A stretch of 64,000 nt of DNA. Source: Candidatus Woesearchaeota archaeon. Its GTDB lineage: Archaea; Nanobdellota; Nanobdellia; Woesearchaeales; JACJVV01. The first letter of the stretch is position 1, and the number at the start of each line of letters is the position of its first letter. The translations under genes and the position numbers were made by a program. Location of the stretch: assembly GCA_020637495.1 (NCBI GenBank), contig JACJVV010000003.1, positions 14,127 to 78,126 of the forward strand, in the 5' to 3' direction. Shown piece after piece: positions 1 through 64,000 of this stretch. The notes under the pieces were generated by a model, which did no database searches, was not told the origin of the DNA, and saw only the letters and a list, made by a program, of their open reading frames with translations.

Positions 1-2
1 AT

Positions 3-203
3 CAAGGCAGAAAAAGAGTTGTTGATATCATGGGAGCTGGATTTGTTGAGATAAGACCAGATATGATAATTGGGTATGGTGTGTCGGCAGGATTCAATAT
101 TGAACCTAATGAGAATCATTTGCGTAAGGTTGCAGGACTGTACAATCTGAAGAGTAAAGTTGATATTGATCATGAGCCTGATAAGTCTGTAAAAAATATA
201 TAA
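3..203 (+). CDS. C-terminal fragment of an unidentified protein (5' end outside the window)
   Basis: Frame 3 is open from the window edge to TAA at 201-203 (...GAGFVEIRPDMIIGYGVSAGFNIEPNENHLRKVAGLYNL...). No family recognised by eye. Confidence 0.35.
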   Translation, partial: QGRKRVVDIMGAGFVEIRPDMIIGYGVSAGFNIEPNENHLRKVAGLYNLKSKVDIDHEPDKSVKNI

Positions 204-237
204 GTTTATAAGCAATATAATAAAAGAAGTTACTACG

Positions 238-777
238 ATGAATGTAAAAAGAATTATTGCAATTATGCTATTATTTCTAATTATCTTATTAGTCGGATGT
301 TCAGAAAATGAGAATACAGATGTTATACTACCAGACAATAATGTGAATGTTAGTATGAGTCCTATCATTAGTTATGAAGAGCTTGGAGAACTTGGGTTAG
401 CAGACAACGGTTGCAGGACGGAGCAATACAAGACGGGAGAGTTCTCAACATTATCTGAGTATAGCTTCTGCAATTACACTATTGAAAGCTTGGATGATAC
501 TGAAGTCATAATAGAACTGAAGGAATTTACTGATCTTGAGAACTTGAACGGATCATACCAATATGAATCTTTGCATCTACGAGGCTATCAAGGCATGATC
601 AGCGAAGATGAATATGGCGACATGAGCAGGTTCTATGTAAATAACGAGTCAGATGTCTACTACTACCATCTTTGGATCGCCGATAAACTGCAACTCATCC
701 ATGTAACATCTAAAGGAAGCAAGGATGCAGAGGGCATAATCGTCAATATCGGAAATTATCTATTAGCAAGAAAGTAA
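238..777 (+). CDS. putative lipoprotein (signal peptide with lipobox)
   Basis: N-terminus MNVKRIIAIMLLFLIILLVGCSENEN: basic n-region, hydrophobic core, and an L-V-G-C lipobox-like motif. The rest has no recognisable family. Confidence 0.55.
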   Translation: MNVKRIIAIMLLFLIILLVGCSENENTDVILPDNNVNVSMSPIISYEELGELGLADNGCRTEQYKTGEFSTLSEYSFCNYTIESLDDTEVIIELKEFTDLENLNGSYQYESLHLRGYQGMISEDEYGDMSRFYVNNESDVYYYHLWIADKLQLIHVTSKGSKDAEGIIVNIGNYLLARK

Positions 778-809
778 GGTAAACTATCGAGCAAAGCTCT
801 CAGTTCATA

Positions 810-841
810 CTTTCTGACAAAATAAGAATTTAGTCAGAAAG
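810..841. repeat. 9-bp perfect inverted repeat (hairpin) between the lipoprotein gene and pfdA
   Basis: CTTTCTGAC (810-818) and GTCAGAAAG (833-841) are exact reverse complements with a 14-nt loop. It sits 33 nt after the stop at 777. No T-tract follows, so a terminator role is uncertain. Confidence 0.3.
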
Positions 842-879
842 CAATAAACTATATAAAAAGCCTAGATTTCTCCCAATAC

Positions 880-1320
880 ATGACAGATAAAAAGAAAGCT
901 GAAGGACCTAGCGTGGAAAAGCAGCAGCAGTTGCAGCAGAAATACATGGAATTCCAGATGCTACAACAGCAGATGAAGCAGATAAGCGAGAATATGCAGC
1001 AAGTCACTGAAAGGATTGCAGAAGTAAGCAAGGTCATTGAGAATGTGAAGCAATTGGGGGAGGTATCAGAAGGTAATGAGATTCTTGTGCCTATAAGCAA
1101 TGGCATATTCATAAAGGCAAAATCAGGAAAGACAACTGACTTCCTTGTAAATGTCGGATCCAAATCTGTAGTCCAGAAAGACCAGAAAGGTGTGATAGAG
1201 CTCCTTGAGAAGCAGAAAGTTGAGCTTATCGAGCTGCAGAATGATATGACAAGAGACCTTGGAGAGCTTGAGGATAATGGAATGAGACTCCAGGATGAGC
1301 TTCAGGCAATAATGAGATAA
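880..1320 (+). CDS. pfdA: prefoldin alpha subunit
   Basis: 146 aa with coiled-coil N- and C-termini (QQLQQKYMEFQMLQQQMKQ... / ...LQNDMTRDLGELEDNGMRLQDELQAI) flanking a central beta-hairpin region (EILVPISNGIFIKAK...FLVNVGSKSVVQKD). It sits immediately upstream of ftsY, a common archaeal arrangement. Confidence 0.75.
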   Translation: MTDKKKAEGPSVEKQQQLQQKYMEFQMLQQQMKQISENMQQVTERIAEVSKVIENVKQLGEVSEGNEILVPISNGIFIKAKSGKTTDFLVNVGSKSVVQKDQKGVIELLEKQKVELIELQNDMTRDLGELEDNGMRLQDELQAIMR

Positions 1321-1330
1321 GGTTGGCAAA

Positions 1331-3133
1331 ATGTTTGGATTTCTAAAGAATAAACTCAAGGAAGCTGTCTCTAAATTCAGCAAGAAGGTTGATGAAGAAG
1401 GCAAGGAAGAAAAGGTAGAAGTAGAGAAGGAAGTAGAAGAGAAACCGAAGAAAGAGCAACCGAAAAAGGAAAAGCCTGCTCCTGAGAAAGAAGAGAAAAA
1501 GACTGAAAAGAAAGAGCCAGCTAAAGAGACTAAAGAAGAAAAGCAGGAGAAAGCTTCTGAAAAAACAGAAAAATCTGTTCCTAAGGAAGAAGAACCTCAC
1601 ATTGAAGAGAAAGAGGAGCCAAAGGAAGAGAAGAAAGGATTCTTTGCAAAACTCAAGGATACATTCAAGAGAAAAGATGTCTCAGCAATTGAAGAGATAG
1701 AAGAAGAAGGAAAAGAAGAGACTATTGAGGAGAAAGAAGAATCAAAAGATGAAAAGTTAGAGGAAGAAATCCCTGAGGAAGTTAAGGAAGAACCAGTTAT
1801 TGAGAAAGAAGAAATCATTGAGAAGAAAAAAGAAGAAGAGAAAACACTTGCTGAAGAGAAAGAGGAAGATATTCCAGAAGAACCAGCTCCTGAAGAGAAA
1901 GAAGAGATCATGGAGGAGCCTAAGGATATAACTCCCGAGATCAAGGAAGATATTGAGAAGCTCGAGGAAGATACTAAGAAAGAGGAGAAGATAGAAGAGG
2001 AGATAGTCGAGAGTGTTGAAGAGTTCGAGAAAGTCGAAGAAGATGCAGAGAGACTAGAGGAAGAAGAGAAGGAACCAGAAGAACCTATAGAAGAAGAGAT
2101 CAAAAAGCAGGAGAAAGAAGAAGAGGAGATCATTGAGGATATTGATGAGATCGAGAAGGATATCGAAGAATCTGTAGAAGAAGTAAAGGAAGATAAGGCA
2201 AGGAAAGAAGAGAAGAAAGAAGCTACTGAAGAACCAGTATCTGAGAAGAAAGGTTTCTTCGCAAAGATAAGAGAGACGATAACTACAAAGAAGATCTCTG
2301 AGAAACAATTTGAGGATATGTTCTGGGAGATAGAGATGGCACTGCTTGAGAACAGCGTCGCTGTGGAAGTGATTGAGAAAATAAAGGATGACCTGAAGAA
2401 GGCTGTGGTCGACAAACCTATCCCAAGGAAAGATGTCGAGACTTATGTCATAAAGAACATGATAAGGTCAATAGAGGAGCTCTTTGATCAGCCCAATATA
2501 GATATTATAGAGAACATCGAGAAGAAAAGGAAAGAGAAGAAACCATATGTAATCTGCTTTGTAGGAGTCAATGGTTCTGGCAAGACGACAACTATCGCGA
2601 AATTTGCCCATATGCTCAAAAATAAAGGCAAGACATGCGTTCTTGCGGCATCTGACACATTCAGAGCAGCTGCAATAGATCAATTACAACATCACGCTGA
2701 CAAATTAGAGACAAAACTGATAAGACATGATTATGACGCTGATCCTGCAGCGGTCGCATTCGATGCTATAAAGCATGCAGAATCAAAAGATAAGGATGTG
2801 GTCCTCATAGACACTGCAGGAAGACTTCATTCAAATGCAAACTTGATGGAAGAGCTCCATAAGATAGTCAAGGTTGCAAAGCCTGATCTGACAATATTCC
2901 TTGGTGAAGCGATAACAGGCAATGACTGCATAGAACAGGCAAGAGAATTCGACAAGATGGTCAAGATCGATGGCATAATACTATCAAAAGCTGATATCGA
3001 TGAGAAAGGTGGAGCAGCCATCTCAATAAGCTACGTTTTGAAGAAACCAATACTATTCTTGGGAGTTGGGCAGAATTATGAAGATTTGAGACATTTCTCT
3101 CCTGATTATATAATGAAACAGCTTGAGATATAG
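1331..3133 (+). CDS. ftsY: signal recognition particle receptor FtsY with a very long Glu/Lys-rich N-terminal domain
   Basis: The C-terminal NG domain has GVNGSGKTTTIAKFA (G1), DTAGR (G3) and ILSKADIDEKGGAAIS (G4-like). N-terminus is MFGFLKNKLKEAV. About 300 aa of EK-rich low complexity precede the NG domain. Confidence 0.95.
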   Translation: MFGFLKNKLKEAVSKFSKKVDEEGKEEKVEVEKEVEEKPKKEQPKKEKPAPEKEEKKTEKKEPAKETKEEKQEKASEKTEKSVPKEEEPHIEEKEEPKEEKKGFFAKLKDTFKRKDVSAIEEIEEEGKEETIEEKEESKDEKLEEEIPEEVKEEPVIEKEEIIEKKKEEEKTLAEEKEEDIPEEPAPEEKEEIMEEPKDITPEIKEDIEKLEEDTKKEEKIEEEIVESVEEFEKVEEDAERLEEEEKEPEEPIEEEIKKQEKEEEEIIEDIDEIEKDIEESVEEVKEDKARKEEKKEATEEPVSEKKGFFAKIRETITTKKISEKQFEDMFWEIEMALLENSVAVEVIEKIKDDLKKAVVDKPIPRKDVETYVIKNMIRSIEELFDQPNIDIIENIEKKRKEKKPYVICFVGVNGSGKTTTIAKFAHMLKNKGKTCVLAASDTFRAAAIDQLQHHADKLETKLIRHDYDADPAAVAFDAIKHAESKDKDVVLIDTAGRLHSNANLMEELHKIVKVAKPDLTIFLGEAITGNDCIEQAREFDKMVKIDGIILSKADIDEKGGAAISISYVLKKPILFLGVGQNYEDLRHFSPDYIMKQLEI

Positions 3134-3187
3134 TCTGCAGCATATAATTAGAAAAACTATATAAATCACTATTTCTAGAATAACCAT

Positions 3188-3547
3188 ATGGCACTCAACT
3201 TAATAGGCATTGTTGTTCTGGTTGTGATATTGTTGATAGTCTATTTTCTGCTCACAGTCATGATAAGAGAGATCACTGAACTATACAAGGTTGAGCAGCA
3301 TACGATGCTTAATGCTTCTAAGATATCAGGTGTTATTGTTGGGCTGATGCTTATACAATATCTTATGTCAAAATGGGCAATCATCTCAGGGATTGTTCTT
3401 GCAGTCATGGTGATATCATTATTCTATATAATTCAGAGAGAATACAAGACAGAGCTAAAGAAGACTGTATTGATAGGGTTCTCTATAATAATTGGTTTTG
3501 GAATATTGGCTGCTGCTCTTGCAGGATTGATAATCTGGCTTAGATGA
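3188..3547 (+). CDS. small integral membrane protein, unknown function
   Basis: 119 aa with several hydrophobic helices (IGIVVLVVILLIVYFLL, GVIVGLMLIQYL, ISGIVLAVMVISLFYII, IIIGFGILAAALAGLIIW). Confidence 0.5.
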   Translation: MALNLIGIVVLVVILLIVYFLLTVMIREITELYKVEQHTMLNASKISGVIVGLMLIQYLMSKWAIISGIVLAVMVISLFYIIQREYKTELKKTVLIGFSIIIGFGILAAALAGLIIWLR

Positions 3548-3721
3548 TATCTCATTCAGTAAATTTTAAATACTTCTTGCGATTCCCTTATCCTATGACT
3601 AGCAATAATTCACTAAGTTTGGAATTGGTTCTGCTAGCTCTGCTACTATAATTAAGGCCAGCGTCATTTCTGCGGGCTTAGACAAAAACAACTAGATAGA
3701 AGACAAACCGAGGAAACAAAA

Positions 3722-3814
3722 ATGAAAACAAGAAAACAAATACAAAACAAACCTGTAAATAAACAAACTTCAAGTAATATTAGTTTGCTCTCTCTTCTGC
3801 TGCTTCTCAAGTAA
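3722..3814 (+). CDS. candidate 30-aa leader peptide ending in a leucine run (MKTRKQIQNKPVNKQTSSNISLLSLLLLLK)
   Basis: ATG at 3722 is preceded by GAGG at 3710-3713, and TAA is at 3812-3814. Seven of the last nine codons are Leu (TTG CTC tct CTT CTG CTG CTT CTC). It lies 150 nt upstream of the leuA/cimA-like gene. It is short and unconserved as far as I can tell, so this is speculative. Confidence 0.3.
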   Translation: MKTRKQIQNKPVNKQTSSNISLLSLLLLLK

Positions 3815-3873
3815 TTCTACAATGAAACAAAACAGAATTTTGAATTATATAGCTACAGCTAAAAAACAAAATG

Positions 3874-3942
3874 CAATGATAATACGCGGCACAACTATGA
3901 CTTCGTTTCACTCGTCATGTGCCTCTTTTGGTATTATCATTG
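3874..3942 (+). promoter_or_regulatory. 69-nt extended hairpin in the 5' region of the leuA/cimA-like gene
   Basis: The outer 12-bp stem is perfect: CAATGATAATAC (3874-3885) with GTATTATCATTG (3931-3942). The inner stems are GGCAC (3888-3892) with GTGCC (3919-3923), and ATGAC (3897-3901) with GTCAT (3914-3918). A TCTTTT tract at 3924-3929 follows the inner hairpin. The RBS AAGGAGG is at 3949-3955. Confidence 0.45.
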
Positions 3943-3963
3943 TCAACTAAGGAGGATAATAAG

Positions 3964-5583
3964 ATGAGAAGAATCATAACATTTGACACGACAAACAGGG
4001 ATGGTGAACAGGCATTAGGACATGCGATGCTCTATGGCGAGAAGTCGAAGATGATAATAGCAAAGGCATTGGCTGAGATGAATGTTGACATAATAGAGGC
4101 TGGATTCCCAATAAGCAGCCCAAAAGATTATGAAGCTGTTAAGATGATTGCACAGCAGATACATGGACCTAGGATTGCTGCACTTGCAAGAATCATCAAC
4201 AGGGATATTGATAGGGCATGGGATGCTGTAAAGGGAAACCCAAATCCTTATGTGCATGAATTCAGCATTTTGATCAACAAGGAAGCCTTGAAAGCTTATG
4301 AGAAAGGAATAGAAGGTGTGATGGAACATTCAGTCAAAGCTACCCAATATGCAAGGAGCATCATGGGACATAAACCTGACCTACAGTTCTCAGCACAGGG
4401 GAGCCTATATGCTATCGTCGAGGCAATCAATAGCAATGATGGACATGCACTAGAAGGGATAAAGAGATTGCATGATAAAGTAATCGCAGCAGGTGCAAAC
4501 ATCATCAACCTTCCAGATACCGAAGGGAAATGCATACCTAAAGAATCTGGAGAAGCTATCAGATGGTTCAGGAGTGAAGTCAAAGGAGGCAATGATATAG
4601 AGTTACATGTCCACTGCCATAATGATCTTGGGAATGCAGTAGCAAACAGCTTTGAGGCATTGATATCTGGAGCAGACTGTGCAGAGACAACTGTGAATGG
4701 AATAGGTGAAAGAAGCGGTAATGCTGCATTTGAAGAAGTAGTCATGAATGTGTATGCAATAGGCTCGAGATATGGCATATTTACAGATGTTGACACAAAA
4801 AGGCTTACTCCGATAAGTGATCTGGTTGAAGAGCATACTGGAGAAGCAAAAGCACCTGGCAAGGCAATCGTAGGGAAGAAAGCTTTTCAGCACAGCTCAG
4901 GCATACATCAGGATGGGAATGAGAAAGGAAACAAGAAAGGTGTAATCGTCTACCAGGCAGGATTCACAGCTGACAAAGTAGGATGGATTGGTGAAGAGAG
5001 CAGGATGACTGCAAAAGCTGGAAAACATGGTGTGGCAACAAGAGTGAACAAGCTAGGATTCAATTATAGTGTTGAAAAGGTAGAGAAAGACATCATGCCA
5101 TTGTATGAAAGCTGTGCAGATACAAGGCAAGAAGTTACAGATATGGACTTGAGAGCAATAATCAACGAAGCCTATTCTTCCAAGGATAGAGTGAATTATG
5201 TTGCACATAGTATAGACAAGCCATTCCACTCTGAAACATATTCAGGAGATGTCATCCTTAAGGTTGACGATAAGGAAGTAACCAGCGTAGTAATAGACAG
5301 AGAAAGAGATAACGTAGGCGGGATTGATGCAGTCTTCAATGCAGTAGACAGTGTTATGCCTTTTGAAGTCCCAAGACTTGTGATATATGACCCAAGGAAC
5401 ATTGGAGAGAAGCATGACACTGTTGCAGAGGTAACAATAGTATTGTCTGGAAATGGATTCGAGGGTAACTTCCACAAGGATCAGCCACTCTATATCGGAA
5501 GAGCAAGATCAATAGATACGATAGAGGCTAGCGTGAAGGCTTACATTGCAGCAATCAATGATTATTGTAGGAGAGTAAAATAA
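3964..5583 (+). CDS. leuA: 2-isopropylmalate synthase / citramalate synthase family protein (HMGL-like DRE-TIM plus C-terminal LeuA-type regulatory domain)
   Basis: Motifs ITFDTTNRDGEQA, HVHCHNDLGNAVANSFEALISGADCAETTVNGIGERSGNAAFEEVV and HSSGIHQDG. I chose ATG 3964, preceded by AAGGAGG, over the GTG at 3919 in the ORF track. Specificity (leuA versus cimA) cannot be told from sequence alone. Confidence 0.85.
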   Translation: MRRIITFDTTNRDGEQALGHAMLYGEKSKMIIAKALAEMNVDIIEAGFPISSPKDYEAVKMIAQQIHGPRIAALARIINRDIDRAWDAVKGNPNPYVHEFSILINKEALKAYEKGIEGVMEHSVKATQYARSIMGHKPDLQFSAQGSLYAIVEAINSNDGHALEGIKRLHDKVIAAGANIINLPDTEGKCIPKESGEAIRWFRSEVKGGNDIELHVHCHNDLGNAVANSFEALISGADCAETTVNGIGERSGNAAFEEVVMNVYAIGSRYGIFTDVDTKRLTPISDLVEEHTGEAKAPGKAIVGKKAFQHSSGIHQDGNEKGNKKGVIVYQAGFTADKVGWIGEESRMTAKAGKHGVATRVNKLGFNYSVEKVEKDIMPLYESCADTRQEVTDMDLRAIINEAYSSKDRVNYVAHSIDKPFHSETYSGDVILKVDDKEVTSVVIDRERDNVGGIDAVFNAVDSVMPFEVPRLVIYDPRNIGEKHDTVAEVTIVLSGNGFEGNFHKDQPLYIGRARSIDTIEASVKAYIAAINDYCRRVK

Positions 5584-5647
5584 TACTCTTTCTTTTTTTT
5601 CATTTTGTAAATTATCCGGTTACTCTCCAACAAAACATATAAACATC

Positions 5648-6631
5648 ATGAATTTACGCCTTGTTATGCAGAAGAAAACACAGAACATAATAGACCTGAA
5701 GAAAGACGACATAGTCAATGACATATTTGTCGTCAAGTTCAAGAAAGCTGTAGAACAATACAAGAATGGATATCGCTTTGAGATGAGACTAGGTGATGCT
5801 ACAAAGGAGATAATGTACAAATACTGGGGTCCTGATGATGAAGCGAAAGTCAAAGCATTGTATGAATCAATAAACAAGGATGATGTTATCCATGTTACAG
5901 GAAGGATGAATGAATGGAACGGGCTTCTTGAGATATCAGGGAATGAGCAAGCGTCTATATCTGTCCTGAGAGAAGGAGAGTATGATGTAAAAGAGTTCAT
6001 CCGTGTTTCTGAGAGAGATAGGGATGAGATGTGGAATGCTTTGATAGGTTTTGTCGATTCTGTAAAGAATCCTGAGATAAAAAAGATACTCGAAAGCTTT
6101 TTTCTTGAACCTGAATTTGCAGAGAAGTTCAAGGAATGTCCAGCTGCTATGTATGTCCATCATGGATGGATACAGGGATTGCTGGACCATACTATAGATG
6201 TTACAAAAGTTGCGCAAGTTGCAGCTGAAACACATCCTAAACTAGACAGAGATCTTCTTATTGCAGGAGCATTGCTTCATGATATCGGTAAATTACGGGA
6301 ATTTGAGCTAACGACTAGCATAAGAATGACGAAAGAAGGTGTCTTCATAGGTCATGTAACAATAGGCGCTGACATGATACAAAGGAAGATGGATAAGTTG
6401 AACACGCCAAAAGATCTCCAGTACAAATTGATACACATGATCCTGACACATATGGGAGAATATGGCAGCAGCAAGACCCACTCAATTCCTGAGGCTGTTG
6501 CATTGCATTATTGCGATCAGGTAAGCGCTCAGACAACACATATGCTTGACGTGATTGAGAAAACTGAGACTGATGATGAATTCACATGGCATAAGGATTT
6601 CGGACAGATCTATGTAGGAGATAAGAAATAG
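5648..6631 (+). CDS. OB-fold plus HD-domain protein, YhaM-like 3'-5' exoribonuclease family
   Basis: The N-terminal OB-like region (DIFVVKFKKAVEQYKNGYRFEMRLGDATKEI...VIHVTG) is followed by an HD domain (HHGWIQGLLDHT, GALLHDIGKLREFE, HYCDQVSA). The size (327 aa) fits YhaM-type proteins. Confidence 0.65.
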   Translation: MNLRLVMQKKTQNIIDLKKDDIVNDIFVVKFKKAVEQYKNGYRFEMRLGDATKEIMYKYWGPDDEAKVKALYESINKDDVIHVTGRMNEWNGLLEISGNEQASISVLREGEYDVKEFIRVSERDRDEMWNALIGFVDSVKNPEIKKILESFFLEPEFAEKFKECPAAMYVHHGWIQGLLDHTIDVTKVAQVAAETHPKLDRDLLIAGALLHDIGKLREFELTTSIRMTKEGVFIGHVTIGADMIQRKMDKLNTPKDLQYKLIHMILTHMGEYGSSKTHSIPEAVALHYCDQVSAQTTHMLDVIEKTETDDEFTWHKDFGQIYVGDKK

Positions 6632-6700
6632 TTTCATAGATGGTTATTAAGTAATAATTCTTCCATAATATTTTTAAGCTGATCAGGACCCCGAAAATCT

Positions 6701-7195
6701 ATGAAAAGATTGACAGGGATAATATGTTCAATGCTTATGCCTATTACATTATCTAGTGCAAGGCTTAATGCAGTAGATTATAGTATGCAATTTAATATTA
6801 CTGCTCCTATTGAACATAATGATGAAAAGAATCCAGAGAATACTTCAAGAGAGATAGAAGGGTATTCTTATGCAGGCAGCATAGATGCAATTGTTACAGC
6901 ATATGAAGTATCTGCCACATCATGCGGTAATCAAGCAGATGGAATCACTGCTACAGGGCATGTCATCAGACCTAGTGATTATATTGTTGCAGTAGACCCT
7001 GAAGTGATACCGTATGGGAGCCTGGTAAATGTTCCTGGATATGGGCTTGCAAAAGCACTAGATACGGGCGGAGCTATAAAGGGGAACAAGATTGATGTCC
7101 TCATGACTGTGAATAAGAACGGTAAAACCCCATATGAAAGAGCAATCGAATGGGGAAGAAAAGAATTAAAGATTGAAGTGTATCACAAGTTGTAA
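6701..7195 (+). CDS. secreted 3D-domain protein (RlpA/MltA-like double-psi beta-barrel; bacterial cell-wall hydrolase-type domain)
   Basis: N-terminal hydrophobic signal. C-terminus is IVTAYEVSATSCGNQADGITATGHVIRPSDYIVAVDPEVIPYGSLVNVPGYGLAKALDTGGAIKGNKIDVLM, the characteristic 3D-domain pattern (AVDP, DTGGAIKGNxID). Confidence 0.75.
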   Translation: MKRLTGIICSMLMPITLSSARLNAVDYSMQFNITAPIEHNDEKNPENTSREIEGYSYAGSIDAIVTAYEVSATSCGNQADGITATGHVIRPSDYIVAVDPEVIPYGSLVNVPGYGLAKALDTGGAIKGNKIDVLMTVNKNGKTPYERAIEWGRKELKIEVYHKL

Positions 7196-7267
7196 ACATA
7201 TATAGATTAGATTATATGCAGACTAAGTTATATGCAGACTAGATTATTTCTAGAATCAGTATTGATC

Positions 7268-8734
7268 TTAATAACACTTACCGAAATATGCATAACCTAT
7301 TGCTGGTTTTCCGCATTGTATGCATGTGCAGTCCTCAGGAAGATCCTTTGATTGCTGTTCAAGAGGGAAACATCGGCTATTCGCTCCTTTTGTCTCCTCT
7401 TTTATTATATCCTCACAGTCCTCTTTCCCACAGAATGGTGCAATGATGACTTTCCTTGCCTCTGCTGCCTTTACAAACTCATTCCAATCCTTAGGCTCGA
7501 CTATATTCTCGTCGATATTTGATTGTGCCTTGCTATAGAGATTCTCCTGGATATCCTGCAAAAGCTCTTCAACCTTATCTTTCAGATCACCACGCTTGAC
7601 AAAATATTTCTCTCCAGTGTCACGCCTAGCAATAACAACCTGCCCTTTCTCTATATCTTTAGGACCGATCTCAATCCTTAGTGGAACACCTTTCATCTCA
7701 TATTGGTTGAATTTCCATCCTGCAGAATATTCCTCCCTATCATCAACCTTAACTTCATATGATTCCAATTCCTTTGCAACCTTGTGAGCTTCATCTATAG
7801 GAGCTGTATCTTTCTTGAATACAATTGGAACTATTGCAATCTGTATAGGTGCGATGCTTGGAGGCAGGACAAGACCCTTGTCATCACCATGCTGCATTAT
7901 CAATGCACCGATCAGCCTCGTCGAGAAACCCCAGCTTGACTGCCATGGGAGATGGTTCTGTTCATCTTCGCCTTTGTATGTTATCCCGAAAGCCTTTGCA
8001 AAACCTTGACCTAGATTATGGCTAGTTCCTGATTGCAGGAATTTCCCATCCGGCATGTATGCTTCGATCGTTGAAGTCCATTTTGCTCCAGCAAATTTCT
8101 CTTTTTCAGATTTCTTTCCAGGGATCACAGGTATTGCAAGCAGATCCTTGCATAACCTCACATATTCATCAAGCATCATCAATGCTTCCTTGTCACATTC
8201 TTCTTCAGTAGTATAAACGCAATGGCCTTCCTGCCAGAGGAATTCCCTGCTCCTCAAGAAAAGCTTAACATCCTTGACTTCCCATCTGACAATATTGCAC
8301 CATTGATTGATTCGCAATGGCAGATCACGATGAGAGCGTATCCATTTTGCATATGAATCGTACATGATTGTCTCAGATGTAGGTCTCAGAGCAAGACGCT
8401 CTCCGCTGTCTTCGTCCTTGTTTGTTACCCATGCAACTTCAGGTGAGAAACCTTCAGCATGCTCAGCCTCCTTCGCAAAGAAGCTTTCAGGGATGAACAT
8501 AGGAAAATAAGCATTCTCAACTTTCAATTCCTTGAGCCTTGCATTGAAATAATCCTGGATCTTCTGCCAGATAGCATAACCATATGGCCTGATTATCATA
8601 GTGCCCCTTACAGGAGAATAGTCTGCAAGCTCGCTTTTCATGACAACTTGACCGTACCATTCAGGCATGTCATCTGTCTTCTTCACAGTAATGCCTTTCT
8701 CGTCCGCTTGAGGTGATTTCTTACTATTTGACAT
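7268..8734 (-). CDS. proS: prolyl-tRNA synthetase, archaeal/eukaryal type
   Basis: 488 aa class II aaRS: RPYGYAIWQKIQDYF, LRPTSETIMY, FLWQEGH, SGTSHNLGQGFAK. The C-terminal Zn-binding-type domain ends ...GYAYFGKCY. Confidence 0.95.
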   Translation of the reverse strand: MSNSKKSPQADEKGITVKKTDDMPEWYGQVVMKSELADYSPVRGTMIIRPYGYAIWQKIQDYFNARLKELKVENAYFPMFIPESFFAKEAEHAEGFSPEVAWVTNKDEDSGERLALRPTSETIMYDSYAKWIRSHRDLPLRINQWCNIVRWEVKDVKLFLRSREFLWQEGHCVYTTEEECDKEALMMLDEYVRLCKDLLAIPVIPGKKSEKEKFAGAKWTSTIEAYMPDGKFLQSGTSHNLGQGFAKAFGITYKGEDEQNHLPWQSSWGFSTRLIGALIMQHGDDKGLVLPPSIAPIQIAIVPIVFKKDTAPIDEAHKVAKELESYEVKVDDREEYSAGWKFNQYEMKGVPLRIEIGPKDIEKGQVVIARRDTGEKYFVKRGDLKDKVEELLQDIQENLYSKAQSNIDENIVEPKDWNEFVKAAEARKVIIAPFCGKEDCEDIIKEETKGANSRCFPLEQQSKDLPEDCTCIQCGKPAIGYAYFGKCY

Positions 8735-8780
8735 ATATATATGAGAAAAAAAGGTGATTTAAATATGTTTTTGTGACATC

Positions 8781-9272
8781 CTACCTTTGAGTTTGAAGCA
8801 TTGTGCCCCTAATGCCGATTGCAGTCTCCAGATTACAATCGAATGCTGAAACTATATGCTCAATTCCAGGAACTACTGGAACATCTGCTGGAAACTTGAA
8901 TGATCTGTCAAAATCATGTATCTTCCTTATCAACGGATCATCTGTCTGTAATCCTAATAATGCAAGGGCATTAGCCAGAAGCTGCAGCTTTTTATCTGCA
9001 TTGGATGGCTTATAAGAATTTCCATAACTACCATACAGAAAACCATTCCTTATTATACTTAGATAAGATTGGGCACTTGAGATAGTCATCCCTAGTGCAT
9101 CATGATTATCAGCTGCAAAATCAGCTAATGTCATCTCATTATCTTTCATATAACGTTTTATATCTTCTCCGATAGCTCTTGCAGCCTGGATGTCATAATA
9201 TTCATGCATAAGTTCGAGAATGAAATTGTGTTTATAAGTCTTGGGATTTCCAAAATTAACCATATTAGCCAA
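8781..9272 (-). CDS. hypothetical protein, possible HTH domain
   Basis: 163 aa. The segment IKRYMKDNEMTLADFAADNHDALGMTISSAQSYLSIIRNG resembles an XRE-like helix-turn-helix. Weak. Confidence 0.4.
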   Translation of the reverse strand: MANMVNFGNPKTYKHNFILELMHEYYDIQAARAIGEDIKRYMKDNEMTLADFAADNHDALGMTISSAQSYLSIIRNGFLYGSYGNSYKPSNADKKLQLLANALALLGLQTDDPLIRKIHDFDRSFKFPADVPVVPGIEHIVSAFDCNLETAIGIRGTMLQTQR

Positions 9273-9306
9273 TAAATTATTAAAATGAGCTAGAGTTCAG
9301 CATGAC

Positions 9307-9864
9307 ATGGCAGTCCCAAAGAAAGTCAAGAAGAAATTGAAGCTGTTCGGTTTCTATAGCCTTATAGTATTCCTGGTATTGATTATACTGATGCTATTCA
9401 ATGTACCAGTAGGAAAAATAATACTTATCGCAATAATGATGGGGATAGCTACAGTATCAAAACTATACAAGCATTTCATAGGTATAAGCATAGGATTTGA
9501 ACTGATAACTCCGGTCGTTATAATATTTGCATATACATTGAATCCGCTATTTACCATTGTTGCGGCAGTCCTCATGGTAGTTGTATCAGAATTCATCTCT
9601 GGGCAAGTCTATACGAACAACATGATTGCTCAAATAATAATATATGTGTTCATTGTATTCTTTGTTTTTGTTTTCAAGAGCTTCGGATTCATAGGACTTG
9701 CTAACTCAATGATTGTATTGAGGAATGTAGCATTATGGCTGTCTATGGTGATTCCTGGTTTTGTTGATCCAATCAGAGCAACTATTGCTACATTGCCAAA
9801 TATTTTCATCAATGGATTCATCGTGAGCACATTAGGTGTAGTATTAGTGAATGTACTTGCATGA
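9307..9864 (+). CDS. polytopic membrane protein, unknown function
   Basis: 185 aa, basic N-terminus (KKVKKKLK) followed by about 5-6 hydrophobic helices. Confidence 0.5.
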   Translation: MAVPKKVKKKLKLFGFYSLIVFLVLIILMLFNVPVGKIILIAIMMGIATVSKLYKHFIGISIGFELITPVVIIFAYTLNPLFTIVAAVLMVVVSEFISGQVYTNNMIAQIIIYVFIVFFVFVFKSFGFIGLANSMIVLRNVALWLSMVIPGFVDPIRATIATLPNIFINGFIVSTLGVVLVNVLA

Positions 9865-9918
9865 GCTTGTGGATTTCAAATCAATAATACATTTAAAACA
9901 CCAACAGATTCTAAGCAT

Positions 9919-11154
9919 ATGCTGAAGAAGATATTATCATTATTCTCAAAACCTGAAGATATCGAGATAAGATTAGCTGAAGTCAGGTCTAAGAGTGATG
10001 AACTGATGAAGAAGCATATCGATGATGAGATAATCCCTAGATTCAATCAGTTAGGGACTGAGATCAGGAACATCTTAGAACAGATATCAGAGAAGAGCAA
10101 AGTCCTTGAAAATGCAGAACTAAAGAATCCTAATATCCCTGTCAAGGAGAAGCAATATATGGTAGGGAATAGAGAGAGCTATCTGAAACATGTAGATTTA
10201 TTATTGAAAAGATTAGAGCTTCCAAAAGGATATTCTGACATTGAGAGCAAGCATTCTGCATTCAGTGAACTTCTTGAAGATTTCGGTAAGCACACAATAC
10301 GACCAAGGCAGATACTCAAGCATTTCTTCGAGCATGAGACAGATGCAATACACAACGAGATAAGCAAGCTGAACAAGTGCTTCAACAATATGAAAGAACT
10401 TGTGACTAATGTTGATTACAACAATCACAAGACGTTAATTGACAGCGTGAACAAGATCTCAAATTCAAAGAAGATAAAGGAGCAGATCAACAAGGATATC
10501 AAAGATACGGAAGCAGTCATCGTCGATAAGGATAAGGACATGAGGAATATGAAAAAAGAGCTCGAGGAGTCTCAGAATTCTGAGACATTCAAGAGATATA
10601 ATACTATGCTTTCTGAGAAGAGCAAGATCGAGAATGAGATTGCATCAATAAGATCAGAAGTCATATCTAATTTTGCAAAGCTTGATAGGGCTTTGAAGAA
10701 ATATGAAAGGATAGCTTTTGAGGATGCTGCAACAGTACGTGATTATCTCAATGATGCATTCGATGCAGTTACAATGGATGATGGAAAAGGAAAGAGCATG
10801 CTAAAGAATGTATTGGATAAGATTGAAAGCTTGGATCTGAAGAATAAGGATAAGATACTTGAAGCATTGCAAAGCATGATAGATGGAGATTATATAGGGA
10901 AGACTAAGGATAGGATAGTATTGATGAACAAGAATCTTGAGATTGCAAGAGATGAGATAGGCAAGTCTGATATCTCAGAGAAGATCGAAGGCCTTAAAGA
11001 GAGAATATCGCTTGCAGAGAAGTCATTGCATGATGCAAAAAGAGAGATAAAAGACAAGAAAGAAGAGCTTGAAAAGATGACAAATGAGAAGTTCATCGAG
11101 GACATAGAGAATAGCATGGGTTCTATCCTGAAAAGGAAGGTAAAAGTCATCTGA
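9919..11154 (+). CDS. coiled-coil protein, unknown function
   Basis: 411 aa, Lys/Glu-rich with heptad-like character throughout. No enzymatic motif seen. Confidence 0.5.
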   Translation: MLKKILSLFSKPEDIEIRLAEVRSKSDELMKKHIDDEIIPRFNQLGTEIRNILEQISEKSKVLENAELKNPNIPVKEKQYMVGNRESYLKHVDLLLKRLELPKGYSDIESKHSAFSELLEDFGKHTIRPRQILKHFFEHETDAIHNEISKLNKCFNNMKELVTNVDYNNHKTLIDSVNKISNSKKIKEQINKDIKDTEAVIVDKDKDMRNMKKELEESQNSETFKRYNTMLSEKSKIENEIASIRSEVISNFAKLDRALKKYERIAFEDAATVRDYLNDAFDAVTMDDGKGKSMLKNVLDKIESLDLKNKDKILEALQSMIDGDYIGKTKDRIVLMNKNLEIARDEIGKSDISEKIEGLKERISLAEKSLHDAKREIKDKKEELEKMTNEKFIEDIENSMGSILKRKVKVI

Positions 11155-11164
11155 TGATCATATT

Positions 11165-12538
11165 CTAAGCAGCTTTGATATGCCCAATCATATATACATT
11201 ATTTACAAAATGAGTGTTGATCCTTTGTTGAATATTTCTCGCTGAGTTCTTTTCTGTTGCTAACCTTAATAATTCTGTATTATCGACGGAGAAAGTGCCC
11301 ATGTCATAAGCTTCTTTCGGAGTATATGATCTTTGCATTGCCTCTTTTAGTTGTGAATGGAACTCTTCATGCGGTGTAATAACCAGAATATTATACCCTG
11401 CCTGTTTTGCTAGAAGCGTCTTCTCCTGCAATGTAGCAAAATATGCCAAATCATGTATGAAACCATCGCTATCATCTGTAACCTCAATTATCGTATCGCC
11501 AACTAAGAAATCCATTATGTATCTTCTGTTTGTTCTTGTGATCTGATTATAAGGCACTTGTCGCCTATAGAAAACACCCCCACTCTGCAACATTGATTCT
11601 ATTTGAAGCTCAAATCTTGAAGTGTTGACATTCGATGAGAAACCCCTATATTCATCTGATCTCTCAAGAAGCGATGTGATGATTCTGTTTATCTTTGCCT
11701 GATTGAACTTATGCAATGAAAGATGGTCTGATGCCAATGCAATCCCTTCTGGTCCATTATCCATGATAAGCTTGTAAGCGTCTTCAATTATATCAATGCT
11801 TGATAGTGTGAATGAATGGCCACATATGTCCTTCACTGCACATTCTGTTCTTCCATAAAGCTCAATCGCTAATCTTCTCATCTGCTGGTTCATTTCGTTA
11901 GGATGTATTCTCTCTACTATGTTTAATGATAATAAGTATTCTGCAAGCATATCTTTTTTTGCAAGAAGCTTTCTCTGTAATTCTTCCCCTGGCCTTAGGC
12001 TATTGAATACCACCATCTTGCCATGCTTTTGCATAAGGGATGAGAATTCTTTAGGCATAATAATTGAACTTTTGTAATAATCATTCCTTCCTGGCTCAAA
12101 ATTCTCCCTGAAATCAACTAAACGTTGTTTTGCGATAAGTCCTAAAAGATAATTGTCAAGATAGCCGCTTCTTTGGATTATTTCTGTCGCAATTCTCTTT
12201 GAGAGAACAGGTTCATCTGAATTCCAATCTAGTGGATTCTCTTCCATAGCTTTTTCCAGATTAAGTCCGCGTTCAATATATTCGCCAAGCCAAGCAATTG
12301 CTCTTGTTGGTTCTTCTGGAATATCATGGTACATTTCAAAGAATTCAGGAAGTATATCTAATTCATGGTCTGGAAGCTTTTCATGGAAATGCCAGAAATC
12401 ATAGCCATAGACAAGCTTCAGAAAATTCATCCTGTCTCCAGTTGCATCTAAAGCATGATGGAATTCGTTCTCGTCTTTTGCTCTGAGTTGCTTTAAGCCA
12501 TCTAAGGTTTTTAGGTCCATGAGATTGCTTTGTTTCAT
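11165..12538 (-). CDS. large protein with C-terminal restriction-endonuclease-like (DUF559/Vsr-like PD-(D/E)XK) domain
   Basis: The C-terminal about 110 aa read SRFELQIESMLQSGGVFYRRQVPY...RYIMDFLVGDTIIEVTDD...LLAKQAGYNILVITPHE. This follows the E...D-F...E-V-x-D...Gw-vlr pattern of DUF559/Vsr-type nucleases. The N-terminal about 340 aa are unrecognised. Confidence 0.5.
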   Translation of the reverse strand: MKQSNLMDLKTLDGLKQLRAKDENEFHHALDATGDRMNFLKLVYGYDFWHFHEKLPDHELDILPEFFEMYHDIPEEPTRAIAWLGEYIERGLNLEKAMEENPLDWNSDEPVLSKRIATEIIQRSGYLDNYLLGLIAKQRLVDFRENFEPGRNDYYKSSIIMPKEFSSLMQKHGKMVVFNSLRPGEELQRKLLAKKDMLAEYLLSLNIVERIHPNEMNQQMRRLAIELYGRTECAVKDICGHSFTLSSIDIIEDAYKLIMDNGPEGIALASDHLSLHKFNQAKINRIITSLLERSDEYRGFSSNVNTSRFELQIESMLQSGGVFYRRQVPYNQITRTNRRYIMDFLVGDTIIEVTDDSDGFIHDLAYFATLQEKTLLAKQAGYNILVITPHEEFHSQLKEAMQRSYTPKEAYDMGTFSVDNTELLRLATEKNSARNIQQRINTHFVNNVYMIGHIKAA

Positions 12539-12631
12539 TTGTTTATAACTTTTTTGTTATTATTTAGTAGTAAATATTATTTTTTGTCATGGTTACACAG
12601 ACTTTTTAAGCTAAGTATTGTTCCCATAAGT

Positions 12632-13471
12632 ATGAAAATCAAGGCTGATCTACACTTACATAGCCTGCTTAAAGGATATAGAAATAGAAGGAAGGCTATC
12701 AAGATTTTCCAGAGACTCAAGGATTTTGATATAAGAGTAGCTGCCTTTACAGAACACTCTTACCATAATCCAAAAGATAGCTTTAGAATGATGCAGGAAG
12801 TCCATGGATCCTTAGCAGAGAGAAATGAATTCTTCAGGTCAATAGAGATATTTGCAGGATTAGAATATAGGACTAAAGGTGGAAATGAGATAATAATTAT
12901 TGATAAGGAGTCAAAGCCAAGATTGTATAATACTTTTAGTGAACTTCATGATCAGGATATAGAGACTGCAATAAAGATATCAAATCAAGAAGGATATGCA
13001 GTATTCATACCTCATCCTTATATGAATGTACCACGATGGGCAAAAGATCCTAAAGATCTTGAGTTTGTCTCTAAACTTTTTGATAGATATGAACTAGGCG
13101 TATCTATCCATAATGGCAGTTTTGATACTGCACTTGAATTTGGAAGATTGTTGAGATTAGATTTTCCTAATCTAGAAAGAATCTCAACGACACCAAAAGA
13201 TTATCTTTCAAGGATCAAACCAGCTTTTTATGCAGGAGGAAGTGACTCTCACAATCCATACACCATAGGATCCGGGATAGAATTGATAATCAAAGAATTC
13301 TCACGTGAACATATATTTAATGCAATAATGACAAATAATTATGATGAGATAATAAGACCAGAGAAGTCCAATGCAAGGATAGTAAGAGATTATTTTGTAG
13401 GCGGATGGAGACAATTGATAACAACTTCAGGTGAATATGTTCTTGAAGCTTATCTGAACTTGAAGCATTAA
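12632..13471 (+). CDS. PHP-domain metal-dependent phosphoesterase
   Basis: MKIKADLHLHS..., AFTEHSYH, FIPHPYM and GGSDSH match PHP His/Asp metal-ligand motifs. I moved the start to ATG 12632, because the upstream extension in the ORF track is hydrophobic junk overlapping the neighbour. Confidence 0.7.
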   Translation: MKIKADLHLHSLLKGYRNRRKAIKIFQRLKDFDIRVAAFTEHSYHNPKDSFRMMQEVHGSLAERNEFFRSIEIFAGLEYRTKGGNEIIIIDKESKPRLYNTFSELHDQDIETAIKISNQEGYAVFIPHPYMNVPRWAKDPKDLEFVSKLFDRYELGVSIHNGSFDTALEFGRLLRLDFPNLERISTTPKDYLSRIKPAFYAGGSDSHNPYTIGSGIELIIKEFSREHIFNAIMTNNYDEIIRPEKSNARIVRDYFVGGWRQLITTSGEYVLEAYLNLKH

Positions 13472-14247
13472 ATCTTTCTCATTATCTCATGAACAAATCT
13501 TGCATCATCATCATTTACCGCCATCCTCTTCTTTCTCTTGCTCTGAGAGAATCCCTTGAATAACCTCCTCAGGATATAACTCTGGTCAAGCCACCGTACA
13601 GATGATCTGCCAAAAAAGACTACTTTTCCAGTCAGCACTATTACAGTCACGATAAGGAAAAGCAACCAATTGAATTCTACACCTGATTGTATCAATCCAT
13701 CAAAGAACCACCCAAAATATTTTGCATAGAAAACATTTATGAGAATAGAACTTGCTGTTGCACCTATCCATAATCCAATGAAATTAGGTAAGGGGATATC
13801 CTGATAAAATATATAGACAAATATGAAAAGTATCCTTCTAATCAGAGTGAAGAAGAACATTGACATCTCTAGATTTCCTCCTGAAAGATCATGGATGAAA
13901 GGCATCATCAAGCAGATGATGAACTGGAATGAGCTATCTCTAACTACAGACCACCATTTAGGGAAGATTCCGGCAAGCCTGGAACCAAAGTTCCCGAATG
14001 CAGAGAAGACAGCACCTTGCAATGGACCTACATTAATCGAGACTATTACTGAGAGCAGATCAACTACATCAGCTAGATAAAGTATGAAGAATGGCGATGG
14101 AATTCCTACCCCAGGAAGCCTGCTCCAATAAGCAATTATCGCAAATAGGAATAGAGTAGCATATACAGCATTGAATGGCAAGGATATGATTATCAATACA
14201 TAAAGAACTATTGTAACAACAATCACTTGAGGCCAATGGATCATCAT
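13468..14247 (-). CDS. polytopic membrane protein, paralog A of a two-copy family in this window
   Basis: 259 aa, alignable along its whole length with 22912-23703. Shared segments include WSRLPGVGI / WSRLPGAGI, RLAGIFPKW / RLAGIYPPW, NVFYAKYFGWFFDGLIQSG / NTFYAKIFGGYFDSLLQNG, and C-terminal ARFVHEIMRKI / VRFVKETLRRL. Confidence 0.6.
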   Translation of the reverse strand: MMIHWPQVIVVTIVLYVLIIISLPFNAVYATLFLFAIIAYWSRLPGVGIPSPFFILYLADVVDLLSVIVSINVGPLQGAVFSAFGNFGSRLAGIFPKWWSVVRDSSFQFIICLMMPFIHDLSGGNLEMSMFFFTLIRRILFIFVYIFYQDIPLPNFIGLWIGATASSILINVFYAKYFGWFFDGLIQSGVEFNWLLFLIVTVIVLTGKVVFFGRSSVRWLDQSYILRRLFKGFSQSKRKKRMAVNDDDARFVHEIMRKI

Positions 14248-14257
14248 TTTTTATCAC

Positions 14258-14413
14258 CTATTTGCTCATCACGCTTATGTCCCAGCGCATGTAGTATTCC
14301 TGAACATTGAGCCTTGTCAATGGAGCAAGGCAATTCTCGCAATAGTTCTCATCGTGGAAATTTCTATGATTGCATCTTGGACATTTCCTGTGCTGATTAT
14401 TTGTTCTTACCAT
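14258..14413 (-). CDS. 51-aa zinc-ribbon protein (below ORF-track cutoff)
   Basis: My own translation gives MVRTNNQHRKCPRCNHRNFHDENYCENCLAPLTRLNVQEYYMRWDISVMSK, with a CPRC...CENC four-Cys ribbon. It ends 10 nt before the start of the membrane-protein gene on the same strand. Confidence 0.4.
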   Translation of the reverse strand: MVRTNNQHRKCPRCNHRNFHDENYCENCLAPLTRLNVQEYYMRWDISVMSK

Positions 14414-14472
14414 ATTACCACTATTTAGTGAACCAGAGAATATATATATTTACCCTCCAGTTTAGTAGGATA

Positions 14473-15195
14473 ATGGATACAAAAGTATTGGAAGACATAG
14501 GTTTGAGCGAGAGAGAGATAAGAGTGTACATGACATTGCTCGAAGAAGGGCCTTCCAGTGCTGGAGCAATACTAGAAAAAGCTAGCATCCAGAATAGTGT
14601 CTTTCATTTCTGTGTCAATAGATTGATAGAGAAAGGCCTTGTAGGATATGTGAAGAAAGGAAAAATAAGGATTTACAATGCAGCAGAACCTGAAAGCTTC
14701 ATGGTTTACTTAGAAGAGAAAAAGAATGCAGTCGAGAAACTACTCCCTGAACTGAAAGCGAAGCAGAGCCTTGTTGAAGAGAAAAGAAGCGTTGAGATGT
14801 TTGAAGGGATGAAAGGTGTATGGAATGCATTGATTGAATTGATTGCTGATGCAAAACCTGGAGATGATTTTTTGTTCTTCACTGCTGATCTAGGAGATTA
14901 TGAAAAAGACGAGAGCGTACAAAAGTTTTATGAACGCTATCATCTGCAGAGAAAGAAGAGAAAACTCAATGTCAAAGGCATATCCCCAACAAGATTAAGG
15001 AAAATGCATGAGAGCTGGGCAGGAAGGATGATTCGTTATACAGACCTCCCTATGCCTGCAAATCATGGTATATGCGGAGACAAGGTAGTATTCATGTCAT
15101 GGGACGAGAAGCCTAGCGCGATACTTATACAGCAGAAGAACTTCGTCGAGAGACAGAGGAAATTCTTCTGGGCTATGTGGGAAAGATTAGAATGA
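14473..15195 (+). CDS. TrmB-family winged-HTH transcriptional regulator (copy A)
   Basis: MDTKVLEDIGLSEREIRVYMTLLEEGPSSAGAILEKASIQNSVFHFCVNRLIEKGLVGYV is a typical TrmB N-terminal wHTH. I chose ATG 14473, because the ORF-track extension overlaps the zinc-ribbon ORF. It is a paralog of 23815-24570. Confidence 0.75.
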   Translation: MDTKVLEDIGLSEREIRVYMTLLEEGPSSAGAILEKASIQNSVFHFCVNRLIEKGLVGYVKKGKIRIYNAAEPESFMVYLEEKKNAVEKLLPELKAKQSLVEEKRSVEMFEGMKGVWNALIELIADAKPGDDFLFFTADLGDYEKDESVQKFYERYHLQRKKRKLNVKGISPTRLRKMHESWAGRMIRYTDLPMPANHGICGDKVVFMSWDEKPSAILIQQKNFVERQRKFFWAMWERLE

Positions 15196-15779
15196 GCATA
15201 AAGACTATACGAAGGATGGAGCATTATGCGAAGAAGCTTGAGCATGACATAAAGCATGGCAATGTCGACTGGATCAGGCATTGGATAGCAGAGATAAAGA
15301 ATGAGATAAAGGTAGATTACAGGCTAGCATGTGAATACAAGATAAAATATATCCTAGACCTTTGCGGATATATATTCAATGAGCTTGAGATAATCAAGGC
15401 AGGAGAAAAAAAGCCTTCACTGGATGCTGTAAGGAACATAGTCACAAAGCTTGAATCTCTAGTCGACCAAAGAGAGGTAAGAGACAAGCTCATAAAGGAA
15501 GTTATCCATCCGTTCATGAAAAGGCATGGCTATAAGAAGAAGGCAAGAGCTTTCGTCAGAGACAATACAAGAGTTAATGTATATACTTTCCAGACGTGTG
15601 ACTGGTATGATGTAAGGATAATGTTTGAAGTTACTAATCCCGATAGGAAATGGCATGGAAAAAGACCTACTAATGTTGAGCATGAGATAAACCAAGATAC
15701 AAGTTATGATTCCCTGAAGATTGATATAGAAGCCGATATGGAGAACCTGGTTAAAGCAATTGATTCTGGAAAGGTTTAA
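15192..15779 (+). CDS. hypothetical protein
   Basis: Its ATG overlaps the TrmB stop in an ATGA junction (15192-15195). No motif recognised with confidence. Confidence 0.45.
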   Translation: MSIKTIRRMEHYAKKLEHDIKHGNVDWIRHWIAEIKNEIKVDYRLACEYKIKYILDLCGYIFNELEIIKAGEKKPSLDAVRNIVTKLESLVDQREVRDKLIKEVIHPFMKRHGYKKKARAFVRDNTRVNVYTFQTCDWYDVRIMFEVTNPDRKWHGKRPTNVEHEINQDTSYDSLKIDIEADMENLVKAIDSGKV

Positions 15780-15804
15780 AACTCATATTTCATTCTCGTA
15801 ATGC

Positions 15805-16353
15805 ATGAGAGACCTAGAGAAATTGCTATCAGATGCAACAAGGATCGTAGATAAGAAGGAAAAGGCTCAGGAGAAGCAAGAAGCAAGAAAAGAGACAGTT
15901 GATAACACGATCTCAAGAATATCTGAAACAAAAGATAAGATTGTTGATACTGGATATCAGATATTAAAAAAAGCTGTCTATATCACTGCAGGAGCTACGC
16001 TTTTTGTCATAGTAGGTATTACTGTAGGAACATATGGAAGCAAGTTATATAATTCTGCAAGAGAATATTTCTTTCCTACGGAAAAGAAGGCAGATACTAA
16101 TACTATAATACAGGCTCTAAGTCAATTGAATAATACCAATATAAATTATGAGGCACAAAATAGTAGTAATTTACCAGAGACCAATAATGTAATTTATTTG
16201 CCAAACAAGAAAGTAATCAATGATGAGTTTACTCTTGTTTTCCCACCTGTACCTGAAAGTTATTACCAAAATACTAATTCAGTTGGGAATTCTAAGGATG
16301 ATTCTGTTGTTGGGTGGCTTAGAAAGTTAAATAGTAAGATAGTTTCTCAATAA
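15805..16353 (+). CDS. single-pass membrane protein, unknown function
   Basis: 182 aa with one hydrophobic helix (AVYITAGATLFVIVGITVGTYG) and an Asn-rich C-terminal part. Confidence 0.45.
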   Translation: MRDLEKLLSDATRIVDKKEKAQEKQEARKETVDNTISRISETKDKIVDTGYQILKKAVYITAGATLFVIVGITVGTYGSKLYNSAREYFFPTEKKADTNTIIQALSQLNNTNINYEAQNSSNLPETNNVIYLPNKKVINDEFTLVFPPVPESYYQNTNSVGNSKDDSVVGWLRKLNSKIVSQ

Positions 16354-16375
16354 AAACTATAGAAAAATCATAACA

Positions 16376-16384
16376 TTTATATAA
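16376..16384 (+). promoter_or_regulatory. candidate TATA box for the grpE-dnaK-dnaJ cluster
   Basis: TTTATATAA lies 75 nt upstream of ATG 16459. GGTGA, an SD-like sequence, lies 8 nt before that ATG. Confidence 0.3.
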
Positions 16385-16458
16385 TAGTTGAATTTACCTT
16401 ATTCTTGTTGAGCTTAAATCAACAGAAATTAATCAAAATTAACAAAAGGTGAAAATTC

Positions 16459-16794
16459 ATGGAACAAAAGATCAACTTAAGCATAAACGATGGAGAATCA
16501 TTCTACGCACATCAGACCAGCATCAACTTCAACCCAACTATGGTCTTCTTTGACTTCAAGAACATAAGCCCAAGAATAGATGAGAGAAGCAGGGAAAGCC
16601 AAACATTCGCACTAAAGCATAATGTGATCATGATGGATCCGTACCAATCACTGCTCCTTAGGAATGCTCTTGATAAAGCAGTCAAGGATTATGAGAAAAG
16701 GTTCGGGAAGATCGAAGAGCCAAAAGCATTGAAGAAAGTCGACAAGAAAAAGAAGAAACAAGCAAAAGAGGATATTCCAAATTACTTCGGGTGA
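16459..16794 (+). CDS. small conserved protein (DUF3467-like) leading the chaperone cluster
   Basis: 111 aa. GESFYAHQTSINFNPTMVFFDFKNISPRID...HNVIMMDPYQSLLLRNALDKAVKDYEKRFGKI resembles DUF3467 as I remember it. Lys-rich tail. Confidence 0.5.
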   Translation: MEQKINLSINDGESFYAHQTSINFNPTMVFFDFKNISPRIDERSRESQTFALKHNVIMMDPYQSLLLRNALDKAVKDYEKRFGKIEEPKALKKVDKKKKKQAKEDIPNYFG

Positions 16795-16799
16795 AATGA

Positions 16800-17306
16800 A
16801 TGACAAAAGAGGAGAAAAAGAAGATAACAAAAGACGAGAAAGACCAAAAGGAAGGAGAGCTGCTTGAGACTTTGCAAAGGCTTCAAGCAGAGTTCGAGAA
16901 TTTCAGGAAAAGGACAGAGAGGGAAAAAGAAGAATTCGTCAAGTTTGCCTCCAGGAACTTGATAAGCGAACTTCTACCAGCTCTTGATAATTTCCAGAGG
17001 AGCCTTGACAAGAAGACTAAGGACAACCACAATGAATTCGTGCATGCTATGGAGATGGTCTATGCACAGCTGTGGGATGCTTTGAAGAAAGAAGGCCTTG
17101 AGCAGATAGAATCATTGGATAAACCATTCGACCCAGAGCTTCATCAGCCATTGCTCCAAGAGGAGAGCGATAAGCCAGCAAATACAGTTATTGAAGTGCT
17201 GGAGCAGGGCTATAAGATGAATGGAAGAGTGATAAGACATGCAAGAGTCAAACTTGCAAAAGAGATACAGAAAGATGTTGAGAAGAATACAGATGTTAAT
17301 GTTTAG
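16800..17306 (+). CDS. grpE: nucleotide exchange factor GrpE
   Basis: LQRLQAEFENFRKRTEREKEE, LLPALDNFQRSL and the C-terminal beta domain (FDPELHQPL...VIEVLEQGYKMNGRVIRHARVKL). Confidence 0.9.
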   Translation: MTKEEKKKITKDEKDQKEGELLETLQRLQAEFENFRKRTEREKEEFVKFASRNLISELLPALDNFQRSLDKKTKDNHNEFVHAMEMVYAQLWDALKKEGLEQIESLDKPFDPELHQPLLQEESDKPANTVIEVLEQGYKMNGRVIRHARVKLAKEIQKDVEKNTDVNV

Positions 17307-17337
17307 AGAAAACTAAAACCAAGGGAGGTTACTAAAA

Positions 17338-19188
17338 ATGACAAAACACGCAAAAGCTATCGGAATTGATTTAGGTACTACATTTTCTGCAGTCGCTGTA
17401 ATGGAAGGAGGAAAACCTGCAATAATCAGCAATGCAGAAGGAACAAGGACAACACCATCAGTAGTGTGGGTGAAGGAAGGCGGAAAAGAAAGAGTGATAG
17501 GACAGGTTGCAAAGAACCAGGCAATCATCGACCCTGCACACGTCGTAAGATCCATCAAGAGACACATGGGTACTGATGAGAAGATAACCATCGAAGGAAA
17601 AGACTATTCACCTCAAGAGATATCAGCGATGATACTGCAGAAACTGAAAGCTGATGCAGAAGCATATCTTGGACATAAAGTAGAGGACGCAGTAATAACA
17701 GTTCCTGCTTATTTCAATGATGCACAGAGACAGGCAACGAAAGATGCAGGAAAGATTGCAGGATTGAACGTATTGAGGATAATCAACGAGCCTACTGCTG
17801 CATCACTTGCATATGGAATGGACAAGAGCGAAGCGCATAATGTATTGGTATTCGATTTTGGAGGAGGAACATTCGATGTATCTGTACTTGAACTTGATGA
17901 TGGAGTGTTTGAAGTCAAATCAACCTCAGGAAACAACCATCTAGGTGGAGATGATGTCGATGACAAGATAATCGACTGGATCGCAGTAGAATTCAAGAAA
18001 AGCAGCGGTATGGACCTTAGGGAAGATAAGGTTGCATTACAAAGACTAAAAGATGCAGCTGAGAAAGCAAAGATTGAGCTGAGCAGTTCACAGCAAGCTA
18101 CTATCAACATACCATACATCACACAGCAACAGCACATAAACCTTACATTGTCAAGAGCTAAATTCGAGGATATGATAGGAGACATACTTGAGAAACTCAA
18201 AGGCCCTACTGAACAAGCAATCAAAGATGCTGGTGACACTAAGATAGACAAAGTGCTTCTCGTAGGAGGATCAACAAGGATACCTTCTGTGCAGAAACTG
18301 GTAAAGGAGATAACTGGAAAAGAGGGTGACAAGAGCATAAATCCAGATGAAGCAGTAGCACTTGGAGCAGCAATACAGGCAGGAATAATAGGAGGAGAGG
18401 TCAAGGATGTTTTGCTTCTTGATGTAACACCTTTAAGCCTTGGCATCGAGACATTAGGTGGAGTATGCACAAAGCTCATTGAAAGGAATACAACCATCCC
18501 TACAAAGAAGAGCCAGATATTCTCAACAGCTGCTGACAACCAGCCTGCCGTAACAATCAATGTATTACAGGGAGAGAGAGCAATGGCTGCGGATAACAAG
18601 AGCCTTGGAAGGTTTGATCTTGATGGGATCCCGCCAGCACCAAGAGGAATTCCTCAGATTGAAGTCACATTCGATATAGATGCAAACGGAATCGTCAATG
18701 TATCCGCTGCAGATAAGGCGACTGGAAAGACACAACATATAACCGTAACAGGGAACAGCAACCTTTCAAAGGAAGACATCGAGAAGATGCAGAAGGATGC
18801 TGAAGCGCATGCTGAAGAAGACAAGAAGAAACGTGAGAAGATAGAGACTTTGAATGAAGCAGAGAGCCTGGTGTTCCAGTATGAGAAGACGATCAAGGAG
18901 ATGGGCGACAAGGTAGACAAGAAACAGCTTGAGCCTGTCCAGAAAGACATCGATGACATGAAGGAATTGCTCAAAGACAAGGACAAGAATTATGAGTCCA
19001 TAAAGAAGAAGAAAGAAGAGATGACTGAGAAATTCAGCAAGATCGCGCAGGAGATGTATCAGAAGGCTGCGGCAGAGCAGCAGAAGGCGCAAGCTGCTGC
19101 AGGCGGAGATAAAACTGATGCAAAAGGCAAGAAAGATGATGTTGTTGATGCTGAAGTCGTCGATGACAATGAAGAGAAGAAGAAATGA
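17338..19188 (+). CDS. dnaK: Hsp70 chaperone DnaK
   Basis: [40 protein letters not shown] and the EEVD-less acidic tail. GGGAGG RBS upstream. Confidence 0.98.
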
Positions 19189-19213
19189 TTCTCTTTTTTG
19201 ATTATTTTTTTAA

Positions 19214-19810
19214 ATGAACATGCACAATATCGTGTCGATGGACAAGAATCTAGGAATAAGTGAATGTAAACTGCTGCTTAAGCAGAATGATATCCCTATC
19301 CATATATTCATGCATTGCAGGAAAGTAAATGCGATATCAAGATATATCGCAGATAAGCTCATTGAGAAAGGCATAAATATCGATTTGAAAGTCGTCGATA
19401 AAGCATCCATCTTGCATGATGTGAAGAAGAAGCATTGCCTTATGATTGGAAAAGATGAGCTTCACGAGAAGCAAGGAGGTGAACTCCTTAAAAGCATCGG
19501 TTTTGATAGGATAGGTGAAGTGATATCAAGACATGGGATAAGCTCACTGCATGATGGGTCGCTTAATGGTGACTGGGAAAGCATGATAGTCCATTATGCA
19601 GACAAAAGAGTTATACATGATAAGATTGCTAGCCTTGATGAAAGGATTGAGGATGCAAAAATAAGGTATCCAGAGTCAAGATCATATGCTGAGAAAGTCA
19701 GAGCTGCAAGGCAGATACTTGAAAGACAAATCTTTAAAAACCTAGATATAAAACCTGAAGATATAGATGAAGAGGCAGTAGAGCCATATCTTATAGAGGA
19801 AGAATACTAA
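19214..19810 (+). CDS. HD-domain phosphohydrolase (YqeK-like) inserted between dnaK and dnaJ
   Basis: HCRKVNAISRYIA, ASILHDVKKK and VHYADKRV give the H...HD...D pattern of the HD superfamily. Confidence 0.7.
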   Translation: MNMHNIVSMDKNLGISECKLLLKQNDIPIHIFMHCRKVNAISRYIADKLIEKGINIDLKVVDKASILHDVKKKHCLMIGKDELHEKQGGELLKSIGFDRIGEVISRHGISSLHDGSLNGDWESMIVHYADKRVIHDKIASLDERIEDAKIRYPESRSYAEKVRAARQILERQIFKNLDIKPEDIDEEAVEPYLIEEEY

Positions 19811-19812
19811 AA

Positions 19813-20940
19813 ATGAGCGAAGATTATTATGATCTCCTTGGAGTGAGCAAGAATTCTACAAGAGAAGAGATCAAGAAAGCATACAAGAAACTCGCTAAAA
19901 AATATCATCCTGATAATCAGGAGACTGGTGATGCTGAGAGGTTCAAGAAGATAAACGAGGCAGCAGCAGTCCTTGGAGATGATAAGAAACGGCAACATTA
20001 TGACCAGTTCGGAACAGCTGAAGGTTTCGGCCAAGGAGGAGGAGCTGGAGGATTTGACTTCAGCAGCTTCCAAGATGCATTCGGTGGGGGAGCTGGAGAT
20101 TTCGGAGACATATTCGACCATCTAGGGGATCTTTTCGGAGGAAGTTTCGGTTTCGGAAGCAGAGGCGGAAGAAGGCGAAGAGCCAAAGGTAATGATCTTA
20201 GATATGACATAGATATATCACTTGAAGAGGCTGCATTCGGAACAACAAAGAAAGTCGAATTCTCAAGATTAGGCAAATGTGAAGCATGCAATGGCTCAGG
20301 TGCTGAATCTGAGAGCGATATAATAACATGCCCTGACTGCAATGGACAAGGTCAAGTAAGAAGGACACAGAGGACACCGTTCGGATTGTTCCAGACAACT
20401 TCTGCATGCCCTAAATGCAGAGGAGAAGGGACATCCATAAAGAATGAGTGCAGAAAATGCGATGGTACAGGACTTGTCAGGGAGACAAAGAACCTTGAGA
20501 TAAAAGTCCCTGCTGGAATTGACGACGGGATGCGACTCAGGATTGGAGAAGAGGGTGATGCAGCTCCTAAGAATGGAGTCAATGGCGACCTCTATGTATT
20601 CATCAGCGTGATGCCCCACAAACATTTTGTCAGGGAAGAGAATGATATACACCTTGAAGTCCCAATAAGCGTGTCACAAGCAGCACTAGGGACAAACATC
20701 GAAGTCCCTACACTTTTAGGAAAAGCCACATTAAAGATCCCTGCTGGAACACAGCCTGAAACAGTATTCAGGATGAGGGATAAAGGGATAAAGGATCTCC
20801 ATGGCAATGGTATCGGTGACCAGATGGTGAAAGTTGTCGTGAAGATACCTGAGAAACTTAACAAGAAAGAGAAGAAACTGTTTGAAGAGCTAGGCGAAGA
20901 GAGCAAGAAATCTGGATTCTTCAAAAGATTGTTCGAATAA
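19813..20940 (+). CDS. dnaJ: co-chaperone DnaJ (type I)
   Basis: J domain (DYYDLLGV...KYHPD), a G/F-rich linker, and four CxxCxGxG repeats (CEACNGSG, CPDCNGQG, CPKCRGEG, CRKCDGTG). Confidence 0.95.
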   Translation: MSEDYYDLLGVSKNSTREEIKKAYKKLAKKYHPDNQETGDAERFKKINEAAAVLGDDKKRQHYDQFGTAEGFGQGGGAGGFDFSSFQDAFGGGAGDFGDIFDHLGDLFGGSFGFGSRGGRRRRAKGNDLRYDIDISLEEAAFGTTKKVEFSRLGKCEACNGSGAESESDIITCPDCNGQGQVRRTQRTPFGLFQTTSACPKCRGEGTSIKNECRKCDGTGLVRETKNLEIKVPAGIDDGMRLRIGEEGDAAPKNGVNGDLYVFISVMPHKHFVREENDIHLEVPISVSQAALGTNIEVPTLLGKATLKIPAGTQPETVFRMRDKGIKDLHGNGIGDQMVKVVVKIPEKLNKKEKKLFEELGEESKKSGFFKRLFE

Positions 20941-21004
20941 TGAAGAAATAACATTATATTCTACAATAGATAGGTTTAAAAAGCAACATACAATCCTGTC
21001 CTGT

Positions 21005-21562
21005 ATGCAATATTACAAACCAGATACCATGGATTGCTTTGGATGCAGTCTTGCAAATTTTTTTCTTGAGATAGGAAGAGATGATTTAGCTACAAGAGTA
21101 TCTGAGGGATACATGAATCATCCATTAGTACATCCTGAAGGAGGAATGTATGGTGGAACTGCTCCAGCAATAATTAAAGACCTTACAGGATGGGGATCAT
21201 TAGTTGTATGGAAAGGTGCAAATGTTGATAAGTGTGCTGAATGGCAAGATCAACCTGCATTGCGAGAAAGAATAAAGAGAACAATGGAAGAATATTCTCA
21301 CTCTATCATTTCTGATGTTACAATAGTTCCAAAATTTTTTCCACAGATTGGATTATTTAGAGATGGTGAGAATGGTCATGCGGTTCTTGAACTTAACAAT
21401 TGCACTATAGATAATGGAATTGCAATTAAACGAGGAAATTATAGAGAATGCAAAGGAGCAGTATATCCTTTTGTAGAACATGCACGAGAATCTTTTACAG
21501 ATAGTTTTTGGATGAGACAATCTGAATTAAATGCTAAACTATTTCTTGAATACGCTAACTAA
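21005..21562 (+). CDS. hypothetical protein, possible papain-like (C39-like) cysteine peptidase fold
   Basis: The N-terminal MDCFGCSLANFFLEIG resembles the catalytic-Cys helix of C39-like peptidases. The later GHAVLEL could supply the His. Weak. Confidence 0.35.
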   Translation: MQYYKPDTMDCFGCSLANFFLEIGRDDLATRVSEGYMNHPLVHPEGGMYGGTAPAIIKDLTGWGSLVVWKGANVDKCAEWQDQPALRERIKRTMEEYSHSIISDVTIVPKFFPQIGLFRDGENGHAVLELNNCTIDNGIAIKRGNYRECKGAVYPFVEHARESFTDSFWMRQSELNAKLFLEYAN

Positions 21563-22069
21563 TGAACCTTGTATATCATGTGTCTCAATCTTCTTCAATC
21601 CTTTCGGATGATAATGTGGACCAAATACGACAAGCTTTGCGTCTTTCTTCATCTCTCTCTTCAGCTTATCCTCTAGAGGACCAGATATGTAATTGTCCGG
21701 AGCAATGAAGAGATAGTCATACTGGCTTAGATTATGCTGCATATAATCTTCATTCAGCAGAGTGACTCCTGATCTTGCATTCTTCGCATGCTCCTGAGCG
21801 AAATCATGCAATTCCTTGTCAAACTCAATACCTGTTGCATTCGTGAATATGCTTGCCACTATAGCTGCTCTTCCATCACCGCTTCCTAGATCTAGGAATC
21901 TCTTATGCTTGTCAAGCTGTGTCTTGCTGAAGAGCTCAAAAAGCTCCTCTGTTGGGGTTATCCCCCAGTAGCCTTTACCTGTATCCTTGACCATGAGTCT
22001 TCCTTTAGAAAGCATGTACATATGGAAATCATCATATATTGACTTTATAGGTTCGAACTTTTTCCTCAT
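21539..22069 (-). CDS. class I SAM-dependent methyltransferase
   Basis: Motif I FLDLGSGDGRAAIVAS, post-I IEFD, motif II/III region YDYLFIAPD. Confidence 0.7.
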   Translation of the reverse strand: MRKKFEPIKSIYDDFHMYMLSKGRLMVKDTGKGYWGITPTEELFELFSKTQLDKHKRFLDLGSGDGRAAIVASIFTNATGIEFDKELHDFAQEHAKNARSGVTLLNEDYMQHNLSQYDYLFIAPDNYISGPLEDKLKREMKKDAKLVVFGPHYHPKGLKKIETHDIQGSLVSVFKK

Positions 22070-22229
22070 AATGCAATCCTAATATGTTGTTTATATATAT
22101 TTTACCCTGCTTCAAAGTAGGATATTGCTTTATTGTTATCACATTATAGTAGTTACAAATCGAAAAGTTTATAAATATCAAAATTCTGCATGATGTATAA
22201 TTAGCTATAAATAGCCTTAGGAATGAAAA

Positions 22230-22616
22230 ATGACACAAGATGAATCCAAGCACACAGTAATCATAGACGCAGACCTGCACATCCAGGACCCGCATGATAT
22301 CATATTATCATATTTTAACACCAATAACGACAACCAATTCGCTCATGGGAAGAAGAAAGATTTCTTCTTCAGGGTGCTTGGGCTTTTTGTTGGTCTTGTA
22401 CTTATGAAATTCTTTTTTGAGGAGATGTTCACAAGCTTCTGGGTATTCTTGATGATACTTGTTATTGCACTGATAATGGGAGCGATATTCGCTTTTGCAA
22501 TACCATTCTTCGTGAAACTCATACGTTTCGGTTCAAGAGGAGACGGGGTCAGAGGGATATTCTACAATGTAGTGTTCATTACATTGATAGTCCTTCTAGT
22601 AGGGATATTCATATAA
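22230..22616 (+). CDS. small membrane protein
   Basis: 128 aa with hydrophobic helices (FFFRVLGLFVGLVLMKFFF, WVFLMILVIALIMGAIFAFAIPFFV, VVFITLIVLLVGIFI). Confidence 0.45.
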   Translation: MTQDESKHTVIIDADLHIQDPHDIILSYFNTNNDNQFAHGKKKDFFFRVLGLFVGLVLMKFFFEEMFTSFWVFLMILVIALIMGAIFAFAIPFFVKLIRFGSRGDGVRGIFYNVVFITLIVLLVGIFI

Positions 22617-22639
22617 ACTGATTTGATTTTTCTTTACAT

Positions 22640-22915
22640 ATGATTGTCAAATTTTTGGGGTTGTTTGATCTGATATGCGTATTATGCATAGTAGCTTTTG
22701 CATGGATCCCGCATTCTATAGTCATGAAGATAGGCATGCTGCTGATGTTCAAAGGGATAGTCTTTGCGACTTTCAAGGACATACCTAGCATACTAGACGC
22801 CCTTGCTGGACTATACATGGGACTAATGGTGTATGGGATAAGCGCTCCTCTGATAGGAGGATTCTTCGTCATATTCCTTGGAGTAAAGGGTGTGATGAGT
22901 CTGTTTGCCAACTAA
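22640..22915 (+). CDS. small membrane protein
   Basis: 91 aa with three hydrophobic segments. Confidence 0.45.
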   Translation: MIVKFLGLFDLICVLCIVAFAWIPHSIVMKIGMLLMFKGIVFATFKDIPSILDALAGLYMGLMVYGISAPLIGGFFVIFLGVKGVMSLFAN

Positions 22916-23703
22916 AGTCTTCTCAATGTCTCCTTGACAAACCTTACATCAAGATCAGATGATTCAAGATCATGGCTTGATGGTTTTCTTGCAATCTTGC
23001 TTTTTGCGAACCTTACTATACCTTTCCCTACTTTTTTCCCGAATCTACCTGGTGACAGCTTGAAGAATACGATCCCTACCCCGAATATCACTATTGATGC
23101 GAACAGGAACAATATCCAGTCGAAGCTTGCACCGTTCTGCAGCAATGAATCAAAATATCCACCAAATATTTTTGCATAGAATGTGTTGACTAGATAGATC
23201 GCAATGAACCATGCTACCCAGCTTGCTGCCCACTCGATGAAAGGCCTTGGACGTAAGAAATAGCTTGTAGGCAGCATTATCAAATTCCTTACTGTTGTAT
23301 ATACTGCCATTGTTACAAGTATATCTCCTGTAATGGAGTATATTAGAGGAGTTATCATGCAGGTTATGCTCTGTGCTGCATTGTCCTCTATGATCGCTGA
23401 CCATGGTGGATAGATTCCTGCAAGCCTTGGAAGCGTATTTACTATCCAGACAAAGGCTGCTGCTACTGGCCATCCTAAGTTTATTGTGATTATCAATGCA
23501 AATATATCCACAAGATCAGTTGCATAGAATATGAATAATGGATCATTGATGCCTGCTCCAGGAAGCCTGCTCCAGAACCCTATCAAGCCAAAGAGGAATA
23601 CAGTTGCAAGAACAGGATTGAAAGGCAGCAATAGAATTATCATTGCATAATTTATCACAGTGACTGTGATTATTACAGGCCATTGGATGTTGAGTATTCT
23701 CAT
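22912..23703 (-). CDS. polytopic membrane protein, paralog B (see 13468-14247)
   Basis: 263 aa, collinear similarity with paralog A including the cytoplasmic C-terminal motif DVRFVKETLRRL. Confidence 0.6.
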   Translation of the reverse strand: MRILNIQWPVIITVTVINYAMIILLLPFNPVLATVFLFGLIGFWSRLPGAGINDPLFIFYATDLVDIFALIITINLGWPVAAAFVWIVNTLPRLAGIYPPWSAIIEDNAAQSITCMITPLIYSITGDILVTMAVYTTVRNLIMLPTSYFLRPRPFIEWAASWVAWFIAIYLVNTFYAKIFGGYFDSLLQNGASFDWILFLFASIVIFGVGIVFFKLSPGRFGKKVGKGIVRFAKSKIARKPSSHDLESSDLDVRFVKETLRRL

Positions 23704-23814
23704 CTTATCATAGCTGTCGCTATATTACGACAATTTATTATCTATCAGAACACCCCTTGGGATGCATAAGTTCAAAAACTATATAAATATAAACACACCA
23801 CTACTAGTATAACA

Positions 23815-24570
23815 ATGAATATCGAACTTTTGAAAGAATCAGGACTTACAGATGGTGAGATAAAGGTGTACCTGGCCATGCTTGAGCTTGGTTCAACAAC
23901 CACTGGACCAATAATCGATAGATCTGGTATTGCAAGATCAATAATATATAACATACTTGAAAGGCTTATCGAGAAAGGACTTGTCTCATTCATAATAAAG
24001 GATAAGACAAAATATTTTCAAGCGAGCCAACCAAAGAAGATAATTGATTATATAGATGAAAAGGAGAAAAAATTAGCCGATAACAGAGATAAGATAATTG
24101 AGATGCTGCCACAGCTTGAGATGCTGCAGAAATTAGCTCCTGAGAGTGAAGCAAGGATGTATTTCGGATTCAAAGGCATAAGGACAGCCCATGAGAGGAT
24201 CTATGAAGTATTGAAGAAAGGCGAGTGCTTCTACTGGCTTGGAATTCCTGCCTATCAGCCTAATGAACAACACATCTATTGGAAAAAGGACCATGCAGTG
24301 CGTGTCAAGAAAGGGATAAAGATCAAGGTCCTATTCAACTATGATACGGATGCATCAATTCCTAAGCAAAGGAATACCTATAAAGATTGTGAAGCTAGGA
24401 TAATGAAGACGAAGATAAAGACTCCTGCAGCATTCGTCACATATAAAGATACAACATTGATAGTGCTGCAATCACCAAATGAGATTGCGATAGAAATAAA
24501 GAACCAAGATGTGCATGATTCTTTCAAGGCATATTTCGATGAATTCTGGAAACAGAGCATAAAGCCTTAA
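23815..24570 (+). CDS. TrmB-family winged-HTH transcriptional regulator (copy B)
   Basis: MNIELLKESGLTDGEIKVYLAMLELGSTTTGPIIDRSGIARSIIYNILERLIEKGLVSFI. It is divergent from membrane paralog B, mirroring copy A. Confidence 0.75.
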   Translation: MNIELLKESGLTDGEIKVYLAMLELGSTTTGPIIDRSGIARSIIYNILERLIEKGLVSFIIKDKTKYFQASQPKKIIDYIDEKEKKLADNRDKIIEMLPQLEMLQKLAPESEARMYFGFKGIRTAHERIYEVLKKGECFYWLGIPAYQPNEQHIYWKKDHAVRVKKGIKIKVLFNYDTDASIPKQRNTYKDCEARIMKTKIKTPAAFVTYKDTTLIVLQSPNEIAIEIKNQDVHDSFKAYFDEFWKQSIKP

Positions 24571-24592
24571 GCGAGTCTATATCTTAGAGAAA

Positions 24593-26029
24593 TCATTCAG
24601 CATTCCTTGTTCCTTGTGTTATCGTCTCCTGCCAGCCTGCTGATGTTATCCTTATGAATTCTGCGTTCTTCTGCATCTCTTTTATGTCATGAGCTCCACA
24701 ATAACTGATTCCGCTCCTCAAACCTTTCATAAGGGAAGATATGACTTCAGATACTGGACCTTTGTAGTCTACAAGAATGCTAACCCCTTCAACAAAGACA
24801 TCAATCCTATCCTTATACTGCTTCTGCTCAAGTTTCTCTTTCCTTTCCAGATTGCTTGAATAGCTAGCAGAACCCATATAACGCTTGTATCTCTTGCCGT
24901 CTTTTGCAAGTATAGGTCCTGGTGCTTCATCAGTCCCTGCAAATAAAGTCCCAGAGAATATTGTGCTTGCTCCTGCAGCAATCGCTTTTGCAACATCACC
25001 AGGAGTTTTCAAGCCACCATCTGCTGTGACAGGGATATCATACTTCTTTGCAATACTGCATACATCCATAACAGCTGTAAGTTGTGGAACACCTGCACCA
25101 GATATCTGTCTTGTGCTGCATACAGGACTTGGACCTACTCCAACTTTCAGACCATCAGCTCCTGCCTTTATCAAGTCTTCAGCAGCTTCAGCAGTAGCAA
25201 TATTACCAGCCATCACATCTGTCTTAGGGAACTTCTCTTTCAATTCCTTTATACGTCCAATCATAAGATCTGAATGTGCATGCGCAATATCTATAACTAT
25301 GACATCTGCGCCTGCTTTTATTAATGCTTCAGCACGCTCCAAGGTATCCTTAACACCTACTGCTGCAGCGACGATAAGACGACCTTTCTTGTCACGTGAT
25401 GCATTGGGCCATGTCTCAAGCTTGACTATATCTTGCGTCGTTACAAGACCAACCACTTTCCCATCCTTTAGGATAGGAAGTTTCTCTATCCTATGCTTAT
25501 GAAGAATATCTTTTGCCTTATCCAATGTTATGCTTGGGTCTGCAGTGACAAGCTTTTCAACAGACGTCATCACATCACTTATCTTTTTTGATAGGTCTTC
25601 CTCAAAGAGATAATCCCTCCTTGTAAAAATACCTTTCAGTTCTCCACTGCTTCCTTTAACAATCAGGCTTGTCACATTCTGCTTATTCATCACTTTAACT
25701 GCTTCCTCCAATGTTGCTTCTACGCCTATTGAGAGAGGATTCTCTATCATGTAACAGGTGCTTCTCTTAACCTTCTTCACTTCCTCTACCTGTTCATCGA
25801 TTGTATTGAACTGATGAATTACACCTATGCCGCCTTCCCTGGCAAGGGCTATTGCCATCTTATGCTCTGTCACAGTAGCCATATTTGCAGAGGCAAGAGG
25901 AGAATTAAGATGTATGTTCCTTGTAAATCTGCTTTCAGTGTTCGCTTCCTTTCTTGAAGATAGAGGTGTCTTCTTAGGTACAAGCAGAACATCAGAATAT
26001 GTAAGTCCTTCGCGTATATTGCTAACCAT
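24593..26029 (-). CDS. guaB: IMP dehydrogenase with CBS pair
   Basis: GLTYSDVLLVPK, a CBS-pair insert, catalytic loop VGVGPSPVCSTRQISGAGVPQ, and GGLKTPGDVAKAIAAGAS. Confidence 0.93.
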   Translation of the reverse strand: MVSNIREGLTYSDVLLVPKKTPLSSRKEANTESRFTRNIHLNSPLASANMATVTEHKMAIALAREGGIGVIHQFNTIDEQVEEVKKVKRSTCYMIENPLSIGVEATLEEAVKVMNKQNVTSLIVKGSSGELKGIFTRRDYLFEEDLSKKISDVMTSVEKLVTADPSITLDKAKDILHKHRIEKLPILKDGKVVGLVTTQDIVKLETWPNASRDKKGRLIVAAAVGVKDTLERAEALIKAGADVIVIDIAHAHSDLMIGRIKELKEKFPKTDVMAGNIATAEAAEDLIKAGADGLKVGVGPSPVCSTRQISGAGVPQLTAVMDVCSIAKKYDIPVTADGGLKTPGDVAKAIAAGASTIFSGTLFAGTDEAPGPILAKDGKRYKRYMGSASYSSNLERKEKLEQKQYKDRIDVFVEGVSILVDYKGPVSEVISSLMKGLRSGISYCGAHDIKEMQKNAEFIRITSAGWQETITQGTRNAE

Positions 26030-26121
26030 CCCGTATTTGATGTGAATACTAAGGATTTATATTATTATCGGTGATGAGACTCATCTAAATTTTTATAAAC
26101 CTGGCAAATAGGAAATTTAGA

Positions 26122-26565
26122 ATGCTTAACTTCCTGCTGATAACTGCATTATATGGCGCACATATTGTTATAGTCAATGTTTTGAGAGGCCTTAAGAATA
26201 ACATCGCTTCAGGCATAGATTTCTCCCTCACAGGGGCATTCCTTGCTGGATATTGGTTCGGATGGAAATGGGGCTTGATATTAGGTATGATTTTTGCATT
26301 GACAAACAACATTGTCCAGATGGAATTCTACCCAAGCATGTTCATATTGATACCTGCTACGGGAGTATTCGGAATATGGGGTTCATTTGTTGCATTTGCA
26401 GGAATCCCTATCTTGGGAAGTGTAGTTGCAGGAGTTGTAGTATATGCAATAATTACAGATGTACTCATGATGACACTTTTCGGAGAAAGAGATTTTGTTA
26501 TGATGGGAGGATTCTTCCTTGGAAGCTTAGTCCTCAATTGGGTATTCTTTGATTTGTTTTTCTAA
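26122..26565 (+). CDS. membrane protein, unknown function
   Basis: 147 aa, 4-5 hydrophobic helices rich in Gly/Phe. Confidence 0.5.
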   Translation: MLNFLLITALYGAHIVIVNVLRGLKNNIASGIDFSLTGAFLAGYWFGWKWGLILGMIFALTNNIVQMEFYPSMFILIPATGVFGIWGSFVAFAGIPILGSVVAGVVVYAIITDVLMMTLFGERDFVMMGGFFLGSLVLNWVFFDLFF

Positions 26566-26567
26566 TA

Positions 26568-27125
26568 TCAATTGTGATTAAGCATGACTTTCACTTTCTC
26601 ATATTCCAATCCTTGATCATCAAGGATCTTCAATATCTTCTGCTGTTCGATAGAATACATTTCACCGATGGTTTTTGCATTGTACTGCTTCATCCTTCTC
26701 TGAAGATGCTTTTCCCAAAGCTTTGATCTACGTTCACGATGTGACGCTCTCTCCTCAATCACTTCCTCGTCGAGAAATGGCAGCAGAACCTTTGCATTAA
26801 ATTCTTTTAGATTGCTTATCACATTCTTATATCTTATTTTCACTTCATCATTAAGACAGAAGAGAGCAAAACTGATATGGAACCTATTAAGGATTACTAC
26901 AGAATCATCGTTCAGACTCTTAACATATTCAATCATGTTCTCCATCAATTCCATCCTCATCTCAACTATGTCTGGGATCCATGCATGACGCCATGACCAT
27001 AGGAGTTCTTCCTCTCTGAAAGGATATACTATAAAGCCATTCTTCTCGTATTCTTGTACAAGCTGCGTCTGCAGAGTATCTTTTCCTGAACCAGGTACTC
27101 CCTCAATCACTATTATCTTTGGCAT
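26568..27125 (-). CDS. P-loop NTPase / small-molecule kinase-like protein
   Basis: MPKIIVIEGVPGSGKDTL Walker A at the extreme N-terminus, as in nucleoside/nucleotide kinase-fold proteins. Specificity unknown. Confidence 0.6.
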   Translation of the reverse strand: MPKIIVIEGVPGSGKDTLQTQLVQEYEKNGFIVYPFREEELLWSWRHAWIPDIVEMRMELMENMIEYVKSLNDDSVVILNRFHISFALFCLNDEVKIRYKNVISNLKEFNAKVLLPFLDEEVIEERASHRERRSKLWEKHLQRRMKQYNAKTIGEMYSIEQQKILKILDDQGLEYEKVKVMLNHN

Positions 27126-27574
27126 ATAGAATTAATGTAATCAACTATCTTAAATAAGTTTTCACTGACCATATCATTATATCTTCTGTATCCATCTATA
27201 CACATACCCCTTGGATCAGGTACCTCACTTATTCCAGTTATTTCAGGAACAGATAAGAATTCCTTTCTTGATACATGCTTAATATCTTCTTTAATCCGGA
27301 CATCAGAGGGGATATAAAGGACCCCTTCCTCAAATTCAAACCTTGTAAAATTCCAATCATAATCCAGAGTATCCTCCTTAAGCACTATTTCTGCAAGCTC
27401 TGATGCAGCAAGCAACCTTTCTGGAGAATATGTCTCTCCTCCGTTTGCTATTATACCACTGCTGCTGATAGTTGATATTCCTGGCAGCATGCCATATCCT
27501 TGCATATCGACCAGATGAGCATATAATATCTTTGATCGTATCCTGTTTGCCATACATACAGTCTCGAGTTTCAT
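27113..27574 (-). CDS. low-molecular-weight phosphotyrosine-phosphatase / ArsC-like fold protein
   Basis: MKLETVCMANRIRS fits the C-X5-R-(S/T) P-loop, including the conserved Asn. VPDPRG about 110 aa later fits the DP general-acid loop. I chose ATG 27574; the ORF track starts at a GTG two codons earlier. It overlaps the downstream kinase-like gene by 13 nt. Confidence 0.55.
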   Translation of the reverse strand: MKLETVCMANRIRSKILYAHLVDMQGYGMLPGISTISSSGIIANGGETYSPERLLAASELAEIVLKEDTLDYDWNFTRFEFEEGVLYIPSDVRIKEDIKHVSRKEFLSVPEITGISEVPDPRGMCIDGYRRYNDMVSENLFKIVDYINSICQR

Positions 27575-27644
27575 TAACACACATCATAATTCAGAATTTA
27601 TAAGTTTTTCGCTTTGTTACTACTAATCAGTAATTATAATAATA

Positions 27645-27821
27645 TCAAAGAAGTCCTTTCTCTTTATATTCGCTACTCTTAGCCTGACGCCTGTAATCAC
27701 CAAATTTATCCTCTGGAGAATATTTTGGAGGTTTAGGTTCAATAGTCTTGCTCTTGCAGACTTTGCACTCTTTCTCCATAGTATATGTCTTGCATTTTGT
27801 GCAATATAGAAGGCTAGGCAT
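27645..27821 (-). CDS. nop10: H/ACA RNP component Nop10 (below ORF-track cutoff)
   Basis: My own translation gives MPSLLYCTKCKTYTMEKECKVCKSKTIEPKPPKYSPEDKFGDYRRQAKSSEYKEKGLL, with a Zn ribbon plus the P-P-(K/R)-(Y/F)-S-P-x-D-K-(Y/F) signature. It sits downstream of aIF2-alpha, as in many archaea. Confidence 0.85.
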   Translation of the reverse strand: MPSLLYCTKCKTYTMEKECKVCKSKTIEPKPPKYSPEDKFGDYRRQAKSSEYKEKGLL

Positions 27822-27856
27822 TTTGATTATTTCTGGCAGTTCTTAGTATTTCTTGA

Positions 27857-28627
27857 TTATTTTTTCTTTGTAATACGCTTGTATTCGACTATTGCATGGT
27901 TCTCTTCAAGGACTCTTGTGATATTGTCCTTTGCAGGATCAAGTATTTCCTCAGCTTCCTTATATGTAGGAGCAACTATGCTTATATGATACTTACCACC
28001 ACCAAGATAGGATGTCTTCAGATTTGAATCAAGATTAGAGAATGCTTTCTTGATCACATCAAGACCATCTTCTGCATATATCTGGACTGTGAAATTACCT
28101 TCAATCATCACTTCAGGTGGCTTTATACGTTGCTTTACAACCTCTTCAAGCTGCTCAGCATTATCGATACCATAATCCTTTGCTTTGACATCTGCATTGA
28201 CTATATCATTGAAGAATGCTACAAGATCATCATAGTCCTTGCTTATCTTATCGAGGATCTCCTTGAAATATTTCTCAGTCTGCAATTTATGCTGCTTTGC
28301 TACAAACTCGACTATCTTCTCTGCTTTCTGAAGCTGCTTGATGTACTCTACTTTCTTCTTTTTCTGAGCCTCATTAACTCTTCGTAGTGATAGGTCTATA
28401 TGCCCTCTCTCCTCATTTATCTTAAGGATGACGCAAACTACTTTCTTGCCTTCCTTTACAAAATCCCTGATATTCCTTATTCTACCAGGAGAGATCTCTG
28501 ATATGTGTATCATACCACCTTTACCATATTCATCTAGGCTTACGAACACAGAGTTAGGCTGGACTTTAGTAATAGTGCATAGAACTAATTCTCCATCTTC
28601 TGGAAAACCTGTTTTTCTGAAAAGCAT
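27857..28627 (-). CDS. eif2a: translation initiation factor aIF2 alpha subunit
   Basis: N-terminal S1 domain GELVLCTITKVQPNSVFVSLDEYGKGGMIHISEISPGRIRNIRDFVKEGKKVVCVILKI, then a helical and an alpha-beta domain. 256 aa. Confidence 0.9.
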   Translation of the reverse strand: MLFRKTGFPEDGELVLCTITKVQPNSVFVSLDEYGKGGMIHISEISPGRIRNIRDFVKEGKKVVCVILKINEERGHIDLSLRRVNEAQKKKKVEYIKQLQKAEKIVEFVAKQHKLQTEKYFKEILDKISKDYDDLVAFFNDIVNADVKAKDYGIDNAEQLEEVVKQRIKPPEVMIEGNFTVQIYAEDGLDVIKKAFSNLDSNLKTSYLGGGKYHISIVAPTYKEAEEILDPAKDNITRVLEENHAIVEYKRITKKK

Positions 28628-28815
28628 TACTCAAGAACCTCCAAAATGCGTACTTTGATGGATGATTTTCCACCTGAAGGCTTTGCTAGGACCTTACCGC
28701 AAACAAGACAATTCACATCTGTTGATGATTTGCCGAATATGACTTGTTCATTCTTGCATTTAGGACATCTTACTTTGACAAATTTTGATACTGTTTCTCG
28801 TGCCATGTTTATCAA
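28627..28815 (-). CDS. rps27e: 30S ribosomal protein S27e
   Basis: 62 aa with a C4 zinc ribbon: VRCPKCKNEQVIFGKSSTDVNCLVCGKVLAKPSGGK. Confidence 0.93.
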   Translation of the reverse strand: MINMARETVSKFVKVRCPKCKNEQVIFGKSSTDVNCLVCGKVLAKPSGGKSSIKVRILEVLE

Positions 28816-28817
28816 CC

Positions 28818-29129
28818 TTATACCATCTCGACCTTCTTAGCCCTTATGCCTGCACGCTGAACGCTCTGTTTCTTGCATTCCTTGCATTCATACCTAAGAT
28901 CAGTCTTCTTGCTTGTCTTCTTCCCAGTCATCTTGAATTTGCTGACAGGAGGCTTGCTTCCGTACTTGCCAAGGTTTCCTTTTCCCTTGCCAAATCCAGT
29001 CCTTTTCTTAGCGAACTGCGCTAGAGGATGTGTAGAACCAGGGGTTCTTTTTTTAGCTTGCGATACCTTCTGTTCAGTATGCTTCTTGCATGTTGGGCAA
29101 TATCTTTTGATTAGTTTTGGAATTTTCAT
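28818..29129 (-). CDS. rpl44e: 50S ribosomal protein L44e (eL42)
   Basis: MKIPKLIKRYCPTCKKHTEQKVSQAKK...ECKECKK. Very basic, 103 aa, in the conserved L44e-S27e-aIF2a-Nop10 order. Confidence 0.93.
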   Translation of the reverse strand: MKIPKLIKRYCPTCKKHTEQKVSQAKKRTPGSTHPLAQFAKKRTGFGKGKGNLGKYGSKPPVSKFKMTGKKTSKKTDLRYECKECKKQSVQRAGIRAKKVEMV

Positions 29130-29227
29130 GTGCTCACCAAATTCATATTTAGATTATATTGAGTTATATTCAAGAAATTGTGATTTGTTTATAAATATTC
29201 CTATTGCTCTCAGTCCATAGATTTTGA

Positions 29228-29276
29228 AGAAAAAAATTTAGAAATAAAAAAAATGAAAAAATAAGGCGTTAGCCTT
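29228..29276 (-). terminator. hairpin plus oligo-T terminator of the S-layer gene
   Basis: On the minus strand the stop codon is embedded in AAGGC-TAAC-GCCTT (29263-29276). It is followed directly by TTTTTT-C-ATTTTTTTT-ATTTC. Oligo-T tracts are the known archaeal termination signal. Confidence 0.5.
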
Positions 29277-31818
29277 ACTCTTCGTCTTCCATAGCGTCGT
29301 CAGCCATTACTTCAGCAGCCATAACTTTGGTTCCTGAAACAACAACTTCGTCCTTGCCGTCTAGGTCTTCAGCATAATCTTCGTAGTTAGCTAGAACCTG
29401 AGCTGCATTCCTTGTGTCAGCAGCGCTGTAACCAGCTACAACAACAGCAACATTGTCGCCGTTTTCTACCATCTTGATTATACCTTGTCCTTCAGGTACT
29501 GGGAAGTCTTCGTAACATGCAGGTCTGTCGTTTGAGATGTCCAGCAATGTTGCTGCAACCTCATTCGCACATGGACCACCAACAACGATTAGGTTGTCGC
29601 TAGCTACGTTTCCGACTTCTGAGTCAAGAACAGCTTTTCCAACTTCGATTCTCTGTACTTCAGCGTAGACCTTTCCATTTGAGCTTGTTGAAGCTGTTGT
29701 GTCTCCGCCTGTTACATAGACAAGTGCTTCTACCTGCTCTGAAGGGATTGTCAATGTTAGAGTGTCTGCACCCTCATCGTCATCCTGTTCATAAAGCATG
29801 ATTCCGTATCTTGTCATGTACTTTGTATCGTCGCTGTCTTCGTCTGAACCTGAGCTCAAGTTTGCCTGAGCGTTTCCAGTTACAGAAACTACATCAACTT
29901 CGTCGTAGTCACCTGAGTCTCCAGCCACTGTTCCGTTGATCAACCATGAAATCATCTGGTCACCGGTTGTGTCTGTATAGTCATCAGTTATGGTCAAGTT
30001 CATTCTAACCTGAACATTTGATGTTGAGTTTACAGGTCCTTCTGTCACTGTGTCAAACACAATGTAAGCGTTGTTCTTTGTTGTTATTGCTACACTGTCG
30101 CCGTTCAATGTTCCGTCACCGTCAAGGTCAACTGCTAGTGAATAGCTGGTTGAGGACCTACATACTGTTACGTTGTATGATTCTCCGCCTGCATTCAACT
30201 GTGAAGTTGTTGCGTTACATCCGTCTCCACCTAGAGTAGCTCTCAAAGTTGTTGTAGACTTTGTACCTTCGTCAACCAATGTAATCTCTACATCGTCGTC
30301 GTCAAGGTCTGAGTCTTTGAACTTCATTACTCTTGTGTTTGCGACATCTACATCTGTGTCTGATGATACCTTACCAAGGATGAAGTAATCATCTTCCATG
30401 ATCTGGTTGTCATCGCTTGCGTTGTAGACTGTTGGTGTTGCACTAGCTTCTGTGTAGACTAGGTCTGCATCGTCCTTACCAAGATTCAAGTTTGTTGCGT
30501 CGTTCTCAACTAGAGGGATATCGTACTCGATTCCTTCCTGGTTTACGAACTCCAAGAAATACTTGTCATCTCCTGATGGAGATATCTTCACTTCTGTGGT
30601 TGTAGGCTGTGATAGACCTTCGTACTTGATGTCCCATACGCTTGAAAGCAATCCTTCAGGCTCATCTAGCACGCTTCTCAATGAGTCACCTGCTCCTAGG
30701 AAATAGTCGTCATCTGAATCAAGCTCGTATGTGATCTTGTTGATAACCATTGTTCCGCTGGAGTTTGTCTCATCGATTGTTACAGTTGCTTCGCTTACTG
30801 TGTCTTCGTCGATCTTAACTGTTCCTGTTGCGCCGAATTCGATCTTGTTAGCACCTATGTAGAATGCTACAATATCTTCTCCGTTCTCTTCTGATCCTTC
30901 GTTTGCAAGGATGTCCCTGATACCGATAACTGTTCCGTCATCAAGTGTATCTGTGTCTCCGTCTTCCATGGTATCTGTAACTTCGCCGTTTATCATAAGC
31001 TTTACTTTAGGGTTTCCGCTGTTTGTATCAGCGTCAGCTATGATAACTACTGTTACTTCGTAATCCTTACCATCGATTTCGTATGTCTTGGATTCTCCTT
31101 CCTTCAAAGTGTCTGTTACAGCACCGCCCATAAGAGTCAATGCTACTCTGTCACTTGAATCAACAGTTCCTTCAACTATGCTGAAGATATCTCCAAGGAT
31201 GAATAGGTCTTCATCTTCGATGTCTTCTAGTTTAAGGTTTGAATCAACGTCTGATTCTAGTCCGTCTGGGAAGTTCAATTCATATGTGAATAGGTCTTCG
31301 CCATTCTGGATCCTTAACCAGTCTCCAACTACTGTTGGGTCAACTTCGTCATTCTCACCATAGATAACTACTAGGTCAGAATCTGCGAACTTAAGATACT
31401 GGTCAGCATCTGTTGTTCCTTTTGAGTTCCTGATTACTTTTGAACCAAGAGCTTCTAGCTGTTCTGAGTCAAGTGTTGACTTAACGTCAGGCAATAGCTC
31501 ATTTATTTCTAGAACATCTGCATTAGCTTCGAACTTGAAAACGTCTCCGCTCAATGTTGTTGATGTCGAACCATCCACAGCTACTTCTCTTCTTGTTGAG
31601 AACTGTAGTGAAGTTGCGATATCAACTACGCCCAGAACGTCTTCTGTGCTTGCTGCTTCACCTACTACTAGTAGTCCGTGGAACTTCCCATCCTTAACGA
31701 AATTTTCGTATGGATAGTCTCCAAGGTTAGCTGCCACAGCTCCGAAAACAGTTGCTCCCAACATTGTCAGGCCTGTTCCTAAAGCCATGATTCGCTTTAT
31801 TGCTTTTCTTACTTTCAT
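29275..31818 (-). CDS. S-layer (surface layer) protein
   Basis: Signal peptide MKVRKAIKRIMALGTGLTMLGATVFGAVAANLGDYPYENFV is typical of archaeal S-layer N-termini. 847 aa, very acidic and Thr/Asp/Val-rich. C-terminal block is NLIVVGGPCANEVAATLL...VAVVVAGYSAADTRNAAQVLANY. There is a strong GGAGGTG RBS at 31827-31833. Codon choice is visibly more C/G-ending than in the neighbours, consistent with high expression. Confidence 0.8.
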   Translation of the reverse strand: MKVRKAIKRIMALGTGLTMLGATVFGAVAANLGDYPYENFVKDGKFHGLLVVGEAASTEDVLGVVDIATSLQFSTRREVAVDGSTSTTLSGDVFKFEANADVLEINELLPDVKSTLDSEQLEALGSKVIRNSKGTTDADQYLKFADSDLVVIYGENDEVDPTVVGDWLRIQNGEDLFTYELNFPDGLESDVDSNLKLEDIEDEDLFILGDIFSIVEGTVDSSDRVALTLMGGAVTDTLKEGESKTYEIDGKDYEVTVVIIADADTNSGNPKVKLMINGEVTDTMEDGDTDTLDDGTVIGIRDILANEGSEENGEDIVAFYIGANKIEFGATGTVKIDEDTVSEATVTIDETNSSGTMVINKITYELDSDDDYFLGAGDSLRSVLDEPEGLLSSVWDIKYEGLSQPTTTEVKISPSGDDKYFLEFVNQEGIEYDIPLVENDATNLNLGKDDADLVYTEASATPTVYNASDDNQIMEDDYFILGKVSSDTDVDVANTRVMKFKDSDLDDDDVEITLVDEGTKSTTTLRATLGGDGCNATTSQLNAGGESYNVTVCRSSTSYSLAVDLDGDGTLNGDSVAITTKNNAYIVFDTVTEGPVNSTSNVQVRMNLTITDDYTDTTGDQMISWLINGTVAGDSGDYDEVDVVSVTGNAQANLSSGSDEDSDDTKYMTRYGIMLYEQDDDEGADTLTLTIPSEQVEALVYVTGGDTTASTSSNGKVYAEVQRIEVGKAVLDSEVGNVASDNLIVVGGPCANEVAATLLDISNDRPACYEDFPVPEGQGIIKMVENGDNVAVVVAGYSAADTRNAAQVLANYEDYAEDLDGKDEVVVSGTKVMAAEVMADDAMEDEE

Positions 31819-31883
31819 TTACTAAACACCTCCAGTGTTTTATATCTGGCTATCATGCTTTGCTCGTGCATTGCACGACTTTG

Positions 31884-32021
31884 TCGCTAACAACATCCAT
31901 TTCATATAAAAAGCTTGTGTATTTCTGTTGCCCTCAAAGAATGACACTTGGATACAACCCAAACACCTCTTTGAGATTGCTTCAGATCATATGCTCATAT
32001 ATGACCTATTGTTGTTAGCGA
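31884..32021 (-). promoter_or_regulatory. nested inverted repeats (about 140-nt foldable element) upstream of the S-layer gene
   Basis: The outer 12-bp stem is perfect: TCGCTAACAACA (31884-31895) with TGTTGTTAGCGA (32010-32021). The inner 8-bp stem is CTCAAAGA (31933-31940) with TCTTTGAG (31968-31975). A separate 13-nt palindrome CGTGCA-T-TGCACG lies at 31865-31877. Confidence 0.3.
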
Positions 32022-32250
32022 TTAAACATGCTATTAAGGCTAATTTGTGTTTTTTTCTTTATAAAGTTTTTTACTATCTCTTCCAGAGCAGTTATGACTA
32101 TAATTCTTAGATACCTGAGACTGTTATTTTATTTATTTTAATCATGTTTTTATTTAGTAGTGACAAATGAATTTAGTATGGTTTTTTGTTCTAGACCCAA
32201 TACAAGACCCAAGTGGAGTTTATAAGCTAAGCACTAGCGACGAGAAAGAG

Positions 32251-32697
32251 CTATTTTCTTGTTTTATTCCTGCTTAGAAAATCATCATATAGGATTATTA
32301 ACAAAATCCACACAAAACCTATGCTTAATGAAGAGTCTGCAATGTTGAATGATGGCCACCAGCCTAAAGAGATGAAGTCGGTCACAAAACCAATGAATAG
32401 CCTATCAAGAAGATTGCCTATCGTACCACCAAGTATCAGGGCAGCGGGCAGAAGATACTTCTCTTCCATCTTTGGCAGATAATAGATTATAGCAGACATG
32501 ACTGCAATAGATACTAGAGCAAGGAACCAAATGCTTCCCTTAAGAATACCGAAAGCTGCACCTGTATTAGTCACAAATGTTAGTGAGAAGAATGGGAGCA
32601 AATCTATGTCCGGTTGATACAATCTCACAACATATTTTGTCACAGCGTCGATAGATAATACTACAGCAGCAATCACATAAACCCAGAAACGCTTCAC
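32251..32697 (-). CDS. lspA: lipoprotein signal peptidase (signal peptidase II)
   Basis: 148 aa with 4 TM segments. Motifs NTGAAFG, GGTIGNLLDR and FNIADSSLSIG include the two catalytic Asp contexts. Confidence 0.85.
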   Translation of the reverse strand: MKRFWVYVIAAVVLSIDAVTKYVVRLYQPDIDLLPFFSLTFVTNTGAAFGILKGSIWFLALVSIAVMSAIIYYLPKMEEKYLLPAALILGGTIGNLLDRLFIGFVTDFISLGWWPSFNIADSSLSIGFVWILLIILYDDFLSRNKTRK

Positions 32698-32698
32698 A

Positions 32699-33169
32699 TT
32701 ACCACCTTATAGTATCTTCTTTCTTCTGAGAATCCTGTGCTATCCTTTCAATATGGCTGAGGCGAGCATTTATTGACTCTAGAACTGTCCTTATTGCATC
32801 AACTTTTACATTCACAAGCTGAATGTCCTTCTCAAGTGCAGAAAATCTTGACTGTTCAAGCTCATTATAAGCAGGATGCATCATATGCTGCTGAGTAGCT
32901 TGAGTAGCAGGAGATACTTGCTGAAAAGAATGCTGTCTTGATGCTTGCATAGTATTGAAATCATTGAAAGCTGAAGGGCTTCCTGGATCGGAAGTAGGGA
33001 AATCAGGCTGTGAAGTTTGAGGCATCGAAGTGCTTGTGATGTCACCATCAAGCGGAAGCCCCATATGCCCAGAAGAGGATGGATCCGGAAAAGACTTGCC
33101 TTGGCTTGAGGAATCGCTACCAAAATCTGAGAAATCATCATCCTTCTTCTTGAAAAAATCAAAAGCCAT
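32699..33169 (-). CDS. hypothetical protein: disordered Ser/Pro/Gln-rich N-half, coiled-coil C-half
   Basis: 156 aa. The stop/start junction is 1 nt from lspA. No family recognised. Confidence 0.5.
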   Translation of the reverse strand: MAFDFFKKKDDDFSDFGSDSSSQGKSFPDPSSSGHMGLPLDGDITSTSMPQTSQPDFPTSDPGSPSAFNDFNTMQASRQHSFQQVSPATQATQQHMMHPAYNELEQSRFSALEKDIQLVNVKVDAIRTVLESINARLSHIERIAQDSQKKEDTIRW

Positions 33170-33253
33170 ACTGAAATACCAGGAATGTTAATATATAAAT
33201 CTTTTGAATAGAATTGAATATGGACTAATAAAGAAGGATAGAATGCTGCACAA

Positions 33254-33460
33254 TCACCAATCACGGTGCTTGTCTGTCTTCTTGTATGTCTTTTCCCTTG
33301 GCTCTTTCTTCTTGCCTGCCATCATGGCTTTCTTCTTCTTTGACTTGTATGTTGCGCCACAGGAAGTCCTGATCCAGCATGATGGGCAATCCTCGATCTG
33401 TTCAAACTTCTCACCATAGCATTCATCGTTGACATTCTTGACCATCTTCGCTTTTATCAT
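33254..33460 (-). CDS. small basic Cys-containing protein
   Basis: 68 aa with CYGEKFEQIEDCPSCWIRTSC followed by a Lys-rich tail. Possible Zn-binding. No family recognised. Confidence 0.35.
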   Translation of the reverse strand: MIKAKMVKNVNDECYGEKFEQIEDCPSCWIRTSCGATYKSKKKKAMMAGKKKEPREKTYKKTDKHRDW

Positions 33461-33560
33461 AATGAATGGAGAAAATGTCTTGGTATAAAAAACTTTGGAA
33501 GAAAAAAAAGAAGAATATGCAATGATTGCATCAAATTATCAAGCAGAGATGCCAATTAAT

Positions 33561-33624
33561 AAAAAAACAGTTCTTCCGACGCGATTTGATGTCCATCGCA
33601 TTCGCGTGGCAACTGCTCTTTTTT
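33561..33624 (-). terminator. GC-rich hairpin flanked by A7 and T6 (bidirectional terminator-like) downstream of the DUF1385 gene
   Basis: CAGTT...AACTG and CC(G)ACGCGA/TCGCGTGG pair to give about 13 bp (33568-33615). A7 lies at 33561-33567 and T6 at 33619-33624. GC content is clearly above that of the flanks. Confidence 0.4.
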
Positions 33625-33687
33625 CTAAATGCAAATTAAAAATATGAATTAAGAAATATTAAGAAATATTAAGAAATAAGAAAATAT

Positions 33688-34620
33688 TTACAATAGCTTA
33701 TTCAATGCAGCTATTGCTACTTCCACCTGCTTCTTGTCAGGTCTTGAGGTAGTAAGCTTCTGCAGCCACATTCCTGGTAGAGATACAAGCTGCATAACTG
33801 GATTATCAGGGTATTTTCCTGCAAGCTTTAGAACCTCATAGCTTATCCCCATGACTATCGGAAGGATCACTATCCTTAACAATCCTAATATTGTCTTCTG
33901 AATCCATATATTGAGTTCAAACAGTGCCGGATACCAGTAGATGAATACCAACGGGAGTAGACTGAACACAATTATGCTTATCACAATGGTTATCATTATG
34001 AAAGATGAACCGCAACGTGGATGTATAGTAGTGAAGCTCAAGCAGTTCTGAGGAGTCACTTTCTTCGTTGATTCATGACAATGCACTGTCATATGTTCTG
34101 CTCCATGATACTGGAAAACACGCTTTATGTCAGGCATCATGCCTATTATCGCTACGTATGCAACAAAGAATATTACTTTTATGGCCGCATCGATTAGATT
34201 GAATATGATTGGATTAGTATGCTCTTTGACACCTGTCAAGACCGTCAATATGTAAGGCACTACAACAAATAAACCAATTGCAAATGCTACTGAAGTAAGA
34301 ACAACCCAGAACAATTGCAAGGGAGTTAGCTTCTCATCTTTCTCATCTGTAGCTATATTGCTGCTATATATCAATGTCTTCATGCCAATATCGAGCATCT
34401 CATACATAGCATACATGCCTCTGAAGAAGGGATATTTGAATACAGAAAGCAGACCTTTCCTGTAGTCCTTGATCTTATGCTTAGTGGTTATTATCTTCCC
34501 TTTAGGATTCCTTACTGCAACCGAATAGCTGTCTTTTCTCCTGAGCATGACACCTTCTATCACAGCTTGTCCACCTATGGATTCCATTATCTTGTCTTTA
34601 GATGCTACAGATTTTGCCAT
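33688..34620 (-). CDS. DUF1385-family membrane protein
   Basis: GGQAVIEGVMLR, YHGAEHMTVHC and IHPRCGSSF are hallmark DUF1385 motifs. I chose ATG 34620, because the longer ORF-track start overlaps the upstream gene. Confidence 0.8.
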   Translation of the reverse strand: MAKSVASKDKIMESIGGQAVIEGVMLRRKDSYSVAVRNPKGKIITTKHKIKDYRKGLLSVFKYPFFRGMYAMYEMLDIGMKTLIYSSNIATDEKDEKLTPLQLFWVVLTSVAFAIGLFVVVPYILTVLTGVKEHTNPIIFNLIDAAIKVIFFVAYVAIIGMMPDIKRVFQYHGAEHMTVHCHESTKKVTPQNCLSFTTIHPRCGSSFIMITIVISIIVFSLLPLVFIYWYPALFELNIWIQKTILGLLRIVILPIVMGISYEVLKLAGKYPDNPVMQLVSLPGMWLQKLTTSRPDKKQVEVAIAALNKLL

Positions 34621-34655
34621 GTTAGAAATAGAATAATATGAAAATAAAGAAAAGC

Positions 34656-34838
34656 TTATGCTTTTCCTAGAATTCTCCAAGCTTCGATTCCTGAAGGAGC
34701 CTTTGCAACTGCAAATCTTCTTCCGTTCTTCACTTCAATCCTGTAATCCTTTGAAGAGAACTTCTCTTTACCCTTCACATCGAAAAATGTTAGTTCTTCA
34801 CCGTCTCCTGCCATGATAATGACCTCCGTTTTTTTCAT
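34656..34838 (-). CDS. 60-aa basic beta-rich protein, unknown function
   Basis: MKKTEVIIMAGDGEELTFFDVKGKEKFSSKDYRIEVKNGRRFAVAKAPSGIEAWRILGKA. The alternating pattern suggests a small beta-barrel/SH3-like fold. Confidence 0.45.
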   Translation of the reverse strand: MKKTEVIIMAGDGEELTFFDVKGKEKFSSKDYRIEVKNGRRFAVAKAPSGIEAWRILGKA

Positions 34839-34977
34839 CCATCTATAATTCTGTTGAATTAGATTTCAGTTTGTTCTGAATATAACTTAAGTTAAGATAT
34901 TTATAAACATTACGTAATTTGAATAGAAATTGAATAGAAAATCTAGTCAATTAATACATTTATTTAAAAAAAAGAAT

Positions 34978-37900
34978 CTAAGAACAGCTTCCGACTGAAG
35001 CACCAAGCCAATCTGAACATCCAGATTGGTTATCATAAGTGTTTCCCAGATCTGATTGACCAGGTGAATTTGTGCAATATATTCCAGCTGATCCTGTTGT
35101 ACCGCAAACCGTATTATTGTAAAGTATATTTTGATAAGGATTAGTGTATACAAATGCAATACCTGCATAATTTGTATTGTTCCTTACAAAGTTATGCTGA
35201 ATTGTATTATTCTGTCCACCCCATAGGTAAATACCATTATTTCCGTTGTGGCTAACATTATTATATTCTATGATATTATTTGCATTTGAGTTTGATGATA
35301 CATAGATCCCAGTATTGCTATTGTAGATTACTGTATTATTAGTAATACTAGATGTTGCAATAGCAGTTCCACCGTCAAAACCTTTCTGATTAGCATATAA
35401 AGTATTATTCGCTATGGTGAAATTATCAAGGGAATGTCCGTAAATGCCTGCATTTGAACTACCATTTATCGAGGAATTAGTAATAATTGAATGATCTATA
35501 TTGTATAAATTAATTCCATCTCTGAAATTAGATATTGTTAAACCACTTAGATATACATATTGATGCCATGAACTATTTATTCCACCACCTGTGCCATCTC
35601 CAGTTATAGACATTCCATTTCCTGTAAGATAAACGTTGTTGCTTTCTATGCTTATACAATCTCCAATAGAGGATATATCTTGGGATAAATAGTAGCTTCC
35701 AGATGTAATTATTGATTGACAAGTTGATATACCTACTGACTGCCATTTCAATTTTGGATAACCAGAATCATCGTATATTGGATCCCATACATTAGTGAAA
35801 TCCCATGAAGAGAATGTTGAGATGTTGTACATTTCTGCAGTTGTCTTTGGTTCTCCTCTTCCAGTATCAGATTTTCCTGATGTTTCTGTGTCGTAGTAAG
35901 AAGATATGATAGATCCACCTGCTAGACCGACTAAACCTCCAGATGATGAACCTGAAACTGCTCCTTTAGAGTATGAATTGTAAATACTAGCGCTTCCACC
36001 TCCTGAAACTCCTACAAGACCACCTACATAACTTGCTCCTGATACATCTCCTAAAGCGTAAGACGAATTAATTTTTCCAACATTTGAATATCCTGACAAT
36101 CCACCTACCCAATTAAGGCCAGTAACAGTAACCTTTGAAGAAGAGTAATTAAGATTTGATTGATATAGGTTCCCTATTAGCCCTCCAGTATAATCCAATG
36201 CTATTACTGCTCCTTCTGAAGAGACAAAGAGAATATTGGATTTAGATGCTGTTCCTACTAGACCACTTGTTCTATTGCTCCCATATATTTCTATATCTAT
36301 CAAGCTTAAATTCTCAATCGTTGAATTCTCAATATAACCTAACAATGCAACATCGTTAATATGTGTCCTGTTGATATATAATCCAGTTATAGTAAACAAT
36401 TGACCATATAGAGTTCCATTGAACATAATTGATGAACTTCCAATAGGCTTAAAACCCATATAACTGCTTGTTGTTGAATTGTAATTCCAAGTTGATGTTG
36501 CACTGCAGTCTATATCATCAATCAAAACATAATCATCAGTCAAATCATCTTCCATATTCTGAAGATCAGTGCAAGTAAGGATTTGAGTTTTGTCTAGTAT
36601 TGATAATGGATGATAATCATATTCTGTATCATTCACAAGATAAGAGCTATCACAATAACCATTATAATCAGCATCTAGGCATGTATCAGAAAAGCCAGTA
36701 CCGTCTTGCTTAGCCCATACGTTACCACCGTAGCCATAATTACCAAGAAGATTTCTTGTTGATTGTGAGGAAGTTGTATTAAAACCCATATTTGATGGAT
36801 CTACAAAATAACTATCTTCCGTTTCGTTAACAAGATTGTTGTAGATTGTTGAATTTGATCCTGATAATCCAAATCCAGATTCTTCAGGCACGAGGGTATT
36901 TTGATAAATAAGTGTATCATCATCGTAATGCAGACTAATACCTGTCTTAAAACCTTCAATATAGTTATTGGAGATCACATTGTCCTCTGAATATTCTGTT
37001 CCCCCAGGTATATATATTGTCAATTCAATCCCATAATTTTCAAAAATTGGTGTTATTTCTTTAATCAGAGTATTACTGGTTATCTGATTGTTGTCTGAAC
37101 CAGATATAGAAATACCATATGAGACTGAAGTGGAATCAATGTCAAAAGTATTAGAAGAGACTATATTATTATTAGAATTATTAAAAAGATATATAGTTGA
37201 ATTTAACAGATTATTGGATAATAAATTAGAATTTGTTGTAGAAAATAATTCAAAAAAATTGAGATTCTGATCACCCAATATATTATTGGAGAAAACAATT
37301 GTATCTGAAAAAACAAATGCAATAGAGTCTTTTATTGTATTGTTAATCAGAGAAATATCATCTGAATACCAAACCTCTATGCCAGAACTACCTAAATCAG
37401 AAAAGATATTCTGATAAACAACAATATTCGAGCTCTGATTGATAATCAGAGCAGAGAAAGTCGAAATATTAAAACCCATAATTAGTAAATCAGAGTAACC
37501 TTCAGAAACCACAGGTGATCCTGTTCCGTCTCCTTCAACAGTATAACCATTGCCTTTCAATGTTACATTATGCGCTGCTATTATCCAGCAATCACCTGTT
37601 GCTGTTACATTATTCTGCAAAGCATACACACCTGCTTTATCTATCGTCCCACATCCATATAAGGAAATCTCTTGAGGTGCTTCTTCTTGAGTACCTGAGG
37701 CAGTATTAACAGTTGCATCTTGTGGATTTGGGTCTACAGAATCAAGTAACCCATCATTGTCATCATCAGGATCAACATAATCAGGTATCAGATCGCCATC
37801 TGTATCAAACTCTTGCCAGTCTGGTATTCCATTCCCATCATAGTCTTCATTCCCAACAGAAGAGTTTGTGCTCAATGCATCAAAAGTATCAGGAACACCA

Positions 37901-39429
37901 TCATTATCGTCATCATCATCTATATAATCAACAAGACCATCTCCATCTGTATCAAGCTCTTGCCAGTCAGGGATACCATTGCCGTCATTATCTTCTGCTC
38001 CTATTGCATTGTTGAATGGATTGCTGTCATATATATCAGGGACACCGTCATTGTCGTTGTCTGAGTCATACCAATCGCTTACGCCATCAGCATCAAAGTC
38101 ATACCATGAGGATTGTCCATTGTTGTCACCTGAATTATCAAGCCAATCTGGAATTCCGTTCTGATTTGAGTCCTCAGCACCTATAACATCACTCAAAGGA
38201 TTTAGATCATACTCATCTATAACGCCATCATTGTCATCATCAATGTCATACCAATCCTGCAATCCATCGCCATCTGTATCCCACTCAAGCCAATCAGCAA
38301 TTGAATCATTTCCTGCTGAATAACCATCTGTCTCTGCACCATTCTGGCTATCAAGCGGACTTGCATCCAATGCGTCCACTACACCATCATTATCATCATC
38401 GATATCATACCAATCAGGAATACCATCGCCGTCGCTGTCAATCTCCTGCCAATCAGGGATGTTGTTTGAATTATCATCTTCAAGACCGTGGTTTGGATTG
38501 AACGGGTTTGAATCAAGCTCATCAGGGACACTATCACCGTCATCATCAATATCAAACCAATCATAAGATCCATCCCTATCCTGATCAATCTCTATCCAAT
38601 CCGCAATTGAGTTTCCGTCAAGATCATCATGTCCTATTGCAGCATCAGAATCATCTGAGTCAAACCCAGTAGGGATGCTATCATTATCTGCATCATTCTC
38701 ATACCAATTAGGGATATCATCACTATCATCATCTCCTATGTCAATAGACGAATCAGGAACACCATCACCATCATCATCTGTGTCAAGCCAGTCTTCTATC
38801 CCGTCACCATCGCTATCTGTCTCATAAAAGCTAGTATCATTGACTGAAGCGTTGTTATCATCGCTGTCAAATCCATAAGGTGTCCCATCATTATCATCAT
38901 CACCATCATACCAGTCTGGAAGACCATCACAATCATTATCATTATAGCTTCCAACTGTGCATGTGATAGAATTCATCTCGCATGTCAAATCTATGCAACA
39001 TTCTTGGTACTTACCTGGGGGATATATGCATACATAACCGCCATGTGCATTGTCAAGATAGACAACTTCTGCCGAACCACGTCTAGGGACTTCTCCAACA
39101 ACAGGACCATTCACTGGGTAAGCGACAATCTCTCCTGAATCAGTCTCAAAGACAAGATGCCCGTTCTCATAGCTTACCCTTTCCAGATTCTTTGGAAGGT
39201 TTATGCTAAGCTTATACTTCGTATCAGAACCACTATCAGAAACTCTGTTGAGCTGGCTTGCAAGATCCTTGGCACTAGCCTCAAGAGAACTCTTTCCAAA
39301 TGCGCTTTTAATATCAGTATAGGAGAAAAGAAGGAACACTATGAATAAGGCGACAAACCCTATAAGAATCAATATCTCTACTGAATGCTGGGCTTTCCTA
39401 GACAGTTTCCCAATTGGTTTATCCATCAT
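34978..39429 (-). CDS. giant surface protein: class III (type IV pilin-like) signal peptide + Asp-rich Ca-binding (thrombospondin type 3-like) repeats + parallel beta-helix + GLUG-like repeats
   Basis: The N-terminus KLSRKAQHSVEILILIGFVALFIVFLLF contains QXSXEXXXL. About six 45-aa units of the form IPDWQExDxDGDGxxDWYDxDDDNDGVxD follow. Asn/Ser/Ile-rich beta-helix repeats are present (NNxIxxN...). GLUG-like GGLIG, VGGLSG, VGGLVG and SGGLVG occur. A second beta-helix block lies near the C-terminus. Confidence 0.85.
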   Translation of the reverse strand: MMDKPIGKLSRKAQHSVEILILIGFVALFIVFLLFSYTDIKSAFGKSSLEASAKDLASQLNRVSDSGSDTKYKLSINLPKNLERVSYENGHLVFETDSGEIVAYPVNGPVVGEVPRRGSAEVVYLDNAHGGYVCIYPPGKYQECCIDLTCEMNSITCTVGSYNDNDCDGLPDWYDGDDDNDGTPYGFDSDDNNASVNDTSFYETDSDGDGIEDWLDTDDDGDGVPDSSIDIGDDDSDDIPNWYENDADNDSIPTGFDSDDSDAAIGHDDLDGNSIADWIEIDQDRDGSYDWFDIDDDGDSVPDELDSNPFNPNHGLEDDNSNNIPDWQEIDSDGDGIPDWYDIDDDNDGVVDALDASPLDSQNGAETDGYSAGNDSIADWLEWDTDGDGLQDWYDIDDDNDGVIDEYDLNPLSDVIGAEDSNQNGIPDWLDNSGDNNGQSSWYDFDADGVSDWYDSDNDNDGVPDIYDSNPFNNAIGAEDNDGNGIPDWQELDTDGDGLVDYIDDDDDNDGVPDTFDALSTNSSVGNEDYDGNGIPDWQEFDTDGDLIPDYVDPDDDNDGLLDSVDPNPQDATVNTASGTQEEAPQEISLYGCGTIDKAGVYALQNNVTATGDCWIIAAHNVTLKGNGYTVEGDGTGSPVVSEGYSDLLIMGFNISTFSALIINQSSNIVVYQNIFSDLGSSGIEVWYSDDISLINNTIKDSIAFVFSDTIVFSNNILGDQNLNFFELFSTTNSNLLSNNLLNSTIYLFNNSNNNIVSSNTFDIDSTSVSYGISISGSDNNQITSNTLIKEITPIFENYGIELTIYIPGGTEYSEDNVISNNYIEGFKTGISLHYDDDTLIYQNTLVPEESGFGLSGSNSTIYNNLVNETEDSYFVDPSNMGFNTTSSQSTRNLLGNYGYGGNVWAKQDGTGFSDTCLDADYNGYCDSSYLVNDTEYDYHPLSILDKTQILTCTDLQNMEDDLTDDYVLIDDIDCSATSTWNYNSTTSSYMGFKPIGSSSIMFNGTLYGQLFTITGLYINRTHINDVALLGYIENSTIENLSLIDIEIYGSNRTSGLVGTASKSNILFVSSEGAVIALDYTGGLIGNLYQSNLNYSSSKVTVTGLNWVGGLSGYSNVGKINSSYALGDVSGASYVGGLVGVSGGGSASIYNSYSKGAVSGSSSGGLVGLAGGSIISSYYDTETSGKSDTGRGEPKTTAEMYNISTFSSWDFTNVWDPIYDDSGYPKLKWQSVGISTCQSIITSGSYYLSQDISSIGDCISIESNNVYLTGNGMSITGDGTGGGINSSWHQYVYLSGLTISNFRDGINLYNIDHSIITNSSINGSSNAGIYGHSLDNFTIANNTLYANQKGFDGGTAIATSSITNNTVIYNSNTGIYVSSNSNANNIIEYNNVSHNGNNGIYLWGGQNNTIQHNFVRNNTNYAGIAFVYTNPYQNILYNNTVCGTTGSAGIYCTNSPGQSDLGNTYDNQSGCSDWLGASVGSCS

Positions 39430-39476
39430 CTGCTACGAAACAGGGACTACTAATTTAAAAAGTTTATGCGTGGCAT

Positions 39477-40331
39477 CTAATTAACTGATGTTCTATTGAA
39501 ATAGGCTAGGCACTCATCCCTAATCAGAGAACTGCTTATCCCATCACAAAACCCTTCATCTTGCTGCTGCTTTGCAAATTTAAGATAACACATACCTTCG
39601 TAATTAAGGAGCAAATCATTGCTGCATAATTCTGGCTCGTCAATCTGTACAGCAAGCCGATAATAGCATAAGCTTCTCTGATTATCATCATCAATGCTTT
39701 CACATGCTGAAGACTCATTTAATGAGAGGGCTGAATCATACAGGCAATTGTTTCTTGATATTAAGTTATCCTTTATGTTCTTGCAGATTGCATAATCACC
39801 AAACATGTTGGAGAAAGAGATATAGCACTCATTCCTCCAGAAGCTATCATCTATTGAGAGACATGAACTTACATCTTCTGTGTTCACTGCAATACTCTTT
39901 TGACAATATCCTTGTGATTTTTCTGATAGGTCACTGCATATAGAAGTATCGTTTTTTGCTATAGCATAGCTTGAGATGCATGATTCTTTCAATGCCGCAT
40001 TATCTATGTCAAAACAATATTTCACATTATCAAGAGCATTCTCTGAGTAGCACTCATCCTTCTGGATTCCTTTCAGGTCTGAACAAGGATCCTGGCTGTT
40101 TGCTATGAAAAATAATAATACTGCCATAAGAATCACTATGACTGCTACTGAGAATATCACTGACTTAAGGTTTTTCTGTATCTGCCTTATCTGTGAATGA
40201 ACCTCTTTCTGCATAACTGACAATCCTGATCTGTTGTTTGAAGAATCTGAAGATTTCTTCTTTTTTTTTAATTGCTTTGAACTAGGCTCTTTTGCATTTG
40301 ATATTTTAGCTTGTGATTTTTTATTTGTCAT
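39477..40331 (-). CDS. membrane-anchored protein with eight Cys-x(10-12)-Cys repeats
   Basis: Lys/Ser-rich N-terminus, one TM (VIFSVAVIVILMAVLLFFI), then eight units such as CSDLKGIQKDECY, CFDIDNAALKESCI, CSDLSEKSQGYCQ, CLSIDDSFWRNECY ... CDGISSSLIRDECL. Confidence 0.55.
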   Translation of the reverse strand: MTNKKSQAKISNAKEPSSKQLKKKKKSSDSSNNRSGLSVMQKEVHSQIRQIQKNLKSVIFSVAVIVILMAVLLFFIANSQDPCSDLKGIQKDECYSENALDNVKYCFDIDNAALKESCISSYAIAKNDTSICSDLSEKSQGYCQKSIAVNTEDVSSCLSIDDSFWRNECYISFSNMFGDYAICKNIKDNLISRNNCLYDSALSLNESSACESIDDDNQRSLCYYRLAVQIDEPELCSNDLLLNYEGMCYLKFAKQQQDEGFCDGISSSLIRDECLAYFNRTSVN

Positions 40332-40358
40332 CTTACACCTCTGTGCGACTTGTAATAA

Positions 40359-41336
40359 TCATACCAGCATTGGTTCCAATACTGGCAGTATATTATTCTC
40401 GATTATGTATGAGTATCCTTCTTTGGTCGGATGTATCCCATCATCCTGGTTCAACTGTGAGTTGCCTGCAACACCCTGGAGGAAGAACGTAATGAATTGC
40501 AAATCATATTCCTCCGCAATCTCAGGGTAGATCGATTTGAAATCATCAACATAGTTCATTGTCGATACAAGCATATTTGCATACTGTTCAGATATACCTA
40601 AATCATTCACTAAGTAGTCTGCAAGAGCTGAAAGATCAACATCACCTAATACCTGCATGCCTCCAAGTATAACCATTATCCCATTGTCCTGAAGCTCTTC
40701 AACAGTCATTGCTATGTTATCTTTTATCTGGCTAGTTGGCAAAGATGCAAAAGCGTCATTAGCACCGATTGTCAGTATCACGATATCAGGTTTCTCATCT
40801 ATAGTATTCTGCACTCGTGCAAGGATCTGATCTGATCTCTCTCCTGATATCCCTTGGTTTATTACTGTCACATTATATCCAGCATTGTTCAGCCTGAGTT
40901 CCAATTGAGCAGGATAAGCATCACTTTTGTTCAGACCAAATCCTTCTGTCAGGCTATCTCCTAAAGCTACAATCTTATAATGCTTTATTGGATCCTCTAT
41001 CTCTTCAATCTGGATTGCATCTGTTACGTTAGGTTCGATTGTTGAGAGATTTATTCCATTATCATCATCAGAAACAATATCTTTAACGTCATCAGCTACC
41101 TCTTCAGAGCTATTATCAACTGTTTTGCTTATCTCAGGAACTTCAACAACAGGATCCTCAACCACTTCTAAAGCAGGATCTTCAGCTCCTGGATTATTCA
41201 TAACCTCTTCCTGGTCTTGTCCTTTCATTGACATATTGCTAAAGACATTTTCTGCTACATCCTTATAATTATCATAGATAAAATATCCGCTAGCAAGAAC
41301 TATTGCCAGAACCAATATTGCAATCATAGCTTTCAT
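40359..41336 (-). CDS. exported SGNH/GDSL-family lipase/esterase
   Basis: KIVALGDSLTEGFG (block I), GANDA (block III) and DGIHPTKEGY (block V). N-terminal TM/signal is MKAMIAILVLAIVLASGYF. I chose ATG 41336, because the ORF-track extension runs into the tRNA-related repeat. Confidence 0.85.
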   Translation of the reverse strand: MKAMIAILVLAIVLASGYFIYDNYKDVAENVFSNMSMKGQDQEEVMNNPGAEDPALEVVEDPVVEVPEISKTVDNSSEEVADDVKDIVSDDDNGINLSTIEPNVTDAIQIEEIEDPIKHYKIVALGDSLTEGFGLNKSDAYPAQLELRLNNAGYNVTVINQGISGERSDQILARVQNTIDEKPDIVILTIGANDAFASLPTSQIKDNIAMTVEELQDNGIMVILGGMQVLGDVDLSALADYLVNDLGISEQYANMLVSTMNYVDDFKSIYPEIAEEYDLQFITFFLQGVAGNSQLNQDDGIHPTKEGYSYIIENNILPVLEPMLV

Positions 41337-41367
41337 TTCTTTTTTGTGATTAAAAGTTTGTTTTATT

Positions 41368-41434
41368 TGGATGACGAGGTTATGAAGTGCAAGCACTTCA
41401 ACCCTGCAATAAATTGCAGATTTCGAACTCGCGC
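41368..41434 (-). repeat. partial duplicate of the tRNA-Leu(GAG) 3' end, interrupted by a 42-nt two-hairpin insert
   Basis: TGGATGACGAGGTT (41368-41381) plus CGAACTCGCGC (41424-41434) together equal the contiguous TGGATGACGAGGTTCGAACTCGCGC at 41455-41479 inside the tRNA. The insert carries two hairpins, GAAGTG-CAAG-CACTTC and CTGCAA-TAAA-TTGCAG. Confidence 0.6.
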
Positions 41435-41452
41435 TAAATATTGATGTTTTTA

Positions 41453-41536
41453 TGTGGATGACGAGGTTCGAACTCGCGCAAGCACTAAGCTACACGGCCC
41501 TCAACCGTGCCCGTTTGACCGCTCCGGCACACCCAC
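41453..41536 (-). tRNA. tRNA-Leu (anticodon GAG), type II, no intron, no encoded CCA
   Basis: My hand fold gives acceptor GTGGGTG/CATCCAC (one G-U), D arm with GAGCGGTCAAA loop, and anticodon stem CACGG/CCGTG with loop TTGAGGG. It also has a long variable arm, T arm GCGAG-TTCGAAC-CTCGT, and discriminator A. Confidence 0.9.
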
Positions 41537-41697
41537 GAACGTAGTGAAGTGGGTGTAAGAACCTTGTCCTGTACCCACGTAAATGCAATGAATGATAAAA
41601 CATATTTTCCTGGTTTATTTTAAAATATTATGCTAATAAGACGGTTCTATGCTTATGGTAGTATAGGTTTATAAAGGCAAAATCAACTTCATCAGCC

Positions 41698-42753
41698 ATG
41701 GTCAGTGCTGTAGTATTGGCGGGGGGGCAAGCAAAAGATAAGGCGAAGACTCAGCTAGGCAGATCTATCCATGCAAGAATCTATGGAGAGCATTATCTCT
41801 GGGGCAAATACAAGCCTCTCAAGCAGATCACGATAACTGACAAAGGAGAGGAGAAGACTGCACCTATGCTAGAATTTGTCGTTGATAACCTGTCAAAGGC
41901 TGAAAGTATCAATGATATAGTAATAATAGGTGAGAAAGAAAGAATCGAGAAGATGATGCCAAACACATTGGAGAGAGCCAATGCAAAAGTTATACAACAA
42001 GTTGGGAAGCTTTCAGACAATGTAATTGAAGGATACATACATACTCAGGCTTCTTTGGATGGCCTGAAAGCATTGTTTGTACCATGTGATATACCAAAAG
42101 TTAGTGCTGATAGTTATGATGGACTCCTCAAGAAATGTATCGATACTGATCTGGATGTTCTTTATGCAGTCATTGGGAAAGAAAGCATCTCAAGAAAAAG
42201 CTCACTGATGTCAAGAGCATACCATTCATTGCTCCATAATATCAATAGGATAACTGGATCTGATATGTTCCACAGCAGAGACAGGATGTATTTCAAGCCA
42301 TACTTCTGGGCTGTTGATGATGTGTTCATGCCTGAATATCAAGAGACTAAAAAGAAAAATCTAGGAAACAGCATCGTAGATGCTGTAGTTAATATATATG
42401 CAATTATCGCAAATGATCAGGACCTTCTTGATACTTCTCAGACATACAGGAGAGGATTCAGGATGGCAAACATATCATATGGCAACCCTCTTGCACTTAG
42501 TGATGAAGGGATGATTGACAAAGTATACAATGCAAGAAAACTCCTAAACCCTGCAAATATGAAAGAGGCAGCAAAAGTAGTATTCCCTGCATTCTTATCC
42601 TACTTAAGAGGAAGGCTTAAGATATCTGAAATAAATTCAATAGCATCAGAAATGCTCGGAGCAAAAGTATCACTTATAGAAGTTGAAGACATTGCAATGA
42701 CCTTAGATATTGATAGTGAGGAAGATGCTAAAGATATTATCTACTTGAAGTAG
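41698..42753 (+). CDS. nucleotidyltransferase-fold protein (MobA/GT-A-like N-domain) with long C-terminal extension
   Basis: VSAVVLAGGQAKDK...KPL... and ALFVPCDIPKVS resemble the NTP_transferase/MobA-like signature. The C-terminal about 180 aa are unrecognised. Confidence 0.5.
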   Translation: MVSAVVLAGGQAKDKAKTQLGRSIHARIYGEHYLWGKYKPLKQITITDKGEEKTAPMLEFVVDNLSKAESINDIVIIGEKERIEKMMPNTLERANAKVIQQVGKLSDNVIEGYIHTQASLDGLKALFVPCDIPKVSADSYDGLLKKCIDTDLDVLYAVIGKESISRKSSLMSRAYHSLLHNINRITGSDMFHSRDRMYFKPYFWAVDDVFMPEYQETKKKNLGNSIVDAVVNIYAIIANDQDLLDTSQTYRRGFRMANISYGNPLALSDEGMIDKVYNARKLLNPANMKEAAKVVFPAFLSYLRGRLKISEINSIASEMLGAKVSLIEVEDIAMTLDIDSEEDAKDIIYLK

Positions 42754-43231
42754 CTTCATTTGCTTTCAGGTATTCTAGCCTCGCTTCTTCAATCTTGATT
42801 GTACATGGTATCACTATATTGCTGTAGAAGTCTGCAACTGCATGCCTATTCAGGTTTAGACCTGCTGCTACATCACTAACATGATCAACAACCTCGTCTT
42901 CTCTTTGGATATTTCTCAGCTCAAAAGGCTTGCCGTTTGCTTTTCTGTATTTATCAGTTATGACTTTCTCTCCAAAAAGCACTCTTTTCTCTAAAAGATC
43001 CAATATTTGCGTATCAAAATCTTTATCATAATGTTCTTTTGCTAATGTTGTGCTGTCAACAAGACCTATATAGCCATCATATAACTTTGAGAATATCTCT
43101 GCATATTCAGGATTATTGGACTTAGGTCTCCATTCTGGAATATCTGCATCTAGCATTGCTCTTTGTGCAATAAGATTGACTATCTGCTCATCCATGCTAT
43201 CTATCTTATCCCGTATATTTTCTAATCCCAT
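42737..43231 (-). CDS. chorismate mutase-like (AroQ class) protein
   Basis: The N-terminal ENIRDKIDSMDEQIVNLIAQRAML and the later LDLLEKRVLFGEKVITDKYR...NIQREDEVVDHV...AVADFYSNIVIPCTIKIE follow the CM type II helical pattern. Assignment is by eye only. Confidence 0.4.
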   Translation of the reverse strand: MGLENIRDKIDSMDEQIVNLIAQRAMLDADIPEWRPKSNNPEYAEIFSKLYDGYIGLVDSTTLAKEHYDKDFDTQILDLLEKRVLFGEKVITDKYRKANGKPFELRNIQREDEVVDHVSDVAAGLNLNRHAVADFYSNIVIPCTIKIEEARLEYLKANEATSSR

Positions 43232-43396
43232 GATGATGGAATGCTTGAAAGGTTTTTATTTATTTTGATTATTCTTTGGTTGTTTATATACTGATTTGAA
43301 TATCATCCGATGTAATCGGAAGATTTTCGATAATTATAGAAGGCTTCCGGGAAATATAGGAAAAGCCCTATTTAAACTAAGATATCATGATATCAT

Positions 43397-44191
43397 ATGG
43401 TAGCTAAAACAGAAGATCTATTGAGCATTGCTGGAGAAGTCTATTACAATACGAAGATAGAGAGAAGCTGGAAGAATAGACTCAGCAATATCAAGAGAAA
43501 AACAAGGCTTAAGATAGGAGTAATCAGTCTCGCGATTGCAGGGATTGCAGCAACAGGAATATATCACAAAGAAGACATGACACATGAAAATGTCGAAACA
43601 ATAGTCAAAAGAACAGAGCTGATAACTGAAGGCATAGGGGCAAAAGTCAGGTCAGCATATGCATCTGTTGAAGATTTAGTTGTGACAGACAAATATGAAA
43701 GAAAGCTTAATGAGATAAGACATGATCTGAGGAAAAGATCATATAGCAAAGCAACAGAAGAGGTAAAGAATCTCTACAGAGATATACATGCATATGATTA
43801 TGGCAAAAAGGATAAGTTTGCAGAAACACTTGAAGCCATTACTTATGACATCTCCAGGAGAATTCCTGAGAAAAGAGAGAATGTTCTTGCAAAGGAAGGA
43901 TACTATGAGAAAGAATGGGTTAAGCCTGAATATGAGATACGTAAGAATGCAGCAGGCAAGATATTATCAGGAATAGGTCTTGCTGTAAAGGTCACTACCC
44001 TAGGGATAATGGATCCAGGTGAAGTCGGTACGAATGGACTTACTAAGAGAGTTAAAGTAAAGGATGGATATTACAGGAAGACATGGGTCGAACCAGTATA
44101 TGAAATAAAAATAACTCCTGAACATTATGTAACTGTCAGAATCAAGCCGTTGACAGGCGAGGAAACGATAGTAAGCATCGTGAAATCTTGA
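43397..44191 (+). CDS. single-pass membrane protein with an internal duplicated motif
   Basis: TM is IGVISLAIAGIAATGIY. KEGYYEKEWVKPEYEI and KDGYYRKTWVEPVYEI are repeated about 64 aa apart. Confidence 0.45.
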   Translation: MVAKTEDLLSIAGEVYYNTKIERSWKNRLSNIKRKTRLKIGVISLAIAGIAATGIYHKEDMTHENVETIVKRTELITEGIGAKVRSAYASVEDLVVTDKYERKLNEIRHDLRKRSYSKATEEVKNLYRDIHAYDYGKKDKFAETLEAITYDISRRIPEKRENVLAKEGYYEKEWVKPEYEIRKNAAGKILSGIGLAVKVTTLGIMDPGEVGTNGLTKRVKVKDGYYRKTWVEPVYEIKITPEHYVTVRIKPLTGEETIVSIVKS

Positions 44192-44230
44192 ACCAATAAT
44201 ATTTTTAAGCTAGGAAATAAATATAGCATC

Positions 44231-46168
44231 ATGTCCAAAAGAAAAAGAAAGAGTGATGAAGCTTCCAACAAGAATAGGATCTGGATCCTCATATCTATAA
44301 TTGCAGTTGCATTGATACTGCTCTCACTATTCTCATTCAAGCTGTATATCTATTTCAAGTTCATCCTCGGAGAGGATCTTCTGGTTAAGATAGATGCTCC
44401 AAATGATATAAGCATATTGTCTAATGGGGACAAAGCAATTGCACATTTTGAGACTACAATTACAGCAAATCCTTTCTGTGAGATCGTATGCACATATGGC
44501 CTTGAGGATCTGAGCCATGATAGTTTCCAGGAAGTTGAAAGCGTGAAGATCAAGACAAGGAACTTCCAGACAGATTACATAGTATCTGCACCTAGCAGAG
44601 GAGAAGGTACAGTGATGTATAGATATTTTGTGGATTGTCTAGGGCATCAAAGTTTCCTTTGCAACATAGAGGACAACAGCTCAAGCAGAAGCCTGCTTCC
44701 TGTATCCTATGTACTAAGCGCTGAGCAAGAGTCTTACAGGGAACTAGCAAGAGATAAGATAGAAGGAACAGTAGATAAGATCAATATAATAAGTCAGATT
44801 GAGCAGTATTCAGATACTGATTATAGAATCGAATCTCTGAACAATTCAATAATGAAGAACATATTGTTCTGGCAGAATGATGATTATGAGTTCGCATCAT
44901 TATTCAACACTACAAACATTGACATGGCATATGAATATGCTCTGGAAGAATATGGTGAGATCAAATATACTTATCTTGTTGAGAAAGCTCTTCTAAATGA
45001 GATAAACAAGACATATACGAATCTGCAGTATCTTTCAAATCTGAAAGTGTTGATGAACAAGACAGAAGAGATAGACAAACTAATAGAAGATTACAATCTC
45101 GTCATAGGCAATACAGAGCGGCTTATAGACATAGACAGTTTTGTCCTAAAGATGTCTAAGAGTGTTTCAGAATATCTTGATGAGGGCATTAATTCAACAT
45201 GTGAGAATTGCACTGAATGCGAACAGATGGCATTAGCACTAGAGCTTGACCAAAGCTGCTATTCTGAGAATATCACCTCTTTCAAGCTGGATATCGATGA
45301 GGTAGGAACCATCAATCAAGTCGACAGATTTATCCTGCAGGATAATCCAGCAAGGTGTTGCATGAAAGATAGATGTGATGAATGCGGATATGACAAAAGC
45401 AATAACTATCCCACATTATTCGTCCATGGGCATGCATTCAACAAGGATACATCCGCTGATTTCAGTGTCGATGGATTCACTAAGATACAATCAAGGCTCG
45501 AGGATTCAGGAATAATAGATGGAGGCTCCTTCACTCTTTATACAAAATACCAATCATGGCTAGGCAATCTACCTTATCCTTTCAGCTTCAAAGTATCCTA
45601 TTATTATGACACACTCTATCAGCCAGATGATATTATCTTAGTGCAGACAAAGAGTGAGAACATAGACACCTATGCTATAAGAATGCATGAGATATTAGAG
45701 AATATCAAGAAAGTCACAGGAAAAGACAAAGTCAATATCGTAGCGCATAGCATGGGCGGACTTGTCATGCGAAGATACATGCAGCTGTTTGGTGAGGATG
45801 ATCTGGATAAAGTGATATTCGTCGCTGTACCTAACCTCGGGATCGAAGGGAATGTCGCATCATTGTGCGGATTTGCAGGCAGCAGGAAAGAATGTGAGGA
45901 TATGGATAAGAACAGCGTCTTCATCAGCAAGATAAGCAGATACAGACCTTCGCTTAATATCACCAATATAATTGCGACAGGATGCAATATGCAGGATGCA
46001 AGAGGTGATGGCATATTGTCTGAGAATAGCCAATACCTCGAATATGCTGATAACATATACATCAATGGTACTTGTGATGGAATCAATCCATTCCATAACA
46101 CTATCCTTAACATAGACAGATATGCGAAGGTTTTCAACATAATCAATGGAACTCTTGCTGAAGAATGA
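44231..46168 (+). CDS. membrane-anchored alpha/beta-hydrolase (lipase / PGAP1-like) with large N-terminal extracellular region
   Basis: N-terminal TM is IWILISIIAVALILLSLF. The C-terminal region has PTLFVHGHAFNKD (oxyanion region) and the nucleophile elbow VNIVAHSMGGLVMRRY (GxSxG-type AHSMG). Confidence 0.65.
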   Translation: MSKRKRKSDEASNKNRIWILISIIAVALILLSLFSFKLYIYFKFILGEDLLVKIDAPNDISILSNGDKAIAHFETTITANPFCEIVCTYGLEDLSHDSFQEVESVKIKTRNFQTDYIVSAPSRGEGTVMYRYFVDCLGHQSFLCNIEDNSSSRSLLPVSYVLSAEQESYRELARDKIEGTVDKINIISQIEQYSDTDYRIESLNNSIMKNILFWQNDDYEFASLFNTTNIDMAYEYALEEYGEIKYTYLVEKALLNEINKTYTNLQYLSNLKVLMNKTEEIDKLIEDYNLVIGNTERLIDIDSFVLKMSKSVSEYLDEGINSTCENCTECEQMALALELDQSCYSENITSFKLDIDEVGTINQVDRFILQDNPARCCMKDRCDECGYDKSNNYPTLFVHGHAFNKDTSADFSVDGFTKIQSRLEDSGIIDGGSFTLYTKYQSWLGNLPYPFSFKVSYYYDTLYQPDDIILVQTKSENIDTYAIRMHEILENIKKVTGKDKVNIVAHSMGGLVMRRYMQLFGEDDLDKVIFVAVPNLGIEGNVASLCGFAGSRKECEDMDKNSVFISKISRYRPSLNITNIIATGCNMQDARGDGILSENSQYLEYADNIYINGTCDGINPFHNTILNIDRYAKVFNIINGTLAEE

Positions 46169-46244
46169 CTGCAGATTATGATATCTGATGGATCTATACT
46201 CTTCATCCATAATATTTTTATATCAAATAATCTTAAGCCGCCAT

Positions 46245-46952
46245 ATGAGAAAGATATGCATATTCAACCAATTCAATGATAGCAACCTAATGCTGAATGT
46301 GTTCGCTAGATTTGCAAGGAAGAAGAAAAGAGTTCTTTATCTTGATTTCAGGAAAAAAGATGAGAGTGAGAATGTATTCAGCATGCTCAATGAGGATTCA
46401 GAGATAAGAAGCTTCATAACAACTCTTGAGCCAAATCTTGATTTCATACAAGGGGACAGTAAGATGAACCTGCATGAGTTCGGGAGCTATTACAAGATAT
46501 TTGACCTCAAATATTTTGAGATGCTGGAGAACCTTGATTATGACATTATAGCAATTGAAGTCGACGATTCACTCAGCATACTTGCAAATAATGCATTATT
46601 CTTCTCGAACGAGATAATCGCTGTAGCTGATATGGATAATCACGGGGTGGAATTTGTGCAAAAGCTTGCAAGGTTCACACACCAGTACAATAAGCTCTAT
46701 GCCAGAAACATATTCATAAGCAAAGTCATACCTGCATTCAGCAGCAAGATTGACAAGAAGAAACATGATTATCTAGTGAGTGAATTCAACTCTGATTTAA
46801 TATCAGAGCCTGTAAACATAAAAAAGTTCAAAGAATCTATAAGTGGCATAGCTATGAATATAATGAACATAGGTAAGAGCTATTCTCGTCTTAATATGAA
46901 AGAGAAGCAGAAGTTCATACAGGAATATCTAAGCATGATAAGCAAGAATTAA
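46245..46952 (+). CDS. ParA/MinD-fold protein with degenerate Walker A
   Basis: MRKICIFNQFNDSNLMLNVFARFARKKKRVLYLDF aligns to the ParA N-terminus, but KGGxGK(T/S) is replaced by FNDSNLM. YDIIAIEVDDSLSILANNALFFSNEIIAVADMDNHGVEFVQKL matches the ParA core. I chose ATG 46245. Confidence 0.5.
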   Translation: MRKICIFNQFNDSNLMLNVFARFARKKKRVLYLDFRKKDESENVFSMLNEDSEIRSFITTLEPNLDFIQGDSKMNLHEFGSYYKIFDLKYFEMLENLDYDIIAIEVDDSLSILANNALFFSNEIIAVADMDNHGVEFVQKLARFTHQYNKLYARNIFISKVIPAFSSKIDKKKHDYLVSEFNSDLISEPVNIKKFKESISGIAMNIMNIGKSYSRLNMKEKQKFIQEYLSMISKN

Positions 46953-47023
46953 GAAAAGCTATCATCTCTATCAATCATATCTCATCTCAAGGAATAAAGA
47001 TATATTCTAAGAATGATTTGCAA

Positions 47024-48280
47024 TCACTTATTGGATTTCTTCTTCCTATCTCTTGATGCGTAATTGACACCAAGGAAGAATACGGCCGCAAGCACAACAA
47101 CAATTAGGATTATGCTGATGATTATAGGCACCAATGCATTCCCTTTTCTCTCATCGACGTCTATCGTTATTGTCTCTTCCTGTATGAAGACGACGTCATT
47201 ATCGATGCTCCTTATCTCTATATCGACTATGTATGGCTTATCCTCAGCATCGTCTTCTACATCAAATACCAATATGGCCTGTCCCATTGTACCTGGATCA
47301 AGAGTGCCTATGAAATCTGATTTCTCATCAAAGTCAAAAGGCTGAGACGAATCCTTGAATGCCCTCACAGATACGCTCTCTACGTCCCTGTTGCCGATGT
47401 TCTTGATCCCTATAGCTACCTTTACTGTATCTCCTGGAAGTATATCCTGCTTATCAAACTGCACATCAACAATGTCAAAAGTAGGCTTATTCTTGATGTC
47501 AAGCTTTATAGGTATCACCTTTGTTAATATCTCATTCTCATCATCTTCAGAATATGTAAGGATAAGCTCACTATCATAATAACCTGATGCTATATCTTCA
47601 TCAATGTCGATATAGAACGTTGCAGTGGCACTCTTTGATGAGTCTATATTCCCTAGATTATCCTCATCTGAATAGCTGTAGGTAGATGTGAAACCATCAG
47701 GCAATACCATCTTCACATGGACATCCTCTGCATTCCCTTCGCCCACATTATTTATGTCGATATCAAGCTTGTTCTCATCTGTATCAGGGAAAAGCTTGGA
47801 TGGAGAAGTCACTATGCTTCCTCTTGCCAATACTGGGATATTTGCCTCGTCGACCCTTATCTGGAATGTTTCAGGTATGGAAGCTATCTTTGATTCCTTT
47901 GTTGTATATGTAAGCTTAAGATCATATGTGCCTTCAACAGCGGCATCATCTACATAAAGCTTGTAGTATAAAGTATAATATTCATCATCATAGCTGAATC
48001 CTTTCCAATCACCAAGCTTTTTCTCTGGTGAATCACTCTTATCGAACAAGAATGGATATTCAGGCTCTAATGTGAAAGTTATGTCTGAGAATTGGTAATT
48101 GCCTGACTTTTGGACTTTCCATCTCAACTCAACATATTTTCCTGGTTCTGCAGGATCAGGATCCTGGTTAAGCAATGTAATGTCAAGGTATGCATCATCT
48201 GTCTGGTAATCTGCGAATATAGGGACTACTGATAATGCGACTATGAATAATACTGCCAATGTGAATATTTCTTTTCTCAT
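47024..48280 (-). CDS. exported repeat protein of the archaeal 'S-layer domain' (COG1361-like) type with C-terminal TM anchor
   Basis: Signal peptide MRKEIFTLAVLFIVALSVVPIFA. Contains LNQDPDPAEPGKYVELRWKVQKSG and repeated beta-sandwich-like units. C-terminal anchor is VPIIISIILIVVVLAAVFFLGV plus a basic tail. It is adjacent to RND-type exporter genes, a pairing I recall as common in archaea. Confidence 0.6.
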   Translation of the reverse strand: MRKEIFTLAVLFIVALSVVPIFADYQTDDAYLDITLLNQDPDPAEPGKYVELRWKVQKSGNYQFSDITFTLEPEYPFLFDKSDSPEKKLGDWKGFSYDDEYYTLYYKLYVDDAAVEGTYDLKLTYTTKESKIASIPETFQIRVDEANIPVLARGSIVTSPSKLFPDTDENKLDIDINNVGEGNAEDVHVKMVLPDGFTSTYSYSDEDNLGNIDSSKSATATFYIDIDEDIASGYYDSELILTYSEDDENEILTKVIPIKLDIKNKPTFDIVDVQFDKQDILPGDTVKVAIGIKNIGNRDVESVSVRAFKDSSQPFDFDEKSDFIGTLDPGTMGQAILVFDVEDDAEDKPYIVDIEIRSIDNDVVFIQEETITIDVDERKGNALVPIIISIILIVVVLAAVFFLGVNYASRDRKKKSNK

Positions 48281-48288
48281 GAGAACAC

Positions 48289-49482
48289 CTACTTCCTGCC
48301 CCTATATATATTTAACGTTGATTTGAAACCATGTAGTATATCTTCAAGTACCAATATAACTGATGGAACAAAAGTTATGGCTGCAAGATAGCAGAATACT
48401 ACGCCATATGTCATCATATCACCTATCGATTTCAAGATGGTAAGCTGACCCATACTCATGGAAGCAAACCCTATGACTGCAGCTATTGTCGTTATGAACA
48501 TAGGGAATATGGTCTTGTTCAGGCTTATATTCATTGCTACATCTGACTTGTTACCTTTCCCGAGCTCCTGACGATATCTTGTTATAATCTGTATCCCAAA
48601 GTCAATACCAATACCTATGATCATGCTGAGAACTCCAGATGTTGCTGAGTTTATGCTTGTGCCGATGAACCCAAGATAACCGAAAGTCCACAACACTCCT
48701 ACTATTATAGTTGTCAATGGCATCAATCCGAAACGTATCGAACCAAAGATTAGGAGAAGGACAACAACTATACCTGCAAGTGAGATGTTGGATGTCCTTG
48801 ACATATCAGGCCCTATCTCCCTGCTGACCAATGTCTCAGCCACGATGCTTCCTGCTATCCTTGTAGAGATGCCTGGAACATTTGGTGTATATGCAATTGC
48901 ATCTTCCATGTCCTTTATCAGGTCATCCTCGTCGAAATTCTCATCAAGATTGATTATTATCCTTGCCATAGTACCATCTTCTGAGAAGAATCTAAGCAAG
49001 GATGGATTCCTCTCTATCGTATCCCTTACCTCAAGTGCTGTCTTTGGGTCTCCTGCAAGCTCAAGATAGGTTCCAGGATTGTTTATGCTCTTTATCTGCT
49101 CACTCTTCTCAAGATACTGAGTCAATGTAGATAAGTAGGTGACTATCTCTGGATGCCGCAGATCCCTAAGCTCCATTGAATTTGAGGCTTCAGGTTCGCT
49201 CTCGACGACAATCATGACCGAGTCGATGGTTCCGAACTCATCTGAGAAACGTAAAGATGCAGCGATCACAGGTATATCGTCCGGGATTGCGTCCTCTGGC
49301 TCGAACACCGACTGCTTCACCTGGCTTGAGTAATTGAATGCAAATACTATAAGGATGATAGTTATGATAAGCATGACCAAAGGCTTGCTCGTGAGAAAAC
49401 TGGCATACCTCTCTACTACCTTATCTGCAAGATCAGATATCTTGAAAGTCCTTTTCTTGTCTGCTTCTTTCTTATGGATCAT
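48289..49482 (-). CDS. RND/MMPL-superfamily exporter, C-terminal half-size unit
   Basis: One TM, a large extracytoplasmic loop, then 5 TMs (GIVVVLLLIFGSIRFGLMPLTTIIVGVLWTFGYLGFIG...). I chose ATG 49482, 10 nt after the upstream stop. Confidence 0.7.
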   Translation of the reverse strand: MIHKKEADKKRTFKISDLADKVVERYASFLTSKPLVMLIITIILIVFAFNYSSQVKQSVFEPEDAIPDDIPVIAASLRFSDEFGTIDSVMIVVESEPEASNSMELRDLRHPEIVTYLSTLTQYLEKSEQIKSINNPGTYLELAGDPKTALEVRDTIERNPSLLRFFSEDGTMARIIINLDENFDEDDLIKDMEDAIAYTPNVPGISTRIAGSIVAETLVSREIGPDMSRTSNISLAGIVVVLLLIFGSIRFGLMPLTTIIVGVLWTFGYLGFIGTSINSATSGVLSMIIGIGIDFGIQIITRYRQELGKGNKSDVAMNISLNKTIFPMFITTIAAVIGFASMSMGQLTILKSIGDMMTYGVVFCYLAAITFVPSVILVLEDILHGFKSTLNIYRGRK

Positions 49483-49492
49483 TTTTATATCA

Positions 49493-50674
49493 TCAGATCG
49501 ATTCTGGTGTCCTCTTAGACAGATGTTTTTTGAATAATAGGTATAGTCTCTTATCAAAATATTTTATCAGCTTCTCCGTTATTATGAATACTATAGGGGC
49601 TACAAATACAGCTGACATGAATGTGAAGATGATACCAATCGCAAGGCTCATCCCCAGCTTTGCCAGCATTGGAAGTATCGAGAACATCAGAGCACCAAAT
49701 CCTATAGTTGTAGTGAGTCCACTTCCAAGTATCGCTGATCCTACCCCTGGAACAGAGACTATGAGGCTTTCCATTATGCTCTTGTCCTTTGCACGTTCCT
49801 CTTCATAACGTTTGAGCATGAATACCCCATACTCAACACCGAGCCCAAGAAGCATTGCTCCAAGTCCTGCAGTCACCATAGATATCTTTATGCCTAGCCA
49901 ACCCATCGTGCCTATAGTCCATGAAAGACCAAGTATCAACGGGATGAAGATCAATATGGACCTTATGAATCCACCTTCCACAACGAGCAAGAAGATGAAA
50001 ATGAAGATGCAAGCAAGCATGATAGTGTACTTCGCATCCTTTATGAGCAGGCTTGTGATTGTAACTTCTACAGGGGGATTTCCTGTTATAGCATATTTTG
50101 TTCCAGGCGGCTTTGAGAAACTGTCAAGCTTATCCTGTACAAGACCTGTTATCTCCCTGACTTTGTCCTCGCCGCTGCCTATGTCGCTTGATATCAATAC
50201 ATAAGTTGCATCATAATCGTTTGATACGAACTCTTCAGCCAATGGATAAGAATCGAACACTTCATCAACATCCTCCTCATGGATATTCTCGTAGCCTTGG
50301 AAGTAGCTCCCTATGCTTACAACGCTGCTTATCGATGACTCCAATGATAGGGAACGCTGCAATTTTGTTATATAAGCTATGATATCTGGATCACGGATGT
50401 CTCTTGGCAGATCCTTGAAATCAAAAGAATCATCAAGGGTTATGACAACGAGAATATTGTCCTGACCTCCAAATTTTTCTGTTATCTTATCATTAAGCTG
50501 ATATATTGCAAGCTGATTTGGATTATCCTCTGACATATCCCCTTGGAACTCGACTTTTGATATTCCTATAAACATGAATATCGTGAATATTGATACGACA
50601 ATAAGTATAAGGATATGATGATTATATTGGAATTGGGCAATATGCTTGAGAAATTTCTCCAAAACTTTTGTCAT
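49493..50674 (-). CDS. RND/MMPL-superfamily exporter, N-terminal half-size unit
   Basis: Same architecture as 48289-49482 (TM, loop, 5 TM: MLACIFIFIFLLVVEGGFIRSILIFIPLILGLSWTIGTMGWLG...). The two ORFs together equal one canonical 12-TM RND protein. Confidence 0.7.
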   Translation of the reverse strand: MTKVLEKFLKHIAQFQYNHHILILIVVSIFTIFMFIGISKVEFQGDMSEDNPNQLAIYQLNDKITEKFGGQDNILVVITLDDSFDFKDLPRDIRDPDIIAYITKLQRSLSLESSISSVVSIGSYFQGYENIHEEDVDEVFDSYPLAEEFVSNDYDATYVLISSDIGSGEDKVREITGLVQDKLDSFSKPPGTKYAITGNPPVEVTITSLLIKDAKYTIMLACIFIFIFLLVVEGGFIRSILIFIPLILGLSWTIGTMGWLGIKISMVTAGLGAMLLGLGVEYGVFMLKRYEEERAKDKSIMESLIVSVPGVGSAILGSGLTTTIGFGALMFSILPMLAKLGMSLAIGIIFTFMSAVFVAPIVFIITEKLIKYFDKRLYLLFKKHLSKRTPESI

Positions 50675-50839
50675 GCAATAGCTTTAGATAGTCCATTTAA
50701 ATTATTTATCATGAAGCCATTCTAGAAAGCTAGGTAAACATTTATAAAACAAACTGCATCAATGATATCAATACACAAAAAACTTAGAAAAAAAACAAAA
50801 TACATGTTGAGTTTTAAAAAATAAAAGATTGAAGATATA

Positions 50840-52192
50840 ATGGCATTCACAACATTAGGATTACCTGATTCTATATTAAAAGCTATAGAAGATGAGAAAT
50901 TCGAGAAACCTAGCGATATACAGGCAAAAGCTATTCCTCTAGTCCTACAAGGAAAAGATGTCATAGCTAAGTCTGCTACAGGTTCAGGCAAGACACTCGC
51001 TTTCGGTGCAGGAATAATAAATGATGTGCAGAGGGGAAATGGATTGCAGGCATTAGTACTTACACCAACAAGAGAGTTGGCAGAGCAGATAACGCAATCT
51101 TTTAACAAATTCTCAAAATATCATCCTTTGAAAACTGTCTCAATCTATGGAGGAGTAAGCATTAATCCTCAGATTGATGCACTTGAGCGTGCTGAAGTCG
51201 CTGTCGCTACACCTGGGAGATTGCTTGACCACTTACAGAGGGGAACTGTCAACCTTGAGAAGATAAACATATTAGTCCTTGATGAGGCTGACAGGATGCT
51301 CGATATGGGATTCATAGACGATGTAAGGAAGATAATCTCCAGATGCAAAAAGGACAGGCAGACCCTTCTTTTTTCTGCAACCATTGCTCCTGAGATAGCT
51401 GACATCGCAGAAAGATTCATGAACGACCCTATAGAAGTATCATCTGATGCTTATGTCGATCCTACAAAACTCAGACAGGTATATTATGAGATAGATGATA
51501 AAAGAAAATTCTCCTTATTAGTTCATCTCCTTAAGCAGGAAAGAGCAGGACTGGTGATGGTATTCTGCAACACACAACAGAATACGGATTTTGTCGAGAG
51601 AAACCTGAGGAAGAACGATATTGATGCGGTAGCTATCCATGGGAGGCTATCACAGGCCAGAAGAAGCTCAACACTTGAAAAATTTAATTCTGCAAAAGTA
51701 GGAGTTCTCGTCTGCACAGATGTTGCAGCTAGAGGCCTTGACATCAAAGGAGTCTCTCATGTATATAATTATGACATCCCAAGGGAAAGCAAGCAATACA
51801 TCCACAGGATTGGAAGGACTGCAAGAGCAGGAAAAGAAGGTATTGCAATAAACATATTGACGCAAAGAGACCATGAGAATTACTCAAGGCTTCTTCGAGA
51901 TTATGCTGTCGACCCAGAGAAGATGGAAGTGCCTGAAGTTGAGAGGGCATTCATCAATGTCGATAAAGGCGGTCGAGGAAGAGGTTCACGAGGTGGATTC
52001 AGAGGCCCATCCAGACAGAATAGAGGGTTTGGAAGAAGAGAAGACAGAAATGATAGAAGAGGAAGCAGGGAAGGTGGTCGAAGAGACCATAGTAGAGGCC
52101 CTAGCAGAGATTCAGAAAGAAGGCCAAGACAGGATAGGCATCATGAGCCTACAAGGACAGGAAACAGTTTCGGCGGCAGATCAAGGATATGA
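50840..52192 (+). CDS. DEAD-box ATP-dependent RNA helicase with Arg/Gly-rich C-terminal tail
   Basis: Q motif region, AKSATGSGKTLAF (I), PTRELA (Ia), DEAD (II), SAT (III), HRIGRTARAG (VI). Tail is GGRGRGSRGGFRGPSRQNRGFGRREDRNDRRGSREGGRRD... Confidence 0.93.
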   Translation: MAFTTLGLPDSILKAIEDEKFEKPSDIQAKAIPLVLQGKDVIAKSATGSGKTLAFGAGIINDVQRGNGLQALVLTPTRELAEQITQSFNKFSKYHPLKTVSIYGGVSINPQIDALERAEVAVATPGRLLDHLQRGTVNLEKINILVLDEADRMLDMGFIDDVRKIISRCKKDRQTLLFSATIAPEIADIAERFMNDPIEVSSDAYVDPTKLRQVYYEIDDKRKFSLLVHLLKQERAGLVMVFCNTQQNTDFVERNLRKNDIDAVAIHGRLSQARRSSTLEKFNSAKVGVLVCTDVAARGLDIKGVSHVYNYDIPRESKQYIHRIGRTARAGKEGIAINILTQRDHENYSRLLRDYAVDPEKMEVPEVERAFINVDKGGRGRGSRGGFRGPSRQNRGFGRREDRNDRRGSREGGRRDHSRGPSRDSERRPRQDRHHEPTRTGNSFGGRSRI

Positions 52193-52218
52193 TGCTTGGA
52201 TTTTAATTCTAAAATAAA

Positions 52219-52707
52219 ATGTTATGGATTTATTTATTATTAGGATTTTTATTATATTTACTCATTCCTCATTATATCAGTTATCATTTACTGAAGAATA
52301 AGATTGTTAATAGTAGGATATGGGATTTGAATATATGCTGCGGCAAAACTGATGGTGGAGGAGTCAATGTAGACATACTTAAACATAAAAGGATAAAAAA
52401 CTTTAAACTAGTAAAAGATATTTACAGATTACCTTTTAAGAATAAACAATTTGATTCAGTTTTATGTTCTCATACTATAGAACATGTTGATAATCCTGAG
52501 AAGTTTTATAGAGAATTAAAAAGAGTTGGTAGAGAAATTATTATCGTGATACCTCCCTTATATGATCTTGGAGCAGTATTGAATGTGTTTGAACATAAAT
52601 GGATATTTCTAAGCTTGAAGAAAAAACATAGTAAATTACCCAAATATATCAGATTGCCTTTTGCTAGGTTTATTCAGACCAGATTAGGGCAGATAAATCA
52701 TGCTTAG
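52219..52707 (+). CDS. class I SAM-dependent methyltransferase (Methyltransf_11-like) with N-terminal hydrophobic helix
   Basis: LNICCGKTDGGGVNVD (motif I-like), LPFKNKQFDSVLCSHTIEHVDNPEKFYRELKRVGRE. Confidence 0.6.
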   Translation: MLWIYLLLGFLLYLLIPHYISYHLLKNKIVNSRIWDLNICCGKTDGGGVNVDILKHKRIKNFKLVKDIYRLPFKNKQFDSVLCSHTIEHVDNPEKFYRELKRVGREIIIVIPPLYDLGAVLNVFEHKWIFLSLKKKHSKLPKYIRLPFARFIQTRLGQINHA

Positions 52708-52769
52708 TAGCCTCAATATTCATTTTGCAATACCATAATCCTTATAACCCATACCCTTAGATTATTCTT

Positions 52770-53417
52770 ATGGCAAATAAGGCAGTTGTAGCGTCAATAG
52801 GCATAGTGTATATTCTGATTTGCGGTCTTGGGATTTGGTTTGTAGCTGATAAATTAGAGCTTATACCTAGATTTGAAGATTTTAGTTTTGGCAGCCTTGG
52901 GGAAGATGGCATATCTGGTCTAACCATTGGAAGAGATATGTGTTCATTGCCAGATAATTTCAAGTATCATATCGGCATCAAAGGGAATCTGAACGAGTAT
53001 CAGGAAGCATGGATAGAGAGGGATGGAAAGGATATTGATATAATGATGATAAATCTGAATGATCCTGAGATGATATATAGTTACAGATATGATGGTAATA
53101 TAATGACTACAGGAAGCCTGGCTGTCAAGAGAAATACTTTCTGTATGATTGGTAACACTTCAATAAATGTAACTTCTGAAAATATTACTGTCGGAGAGAT
53201 TAAACTATTCTTCAAATCTGAGATAGTAGGCAATATCTCTAAAGATTGCATATTGATGCAGAATGGGGATTGGGAAGTGAACATATTTGAAGATTTTGAA
53301 TCAATAGCATATCCGCAATGCTATTCTGAATCTGACATATTGAACATGAATATCGACATGATAGATGCTTTTGATTACATCAACTATACAGATGTTGTCT
53401 TGAATTCAAGAAGATAA
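52770..53417 (+). CDS. exported/anchored hypothetical protein
   Basis: N-terminal hydrophobic segment VVASIGIVYILICGLGIWFV. No family recognised. Confidence 0.45.
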   Translation: MANKAVVASIGIVYILICGLGIWFVADKLELIPRFEDFSFGSLGEDGISGLTIGRDMCSLPDNFKYHIGIKGNLNEYQEAWIERDGKDIDIMMINLNDPEMIYSYRYDGNIMTTGSLAVKRNTFCMIGNTSINVTSENITVGEIKLFFKSEIVGNISKDCILMQNGDWEVNIFEDFESIAYPQCYSESDILNMNIDMIDAFDYINYTDVVLNSRR

Positions 53418-53436
53418 ATATAGATAGATAATATGA

Positions 53437-53913
53437 TCATTGCTCCTCTACAATCTTATCAAGAAAGGCCAGTACATCTTTAGCATGATCCTTCACTTTT
53501 ACATTCTCCCATACATTCACTATATATCCTTCGGGATCGATAAGGAATGTCGTACGCAATGTGCCCATGTGTTCTTTACCCATGAAACTCTTCTTTCCCC
53601 ATGTACCATACTTCTTATGAGCTTCTTTCTTATCGTCTGACAGGAGGAGGATATTTAATTTCTGGTCTGACATGAATTTCTGGTGACAGCTGCATGAATC
53701 TGTGCTTATTCCGATTATGACTGCATTATTCTCCTGGAACTTCTTCTTGAGCCTTGTGAAATCCTGAGCCTCAATAGTGCACCCAGGAGTATTATCCCTA
53801 GGATAGAAATAAAGGACTACATATTCACCTTTGAAGGATGAGAGCCGGACTGGTACATCATCCGGACATCCTAAAGTGAATTGAGGTGCTTTTTTATTCA
53901 GTAATTTATGCAT
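53437..53913 (-). CDS. bcp: peroxiredoxin, Bcp (PrxQ) type
   Basis: VVLYFYPRDNTPGCTIEA carries the peroxidatic Cys in the PxxxTxxC context. 158 aa with a thioredoxin fold. Confidence 0.9.
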   Translation of the reverse strand: MHKLLNKKAPQFTLGCPDDVPVRLSSFKGEYVVLYFYPRDNTPGCTIEAQDFTRLKKKFQENNAVIIGISTDSCSCHQKFMSDQKLNILLLSDDKKEAHKKYGTWGKKSFMGKEHMGTLRTTFLIDPEGYIVNVWENVKVKDHAKDVLAFLDKIVEEQ

Positions 53914-54287
53914 AGTTTTAATTTAGCCGATTGCTTTTTATATGTTGTGAAAGTTAGATTCAGATGTTGAGTGTGAAGAAAATCTATTTGCCAAAGGTGA
54001 TACATCATGATCAATTCTTAGCATAACAAATCTATGAAGCATTAGCATTGGACATGTTCTCATAAGAATATTTAATGATATATCCTGAAACATATATATG
54101 AGGCTCACTTACATTACAACCATATATGATAAGCCGATTGTAATCACTATAGATGGCTTAGAATCACTTATTCAGACTACTTTAACAGAACACCAACTTC
54201 GTAAGAAATTCAGTAGGATAGAGTTTGAGATGAGACTAAAATAGAAAGGTATAATTTTGGATATATGATACAAAAATCGAGTTTGAA

Positions 54288-54339
54288 ATAGAAAATGTGG
54301 AGAGTAGGCACAGAACAGAGTTCTTACCTACTTCCACAC
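54288..54339 (-). repeat. duplicate of the tRNA-Leu(UAG) 3' end plus trailer, folded into an acceptor/T-stem-like hairpin
   Basis: ATAGAAAATGTGGAGAGTAGG (54288-54308) is identical to 54382-54402, the last 13 nt of the tRNA plus 8 nt of trailer. GTGGAGAGTAGG (54297-54308) pairs with CCTACTTCCACA (54327-54338) across an 18-nt loop that itself contains AGAAC/GTTCT. Confidence 0.6.
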
Positions 54340-54389
54340 TAATAGTAATATATGAAAAGCTTCCAAGCTTTGAGTAGAAAAATAGAAAA

Positions 54390-54496
54390 TGTGGAGAGTA
54401 GGATTCGAACCCACGTAAGCACTAAGCTACTAGGTCTCTTCGACAAATCTCTTTGTCTCCTAAGCCTAGCCCGTTTGACCACTCCGGCATCTCCAC
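54390..54496 (-). tRNA. tRNA-Leu (anticodon UAG) with a 23-nt canonical (37/38) intron
   Basis: My hand fold gives acceptor GTGGAGA/TCTCCAC and a D arm like that of the GAG isoacceptor. The anticodon stem is CTAGG/CCTAG with loop CTTAGG|intron|A. The intron spans 54436-54458 and contains GACAAA-GAGA-TTTGTC. It also has a long variable arm, T arm GTGGG-TTCGAAT-CCTAC, and discriminator A. Confidence 0.88.
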
Positions 54497-54645
54497 ATAA
54501 GATGCTGAGACTTTAAATTTGTTTTATGACTCAACAATAGATTTGAGGATTTTATCTCATTTATAAACCTTTACCTATATCCCATAGCAACTATCAAGAG
54601 ACAAAAAACATAAGATATTTAAAGAGAGGACACTGAAATATATGC

Positions 54646-56148
54646 ATGATAGAAGGGGTGTACGTTGATCTAATCCAGATACTGTATGTTATGCTAATAT
54701 TAGTCCTGGGTTTCATACTTGCAAACCTATCTACAAGGATCCTAATAAAAGTATATAGGAAACAGAAACTCAAAAGACTCAATGATGAGAATGTGATAAT
54801 AGCTGTCGCACATAAATCGATAGTAATATCTTCCATCATCATCGCATTGCTCTATCTTGGATTCACTACGCTTGATGTATTCTTTGTTTCATTCATAGTC
54901 CTGCTTCCTACCATAATAATAGTGCTTTTGCTATTGGCTTTAGGAGTATACACTATAAATTTTGTCACATGGATAATAAGAGTATTCATCAACTCAACAC
55001 AGGTGGGTGAATATATAGAGGAAGAGACACATGTGAATCTAGTCAATCTATTCATACTTGTCGTGCAGATAGTACTGTATTTACTGCTCTTCGAGCTTAT
55101 TGTGTCCTATGTTGAACTAGAGTTCTTCCATAATATACTCAATTACATCCTATATCCAGTAGTAGGACTATTGTTCCTTATCGTTTTTGTAGGTGCATTC
55201 AATCCTGTCAGGGATTATACTGCAAGCTTCTATCTGAAGAATTCATACAAATTCAAGCCTGGAAATATAGTAAGATTTGAGAAAAGACAGCTAGAGATAG
55301 TGAAGATAACAAATCTAACAACAGAGCTGAAAACAAAGGAAGGTTTCGTTGCTGTCATACCTAATAGGGTGCTGAGCAGCAAAGAGCTTACAGTAGAGAA
55401 ACCGAGCATTGAGATGGAGACATTAGAAAGCTTGAAGAAACATTTTGTGCCTCAACTCAAAAGCCATTGCGGACCAGCATGTGCTACGATGGCTTTAGCA
55501 ATGTTCAAGATCGATGCAAACCAAGAAGATCTAGGAAAGCTTATGGGTACAATCACAAGATACAGCAAGAAACAGAAGATTGCTGGAACACATCCAGATC
55601 ATCTGATATCAGCGATCACAAAATATACCAAAGAGAGAGTCATAGGGGCTTGGGTTGATTATGACCATATATATGATCTTGAGAAGGAAGTTGCAAGATG
55701 GCTTGCTAATGGTGCATTGATCATTGTCGATTACAAGAAGAAATATCTTTTCCCTGAGGCAAAGACTGCACATTATTCATTGGTTGTTGGGGTAAAAGGA
55801 GACCAATTCCTTATCGTAGATCCATCACAGAAATCTGGTGGCGTATATTTCACAGATTACAGAGACATAGAGGTTGGAATGGATACATATAGTGAACTCA
55901 TCAAAGGGAAGAGAGGATATATCGTCATAGCTCCGAAAGGTAGTGGTGCTTTCAAGCGGATAAGCGAGGGTTTGATATACTTCCATCCAAGCATGTACAA
56001 GAGAATAACAAAAGAATTGACTAGAAAATTGAACAAGATGACAAATTCTGTCTCACTCTATGAGACAGTCCCTAGCTTCATAAAGAAATATCTCAAAGAA
56101 TACAAGCGTGCACAAATTCAGCGCGTCTGGAGACCTGAACATAAGTGA
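54646..56148 (+). CDS. fusion protein: MscS-like mechanosensitive-channel membrane/beta domain + C-terminal C39-like cysteine peptidase domain
   Basis: About 5 TM helices are followed by FKPGNIVRFEKRQLEIVKITNLTTELKTKEGFVAVIPNRVLSS (MscS beta-domain pattern GD-x-V...G-x-V-x-I...T...iPN). The C-terminus has SHCGPACATMALAMFKID (catalytic Cys context) and AHYSLVVGVKGDQFLIVDP (His context). Confidence 0.6.
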   Translation: MIEGVYVDLIQILYVMLILVLGFILANLSTRILIKVYRKQKLKRLNDENVIIAVAHKSIVISSIIIALLYLGFTTLDVFFVSFIVLLPTIIIVLLLLALGVYTINFVTWIIRVFINSTQVGEYIEEETHVNLVNLFILVVQIVLYLLLFELIVSYVELEFFHNILNYILYPVVGLLFLIVFVGAFNPVRDYTASFYLKNSYKFKPGNIVRFEKRQLEIVKITNLTTELKTKEGFVAVIPNRVLSSKELTVEKPSIEMETLESLKKHFVPQLKSHCGPACATMALAMFKIDANQEDLGKLMGTITRYSKKQKIAGTHPDHLISAITKYTKERVIGAWVDYDHIYDLEKEVARWLANGALIIVDYKKKYLFPEAKTAHYSLVVGVKGDQFLIVDPSQKSGGVYFTDYRDIEVGMDTYSELIKGKRGYIVIAPKGSGAFKRISEGLIYFHPSMYKRITKELTRKLNKMTNSVSLYETVPSFIKKYLKEYKRAQIQRVWRPEHK

Positions 56149-56471
56149 TAAGCTTTCTGGATCCCTCTATAAGGCAATTCAAGCAACATTGAACCGCAAT
56201 ATCTCTGACCAAGAGTTGAAGCATTGCCTGTGACATTCAATCTGCATAATCCATCCAATGCTAAAACAAGCCCTGCAGGATCCATATGCACTGCTGCAAA
56301 TAATCCTGCACCTATCTCAATGGCAGCTGAAGAATTGACTGCAAAATTAGGATCATAACCTGGAATCTTCTTTTCAAGATAATCCTGACCTGGTAAGAGA
56401 CCCATGACAACCTCAGATGAGACTCTCAAGACAGCCTCACCTATGTCCCTTGCTGCTCTTAATCTGCTCAT
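56118..56471 (-). CDS. hypothetical protein
   Basis: 117-aa ORF, Ala/Gly/Leu-rich. Its 3' end overlaps the convergent gene by 31 nt. No family recognised. Confidence 0.4.
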   Translation of the reverse strand: MSRLRAARDIGEAVLRVSSEVVMGLLPGQDYLEKKIPGYDPNFAVNSSAAIEIGAGLFAAVHMDPAGLVLALDGLCRLNVTGNASTLGQRYCGSMLLELPYRGIQKAYHLCSGLQTR

Positions 56472-56575
56472 GATTGATAGGATGAAGATGAGATTTAAAA
56501 ATATTTAGAGTTAAGAAGATAATCATCCATAATTAATTTATAATTATAAATAAATAATAGAAATAAGGAAAGAAA

Positions 56576-56743
56576 TTAATCTTTCTTCTGCCATGCGTAT
56601 GATCGCATCCTAGGAGATGCACCATAACCACAACTGGAACACTTCTTCTTTCTCATGTGATATGTTCTTTTTCCACATCTTCTGCAAGCTATCATGTTTG
56701 TCTTGCCAGATTTCTTTCCGTGTGCTGCTGTTCCTTTTGTCAT
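56576..56743 (-). CDS. rpl37e: 50S ribosomal protein L37e (below ORF-track cutoff)
   Basis: My own translation gives MTKGTAAHGKKSGKTNMIACRRCGKRTYHMRKKKCSSCGYGASPRMRSYAWQKKD. It has the MTKGT start and a CRRCG...C-x2-CG zinc ribbon. It sits directly downstream of the Sm gene, as in many archaea. Confidence 0.9.
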   Translation of the reverse strand: MTKGTAAHGKKSGKTNMIACRRCGKRTYHMRKKKCSSCGYGASPRMRSYAWQKKD

Positions 56744-56753
56744 GTTACATCAC

Positions 56754-56978
56754 TTACGCTGGTGAAATGAATATGATTGTGTCTCCTCTTATGAAAACAG
56801 TACCAAGCTTCCTTTTTACTGCGCCATCAACATATTCTTCAGCATCTTTCAATACTGCGTTTATGTGTATGTCAAAAGCCTCAAGGCTTCCCTGGAATTG
56901 CTTGCCGTTCTTGAGCTCAACAATTACTCTTTTATGTCTTGCATTGTTCAATGCATCTAAAGGTCTAGATTGTTCCAT
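56754..56978 (-). CDS. Sm-like archaeal protein (LSm/SmAP)
   Basis: 74 aa. Sm1 is VIVELKNGKQFQGSLEAFDIHINAVL and Sm2 is VFIRGDTIIFISP. Confidence 0.9.
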   Translation of the reverse strand: MEQSRPLDALNNARHKRVIVELKNGKQFQGSLEAFDIHINAVLKDAEEYVDGAVKRKLGTVFIRGDTIIFISPA

Positions 56979-57098
56979 TTTAGTTTACCTCACAAAAATG
57001 CGAATATAGGCTGTGAAAGCCGGTTGGTTTATAAATGTTACTGAATGAGATGATTTAATATAAAGACGAAAGTATGGCAGATTGAATAGTAATATCAG

Positions 57099-57725
57099 TC
57101 AGTTTTTAGCTTGATTCTTACCCCATTCAACTATCAATGCATGATACTCATTGTAGAGCTTGTAATCCTTTGGGAGATTCTCTTGAAACAATGATTTAAG
57201 CATATCATAAGATTCATCTCCTTTTATTATCCTTTCATGAAGAAGCAAACTTTTTGTGTATGCATCGATAACAAACTCAGGCTTTTTGTAGGCATAAAGC
57301 AAGATACTGTCTGCAGTCTCTGGACCGATGCCCCATATCTCTAGAAGCTCTTCGCGCTTAGGCACATCATGATCGTTGTCATCTGTGCCATGGCTCAGAA
57401 AAAACCATGCGAACTCTTTGAGCTTCTTTGCCTTCTGATTGAAATATCCTGAAGGTTTTATCAATTCTCCAATCCTTTCTTCCTTGGCTATGCTCATATT
57501 GTGAGGATCTAGAAGCCCTTTCTTCCTTAAATTATCTAAAGCCTTGACCACATTGATCCATGAAGTATTCTGCGTGAGTATTGCTCCGACACATATCTCA
57601 AACCTCTCAAGATTATTATTCGGATAATCGTAATTGCCTGGACGATATTTATTATTGATAGGCCACCATCCTTGTCTTCCATACTTCTTTATAAGCGAAT
57701 CATATAATTCCTGAAGCTTCTCCAT
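57099..57725 (-). CDS. endonuclease III-related HhH-GPD protein (no Fe-S cluster loop visible)
   Basis: FEICVGAILTQNTSWINVVKAL and the HhH motif LLEIWGIGPETADSILLYA, with VIDAY following. No C-terminal Cys cluster. Confidence 0.75.
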   Translation of the reverse strand: MEKLQELYDSLIKKYGRQGWWPINNKYRPGNYDYPNNNLERFEICVGAILTQNTSWINVVKALDNLRKKGLLDPHNMSIAKEERIGELIKPSGYFNQKAKKLKEFAWFFLSHGTDDNDHDVPKREELLEIWGIGPETADSILLYAYKKPEFVIDAYTKSLLLHERIIKGDESYDMLKSLFQENLPKDYKLYNEYHALIVEWGKNQAKN

Positions 57726-57766
57726 AACACATCTAGAGTGATGATTTTTAAAAAACTATCTAGATT

Positions 57767-58708
57767 TCAAAGCCAGTTCTTCTTGTAGAATATACTGAAC
57801 ATTGATGCAAGAAGAGCGATCAAGAATACTACAAAGAAATAGAAACCATAAGGATGATCAGTTAGAGGTATGTTGATGAAATTTGTGTCAAATACTGCTG
57901 CAAACAATACAGGTATTGACAAGCACACAGTTATAGCTGTCAATGTCTTCATTATCTTGTTAAGGCTGTTAGATATGTTTGAGAGACGGATATTGAACAT
58001 ATCGGTGACACGTTCACGCATGCTCATTATTATGTGCATCTGATGCTGCAATGTATGATAGATATCATCCAGGTTCAGTTTCCTGTCTTTAGGCATCTTC
58101 TGGTATAAAGTGCTCTGCTTAATGAAATACAACAGCTGGTTCGTCTTCCATATATTAGTATTGACTAAATGCAATTGTCTTTTCAACTTTAGCAGTATGC
58201 CTACATCTACAGATCTGTTGTCTATCAATGTATCCTCAATATTGCTGATCTCCTGATCTATACTGTTCAATATCTCATAATCCTGCTCTGTATTGAACTC
58301 TAGAAAATCTGTAAGGATATAATCAATATTCCTCAAATTCTTCTTAGAGTCAAGTTCACTTTTGATACGATTCAGATAAGGCCTGTAAGCATTCTCAGAC
58401 GAAATGAGAATAAGTGCATTCTTTGCTACTATTATCACACTTCCTAAAGTGTTTATCTTCCCATCCTTCAGCTGCTCATCCACATAATAGAACTGCAAAG
58501 GATCAAGAGATATAAGTTCAGATATGCTACTTTTTTTGTACTTTGACAGTATATCCTTGTGGAAGTTGAATCTTTTAGACAGTGCAGTCAATTCATCTTG
58601 ACTTGGCCTTGATGCAAGGATGAAAAACTGCTGTTTGCTTGTCTTAGGAATCCCTTTTCCAAGTGAGGTACTTGACTTGGAGAACGAAATATTGTCTATC
58701 ATTAGCAC
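57767..58708 (-). CDS. corA: CorA-family divalent-cation channel with a non-canonical pore motif
   Basis: The C-terminal two TMs read MKTLTAITVCLSIPVLFAAVFDTNFINIPL...FVVFLIALLASMFSIFYKKNWL. This is the classic CorA layout, but the (Y)GMN(F) signature reads (F)DTN(F). Confidence 0.75.
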   Translation of the reverse strand: MLMIDNISFSKSSTSLGKGIPKTSKQQFFILASRPSQDELTALSKRFNFHKDILSKYKKSSISELISLDPLQFYYVDEQLKDGKINTLGSVIIVAKNALILISSENAYRPYLNRIKSELDSKKNLRNIDYILTDFLEFNTEQDYEILNSIDQEISNIEDTLIDNRSVDVGILLKLKRQLHLVNTNIWKTNQLLYFIKQSTLYQKMPKDRKLNLDDIYHTLQHQMHIIMSMRERVTDMFNIRLSNISNSLNKIMKTLTAITVCLSIPVLFAAVFDTNFINIPLTDHPYGFYFFVVFLIALLASMFSIFYKKNWL

Positions 58709-58782
58709 ATATTAACTTATACTGCTTATAAAATTAAGGTATTTCTTGCGAGTGATGAATCAATCTAAGATAGAAGTATATA

Positions 58783-59241
58783 CTAGGAGAAAATGCCACC
58801 AAACTTCTTATGGACATGGCTGTTCCACAACCTCTGGAATTGACTTGCATCAGGGAGTCTTATGGCTGTATTGTTCTGATTGAGGAATATCTTGAATACT
58901 ATCTTAAGCCAATGATACCTGTCCTTGAACCATGGCTGTTTCTCGTGCACAATTATCTTTATGTTCCCTATCTCAGTCTTGTTGAAACCTTTTCCTATAT
59001 TGAAATATAACACCCTGTCTTCACCAAGCTTCCTTTCCTTGGGATGTGGCCTGTAAGAACGATGAACTTGCTCGGAGAGGTGATGGAACATCACTTTCTT
59101 CACTATATCCTCTTCAAGAAGTTCCATGAAATGATCTTCAGTAAGATGGCGATCAGAAGCTTTCAATGTCCATCCTTTGAATTCTATACCTAAAGAAGTC
59201 CCATTTGCCCAAAGGATCCTCTTCTCACCATACATGCTCAT
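58783..59241 (-). CDS. hypothetical protein
   Basis: 152-aa ORF with no recognisable motif. Confidence 0.4.
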   Translation of the reverse strand: MSMYGEKRILWANGTSLGIEFKGWTLKASDRHLTEDHFMELLEEDIVKKVMFHHLSEQVHRSYRPHPKERKLGEDRVLYFNIGKGFNKTEIGNIKIIVHEKQPWFKDRYHWLKIVFKIFLNQNNTAIRLPDASQFQRLWNSHVHKKFGGIFS

Positions 59242-59282
59242 GTAATAGAATCAGGAAAAGATGTATTTATAATTTTGCCTTT

Positions 59283-59555
59283 TTATGAGGACTGCTTGAC
59301 TGCTTTCTGAAGATCATCAGGTGAGAATCCTATCAGCTGTATATTCTTAGTCTGGATAATGTCTTTAAGCCTCTGCGATACATGATCGAATGGAACACCC
59401 ATTAGTCCTTTCTCTATGTCCTCTATCGCATACTCTGGGTGAATGAAGAAATCCCCGCATAACTTTATCGTCAAGATATGATCATTCTTATGCATCAATT
59501 CTATCCTGAGAAGCTTCCCTCCCTCTACCTTATAATCAATATTTGCCTGTTTCAT
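59283..59555 (-). CDS. lipoate-protein ligase accessory C-terminal domain protein (LplA-C / LplB-like)
   Basis: 90 aa. KVEGGKLLRIELMHKNDHILTIKLCGDFFIHPEYAIEDIEKGL matches the LplA C-terminal domain pattern (...GDFF.hP). It is encoded separately downstream of the catalytic domain, as in Thermoplasma. Confidence 0.7.
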   Translation of the reverse strand: MKQANIDYKVEGGKLLRIELMHKNDHILTIKLCGDFFIHPEYAIEDIEKGLMGVPFDHVSQRLKDIIQTKNIQLIGFSPDDLQKAVKQSS

Positions 59556-59637
59556 TCTTAATTATTTTTCCTTAATTATTCTATTTTTTATCATTAAATA
59601 TCTAATTATTCTATTTAATTATTTTAATTAATAATTC

Positions 59638-60393
59638 TCATCTCTGCTTGTTCCATCTATCTGTTGCATACTTCTCTTTGCATATCTGCAGTGCAGTATC
59701 TTCCTCAAAGAACTCTGACTGTTCAAACTCGACATCAAATGTCTCCTCGAATCCTTCTGTCAATGCTTCTGCTAATCTTTCATAGGATATCTCCTTCCCC
59801 ATATGCTTTATGCTAGTTACCCTGTCTTTTGCCGCAGATATCATCTTATCCCTTATCTTCTCGTCTGGGACTTTAAGTACTGAGAACATCTTCTCAATAT
59901 CAACATCCATAAGTATAGTGCCATGCTGCAAAACTATGCCTCCAAACCTAGTCTGTGCATTGCCGGAGATCTTCTTCCCATCAACAACAATGTCATTTAT
60001 CGGCTTGAATTCAGAATCGATCCCTAGCTTTTTCAGACCAAGAATGATCGCTCCACATATCTTCTCATAAGATTTTATTATGTCTTTTGGAAGATCATCT
60101 TCTGACAATACAATAGAATATGTCAATTCATGCTCGTGGAGAACTGCACCTCCTCCTGTATAGCGGCGGATTATGTCAATACCTAGATCTTCAGCTTTCT
60201 TGACATCAACTTCTTTTTCCAATGATTGGAAGTAACCGATAGTCACTGCGGGAGGCTTCCATCTGTAGAAACGTAATGTGTTAGGAATGATGTTCTTCAT
60301 CCTGCTTATCGCAATGGTCTCATCTATCGCCATCTGCATCGCTCCATTCGTCTCAATGTTGCCTAGCAGACGCCATTTCTCCTGCATGATCAT
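59638..60393 (-). CDS. lplA: lipoate-protein ligase A, catalytic domain
   Basis: LRFYRWKPPAVTIGYFQ, IIRRYTGGGAVLHE and GKKISGNAQTRFGGIVLQHGTIL (lipoyl-AMP binding Lys context). Confidence 0.88.
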   Translation of the reverse strand: MIMQEKWRLLGNIETNGAMQMAIDETIAISRMKNIIPNTLRFYRWKPPAVTIGYFQSLEKEVDVKKAEDLGIDIIRRYTGGGAVLHEHELTYSIVLSEDDLPKDIIKSYEKICGAIILGLKKLGIDSEFKPINDIVVDGKKISGNAQTRFGGIVLQHGTILMDVDIEKMFSVLKVPDEKIRDKMISAAKDRVTSIKHMGKEISYERLAEALTEGFEETFDVEFEQSEFFEEDTALQICKEKYATDRWNKQR

Positions 60394-61256
60394 TCTCCGT
60401 GGAGCTCTCTTGCACGATAAGAGCTTCTCACAAGTCTTCCAGACGCTGCATTCTTGAAACCCAGATCAAGAGCAATATCTTTCAGTTCCTCAAATTCTTC
60501 ATCCGAATATTCTTTGACTACATCTGCATGATCATCTGAAGGCTGCATATATTGCCCTATCGTCACAATATCAACATCAACCTTACGAAGATCCTTGAGT
60601 GTCTTGATTATGTCTTCCTTTGATTCACCAAGACCAACCATAAGACCTGATTTTGTAAGCATTATAGGATCGGTTCGTTTCACTTCTTTAAGGAGCATCA
60701 ACGATAGGTCATAATCGCCAGATGGCCTGACTTTAGGAAAGATATCCCTTGTCACCTCAATATTATGATTAAGGACATCAGGCTTTGCATCTATAATCGT
60801 CTTCAAGGCTGCAATATTCCCTCTCAAGTCGCTGATAAGGACTTCAACCTTGCATCCTTGCTTCTTGACCTCTTCAATAACCTTGACAAAGTGTGATGCA
60901 CCACCATCACCAAGATCATCCCTTGTGACACAAGTTATCACTACGTATTTCAATCCTAGTTCTTTTATTGCGTCTGCTATACGTCTTGGTTCATTCTCAT
61001 CAAGAATCTGAGGCTTGCCATGCTTAACATTGCAATAGAGACAATTCCTTGTGCATGTGTCGCCCATTATCATGAAGGTGGCAGTCTTCGCTGAGAAACA
61101 TTCGTAGCGGTTAGGACAGTTCGCTTCCATGCAGACAGTTGTTAACTTATTCTCTGTAAGAAGCGATAAAGTAGCAAGATACTGATGACGATCGATCCTT
61201 TTCTTTGCATCGCTTGGGATTGGCCGGATGCTTCCATCACTATTTCTTCCTTGCAT
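60390..61256 (-). CDS. lipA: lipoyl synthase
   Basis: Auxiliary cluster CMEANCPNRYEC (CX4CX5C) and radical-SAM cluster CTRNCLYC (CX3CX2C). Also VVITCVTRDDLGDGGA. Confidence 0.95.
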   Translation of the reverse strand: MQGRNSDGSIRPIPSDAKKRIDRHQYLATLSLLTENKLTTVCMEANCPNRYECFSAKTATFMIMGDTCTRNCLYCNVKHGKPQILDENEPRRIADAIKELGLKYVVITCVTRDDLGDGGASHFVKVIEEVKKQGCKVEVLISDLRGNIAALKTIIDAKPDVLNHNIEVTRDIFPKVRPSGDYDLSLMLLKEVKRTDPIMLTKSGLMVGLGESKEDIIKTLKDLRKVDVDIVTIGQYMQPSDDHADVVKEYSDEEFEELKDIALDLGFKNAASGRLVRSSYRARELHGE

Positions 61257-62583
61257 TCAGAACACCTATCTTTCTCTGGCATATGTCTGCCACTACAGAT
61301 AACGGTTCGAATATAGGAGCTACACTAGGATTGTAACAGTAATCAATACTGCATAAGTCAGATAATTTCATCTTATACTGGATTGCCATAGATACCAGAT
61401 CCAATCTTCCAGCTACTTCCTCATGCCCTATTATCTGAGCACCGAGTACATATCCTTTCATGTCTGCGATGAGTTTTATTATTATATCTTTCTTGTCAAG
61501 GCAATGCTCTGAACGAGTATATGCTTTGAGTCTTGCAGATGCAGTCTTGATACCTTTTCTAGCAGCTGCTTCTGTTGTCATCCCTGTTGCTCCAAAGACA
61601 GTCTCACCTATCCTTGATATGGCAGTGTTGTTTGTCCAGAATCTCAATTGCTTTTTAGGGTTTGAACTGTTGAGTATGTTATTTGCTGCAATCTGTGCCT
61701 GGCGAACAGCAGAAGTGCCCAACCATGATGTTATCGATTCTGATTTCTTTGTCTTAGGATCCTGTTTTGAGATCTCTATGCAATCACCGATGCAGTATAT
61801 ATCCTTCTTTGACTGCATCTTATCGTTCACTACAATCCCCCTGTTGAACTTTAACCCTAGTGATTTTGCAAAGTGATCCTTTACATGAATTCCAGTAGAG
61901 ACTATCAGCTTGTCACGGCTAGTAAGCTTCAGATCTTGGATGTCGTCAATACTTACGTCTGTCTTGACCTTCATACCTTTATCCTCTAATATCTTCTGGA
62001 CTATGCTGCACATATCCTGGTCGAACATCCCAGGGAGTATATGAGGTTGTCTCTCGATTATCGTTACCTTCTTTTTCTGTTCGATCAGACCCCAGCCTAG
62101 CTCCACACCTATGAAACCACCGCCTATTATTATCGCATTATCGAAAGACCTTATGTTCTTCTGCAGATATTCCACATCATCGTATGTAGTGAATGTCATG
62201 TACTGGCTTTTCTCAATGTCCTTTATCGGAGGTATGAACGGATGCGCTCCGTGAGCGAGAACCAGAACATCATAACTTATCTTCCCTTTCTTTCCTGAAC
62301 CTATGTTCTTATATGTTATCGTCTTTAGCTTATCATCCACCTCGACAGCTTCAGTATCAAGCTTGAGGTCAACATCTTCCTTAACATAATCATCCTCATG
62401 GAACAATACTATGTCTGAAAGCTTCTCGACTGTACCCTCTATTACATATGGCAGCGAACAATGAGAGTACTCAGTATGCTTCCCTTTCTCTAGAATTGTT
62501 ATAGAGATATCCTTATTCAATTTCCTGAGCTCAAACGCTGCAACAGTTCCTGCTGCTCCACCACCTATTATCACTACTTTCAC
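61240..62583 (-). CDS. FAD-dependent pyridine nucleotide-disulfide oxidoreductase, single-Cys NADH oxidase / CoA-disulfide reductase subfamily
   Basis: KVVIIGGGAAGTVAAFELRK (FAD GxGxxG), redox Cys in YSHCSLPY, second dinucleotide fold AIIIGGGFIGVELG, and CIGDC near the C-terminal FAD motif. Confidence 0.85.
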   Translation of the reverse strand: MKVVIIGGGAAGTVAAFELRKLNKDISITILEKGKHTEYSHCSLPYVIEGTVEKLSDIVLFHEDDYVKEDVDLKLDTEAVEVDDKLKTITYKNIGSGKKGKISYDVLVLAHGAHPFIPPIKDIEKSQYMTFTTYDDVEYLQKNIRSFDNAIIIGGGFIGVELGWGLIEQKKKVTIIERQPHILPGMFDQDMCSIVQKILEDKGMKVKTDVSIDDIQDLKLTSRDKLIVSTGIHVKDHFAKSLGLKFNRGIVVNDKMQSKKDIYCIGDCIEISKQDPKTKKSESITSWLGTSAVRQAQIAANNILNSSNPKKQLRFWTNNTAISRIGETVFGATGMTTEAAARKGIKTASARLKAYTRSEHCLDKKDIIIKLIADMKGYVLGAQIIGHEEVAGRLDLVSMAIQYKMKLSDLCSIDYCYNPSVAPIFEPLSVVADICQRKIGVLNARKK

Positions 62584-62936
62584 TTGAAATCTCCTTTGTC
62601 AGTTGTGTTGAATTCATCTATTATCTTCTCTACCACTTGCAGATGCATCATGGCAGGACCTCCTCCCATGACTACAGCGACCCAACATGCAGAAAGAATC
62701 TCATCTTTTGAAAGTCCTGCCTTAAGAGCTGCCCTGACATGGGCGACAAGACAATATTCACAACCATCCTTTATAGCAATTGCAATAGCAATGAGCTCAA
62801 CAGTCTTCTTATCGAGCTTGCTTTCTACAACATCCATGAACTCATAGAAAGATTTCATCTGGTCGGGAGTTGATTCCCTTAATCTTGACAGACCATGAAC
62901 TGTATCCCTTAATAGTTGCTTATAATCTTCAGCCAT
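62580..62936 (-). CDS. carboxymuconolactone decarboxylase / AhpD-like family protein
   Basis: 118 aa. LIAIAIAIKDGCEYCLVAHVRAALKAGLSKDEI is the CxxC...H motif typical of AhpD-like alkylhydroperoxidase-fold proteins. Confidence 0.8.
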   Translation of the reverse strand: MAEDYKQLLRDTVHGLSRLRESTPDQMKSFYEFMDVVESKLDKKTVELIAIAIAIKDGCEYCLVAHVRAALKAGLSKDEILSACWVAVVMGGGPAMMHLQVVEKIIDEFNTTDKGDFK

Positions 62937-62948
62937 TCATCAATCACC

Positions 62949-63269
62949 TTAATCAATCTTAACTTTCATTATCCAGCTTCCTTTTGGATCATTGTTTATT
63001 ACAGATGGATCATCAAACAATGCATCATTCACTTCAACTATCTTCCCTGTGACCGGACTATTGACATGTCCAGACCATTTTACAGCTTCAAGCGTCACAT
63101 ATTTCTCGCCTTTTGCGATCTTCTTTCCTTTCTCTGGAAGCTCAATGAACATGAACTCTTTTGCCTGCTTTGCAGCTTCCTCAGTTATTCCAACTGTGGC
63201 TATTTCTCCTTCAACCTTAACCCAAGAATTTTCCTCTGTATATTGCTTGTCTGCCATTTTATGCATCAT
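62949..63269 (-). CDS. gcvH: glycine-cleavage H-protein-like lipoyl carrier
   Basis: WVKVEGEIATVGITEEAAK...FIELPEKGKKIAKGEKYVTLEAVKWSGHVNSPVTGKIVEVNDAL...PSVINNDPKGSWIMKV gives the lipoyl-Lys in the (E)-x-V-K context. The true start may be the internal MADKQ. Confidence 0.85.
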   Translation of the reverse strand: MMHKMADKQYTEENSWVKVEGEIATVGITEEAAKQAKEFMFIELPEKGKKIAKGEKYVTLEAVKWSGHVNSPVTGKIVEVNDALFDDPSVINNDPKGSWIMKVKID

Positions 63270-63403
63270 TAAAGAGAGATAGTATAAAAAAGTTTTCTAG
63301 CATTTTATTATATGAAGCTTAGCTTATTAGGTCTTAGCTCATAAAAATCATAACCTTAGCCTTGTATATATTATATAGACATTGACTTATGTAGATCTAA
63401 AAA

Positions 63404-64000
63404 TTAGCCGAATACAAGGAGAGTCGGCTTAAGAAGCATTATCAGACCAAGAGCGATAAGCACTATACCTGAGACAAGCTTGAGTATCTTGCCCATGCCT
63501 TCGCTCATCCTTTCAGACTTGAATGTGTACATGAATGACATCAAGATTACAAACAATGGTATCACATAGACAAGGCAATAGAATGCTATGTAAAGATAAT
63601 GCATCATCGTAAGTTCTACACCATAATTTGTTATGAGAACCTCATTGTACTGCACAGGAAGTATCAAAGTGCATCCGAGTTCGACAAGATTGACGAATGC
63701 TGCAAGTATTATTGTACCGATTATAGCGATTGTCAGTCCTTTCGCTGTCTTCGCTTCTTTTACCTCTTTGACTATCTGTCTACCTCTTGCAAGTATCTTA
63801 TGCATATGCTTATCCTTTATGCTCATTGATATCCCTTTCTTGAAGAAGAAGAAATCCTTAACATTGATAAGACCGACAACAAGAGCTATCAACCCTACAG
63901 ATATCCTGATTATACCTTTGTATTCCCCAAGCAATTCTGTTCTCAAAGCAAGAAGAACAATTATGAAAAGGAAATACATCACTCCTGAAGTCACTATGAA
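63404..64000 (-). CDS. polytopic membrane protein, possibly DsbD/CcdA-like thiol-disulfide transporter (N-terminus outside the window)
   Basis: The frame stays open to the window edge. There are several TMs and a VELGCTLILPVQY segment reminiscent of the Cys-in-TM motif of DsbD_2/CcdA proteins. Assignment is weak. Confidence 0.45.
   Translation of the reverse strand, partial: FIVTSGVMYFLFIIVLLALRTELLGEYKGIIRISVGLIALVVGLINVKDFFFFKKGISMSIKDKHMHKILARGRQIVKEVKEAKTAKGLTIAIIGTIILAAFVNLVELGCTLILPVQYNEVLITNYGVELTMMHYLYIAFYCLVYVIPLFVILMSFMYTFKSERMSEGMGKILKLVSGIVLIALGLIMLLKPTLLVFG

Follow-up and report, generated by a model that had tools for sequence, protein, structure and literature searches.

In bacteria, leader-peptide attenuation is textbook knowledge. 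Literature searches found no example and no published description of it in Archaea, in agreement with the preliminary description of this DNA. Archaeal ribosome-profiling papers refer to upstream ORFs merely as 'reminiscent of' bacterial leader peptides. The question raised by this locus is whether an archaeon monitors its leucine supply with a ribosome translating short leucine-rich ORFs ahead of a synthase gene. In this Woesearchaeota-like (DPANN) archaeon, the 416 nt upstream of the gene probably form the 5' leader of its mRNA, through which the translating ribosome would sense the supply of leucine.

The synthase gene and its leader region

The window, the 64-kb stretch of DNA that was analysed, contains a divergent isopropylmalate synthase (IPMS) family gene at 3964-5583 on the plus strand, with Pfam HMGL-like and LeuA_dimer domains. 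The top NCBIfam models for this gene were IPMS equivalogs, each scoring under its cut-off. The gene follows an intergenic stretch of 416 nt (3548-3963) and a ribosome-binding site (RBS), AAGGAGG (3949-3955, plus strand), is followed by a T8 run 3' of its stop codon (5593-5600) and has an HD/OB-fold gene as its downstream neighbour. No leucyl-tRNA synthetase (LeuRS) gene was identified adjacent to the synthase in the window. A TATA box about 30 nt 5' of the ATG is common among the window genes and implies leaderless starts. RBS-like motifs precede a minority of the genes, several of which lie close behind an upstream gene. The strong RBS of the synthase is what is expected of an internal cistron. 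An Rfam scan gave no match at the gathering threshold apart from a tRNA, and matches in the region 3450-4050 at E values up to 10 were at chance level. Both CUN-reading tRNA-Leu genes lie in the window on the minus strand, tRNA-Leu(GAG) at 41453-41536 and tRNA-Leu(UAG), with a 23-nt intron, at 54389-54497. Their positions are incidental.

Most features of the preliminary description were recovered at their positions, among them the length of the region, the synthase RBS and ATG 3964, ORF2 with its RBS and codon list, and the two tRNA-Leu genes. It had identified ORF2 and the hairpins correctly and had overlooked the main conserved unit, which consists of a TATA box, ORF1, stem A and hairpin B. 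Its statement that the region is otherwise ORF-free was wrong, as ORF1 and a 42-codon ORF (3822-3950) are also present. Two short ORFs of the region, ORF1 and ORF2, carry a run of Leu codons at their 3' ends.

The TATA box TTTAAATA (3565-3572; this and all further leader features are on the plus strand) lies 30 nt 5' of the ORF1 ATG, the same spacing as at other window genes. ORF1 (3595-3651) begins 30 nt after the start of the TATA box and has 18 codons, encoding MTSNNSLSLELVLLALLL before the stop. It is predicted to be leaderless, with the sensor ORF opening at the 5' end of the transcript. Stem A (3597-3639) was identified by folding and covariation and pairs ACUAGCA, just 3' of the AUG, with UGCUAGC, formed by the first Leu-Leu-Ala codons. 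Its pair probability in the window was 0.81 and it was also predicted by RNAalifold. Hairpin B (3655-3679; AGGCC…UUUCUGC…GGCUU) starts 4 nt past the ORF1 stop. A conserved pairing in which stem A and hairpin B would compete was not found. An unbiased scan of the 64-kb window for a TATA box, an ATG and a single-residue run returned ORF1 as its sole match.

ORF2 (3722-3814) comprises 30 codons plus the stop and encodes MKTRKQIQNKPVNKQTSSNISLLSLLLLLK, ending in …ISLLSLLLLLK. Its RBS, GAGG (3710-3713), is 8 nt 5' of ATG 3722. Leu is encoded seven times, by TTG CTC CTT CTG CTG CTT CTC, and six of these codons are CUN. A weak hairpin of about -3.9 kcal/mol opens inside the ORF2 stop codon (3813-3839). 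It pairs AAUUCU (3813-3818) with AGAAUU (3834-3839); the arms and the start were as previously reported, while its 3' end lies one base later than written. The 64-kb window has 840 ORFs of 10-60 aa that start with ATG, four of them with at least five Leu in the last eight residues. ORF1 and ORF2 are two of these four and stand side by side before the synthase, a pattern that exceeds chance.

An extended hairpin of 69-71 nt occupies 3873-3943. Its minimum free energy (MFE) was -24.9 kcal/mol (z = -6.2, 200 shuffles), with pair probabilities of 0.94-0.97. The outer stem has 12 perfect base pairs, or 13 including a G-U pair, as described before. The inner stems are of 6 bp (GGCACA/UGUGCC) and 4 bp instead of the two 5-bp stems reported, and TCTTTT does follow the inner stem. 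This hairpin was sought in the two closest orthologous loci (L001 and L002) and was absent from both. It is a window-specific insertion of about 85 nt and is rejected as a conserved attenuator element. It is single-copy, with no further copies in the window, which excludes a repeated mobile element there. It had no Rfam family match and was rejected as an H/ACA-like or other known small RNA. A speculative third unit (3844-3950) overlaps it. This unit would consist of a TATA-like ATTATATA (3844-3851) and, with a TATA-to-ATG distance of 32 nt, a possible leaderless ORF3 (3876-3950) encoding MIIRGTTMTSFHSSCASFGIIIVN. The Ile codons of ORF3 make up both arms of the long hairpin (AUG AUA AUA / AUU AUC AUU) and its stop codon adjoins the synthase RBS. 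ORF3 is seen in the window alone, without comparative support.

Conservation of the units across lineages

Eleven lineages of Woesearchaeota-like archaea have an ORF1-type leader ahead of the orthologous synthase: the window, L001, L002, L003, L004, L011, L094, L097, L098, L099 and L100. The synthases of the lineages compared with the window share 43-67% protein identity with it. A Leu-run ORF is found at the same position in each leader, 29-37 nt past a TATA box. In 14 of 15 units the TATA 8-mer, or TTTATATA/TTTAAAT, was located 29-33 nt 5' of the leader ATG; in L094 the distance is 37 nt. The Leu-run ORF precedes the ortholog in all lineages examined but one clade (L009 and L010), where the leader is wholly absent before the synthase. 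The leader motif on its own, searched across metagenomes, gave four matches, all of them upstream of genes of the synthase family. Contigs from three activated-sludge DNA runs contained no leader variants, and none of the RNA sequencing runs searched contains the window sequence. A protein-profile scan of GTDB genomes was dominated by bacterial leuA at 33-37% identity and returned no member of the clade. The candidate P0009 was rejected and is a bacterial locus.

The helices of the ORF1 unit recur with it. Among nine distinct units, 88.9% of stem A cells were paired and both sides had changed in five of the nine pairs. The covariation score was 0.358 compared to 0.171 ± 0.042 for shuffled alignments, with 0 of 500 shuffles as high. 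The 5' arm of stem A occupies differing reading frames among units. Each of the 15 leaderless units has a hairpin 0-7 nt 3' of its stop, and the stem sequences vary. RNAalifold found compensatory pairs in hairpin B, and the motif UUCUG is repeatedly present in its loop. The 45 nt from the leader stop codon had a median fold of -9.1 kcal/mol compared to -3.1 kcal/mol for gene 3' flanks and -4.7 kcal/mol for the stops of random short ORFs (p about 1e-8; this and the other p-values across units overstate independence because the lineages are related). In L003 and L096 the leader had no differences in 121 bases while the adjacent coding sequence had 14 in 171, which points to purifying selection on the leader at the nucleotide level.

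ORF2 recurs in the two closest lineages, giving the window clade two leader ORFs in series. Its counterparts end in …NLLLLQLLLNLLK in L001 and …LSLLLLLD in L002, each directly before the stop. Nucleotide-level conservation is located in the A-rich 5' part and in a CTGCTTCT motif, and AGAGGTA is present at the site equivalent to the ORF2 RBS in both lineages. Both also have a hairpin at or just past the ORF2 stop, with sequences other than that of the window.

The run ended 0-1 codon ahead of the stop in all 18 leader ORFs, and 71 of the last 100 residues of ten leader ORFs are Leu. The ratio of TTR to TTY codons in the leaders was 28:1 compared to 33:19 for CTR to CTY (Fisher p = 9e-4). This comparison shows that the constraint acts on the Leu codons and not on the nucleotides as such. 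All six Leu codons are in use across the leaders and the CUN bias is confined to ORF2, so that CUN-specific codon sensing was rejected. The residue of the run also follows the enzyme. L097 and L100 have an Ile-run leader (…IIIIIIIG and …IIIIIIG before the stop) ahead of a paralog that scores as citramalate synthase (TIGR00977 in L097: 474.6 bits, cut-off 450). A leader with an Ile/Leu/Val mix precedes a small ORF at the same loci. A run that matches the pathway is a hallmark of leader-peptide sensing. The small ORFs behind some leaders showed no homology beyond L003/L004. LeuRS is encoded directly 3' of the synthase in two clades (L004 and L009), and because of this arrangement the L004 LeuRS is downstream of a Leu-run leader. 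Across 154 kb of archaeal loci the single-residue-run scan found nothing but these leaders, and it had no match in 547 kb of bacterial leuA loci.

Proposed mechanism and rival explanations

Pairing of the runs with downstream initiation regions was compared across leaders. In L011, L097 and L100 the Leu run can form a 13-bp helix with sequence abutting the RBS, at -20 to -26 kcal/mol compared to a null of -14 ± 3. The differences between these three runs, as read from the sequences, are synonymous and keep the pairing through G-U. In the window the predicted fold pairs 3697-3703 with 3793-3799, 3710-3712 (within the ORF2 RBS) with 3788-3790 in its own run, and 3803-3809 with 3965-3971 (P = 0.67). 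Pairing of the run with the initiation region is significant in L011, L097 and L100 and suggestive in the window. It was no stronger than composition-matched controls in the window, L001 and L002, and run shuffling in the full leaders of these three was non-significant. Placing a sliding 30-nt ribosome mask over the Leu run did not open the RBS consistently. In synonymous recoding tests the runs showed no significant preference for pairing-favouring codons (Fisher combined p = 0.12).

In the mechanism proposed here, transcription would start about 30 nt past the TATA box at 3565, at or beside the ORF1 AUG. ORF1 would be translated leaderless and ORF2 from its RBS, both with the Leu run directly before the stop. 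The helices would flank the runs, with stem A 5' of the ORF1 run and a hairpin directly past each stop. When charged tRNA-Leu is plentiful, ribosomes would traverse the runs and depart. The vacated pyrimidine-rich runs could then pair with the purine-rich initiation regions downstream, in the window by the three pairings given above, and synthase expression would be low. When charged tRNA-Leu is scarce, ribosomes would stall on the runs and keep these pairings open, allowing translation of the next cistron. The output would be translational rather than premature termination or altered mRNA stability, and the direction and purpose of the regulation are assumed. The role of stem A lies outside what this model explains.

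The preliminary description had combined the sensing of charged tRNA-Leu with a terminator/antiterminator structure. The sensing idea gained strong comparative support while the structural part was not supported. As a classical transcription attenuator, the leader would respond to stalling at Leu codons by switching between antiterminator and terminator hairpins (3813-3839, and 3873-3943 with TCTTTT), with early termination when leucine is plentiful. Features in keeping with this model are the Leu run of the leader, the hairpin that starts at the stop codon and, ahead of the synthase, the very stable hairpin containing an internal U4. However, this long hairpin is not kept in relatives and T-runs in the window leader do not exceed T4, compared to T6-T8 at gene ends here. 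Archaeal intrinsic termination relies on oligo-T tracts and not on hairpins. A scan for promoters and terminators of the bacterial type gave no terminator site, the leaders of L002, L011 and L094 are without T-runs, and no terminator is conserved among lineages. A T6 does follow ORF2 in L001 and ORF1 in L004, so that in some lineages termination could play a part. Control at the level of translation is more likely than the terminator/antiterminator model, and a classical attenuator is quite improbable as the explanation of this leader. An origin of the ORFs and hairpins by chance in AT-rich intergenic DNA, where short ORFs and weak hairpins are frequent and where the 3813-3839 hairpin is weak alone, is extremely unlikely. 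The ORF counts, motif search, codon bias, post-stop folding, run scan and stem A covariation all oppose it, and the conservation is still seen where the downstream proteins are 43% identical. Chance was ruled out for ORF1, ORF2, stem A and hairpin B and is possible for ORF3 alone.

Two further readings accept the conservation and do without the sensor. Either the products of the leader ORFs are themselves functional, as small hydrophobic peptides that might, for instance, associate with the membrane as partners of the enzyme, or the signal is an untranslated one in RNA or DNA and the Leu codons are a by-product of a pyrimidine tract. The first is very unlikely. The ORFs are conserved among lineages, and in some the tail has 14-17 hydrophobic residues after Lys or Asn, like a short membrane anchor. 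In the window clade, however, E, S, Q or N break up a hydrophobic stretch of only 6-11 residues. Of the hydrophobic residues in the tails, 87% are Leu, compared to 23% in the membrane proteins of this genome. The N-terminal parts are unconserved as peptide, the conserved 5' motif falls in differing frames, and the residue becomes Ile before citramalate synthase. The second reading, in which stem A and hairpin B are protein-bound or form an inverted-repeat operator, is improbable. It would account for the conservation of stem A nucleotides independent of reading frame, for the recurring UUCUG in the loop and for leader conservation above that of the neighbouring coding sequence. It leaves unexplained why a Leu or an Ile run matches the downstream enzyme. 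The codon-specific pattern, with TTR hardly ever replaced by TTY and CTN free, also argues against it, as do the ATG at the expected transcription start and the stop directly after the run in every unit. The G-U pairs of stem A suit RNA over a DNA palindrome. Protein binding by the helices could coexist with sensing by the ribosome.

Relation to known systems and significance

The E. coli leuL, ilvL and ivbL leaders act by leader-peptide transcription attenuation with terminator/antiterminator hairpins, a U-run and bacterial RNA polymerase. The short leader ORF rich in codons for the end product, with a Leu run before a leuA-type gene, is shared with leuL. The mixed Ile/Val/Leu run of the ilv leaders resembles the second unit of L097/L100. 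The ribosome as sensor of tRNA charging, proposed here, is common to all of these leaders. Unlike them, the archaeal leader has no conserved terminator, and archaeal termination differs.

Closer parallels are found in actinobacteria. The LEU element has a Leu-run upstream ORF before leuA and a proposed base stem between the Leu run and the leuA RBS (Seliverstov et al. 2005, PMC1262725). It has no obvious terminator. Its defining feature is a conserved pseudoknot, and the authors put forward a candidate protein that would bind the element (PMC1262725). The archaeal leader likewise has a Leu-run ORF before an isopropylmalate synthase gene without an obvious terminator; compared by description, it differs in its domain of life and in having stem A and hairpin B in place of the pseudoknot. 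A leuS leader peptide in Streptomyces is described in the same paper (PMC1262725). The L004 LeuRS downstream of a Leu-run leader is comparable to this and to pheM-pheST, both of which attenuate operons for aminoacyl-tRNA synthetases, with putative co-transcription in L004, and unlike these systems no LeuRS was identified beside the window synthase.

Polycysteine leaderless short ORFs of mycobacteria are cysteine-responsive translational attenuators (Canestrari et al., bioRxiv 10.1101/834739). The leaderless ORF is the first cistron, its 3'-end run pairs with the RBS region of the next gene, no terminator is needed, and several such loci form a 'ribulon' (10.1101/834739). The archaeal leaders share the leaderless first cistron, here inferred from sequence, the run at the 3' end, the presence of several loci and, as proposed, the independence from a terminator. 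The helix between the run and the RBS edge is shared by the leaders of L011, L097 and L100. Unlike the mycobacterial system, these leaders belong to Archaea, have a TATA promoter, use Leu, Ile and Val instead of Cys, and flank the run with conserved stem A and a post-stop hairpin. The window clade differs further in its two serial leader ORFs, and the run pairing of the window is statistically indistinguishable from composition.

On balance, the units appear to form a family of ribosome-mediated amino-acid sensors in Woesearchaeota-like DPANN archaea. Its members would be homologous leaderless mini-ORFs with Leu, Ile or Ile/Leu/Val runs between a covarying 5' stem and a post-stop hairpin, with no bacterial-type terminator. 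Each would control the matching branched-chain entry enzyme (IPMS-like or citramalate synthase) and probably LeuRS. The window would contain two such units in series, possibly with a third of the Ile type forming the 69-nt hairpin. This would be the first archaeal leader-peptide attenuation. The units are short, modular and amino-acid-specific and could serve as amino-acid-responsive expression parts.

If confirmed, sensing of tRNA charging by the translating ribosome would regulate genes in the third domain of life, and would do so on leaderless mRNAs without a hairpin-dependent terminator. This would bear on the coupling of transcription, translation and mRNA folding in archaea. The leaders suggest that these archaea, which have reduced genomes and presumably depend on hosts, keep watch on their own supply of leucine and isoleucine. 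They also suggest that the same archaea keep regulated IPMS and citramalate synthase genes, which prompts the question of the role that these seemingly isolated enzymes have.

Leader region of the synthase gene

The synthase gene (3964-5583, plus strand) encodes HMGL-like, HCS_D2 and LeuA_dimer domains. Its top NCBIfam matches were isopropylmalate synthase models, every one below the curated cut-off, and its source-named closest homologs were labelled Candidatus Woesearchaeota. The gene had been described as an orphan; in a partial check no leu or ilv genes were found among 27 other window ORFs scanned. The window is archaeal, encoding prefoldin, FtsY and an archaeal/eukaryotic-type ProRS, and is AT-rich, with a G+C content of 34-44% in its first 12 kb. 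FtsY (1331-3133, plus strand) carries a Glu/Lys-rich, low-complexity N-terminal extension of about 300 aa, and a spurious Ser-rich ORF of 272 aa (1597-2415, minus strand) lies antisense to it. A cluster at 59638-63269 (minus strand) encodes a lipoate-protein ligase, a radical-SAM protein, a pyridine-nucleotide disulphide oxidoreductase and the glycine-cleavage H protein. IMP dehydrogenase (24593-26029) and a chorismate mutase domain protein (42737-43231) are encoded elsewhere. All appear to be stand-alone metabolic genes, in a genome that seems reduced. Two tRNA-Leu genes are present on the minus strand, GAG at 41453-41536 and UAG at 54389-54497. The latter has a 23-nt intron; ARAGORN missed it at default settings but recovered it once introns were permitted, as did Rfam.

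Many window genes have a TATA-like 8-mer some 30 nt ahead of their ATG, implying leaderless mRNAs on sequence grounds. RBS-like motifs were seen at a minority of genes only, several of those close behind an upstream gene. Runs of T6-T8 follow several gene ends, such as the synthase (5593-5600) and DnaK (17338-19188).

The features listed in the preliminary description of the 416-nt leader region (3548-3963) were all found, with coordinates right to within one base. These include the RBS-led ORF2 (3722-3814), whose stop codon hairpin is weak. The region is not otherwise free of ORFs, as had been stated. A consensus TATA box, TTTAAATA (3565-3572, plus strand), and ORF1 (3595-3651, plus strand), encoding MTSNNSLSLELVLLALLL, had been overlooked; the TATA box lies 30 nt before the ORF1 start, ATG 3595. 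Because TATA boxes at this distance are common here and RBS motifs are in the minority, ORF1 is consistent with being the opening cistron of a leaderless mRNA, of which the synthase, with its AAGGAGG, would be an internal cistron. The 5' half of ORF2 (3722-3770) is rich in A, poor in G and U, and has a conserved AAAACAAAAAACAAAT core. This tract is shared with the related loci L001 (5816-5870) and L002 (2049-2100), where it contains A6-A7 runs. It is more strongly conserved in nucleotides than as peptide. One possibility is an unstructured landing site for the ribosome or a factor.

Leaders of related synthase genes

Leaders were compared at close-homolog loci among the matches listed. L001 (67% identity to the window) has ORF1, MTSNIYSNNESFLLVLLL, and an RBS-led ORF2 ending in NLLLLQLLLNLLK. 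L002 (63%) has ORF1, MANNNCTNCDMLLLVLLL, and an RBS-led ORF2 ending in LSLLLLLD. L003 (51%) and L004 (49%) have ORF1 only, MMKLTVKLGLLGLLLLVLLLL. The leader ORFs of L011 (43%) and L097 (69% to P0008) both end in LLALGLLLLLLLL. That of L098 (59% to P0008) is MKLENYSNLLLLLL, and those of L099 (54%) and L100 (51%), again relative to P0008, end in SLLVLVLLLL and LSGLGLLLLLLLL. In L011 a DDE transposase gene (3871-4722, minus strand) lies immediately upstream of the leader promoter and divergent from it. No leader ORF was found in one clade, that of L009 (4972-5003) and L010 (205-236), where the synthase ATG is 29 nt after the start of the TATA box and the synthase itself is apparently leaderless. 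Gain or loss of the leader has therefore occurred in the synthase gene family.

As an independent test, JGI metagenomes were searched with the leader motif alone (TATA, stem A 5' arm, stem A 3' arm and three Leu codons, in that order; stem A joins bases after the ORF1 AUG to the first run codons). Four loci were matched, all four upstream of the synthase gene family, and one, L094, with a leader ending in LLALLLLLLLLL, is a new lineage.

A conserved ORF of 122-123 aa separates the Leu leader from the synthase in L003 (5006-5374) and L004 (5633-6004). It had no match in Pfam or NCBIfam. A 4-nt overlap between its end and the start of the synthase suggests that the two are translationally coupled. 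In two clades a LeuRS gene (L004 7710-10349; L009 6680-9307), whose product has an editing domain matching Pfam PF13603, follows the synthase at a distance of 23-38 nt. This adjacency connects the synthase with leucine handling, and in L004 it suggests possible co-regulation of LeuRS by the Leu leader.

Leucine made up 71% of the last ten residues in ten leader ORFs. Its share of the hydrophobic residues in leader tails was 87%, compared to 23% in membrane proteins of this genome. Codons starting with TT ended in a purine in 28 of 29 cases, thus encoding Leu and not Phe, while those starting with CT took any third base (33 R, 19 Y; Fisher p = 9e-4). Selection at these codons thus acts on the amino acid, as encoded or as decoded, and not on a pyrimidine tract. 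The reported CUN bias holds for ORF2 but is particular to it, since leader runs use all six Leu codons.

L097 (2318-6350) and L100 (2321-6384) each contain three consecutive units of TATA box and leaderless ORF. The first has a Leu run and precedes an IPMS-like gene. The second has an Ile/Leu/Val mix, MKLTSTKQILNLIVLVLVLVIIVL, and precedes an ORF of about 100 aa. The third has an Ile run (ending in ANIIIIIIIG and SAIIIIIIG) and precedes a second HMGL/LeuA_dimer paralog. Model scores place this paralog with the citramalate synthases. In L097 it matched TIGR00977 at 474.6 bits (cut-off 450); the top match in L100 was the Leptospira-type CimA model, below that model's cut-off. The pyruvate route to isoleucine is entered through citramalate synthase. 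LeuRS is convergent beside the cluster in L100. The small ORFs after the Ile/Leu/Val leader (L097 4254-4583, 109 aa; L100 4327-4605, 92 aa) could not be aligned with each other, although the leader peptide, hairpin and AAGGTGA RBS ahead of them are conserved. The true regulatory target of this unit may lie further downstream.

An unbiased scan required a TATA box, an ATG and a short ORF with at least five identical residues among the last nine. In 154 kb of archaeal loci it gave 13 distinct leader ORFs, 12 of them the leaderless units compared here; the thirteenth was L002 ORF2, whose TATA-like motif, at about -30, is rich in A. ORF1 was the only match in the 64-kb window, and 547 kb of bacterial leuA loci gave no match.

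Flanking helices and the 69-nt hairpin

Each leaderless run is flanked by two helices, stem A and hairpin B. In stem A, bases just after the AUG pair with the codons opening the run (in the window 3599-3604 with 3632-3637, P = 0.81). Across nine distinct units 88.9% of cells were paired and both sides had changed in five of nine pairs, a count biased towards core pairs by the motif-anchored pattern used to choose the arms. The covariation score was 0.358, compared to 0.171±0.042 for shuffles (0/500 reached it), and slid controls were far lower. The 5' arm falls in different reading frames among units. Stem A is common to Leu, Ile/Leu/Val and Ile units, which are therefore homologous. In 15/15 leaderless units the stop codon is followed, after 0-7 nt, by hairpin B; its stem sequences differ and its loop ends in UUCU(G/A)G in 11. 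The 45 nt from the leader stop codon had a median fold of -9.1 kcal/mol (p about 1e-8), compared to -3.1 in the 3' flanks of ordinary genes and -4.7 kcal/mol at the stops of random short ORFs. Between the close relatives L003 and L096 there were no differences in 121 nt of leader, compared to 14 in 171 nt of the adjacent ORF.

The long hairpin at 3873-3943 is very stable (-24.9 kcal/mol, z = -6.2, pair probability 0.94-0.97). Its proposed role as an attenuator element was not borne out. It is not part of the conserved leader, since the surrounding stretch of about 85 nt (about 3840-3945) is missing from L001 and L002, no further copy occurs within the window and no Rfam family matched. Speculatively, the segment 3844-3950 could form a third leader unit, of the Ile type and driven by a promoter of its own. 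A possible leaderless ORF, MIIRGTTMTSFHSSCASFGIIIVN (3876-3950), opens at ATG 3876, 32 nt beyond a TATA-like ATTATATA at 3844. Both hairpin arms are Ile codons of this ORF, and its stop codon abuts or overlaps the synthase RBS. Comparative support for this unit was not found, and the layout may be a coincidence.

Mechanism and relation to bacterial leaders

A bacterial-style terminator/antiterminator switch was unsupported. The longest T run in the window leader is T4, compared to T6-T8 at gene ends of this genome, and among leaders T6 was seen only in L001 and L004. A translational mechanism is better supported. In L011, L097 and L100 the Leu run can form a helix, through 13 of its bases, with the sequence right beside the RBS (AGAAGUAGUAGUC next to AGGAGG); helix energies are -20 to -26 kcal/mol compared to a null of -14±3. 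As read from the sequences, the three runs differ by synonymous changes, with G-U pairs maintaining the helix. Similar run-to-RBS pairing logic has been shown experimentally for mycobacterial poly-Cys leaderless ORFs (10.1101/834739) and proposed for the actinobacterial LEU element (PMC1262725). In the predicted fold of the window, the RBS region of ORF2 pairs with its own Leu run, and the last Leu codons (3803-3809) pair with UGAGAAG (3965-3971) at the synthase start (P = 0.67). In four kinds of control these pairings did not exceed what a run rich in pyrimidines is expected to form with an initiation region rich in purines, and a translational mechanism in the window is therefore proposed by analogy. 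Factor-dependent termination and effects on mRNA stability are possible as well.

The leader is probably a ribosome-mediated Leu-sensing element. The sensing idea of the preliminary description fits these data, but its structural elements and its emphasis on the 69-nt hairpin were unsupported. Full-text literature searches for archaeal leader-peptide attenuation gave bacterial precedents only, and to our knowledge none has been described in Archaea. In the archaeal ribosome-profiling literature, upstream ORFs have been called only reminiscent of bacterial leader peptides. The archaeal leader differs from bacterial attenuators in its promoter, initiation mode and flanking structures, and is without a terminator. 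The sensing principle would be the same as that of bacterial leader peptides, in another domain of life.

Follow-up and report, generated by a model that had tools for sequence, protein, structure and literature searches.

In thioredoxin-DsbD/CcdA relays, represented by E. coli DsbD and by CcdA-Etrx-MsrAB2 of Streptococcus pneumoniae (PMC3914529), a cytoplasmic dithiol donor serves a membrane protein with two cysteines on the helices of a pseudo-symmetric core, and an extracytoplasmic thioredoxin-fold domain with a CxxC motif is the acceptor. Lipoylated proteins can also act as redox carriers. The Lpd-DlaT-AhpD-AhpC chain of Mycobacterium tuberculosis is an NADH peroxidase that provides a precedent for a lipoyl relay (PMC12440151), and the hydrogenosome of Trichomonas vaginalis combines the H and L proteins with an OsmC peroxidase, the P and T proteins being missing (Nyvltova 2016, cited in PMC11316075 and PMC12440151). 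Furthermore, an operon of Staphylococcus and Streptococcus encodes GcvH-L, LplA2, SirTM and a macrodomain protein (PMC12440151), and the GcvH-like carrier LbpA of sHdr sulfur oxidation, together with a dedicated ligase, operates outside glycine cleavage (PMC6067878, PMC10332631).

We analyzed a 64,000-nucleotide stretch of DNA (the window), part of a 220-kb contig. The window carries archaeal markers, and its nearest homologues are metagenome-assembled genomes of Woesearchaeota, Nanoarchaeota and Nanobdellota; one of the small, symbiotic-type DPANN archaea is thus supported as the source, in line with the reduced-genome archaeon suspected in an earlier, sequence-only reading. From gene order alone, we infer the partners and direction of every electron-transfer step in a conserved DPANN operon that, in the interpretation to which we lean slightly, would form a redox module built on a lipoyl protein, self-contained and connected to the cell envelope. 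No account of this arrangement was found in the searchable literature.

A compact operon for a lipoyl carrier

The ORF listing of the 64-kb window confirmed six tightly spaced, co-directional minus-strand genes at the coordinates reported by the sequence-only reading (Table 1), with GcvH and CMD 12 nt apart, overlaps of 4 nt (CMD/FDR), 17 nt (FDR/LipA) and 4 nt (LipA/LplA), and a gap of 82 nt between LplA and LplB. Matches to Pfam and NCBIfam profiles upheld the proposed identities of a GcvH, an AhpD/CMD protein, a single-Cys flavoprotein, LipA and a split LplA, and the Bcp peroxiredoxin named outside the operon proved real. The spacer between the membrane protein gene MemTrx and GcvH is far longer than in relatives (median about 9 nt), and its TATA-like stretches may mark a candidate internal promoter. 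The 152-aa gene downstream of LplB, which has a same-position homologue in the closest relative only (L002, 13247-13693), may be co-transcribed with the operon.

Table 1 Features of the operon and its surroundings in the window.
Feature	Positions	Strand	Remarks
MemTrx, C-terminal 199 residues	63404..64000	-	ORF 63404-63994, runs off window end
Spacer, MemTrx stop to GcvH start, 134 nt	63270..63403	-	AT-rich, TATA-like stretches
GcvH-like lipoyl carrier, 106 aa (102 aa with start at 63257)	62949..63269	-	PF01597 3e-32
CMD, AhpD/CMD-family protein, 118 aa	62580..62936	-	CEYCxxxH; PF02627 1e-20
FDR, FAD/NAD(P)H disulfide-reductase-family flavoprotein, 447 aa	61240..62583	-	Pyr_redox_2 4e-52
LipA, lipoyl synthase, 288 aa	60390..61256	-	NF004019 372 bits
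LplA, lipoate/octanoate-protein ligase catalytic (large) subunit, 251 aa	59638..60393	-	PF21948 1e-53
LplB, lipoate-protein ligase small subunit, 90 aa	59283..59555	-	NF053749 73.5 bits (cutoff 65)
152-aa protein, no assigned function	58783..59241	-	41 nt downstream of LplB
Bcp/PrxQ	53437-53913		NF006960 143 bits (cutoff 140)

The lipoyl lysine of GcvH lies within TLEAVKW (EAVKW motif), and its sequence stops short of the last ~20 positions of the Pfam model. LipA exceeded the TIGR00510 cutoff (330 versus 310 bits), and its translation shows CX4CX5C, CX3CX2C and RSSY. A second, dedicated GcvH with its own lipoate ligase is likewise a property of the GcvH-L operon, which is tied to oxidative stress (PMC12440151); the archaeal cluster, however, lacks sirtuin and macrodomain genes, whereas the GcvH-L operon lacks LipA, a CoADR-type reductase and a membrane thiol-disulfide protein.

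The best NCBIfam match of FDR was CoADR, at 271 bits and far under the cutoff of 579. Cys42, within YSHCSLPY, is the sole invariant cysteine across 22 FDR homologues, a set that includes methanogen paralogues. The first FAD-binding glycine motif, GGGAAG, matches that of Archaeoglobus NoxA-3 (6pfz) exactly in the alignment and resembles GGVAGG, the version found in a CoADR. By these sequence features, FDR is assigned to the single-Cys CoADR/Nox class, and its identification as Lpd, a two-Cys enzyme, was rejected. We know of no single-Cys flavoprotein that reduces a protein-bound lipoyl group, a point against the relay proposed below. CMD, whose motif reads CEYCLVAH and whose structural match is 5dik (2e-14), is a cytoplasmic and optional member of the cluster. 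Given that GcvH, CMD and FDR carry no signal or membrane segments as read from their sequences, MemTrx is accessible to them from the cytoplasmic side only.

In the surveyed loci, neither glycine cleavage nor 2-oxoacid dehydrogenase partners accompany the carrier. Neither the window ORFs that reach 250 aa nor a homology search covering every ORF of the window yielded GcvT, GcvP, Lpd, E1 or E2, and the claim that none is visible thus holds within the window. Extending the survey to about 507 kb around 33 related clusters likewise revealed no GcvT, GcvP, E1, E2 catalytic domain, Lpd or LipL-like gene.

A conserved transmembrane thiol-disulfide partner

The upstream ORF, which had been flagged as possibly DsbD/CcdA-like, turned out to be a good lead: it encodes the C-terminal part of a 453-aa transmembrane thiol-disulfide protein, MemTrx (full-length P0122). 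By prediction, a signal peptide precedes a CPHC-bearing Grx/Trx-like domain outside the cytoplasm, followed by an eight-helix membrane domain, with loops that obey the positive-inside rule in P0122. Four cysteines are invariant in the alignment, two in C-P-[HY]-C and two in the membrane domain, namely Cys228 (DGFNPC) and Cys365 (ELGC), of which only the latter falls within the window. In structure models of moderate confidence (pLDDT 71-74), both membrane cysteines are situated at helix breaks of a six-helix core, and against the PDB the membrane domain gave CcdA (5vkv) as by far the top superposition by TM-score (0.43/0.54), although an E value of 2.3 makes this match non-significant. The paired membrane cysteines, the pseudo-symmetric core and the extracytoplasmic CxxC acceptor are shared with DsbD/CcdA. 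In contrast to those proteins, the thioredoxin-like domain is fused N-terminally and carries CPHC, and the eight-helix membrane domain fails the DsbD/CcdA sequence models (DsbD_TM, DsbD_2; hhalign against E. coli DsbD), its detectable homologue being a PF11139 member (hhalign probability 96.5%, E 9e-10).

The sequence-only reading had named lack of conservation in relatives among the results that would refute it, but the operon is conserved: another 33 non-redundant loci, each from a different species and spread over several DPANN lineages, show the arrangement, which puts it beyond chance. Of 31 informative loci, 30 have MemTrx immediately upstream of GcvH; FDR belongs to 28/33 clusters, and LipA and LplA to 17/33 each. 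CMD occurs in just nine of the 33 clusters, and a secreted thioredoxin-like protein often takes its place. Three censuses, seeded on MemTrx, on FDR and on GcvH, agreed (4/4 in the GcvH-seeded census), and these neighbours were absent around about 50 methanogen FDR paralogues as well as around cyanobacterial and Altiarchaeota MemTrx homologues. As a point against a relay through FDR, at least three clusters (L018, L061 and L021) lack this gene despite adequate flanking sequence.

In two DPANN species (L009 and L085), no GcvH adjoins MemTrx, and the downstream slot is occupied by a canonical WC[GV]PC thioredoxin (PF00085, ~4e-26), a further likeness to DsbD/CcdA. At least one genome that carries the cluster has a thioredoxin gene close by as well (L021), and a canonical CcdA is encoded in another (L174); GcvH is therefore not simply a gap filler, a point against the relay proposed below. 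An invariant transmembrane thiol-disulfide neighbour argues for a disulfide relay and against glycine cleavage, as the sequence-only reading had proposed.

Candidate routes for the electrons

In the proposed relay, LplA/LplB would load octanoate or lipoate onto the conserved lysine of GcvH as a dedicated H-type carrier, LipA adding two sulfurs where octanoate had been attached. FDR would then reduce the lipoyl disulfide with NAD(P)H, probably via a Cys42-S-S-lipoyl mixed disulfide comparable to that of CoADR with CoA. Along the main route, the dihydrolipoyl arm would reduce the buried Cys228-Cys365 pair of the MemTrx membrane domain, and MemTrx would pass the reduction to its own extracytoplasmic CPHC domain and thence to oxidised cysteines of surface or secreted proteins, among them potentially the secreted thioredoxin-like proteins for which many versions of the cluster carry a separate gene. 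In the version found in the window, CMD may divert electrons from dihydrolipoyl-GcvH to cytoplasmic clients such as peroxiredoxins. With dihydrolipoyl-GcvH as the reductant of MemTrx, GcvH would take the role of the cytoplasmic thioredoxin toward DsbD/CcdA; the cytoplasmic dithiol donor, proposed here from the genes, would be common to both systems, whereas its identity as an H-protein lipoyl-lysine arm, recharged by a CoADR-type flavoprotein and not by thioredoxin reductase, would set them apart. The potentials of NADH (-320 mV), lipoamide (about -290 mV) and thiol-disulfide proteins (about -270 to -120 mV) make such a relay downhill in the reducing direction. As a further precedent, work by Feeney in 2011 reportedly found glutaredoxins to be reduced by lipoamide in E. 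coli suppressor strains.

A cytoplasmic peroxidase relay, from NAD(P)H through FDR, lipoyl-GcvH and the AhpD-like protein to Bcp or OsmC, would make MemTrx merely a co-regulated oxidative-stress gene. Lipoyl-dependent peroxidase systems are established (references in PMC12440151 and PMC11316075), and the cluster shares with that of M. tuberculosis an NADH-driven flavoprotein, a lipoylated redox carrier and an AhpD-family CxxC adaptor, which here adjoins GcvH, with Bcp/PrxQ 5.4 kb from the operon. The Trichomonas system likewise keeps an H protein as a redox shuttle where P and T are not visible, and OsmC occupies the slot downstream of MemTrx in one relative (L014); it differs, however, in being eukaryotic and organellar, with a true L protein (Lpd), no membrane relay and unclustered lipoylation genes. 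In the archaeal cluster, a dedicated GcvH serves as carrier in place of an E2, the flavoprotein is not Lpd, and the small AhpD protein is an optional member. In place of a conserved peroxiredoxin (none of the 33 related loci has a Bcp homologue within 10 kb of its cluster), the near-universal partner is MemTrx, and thioredoxin in the GcvH slot beside it would be left unexplained. We consider this function unlikely; the sequence-only reading is partly supported, its AhpD-to-Bcp chain not being the conserved core.

Reversed flow, in which the CPHC domain would make surface disulfides, electrons would pass inward through the membrane cysteines to oxidised lipoyl-GcvH, and FDR would re-oxidise dihydrolipoyl-GcvH with NAD+ (E3-like) or O2 (Nox-like), is more doubtful still and strikes us as quite improbable. 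CPHC is the classic oxidase motif of E. coli DsbA, which also counts against the outward relay, classical lipoyl enzymes all normally oxidise dihydrolipoyl with NAD+, and the FDR family includes NADH oxidases. Nevertheless, lipoamide (about -290 mV) would have to accept electrons from a DsbA-like couple (about -120 mV), a strongly uphill step; thioredoxins such as those in the GcvH slot serve as reductants in all membrane relays known, the AhpD-like partner works as an adaptor in reduction, and many DPANN are anaerobic; in the alignments, moreover, FDR lacks His10, the histidine that Nox/Npx enzymes have where FDR has its first FAD-binding glycine motif.

Sulfane-sulfur handling in the manner of LbpA, with lipoyl-GcvH as carrier or reductant of sulfur from persulfides or polysulfides and FDR reducing such compounds at the expense of NAD(P)H, receives very little credence from us. 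The structural relatives of FDR include the CoA-persulfide reductase 8a56 and the persulfide reductases 3ntd/3nta, LbpA has TusA/DsrE partners (PMC6067878), and one relative (L175) encodes, downstream of MemTrx and GcvH, TusA, a sulfur transporter of the YeeE type, two DsrE proteins and DsrH. Sulfur-relay genes, however, occur in only 1/37 clusters, the clusters' Pfam gene lists contain no Hdr-like genes, LipA is canonical in place of the LipS1/LipS2 typical of LbpA systems (PMC10332631), and MemTrx would be left unexplained. Ordinary lipoate metabolism, with GcvH as the glycine cleavage H protein or as a lipoyl-relay intermediate for E2s elsewhere and the redox genes as chance neighbours, is equally hard to credit: GcvH does score as an H protein (NF002270, 117.5 bits versus a cutoff of 117), its orthologues are publicly annotated 'glycine cleavage system protein H', and Bacillus and Staphylococcus are known to relay lipoyl groups through GcvH (10.1101/419234, PMC12440151), but the surveyed loci lack the partner enzymes, linkage to MemTrx and FDR persists across at least 33 species, GcvH falls under the TIGR00527 equivalog cutoff (92.7 versus 115.85 bits) and a divergent subgroup has a short form with EAMKGT.

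If the envelope-directed relay is correct, these archaea would use the logic of DsbD/CcdA with a lipoyl protein replacing thioredoxin as the donor, and the reducing power of NAD(P)H would thereby reach the cell surface.

Genes of the lipoyl operon and their families

Judging from its genes for eIF2-alpha, TrmB regulators, an Sm protein, an S-layer protein and an archaeal-type ProRS, the window is archaeal. The sequence-only reading had placed a run of six minus-strand genes near its right end; open reading frames are present at all six positions, and every assignment was backed by profile searches. The encoded GcvH matched PF01597 (3e-32) and NF002270 (117.5 bits, cutoff 117), fell below the TIGR00527 equivalog cutoff (92.7 vs 115.85 bits) and was matched by E. 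coli GcvH in a homology search (5e-22). Its predicted lipoyl lysine, in TLEAVKWSG, was invariant across the window and 13 cluster GcvHs, and no fusions of GcvH to partner genes were found among its best 120 homologues. The GcvH start is ambiguous within 63257-63269, the public gene call beginning at the third ATG (102 aa) versus 106 aa from 63269. A second, shorter class of cluster GcvH (L012, L015, L016, L021, L040, L042 and L044, loci of other genomes) carries E-A-M-K-G-T around the modified lysine, which is closer to the biotinyl-domain motif than to the usual E-x-V-K-[AW]; downstream of these genes, too, come those for the flavoprotein FDR, LipA and LplA.

Positions, junctions and recurrence of the cluster genes and of further features of the window (recurrence counted among related loci)
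Feature	Position	Strand	Junction or description	Related loci
MemTrx	63404-63994		C-terminal part	30 of 31 informative loci (directly upstream of GcvH)
GcvH-like lipoyl carrier	62949-63269	minus	12-nt gap to CMD	
CMD (AhpD-like)	62580-62936	minus	4-nt overlap with FDR	9 of 33
FDR	61240-62583	minus	17-nt overlap with LipA	28 of 33
LipA	60390-61256	minus	4-nt overlap with LplA	17 of 33
LplA	59638-60393	minus	82-nt gap to LplB	17 of 33
LplB	59283-59555	minus		
152-aa ORF	58783-59241	minus	41 nt downstream of LplB	
500-aa protein	54646-56148		N-terminal multi-helix membrane region, C-terminal Peptidase_C39-like domain (PF13529, 8e-9)	
Bcp/PrxQ	53437-53913			0 of 33
Probable DEAD-box-type helicase (from motifs)	50840-52192		long Arg/Gly/Asp-rich C-terminal tail	
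Two MMPL-family genes	48289-50674		adjoining, half-size	
NosD/beta-helix surface protein	34978-39429		1,483 aa	
DUF7343 regulator				15 of 33
Membrane-anchored secreted Trx-like CPHC protein				13 of 33

The CMD protein carries the AhpD core domain (PF02627, 1e-20; motif CEYCLVAH), scored 54 bits against TIGR00778 (cutoff 27.8) and matched the AhpD structure 5dik at 2e-14; its CxxCxxxH motif was invariant in the window and five orthologues. FDR belongs to the Pyr_redox_2 family and is a two-Rossmann FAD/NAD(P)H enzyme with a single active-site cysteine near residue 43, Cys42 being the sole invariant cysteine. Its best NCBIfam matches were CoA-disulfide reductases, at scores far under the equivalog cutoffs (TIGR03385, 271 vs 579 bits; NF007123, 245 vs 458), and it is not a two-Cys dihydrolipoamide dehydrogenase (TIGR01350, 100 bits vs a cutoff of 409; E. 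coli Lpd match just 2e-5). The first FAD-binding glycine motif, GGGAAG, is that of the aligned Archaeoglobus NoxA-3 (6pfz) and differs little from a CoADR's GGVAGG; FDR lacks the histidine (His10) of Nox/Npx enzymes. A scan of GTDB genomes for close relatives of FDR gave just one Methylobacter protein, at 27% identity, and look-ups of window proteins by exact sequence gave no match.

LipA exceeded the cutoffs of TIGR00510 (330 bits, cutoff 310) and NF004019 (372 bits, cutoff 203), and its translation contains CMEANCPNRYEC and CTRNCLYC (CX4CX5C and CX3CX2C) together with RSSY, so that both Fe-S cluster cysteine motifs are indeed in place. The proposed split of LplA was likewise confirmed as separate catalytic and small subunits: the former matched PF21948 (1e-53) and missed the LplA_large 'exception' model (214 vs 480 bits), and LplB passed NF053749 (73.5 bits, cutoff 65). 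The 152-aa ORF that follows on the same strand had no Pfam or NCBIfam match, and a homologue occupies the same position solely in the closest relative (L002).

Conservation of the cluster across DPANN loci

Three independent censuses, seeded on the upstream membrane protein MemTrx (80 GTDB species), on FDR (80 species) and on GcvH, were pooled into 33 non-redundant related loci. The only recurrent neighbours of MemTrx were GcvH, FDR, LipA, LplA, CMD and a DUF7343 regulator, all confined to DPANN-type archaea; cyanobacterial and Altiarchaeota copies had none of these neighbours and none that were conserved beyond synteny among closely related species. Of the FDR orthologues at 38% identity or more, nearly all came from DPANN MAGs and lay inside the cluster, and around 50 methanogen paralogues at 31-37% identity had none of the cluster neighbours. 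Furthermore, the DPANN GcvH proteins formed a subgroup (57-71% identity) apart from bacterial GcvH (at most 53%), with MemTrx immediately upstream in all 4 contexts examined in that census. Conservation of the operon in relatives, which the sequence-only reading had proposed as a check, thus held across the 33 DPANN-type loci; in the closest relative (L002, GCA_964581515.1) the gene order is identical to that of the window, including a gene of about 150 aa after LplB. At least three clusters whose flanks are long enough to judge lack FDR.

The DUF7343 winged-helix regulator adjoins MemTrx in 15 clusters (7042-7536 in L002, and 16 other related loci), a position beyond the window's right end. 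It consists of a transmembrane helix, a short loop, a second transmembrane helix and a wHTH domain; 16 of 17 sequences have two paired cysteines, as CxxxC or CxC, in the loop. This suggests a membrane-bound sensor of the extracytoplasmic thiol-disulfide state that may control the operon.

Several loci carry additional genes. A membrane-anchored protein of about 200 aa lacking a Pfam match closes the cluster on its 3′ side in 11 relatives (12979-13575 in L005, and 10 further loci) and is absent from the window. Aenigmatarchaeota and Nanobdellota versions (L173, 12454-14068; L174, 10929-13296) continue into genes for an HTH_5 regulator of the ArsR type, an ArsP_1 permease and a small Thioredoxin_3 protein; in L173 a DUF169 protein is encoded between GcvH and FDR, and L174 has a methyltransferase in the same run and a genuine CcdA (DsbD_2, 5e-22) 6 kb downstream. 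In L010, a MAG without an adjacent GcvH, a two-Cys class-I flavoprotein disulfide reductase (GGTCVNRGCIPSK; 7970-9340) lies upstream of MemTrx on the opposite strand, separated from it by a DUF502 gene. Roughly 35 MAGs carry the cluster, GCA_964581515.1, GCA_039000455.1 and GCA_051819665.1 among them; several (L008, L017, L018, L098, L099 and others) bear the titles 'uncultured Methanosarcinales archaeon', 'uncultured Gammaproteobacteria bacterium' or 'Bacilli bacterium', and these are probably mislabelled bins.

The membrane protein upstream of GcvH

On its own, the ORF at the window's right end matched no Pfam or NCBIfam family; it is the C-terminal 199 residues of the 453-aa MemTrx, whose full sequence (P0122) was taken from the window's own 220-kb contig. 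MemTrx comprises a cleavable-looking signal peptide, a glutaredoxin/thioredoxin-like CPHC domain and a membrane domain. In the 13 diverse members compared, four cysteines and no others are invariant: the CPxC pair, Cys228 (DGFNPC) and Cys365 (ELGC). The loops fit the positive-inside rule with the Trx-like domain outside the cell, and the CPHC domain is accordingly predicted to be extracytoplasmic; the predicted cytoplasmic face includes an invariant KDFFFFKKG loop. In a second AlphaFold model, of the membrane part and of moderate confidence (pLDDT 70.8), two N-terminal helices precede a predicted six-helix core, and the first helix of either three-helix half is broken where its invariant cysteine (Cys228 or Cys365) lies; an internal repeat was weakly detectable in the membrane domain and not significant (E 0.036).

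The sequence-only reading had called this gene possibly DsbD/CcdA-like. Its architecture, two membrane cysteines and external CxxC support the likeness, whereas the DsbD family models do not: three full-length members gave no match to DsbD_TM (PF02683) or DsbD_2 (PF13386) up to E 1, with the genuine CcdA of L174 scoring 5e-22 as a positive control. Profile comparison with E. coli DsbD by hhalign returned a probability of 0.04%, a sequence search of the PDB likewise failed to place MemTrx under DsbD/CcdA, and a fold search with the full-length model, also of moderate confidence, returned thioredoxins alone. The best PDB superposition of the membrane part was the CcdA NMR structure 5vkv (TM 0.43/0.54 over 239 columns), at a Foldseek E of 2.3 that is not significant; other structures reached TM 0.31 or lower. 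A MemTrx profile matched a paralogue that Pfam places in PF11139 (probability 96.5%, E 9e-10), the alignment covering both cysteine helices, which argues for distant homology of the membrane domain; PF11139 probably belongs to the same Pfam clan as DsbD. On this mixed evidence, MemTrx is described here as DsbD/CcdA-like in architecture and is not filed as a member.

The family returned more than 1,000 matches, from DPANN archaea, Altiarchaeota, many cyanobacteria and some Desulfobacterota. Homologues at 36-41% identity are widespread as single genes in Desulfocapsaceae and in cyanobacteria of the filamentous and pleurocapsalean groups (about 40 cyanobacterial loci in L019-L087; L068, L070, L078), annotated merely as 'glutaredoxin family protein', with a membrane domain outside any Pfam family.

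A candidate lipoyl-fed thiol relay and its alternatives

Thioredoxin is the established cytoplasmic donor of DsbD/CcdA. In three DPANN species MemTrx has no adjacent GcvH; the slot downstream of it is occupied in two (L009, L085) by a canonical cytoplasmic thioredoxin (WCGPC or WCVPC; PF00085, about 4e-26) and in the third (L014) by OsmC. The strongest argument of the analysis follows from this exchange: a lipoyl carrier that takes thioredoxin's slot, and that comes with a flavoprotein reductase and genes to assemble its own cofactor, suggests that MemTrx receives its electrons on the cytoplasmic side from lipoyl-GcvH. Among the genomes with the cluster, some have a thioredoxin as well (L021) or a true CcdA (L174).

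We propose tentatively, at somewhat less than an even chance, that an uncharacterised family of transmembrane thiol-disulfide transporters, MemTrx, has as its cytoplasmic electron donor a lipoyl group bound to a protein, in place of thioredoxin, and that this group is recharged by a single-Cys CoADR-type flavoprotein rather than by Lpd or thioredoxin reductase. LplA/LplB and LipA would build lipoyl-GcvH, which FDR would reduce at the expense of NAD(P)H; the dihydrolipoyl arm would then pass electrons to Cys228-Cys365 of MemTrx, from there to the external CPHC domain and finally to surface or secreted targets. The AhpD-like protein would serve as a branch line within the cytoplasm in the minority of lineages that have it, the window's among them. 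Redox potentials favour the reducing direction from NAD(P)H through FDR and lipoyl-GcvH to MemTrx. Lipoyl proteins have precedents as thiol reductants: the Lpd-DlaT-AhpD-AhpC chain of Mycobacterium tuberculosis (PMC12440151) and, among the works that PMC12440151 and PMC11316075 cite, Ohr and the H and L proteins of Trichomonas, which lacks P and T proteins and uses the two together with OsmC. In E. coli suppressor strains, glutaredoxins are reportedly reduced by lipoamide.

The DsbA-like CPHC of MemTrx also suggests a reversed flow serving oxidative folding; that direction is thermodynamically uphill and at odds with the substitution of thioredoxin next to MemTrx. Sulfane-sulfur handling is suggested by the kinship of FDR to persulfide reductases and by locus L175 (8393-11081) of one DPANN MAG, where the genes after MemTrx-GcvH encode a secreted Trx-like protein, TusA, a transporter of the Sulf_transp (YeeE) type, two DsrE and DsrH, a run that links the module to sulfur trafficking. 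FDR, LipA and LplA are not part of the MemTrx-GcvH run in L175, and a PF11139-type MemTrx paralogue lies 2.5 kb upstream. The known LbpA/sHdr sulfur-oxidation system differs in having Hdr-like genes beside the carrier, of which there are none in the archaeal cluster gene lists, and in using LipS1/LipS2, whereas the window's LipA is canonical (LipS2 model, just 34 bits vs a cutoff of 270).

A cytoplasmic relay from the AhpD-like protein to a peroxiredoxin, which the sequence-only reading had outlined, is weakened as the core function. The window shares with the mycobacterial peroxidase the AhpD-family CxxCxxxH adaptor, which is optional in its relatives; it differs in having a single-Cys FDR instead of a two-Cys Lpd, and the archaeal cluster has no associated peroxiredoxin in place of AhpC. 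The Bcp gene is real, lying 5.4 kb off with unrelated genes between, but no Bcp homologue stands within 10 kb of the cluster in related loci, a lack of conservation that rules it out as a member. With CMD in only 9 of 33 clusters and conserved peroxiredoxins absent from the related loci, the mycobacterial-type chain did not hold as the core. Ordinary glycine cleavage or an ordinary lipoyl relay is not supported by neighbouring genes in the 571 kb examined: GcvT, GcvP, Lpd, E1 and E2 are absent from the 64-kb window, as the sequence-only reading had noted, and likewise from 507 kb around the 33 related clusters; trxB is missing from both stretches as well.

In full-text literature searches, neither this cluster nor a DsbD/CcdA-type relay fed by a lipoyl protein was described, and no account of lipoylation came up for Woesearchaeota or any other DPANN. 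The components are known, as is the general idea of an antioxidant relay based on lipoyl groups; what appears to be new is the link to a thiol relay across the membrane, the use of a reductase other than Lpd and the occurrence in DPANN. Lipoic acid usually belongs with 2-oxoacid dehydrogenases and glycine cleavage, and its presence in archaea has been taken to indicate aerobic metabolism (PMC3904984). That reading would be overturned by a dedicated carrier that has its own assembly genes and a non-Lpd reductase and feeds a membrane thiol relay. If the proposal is true, lipoic acid would acquire a new physiological role, joining thioredoxin and glutaredoxin as a third type of cytoplasmic donor in the reduction of envelope disulfides, and the MemTrx family, with many cyanobacterial members and no Pfam model for its membrane domain, would gain a functional handle. 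DPANN archaea would possess a dedicated, self-assembling path from NAD(P)H through FAD and lipoamide to the membrane and the cell surface, which would explain why such ultra-small, cofactor-poor cells retain LipA and LplA; it would also suggest that the upkeep of surface thiols matters to organisms whose way of life relies on contact between cells.
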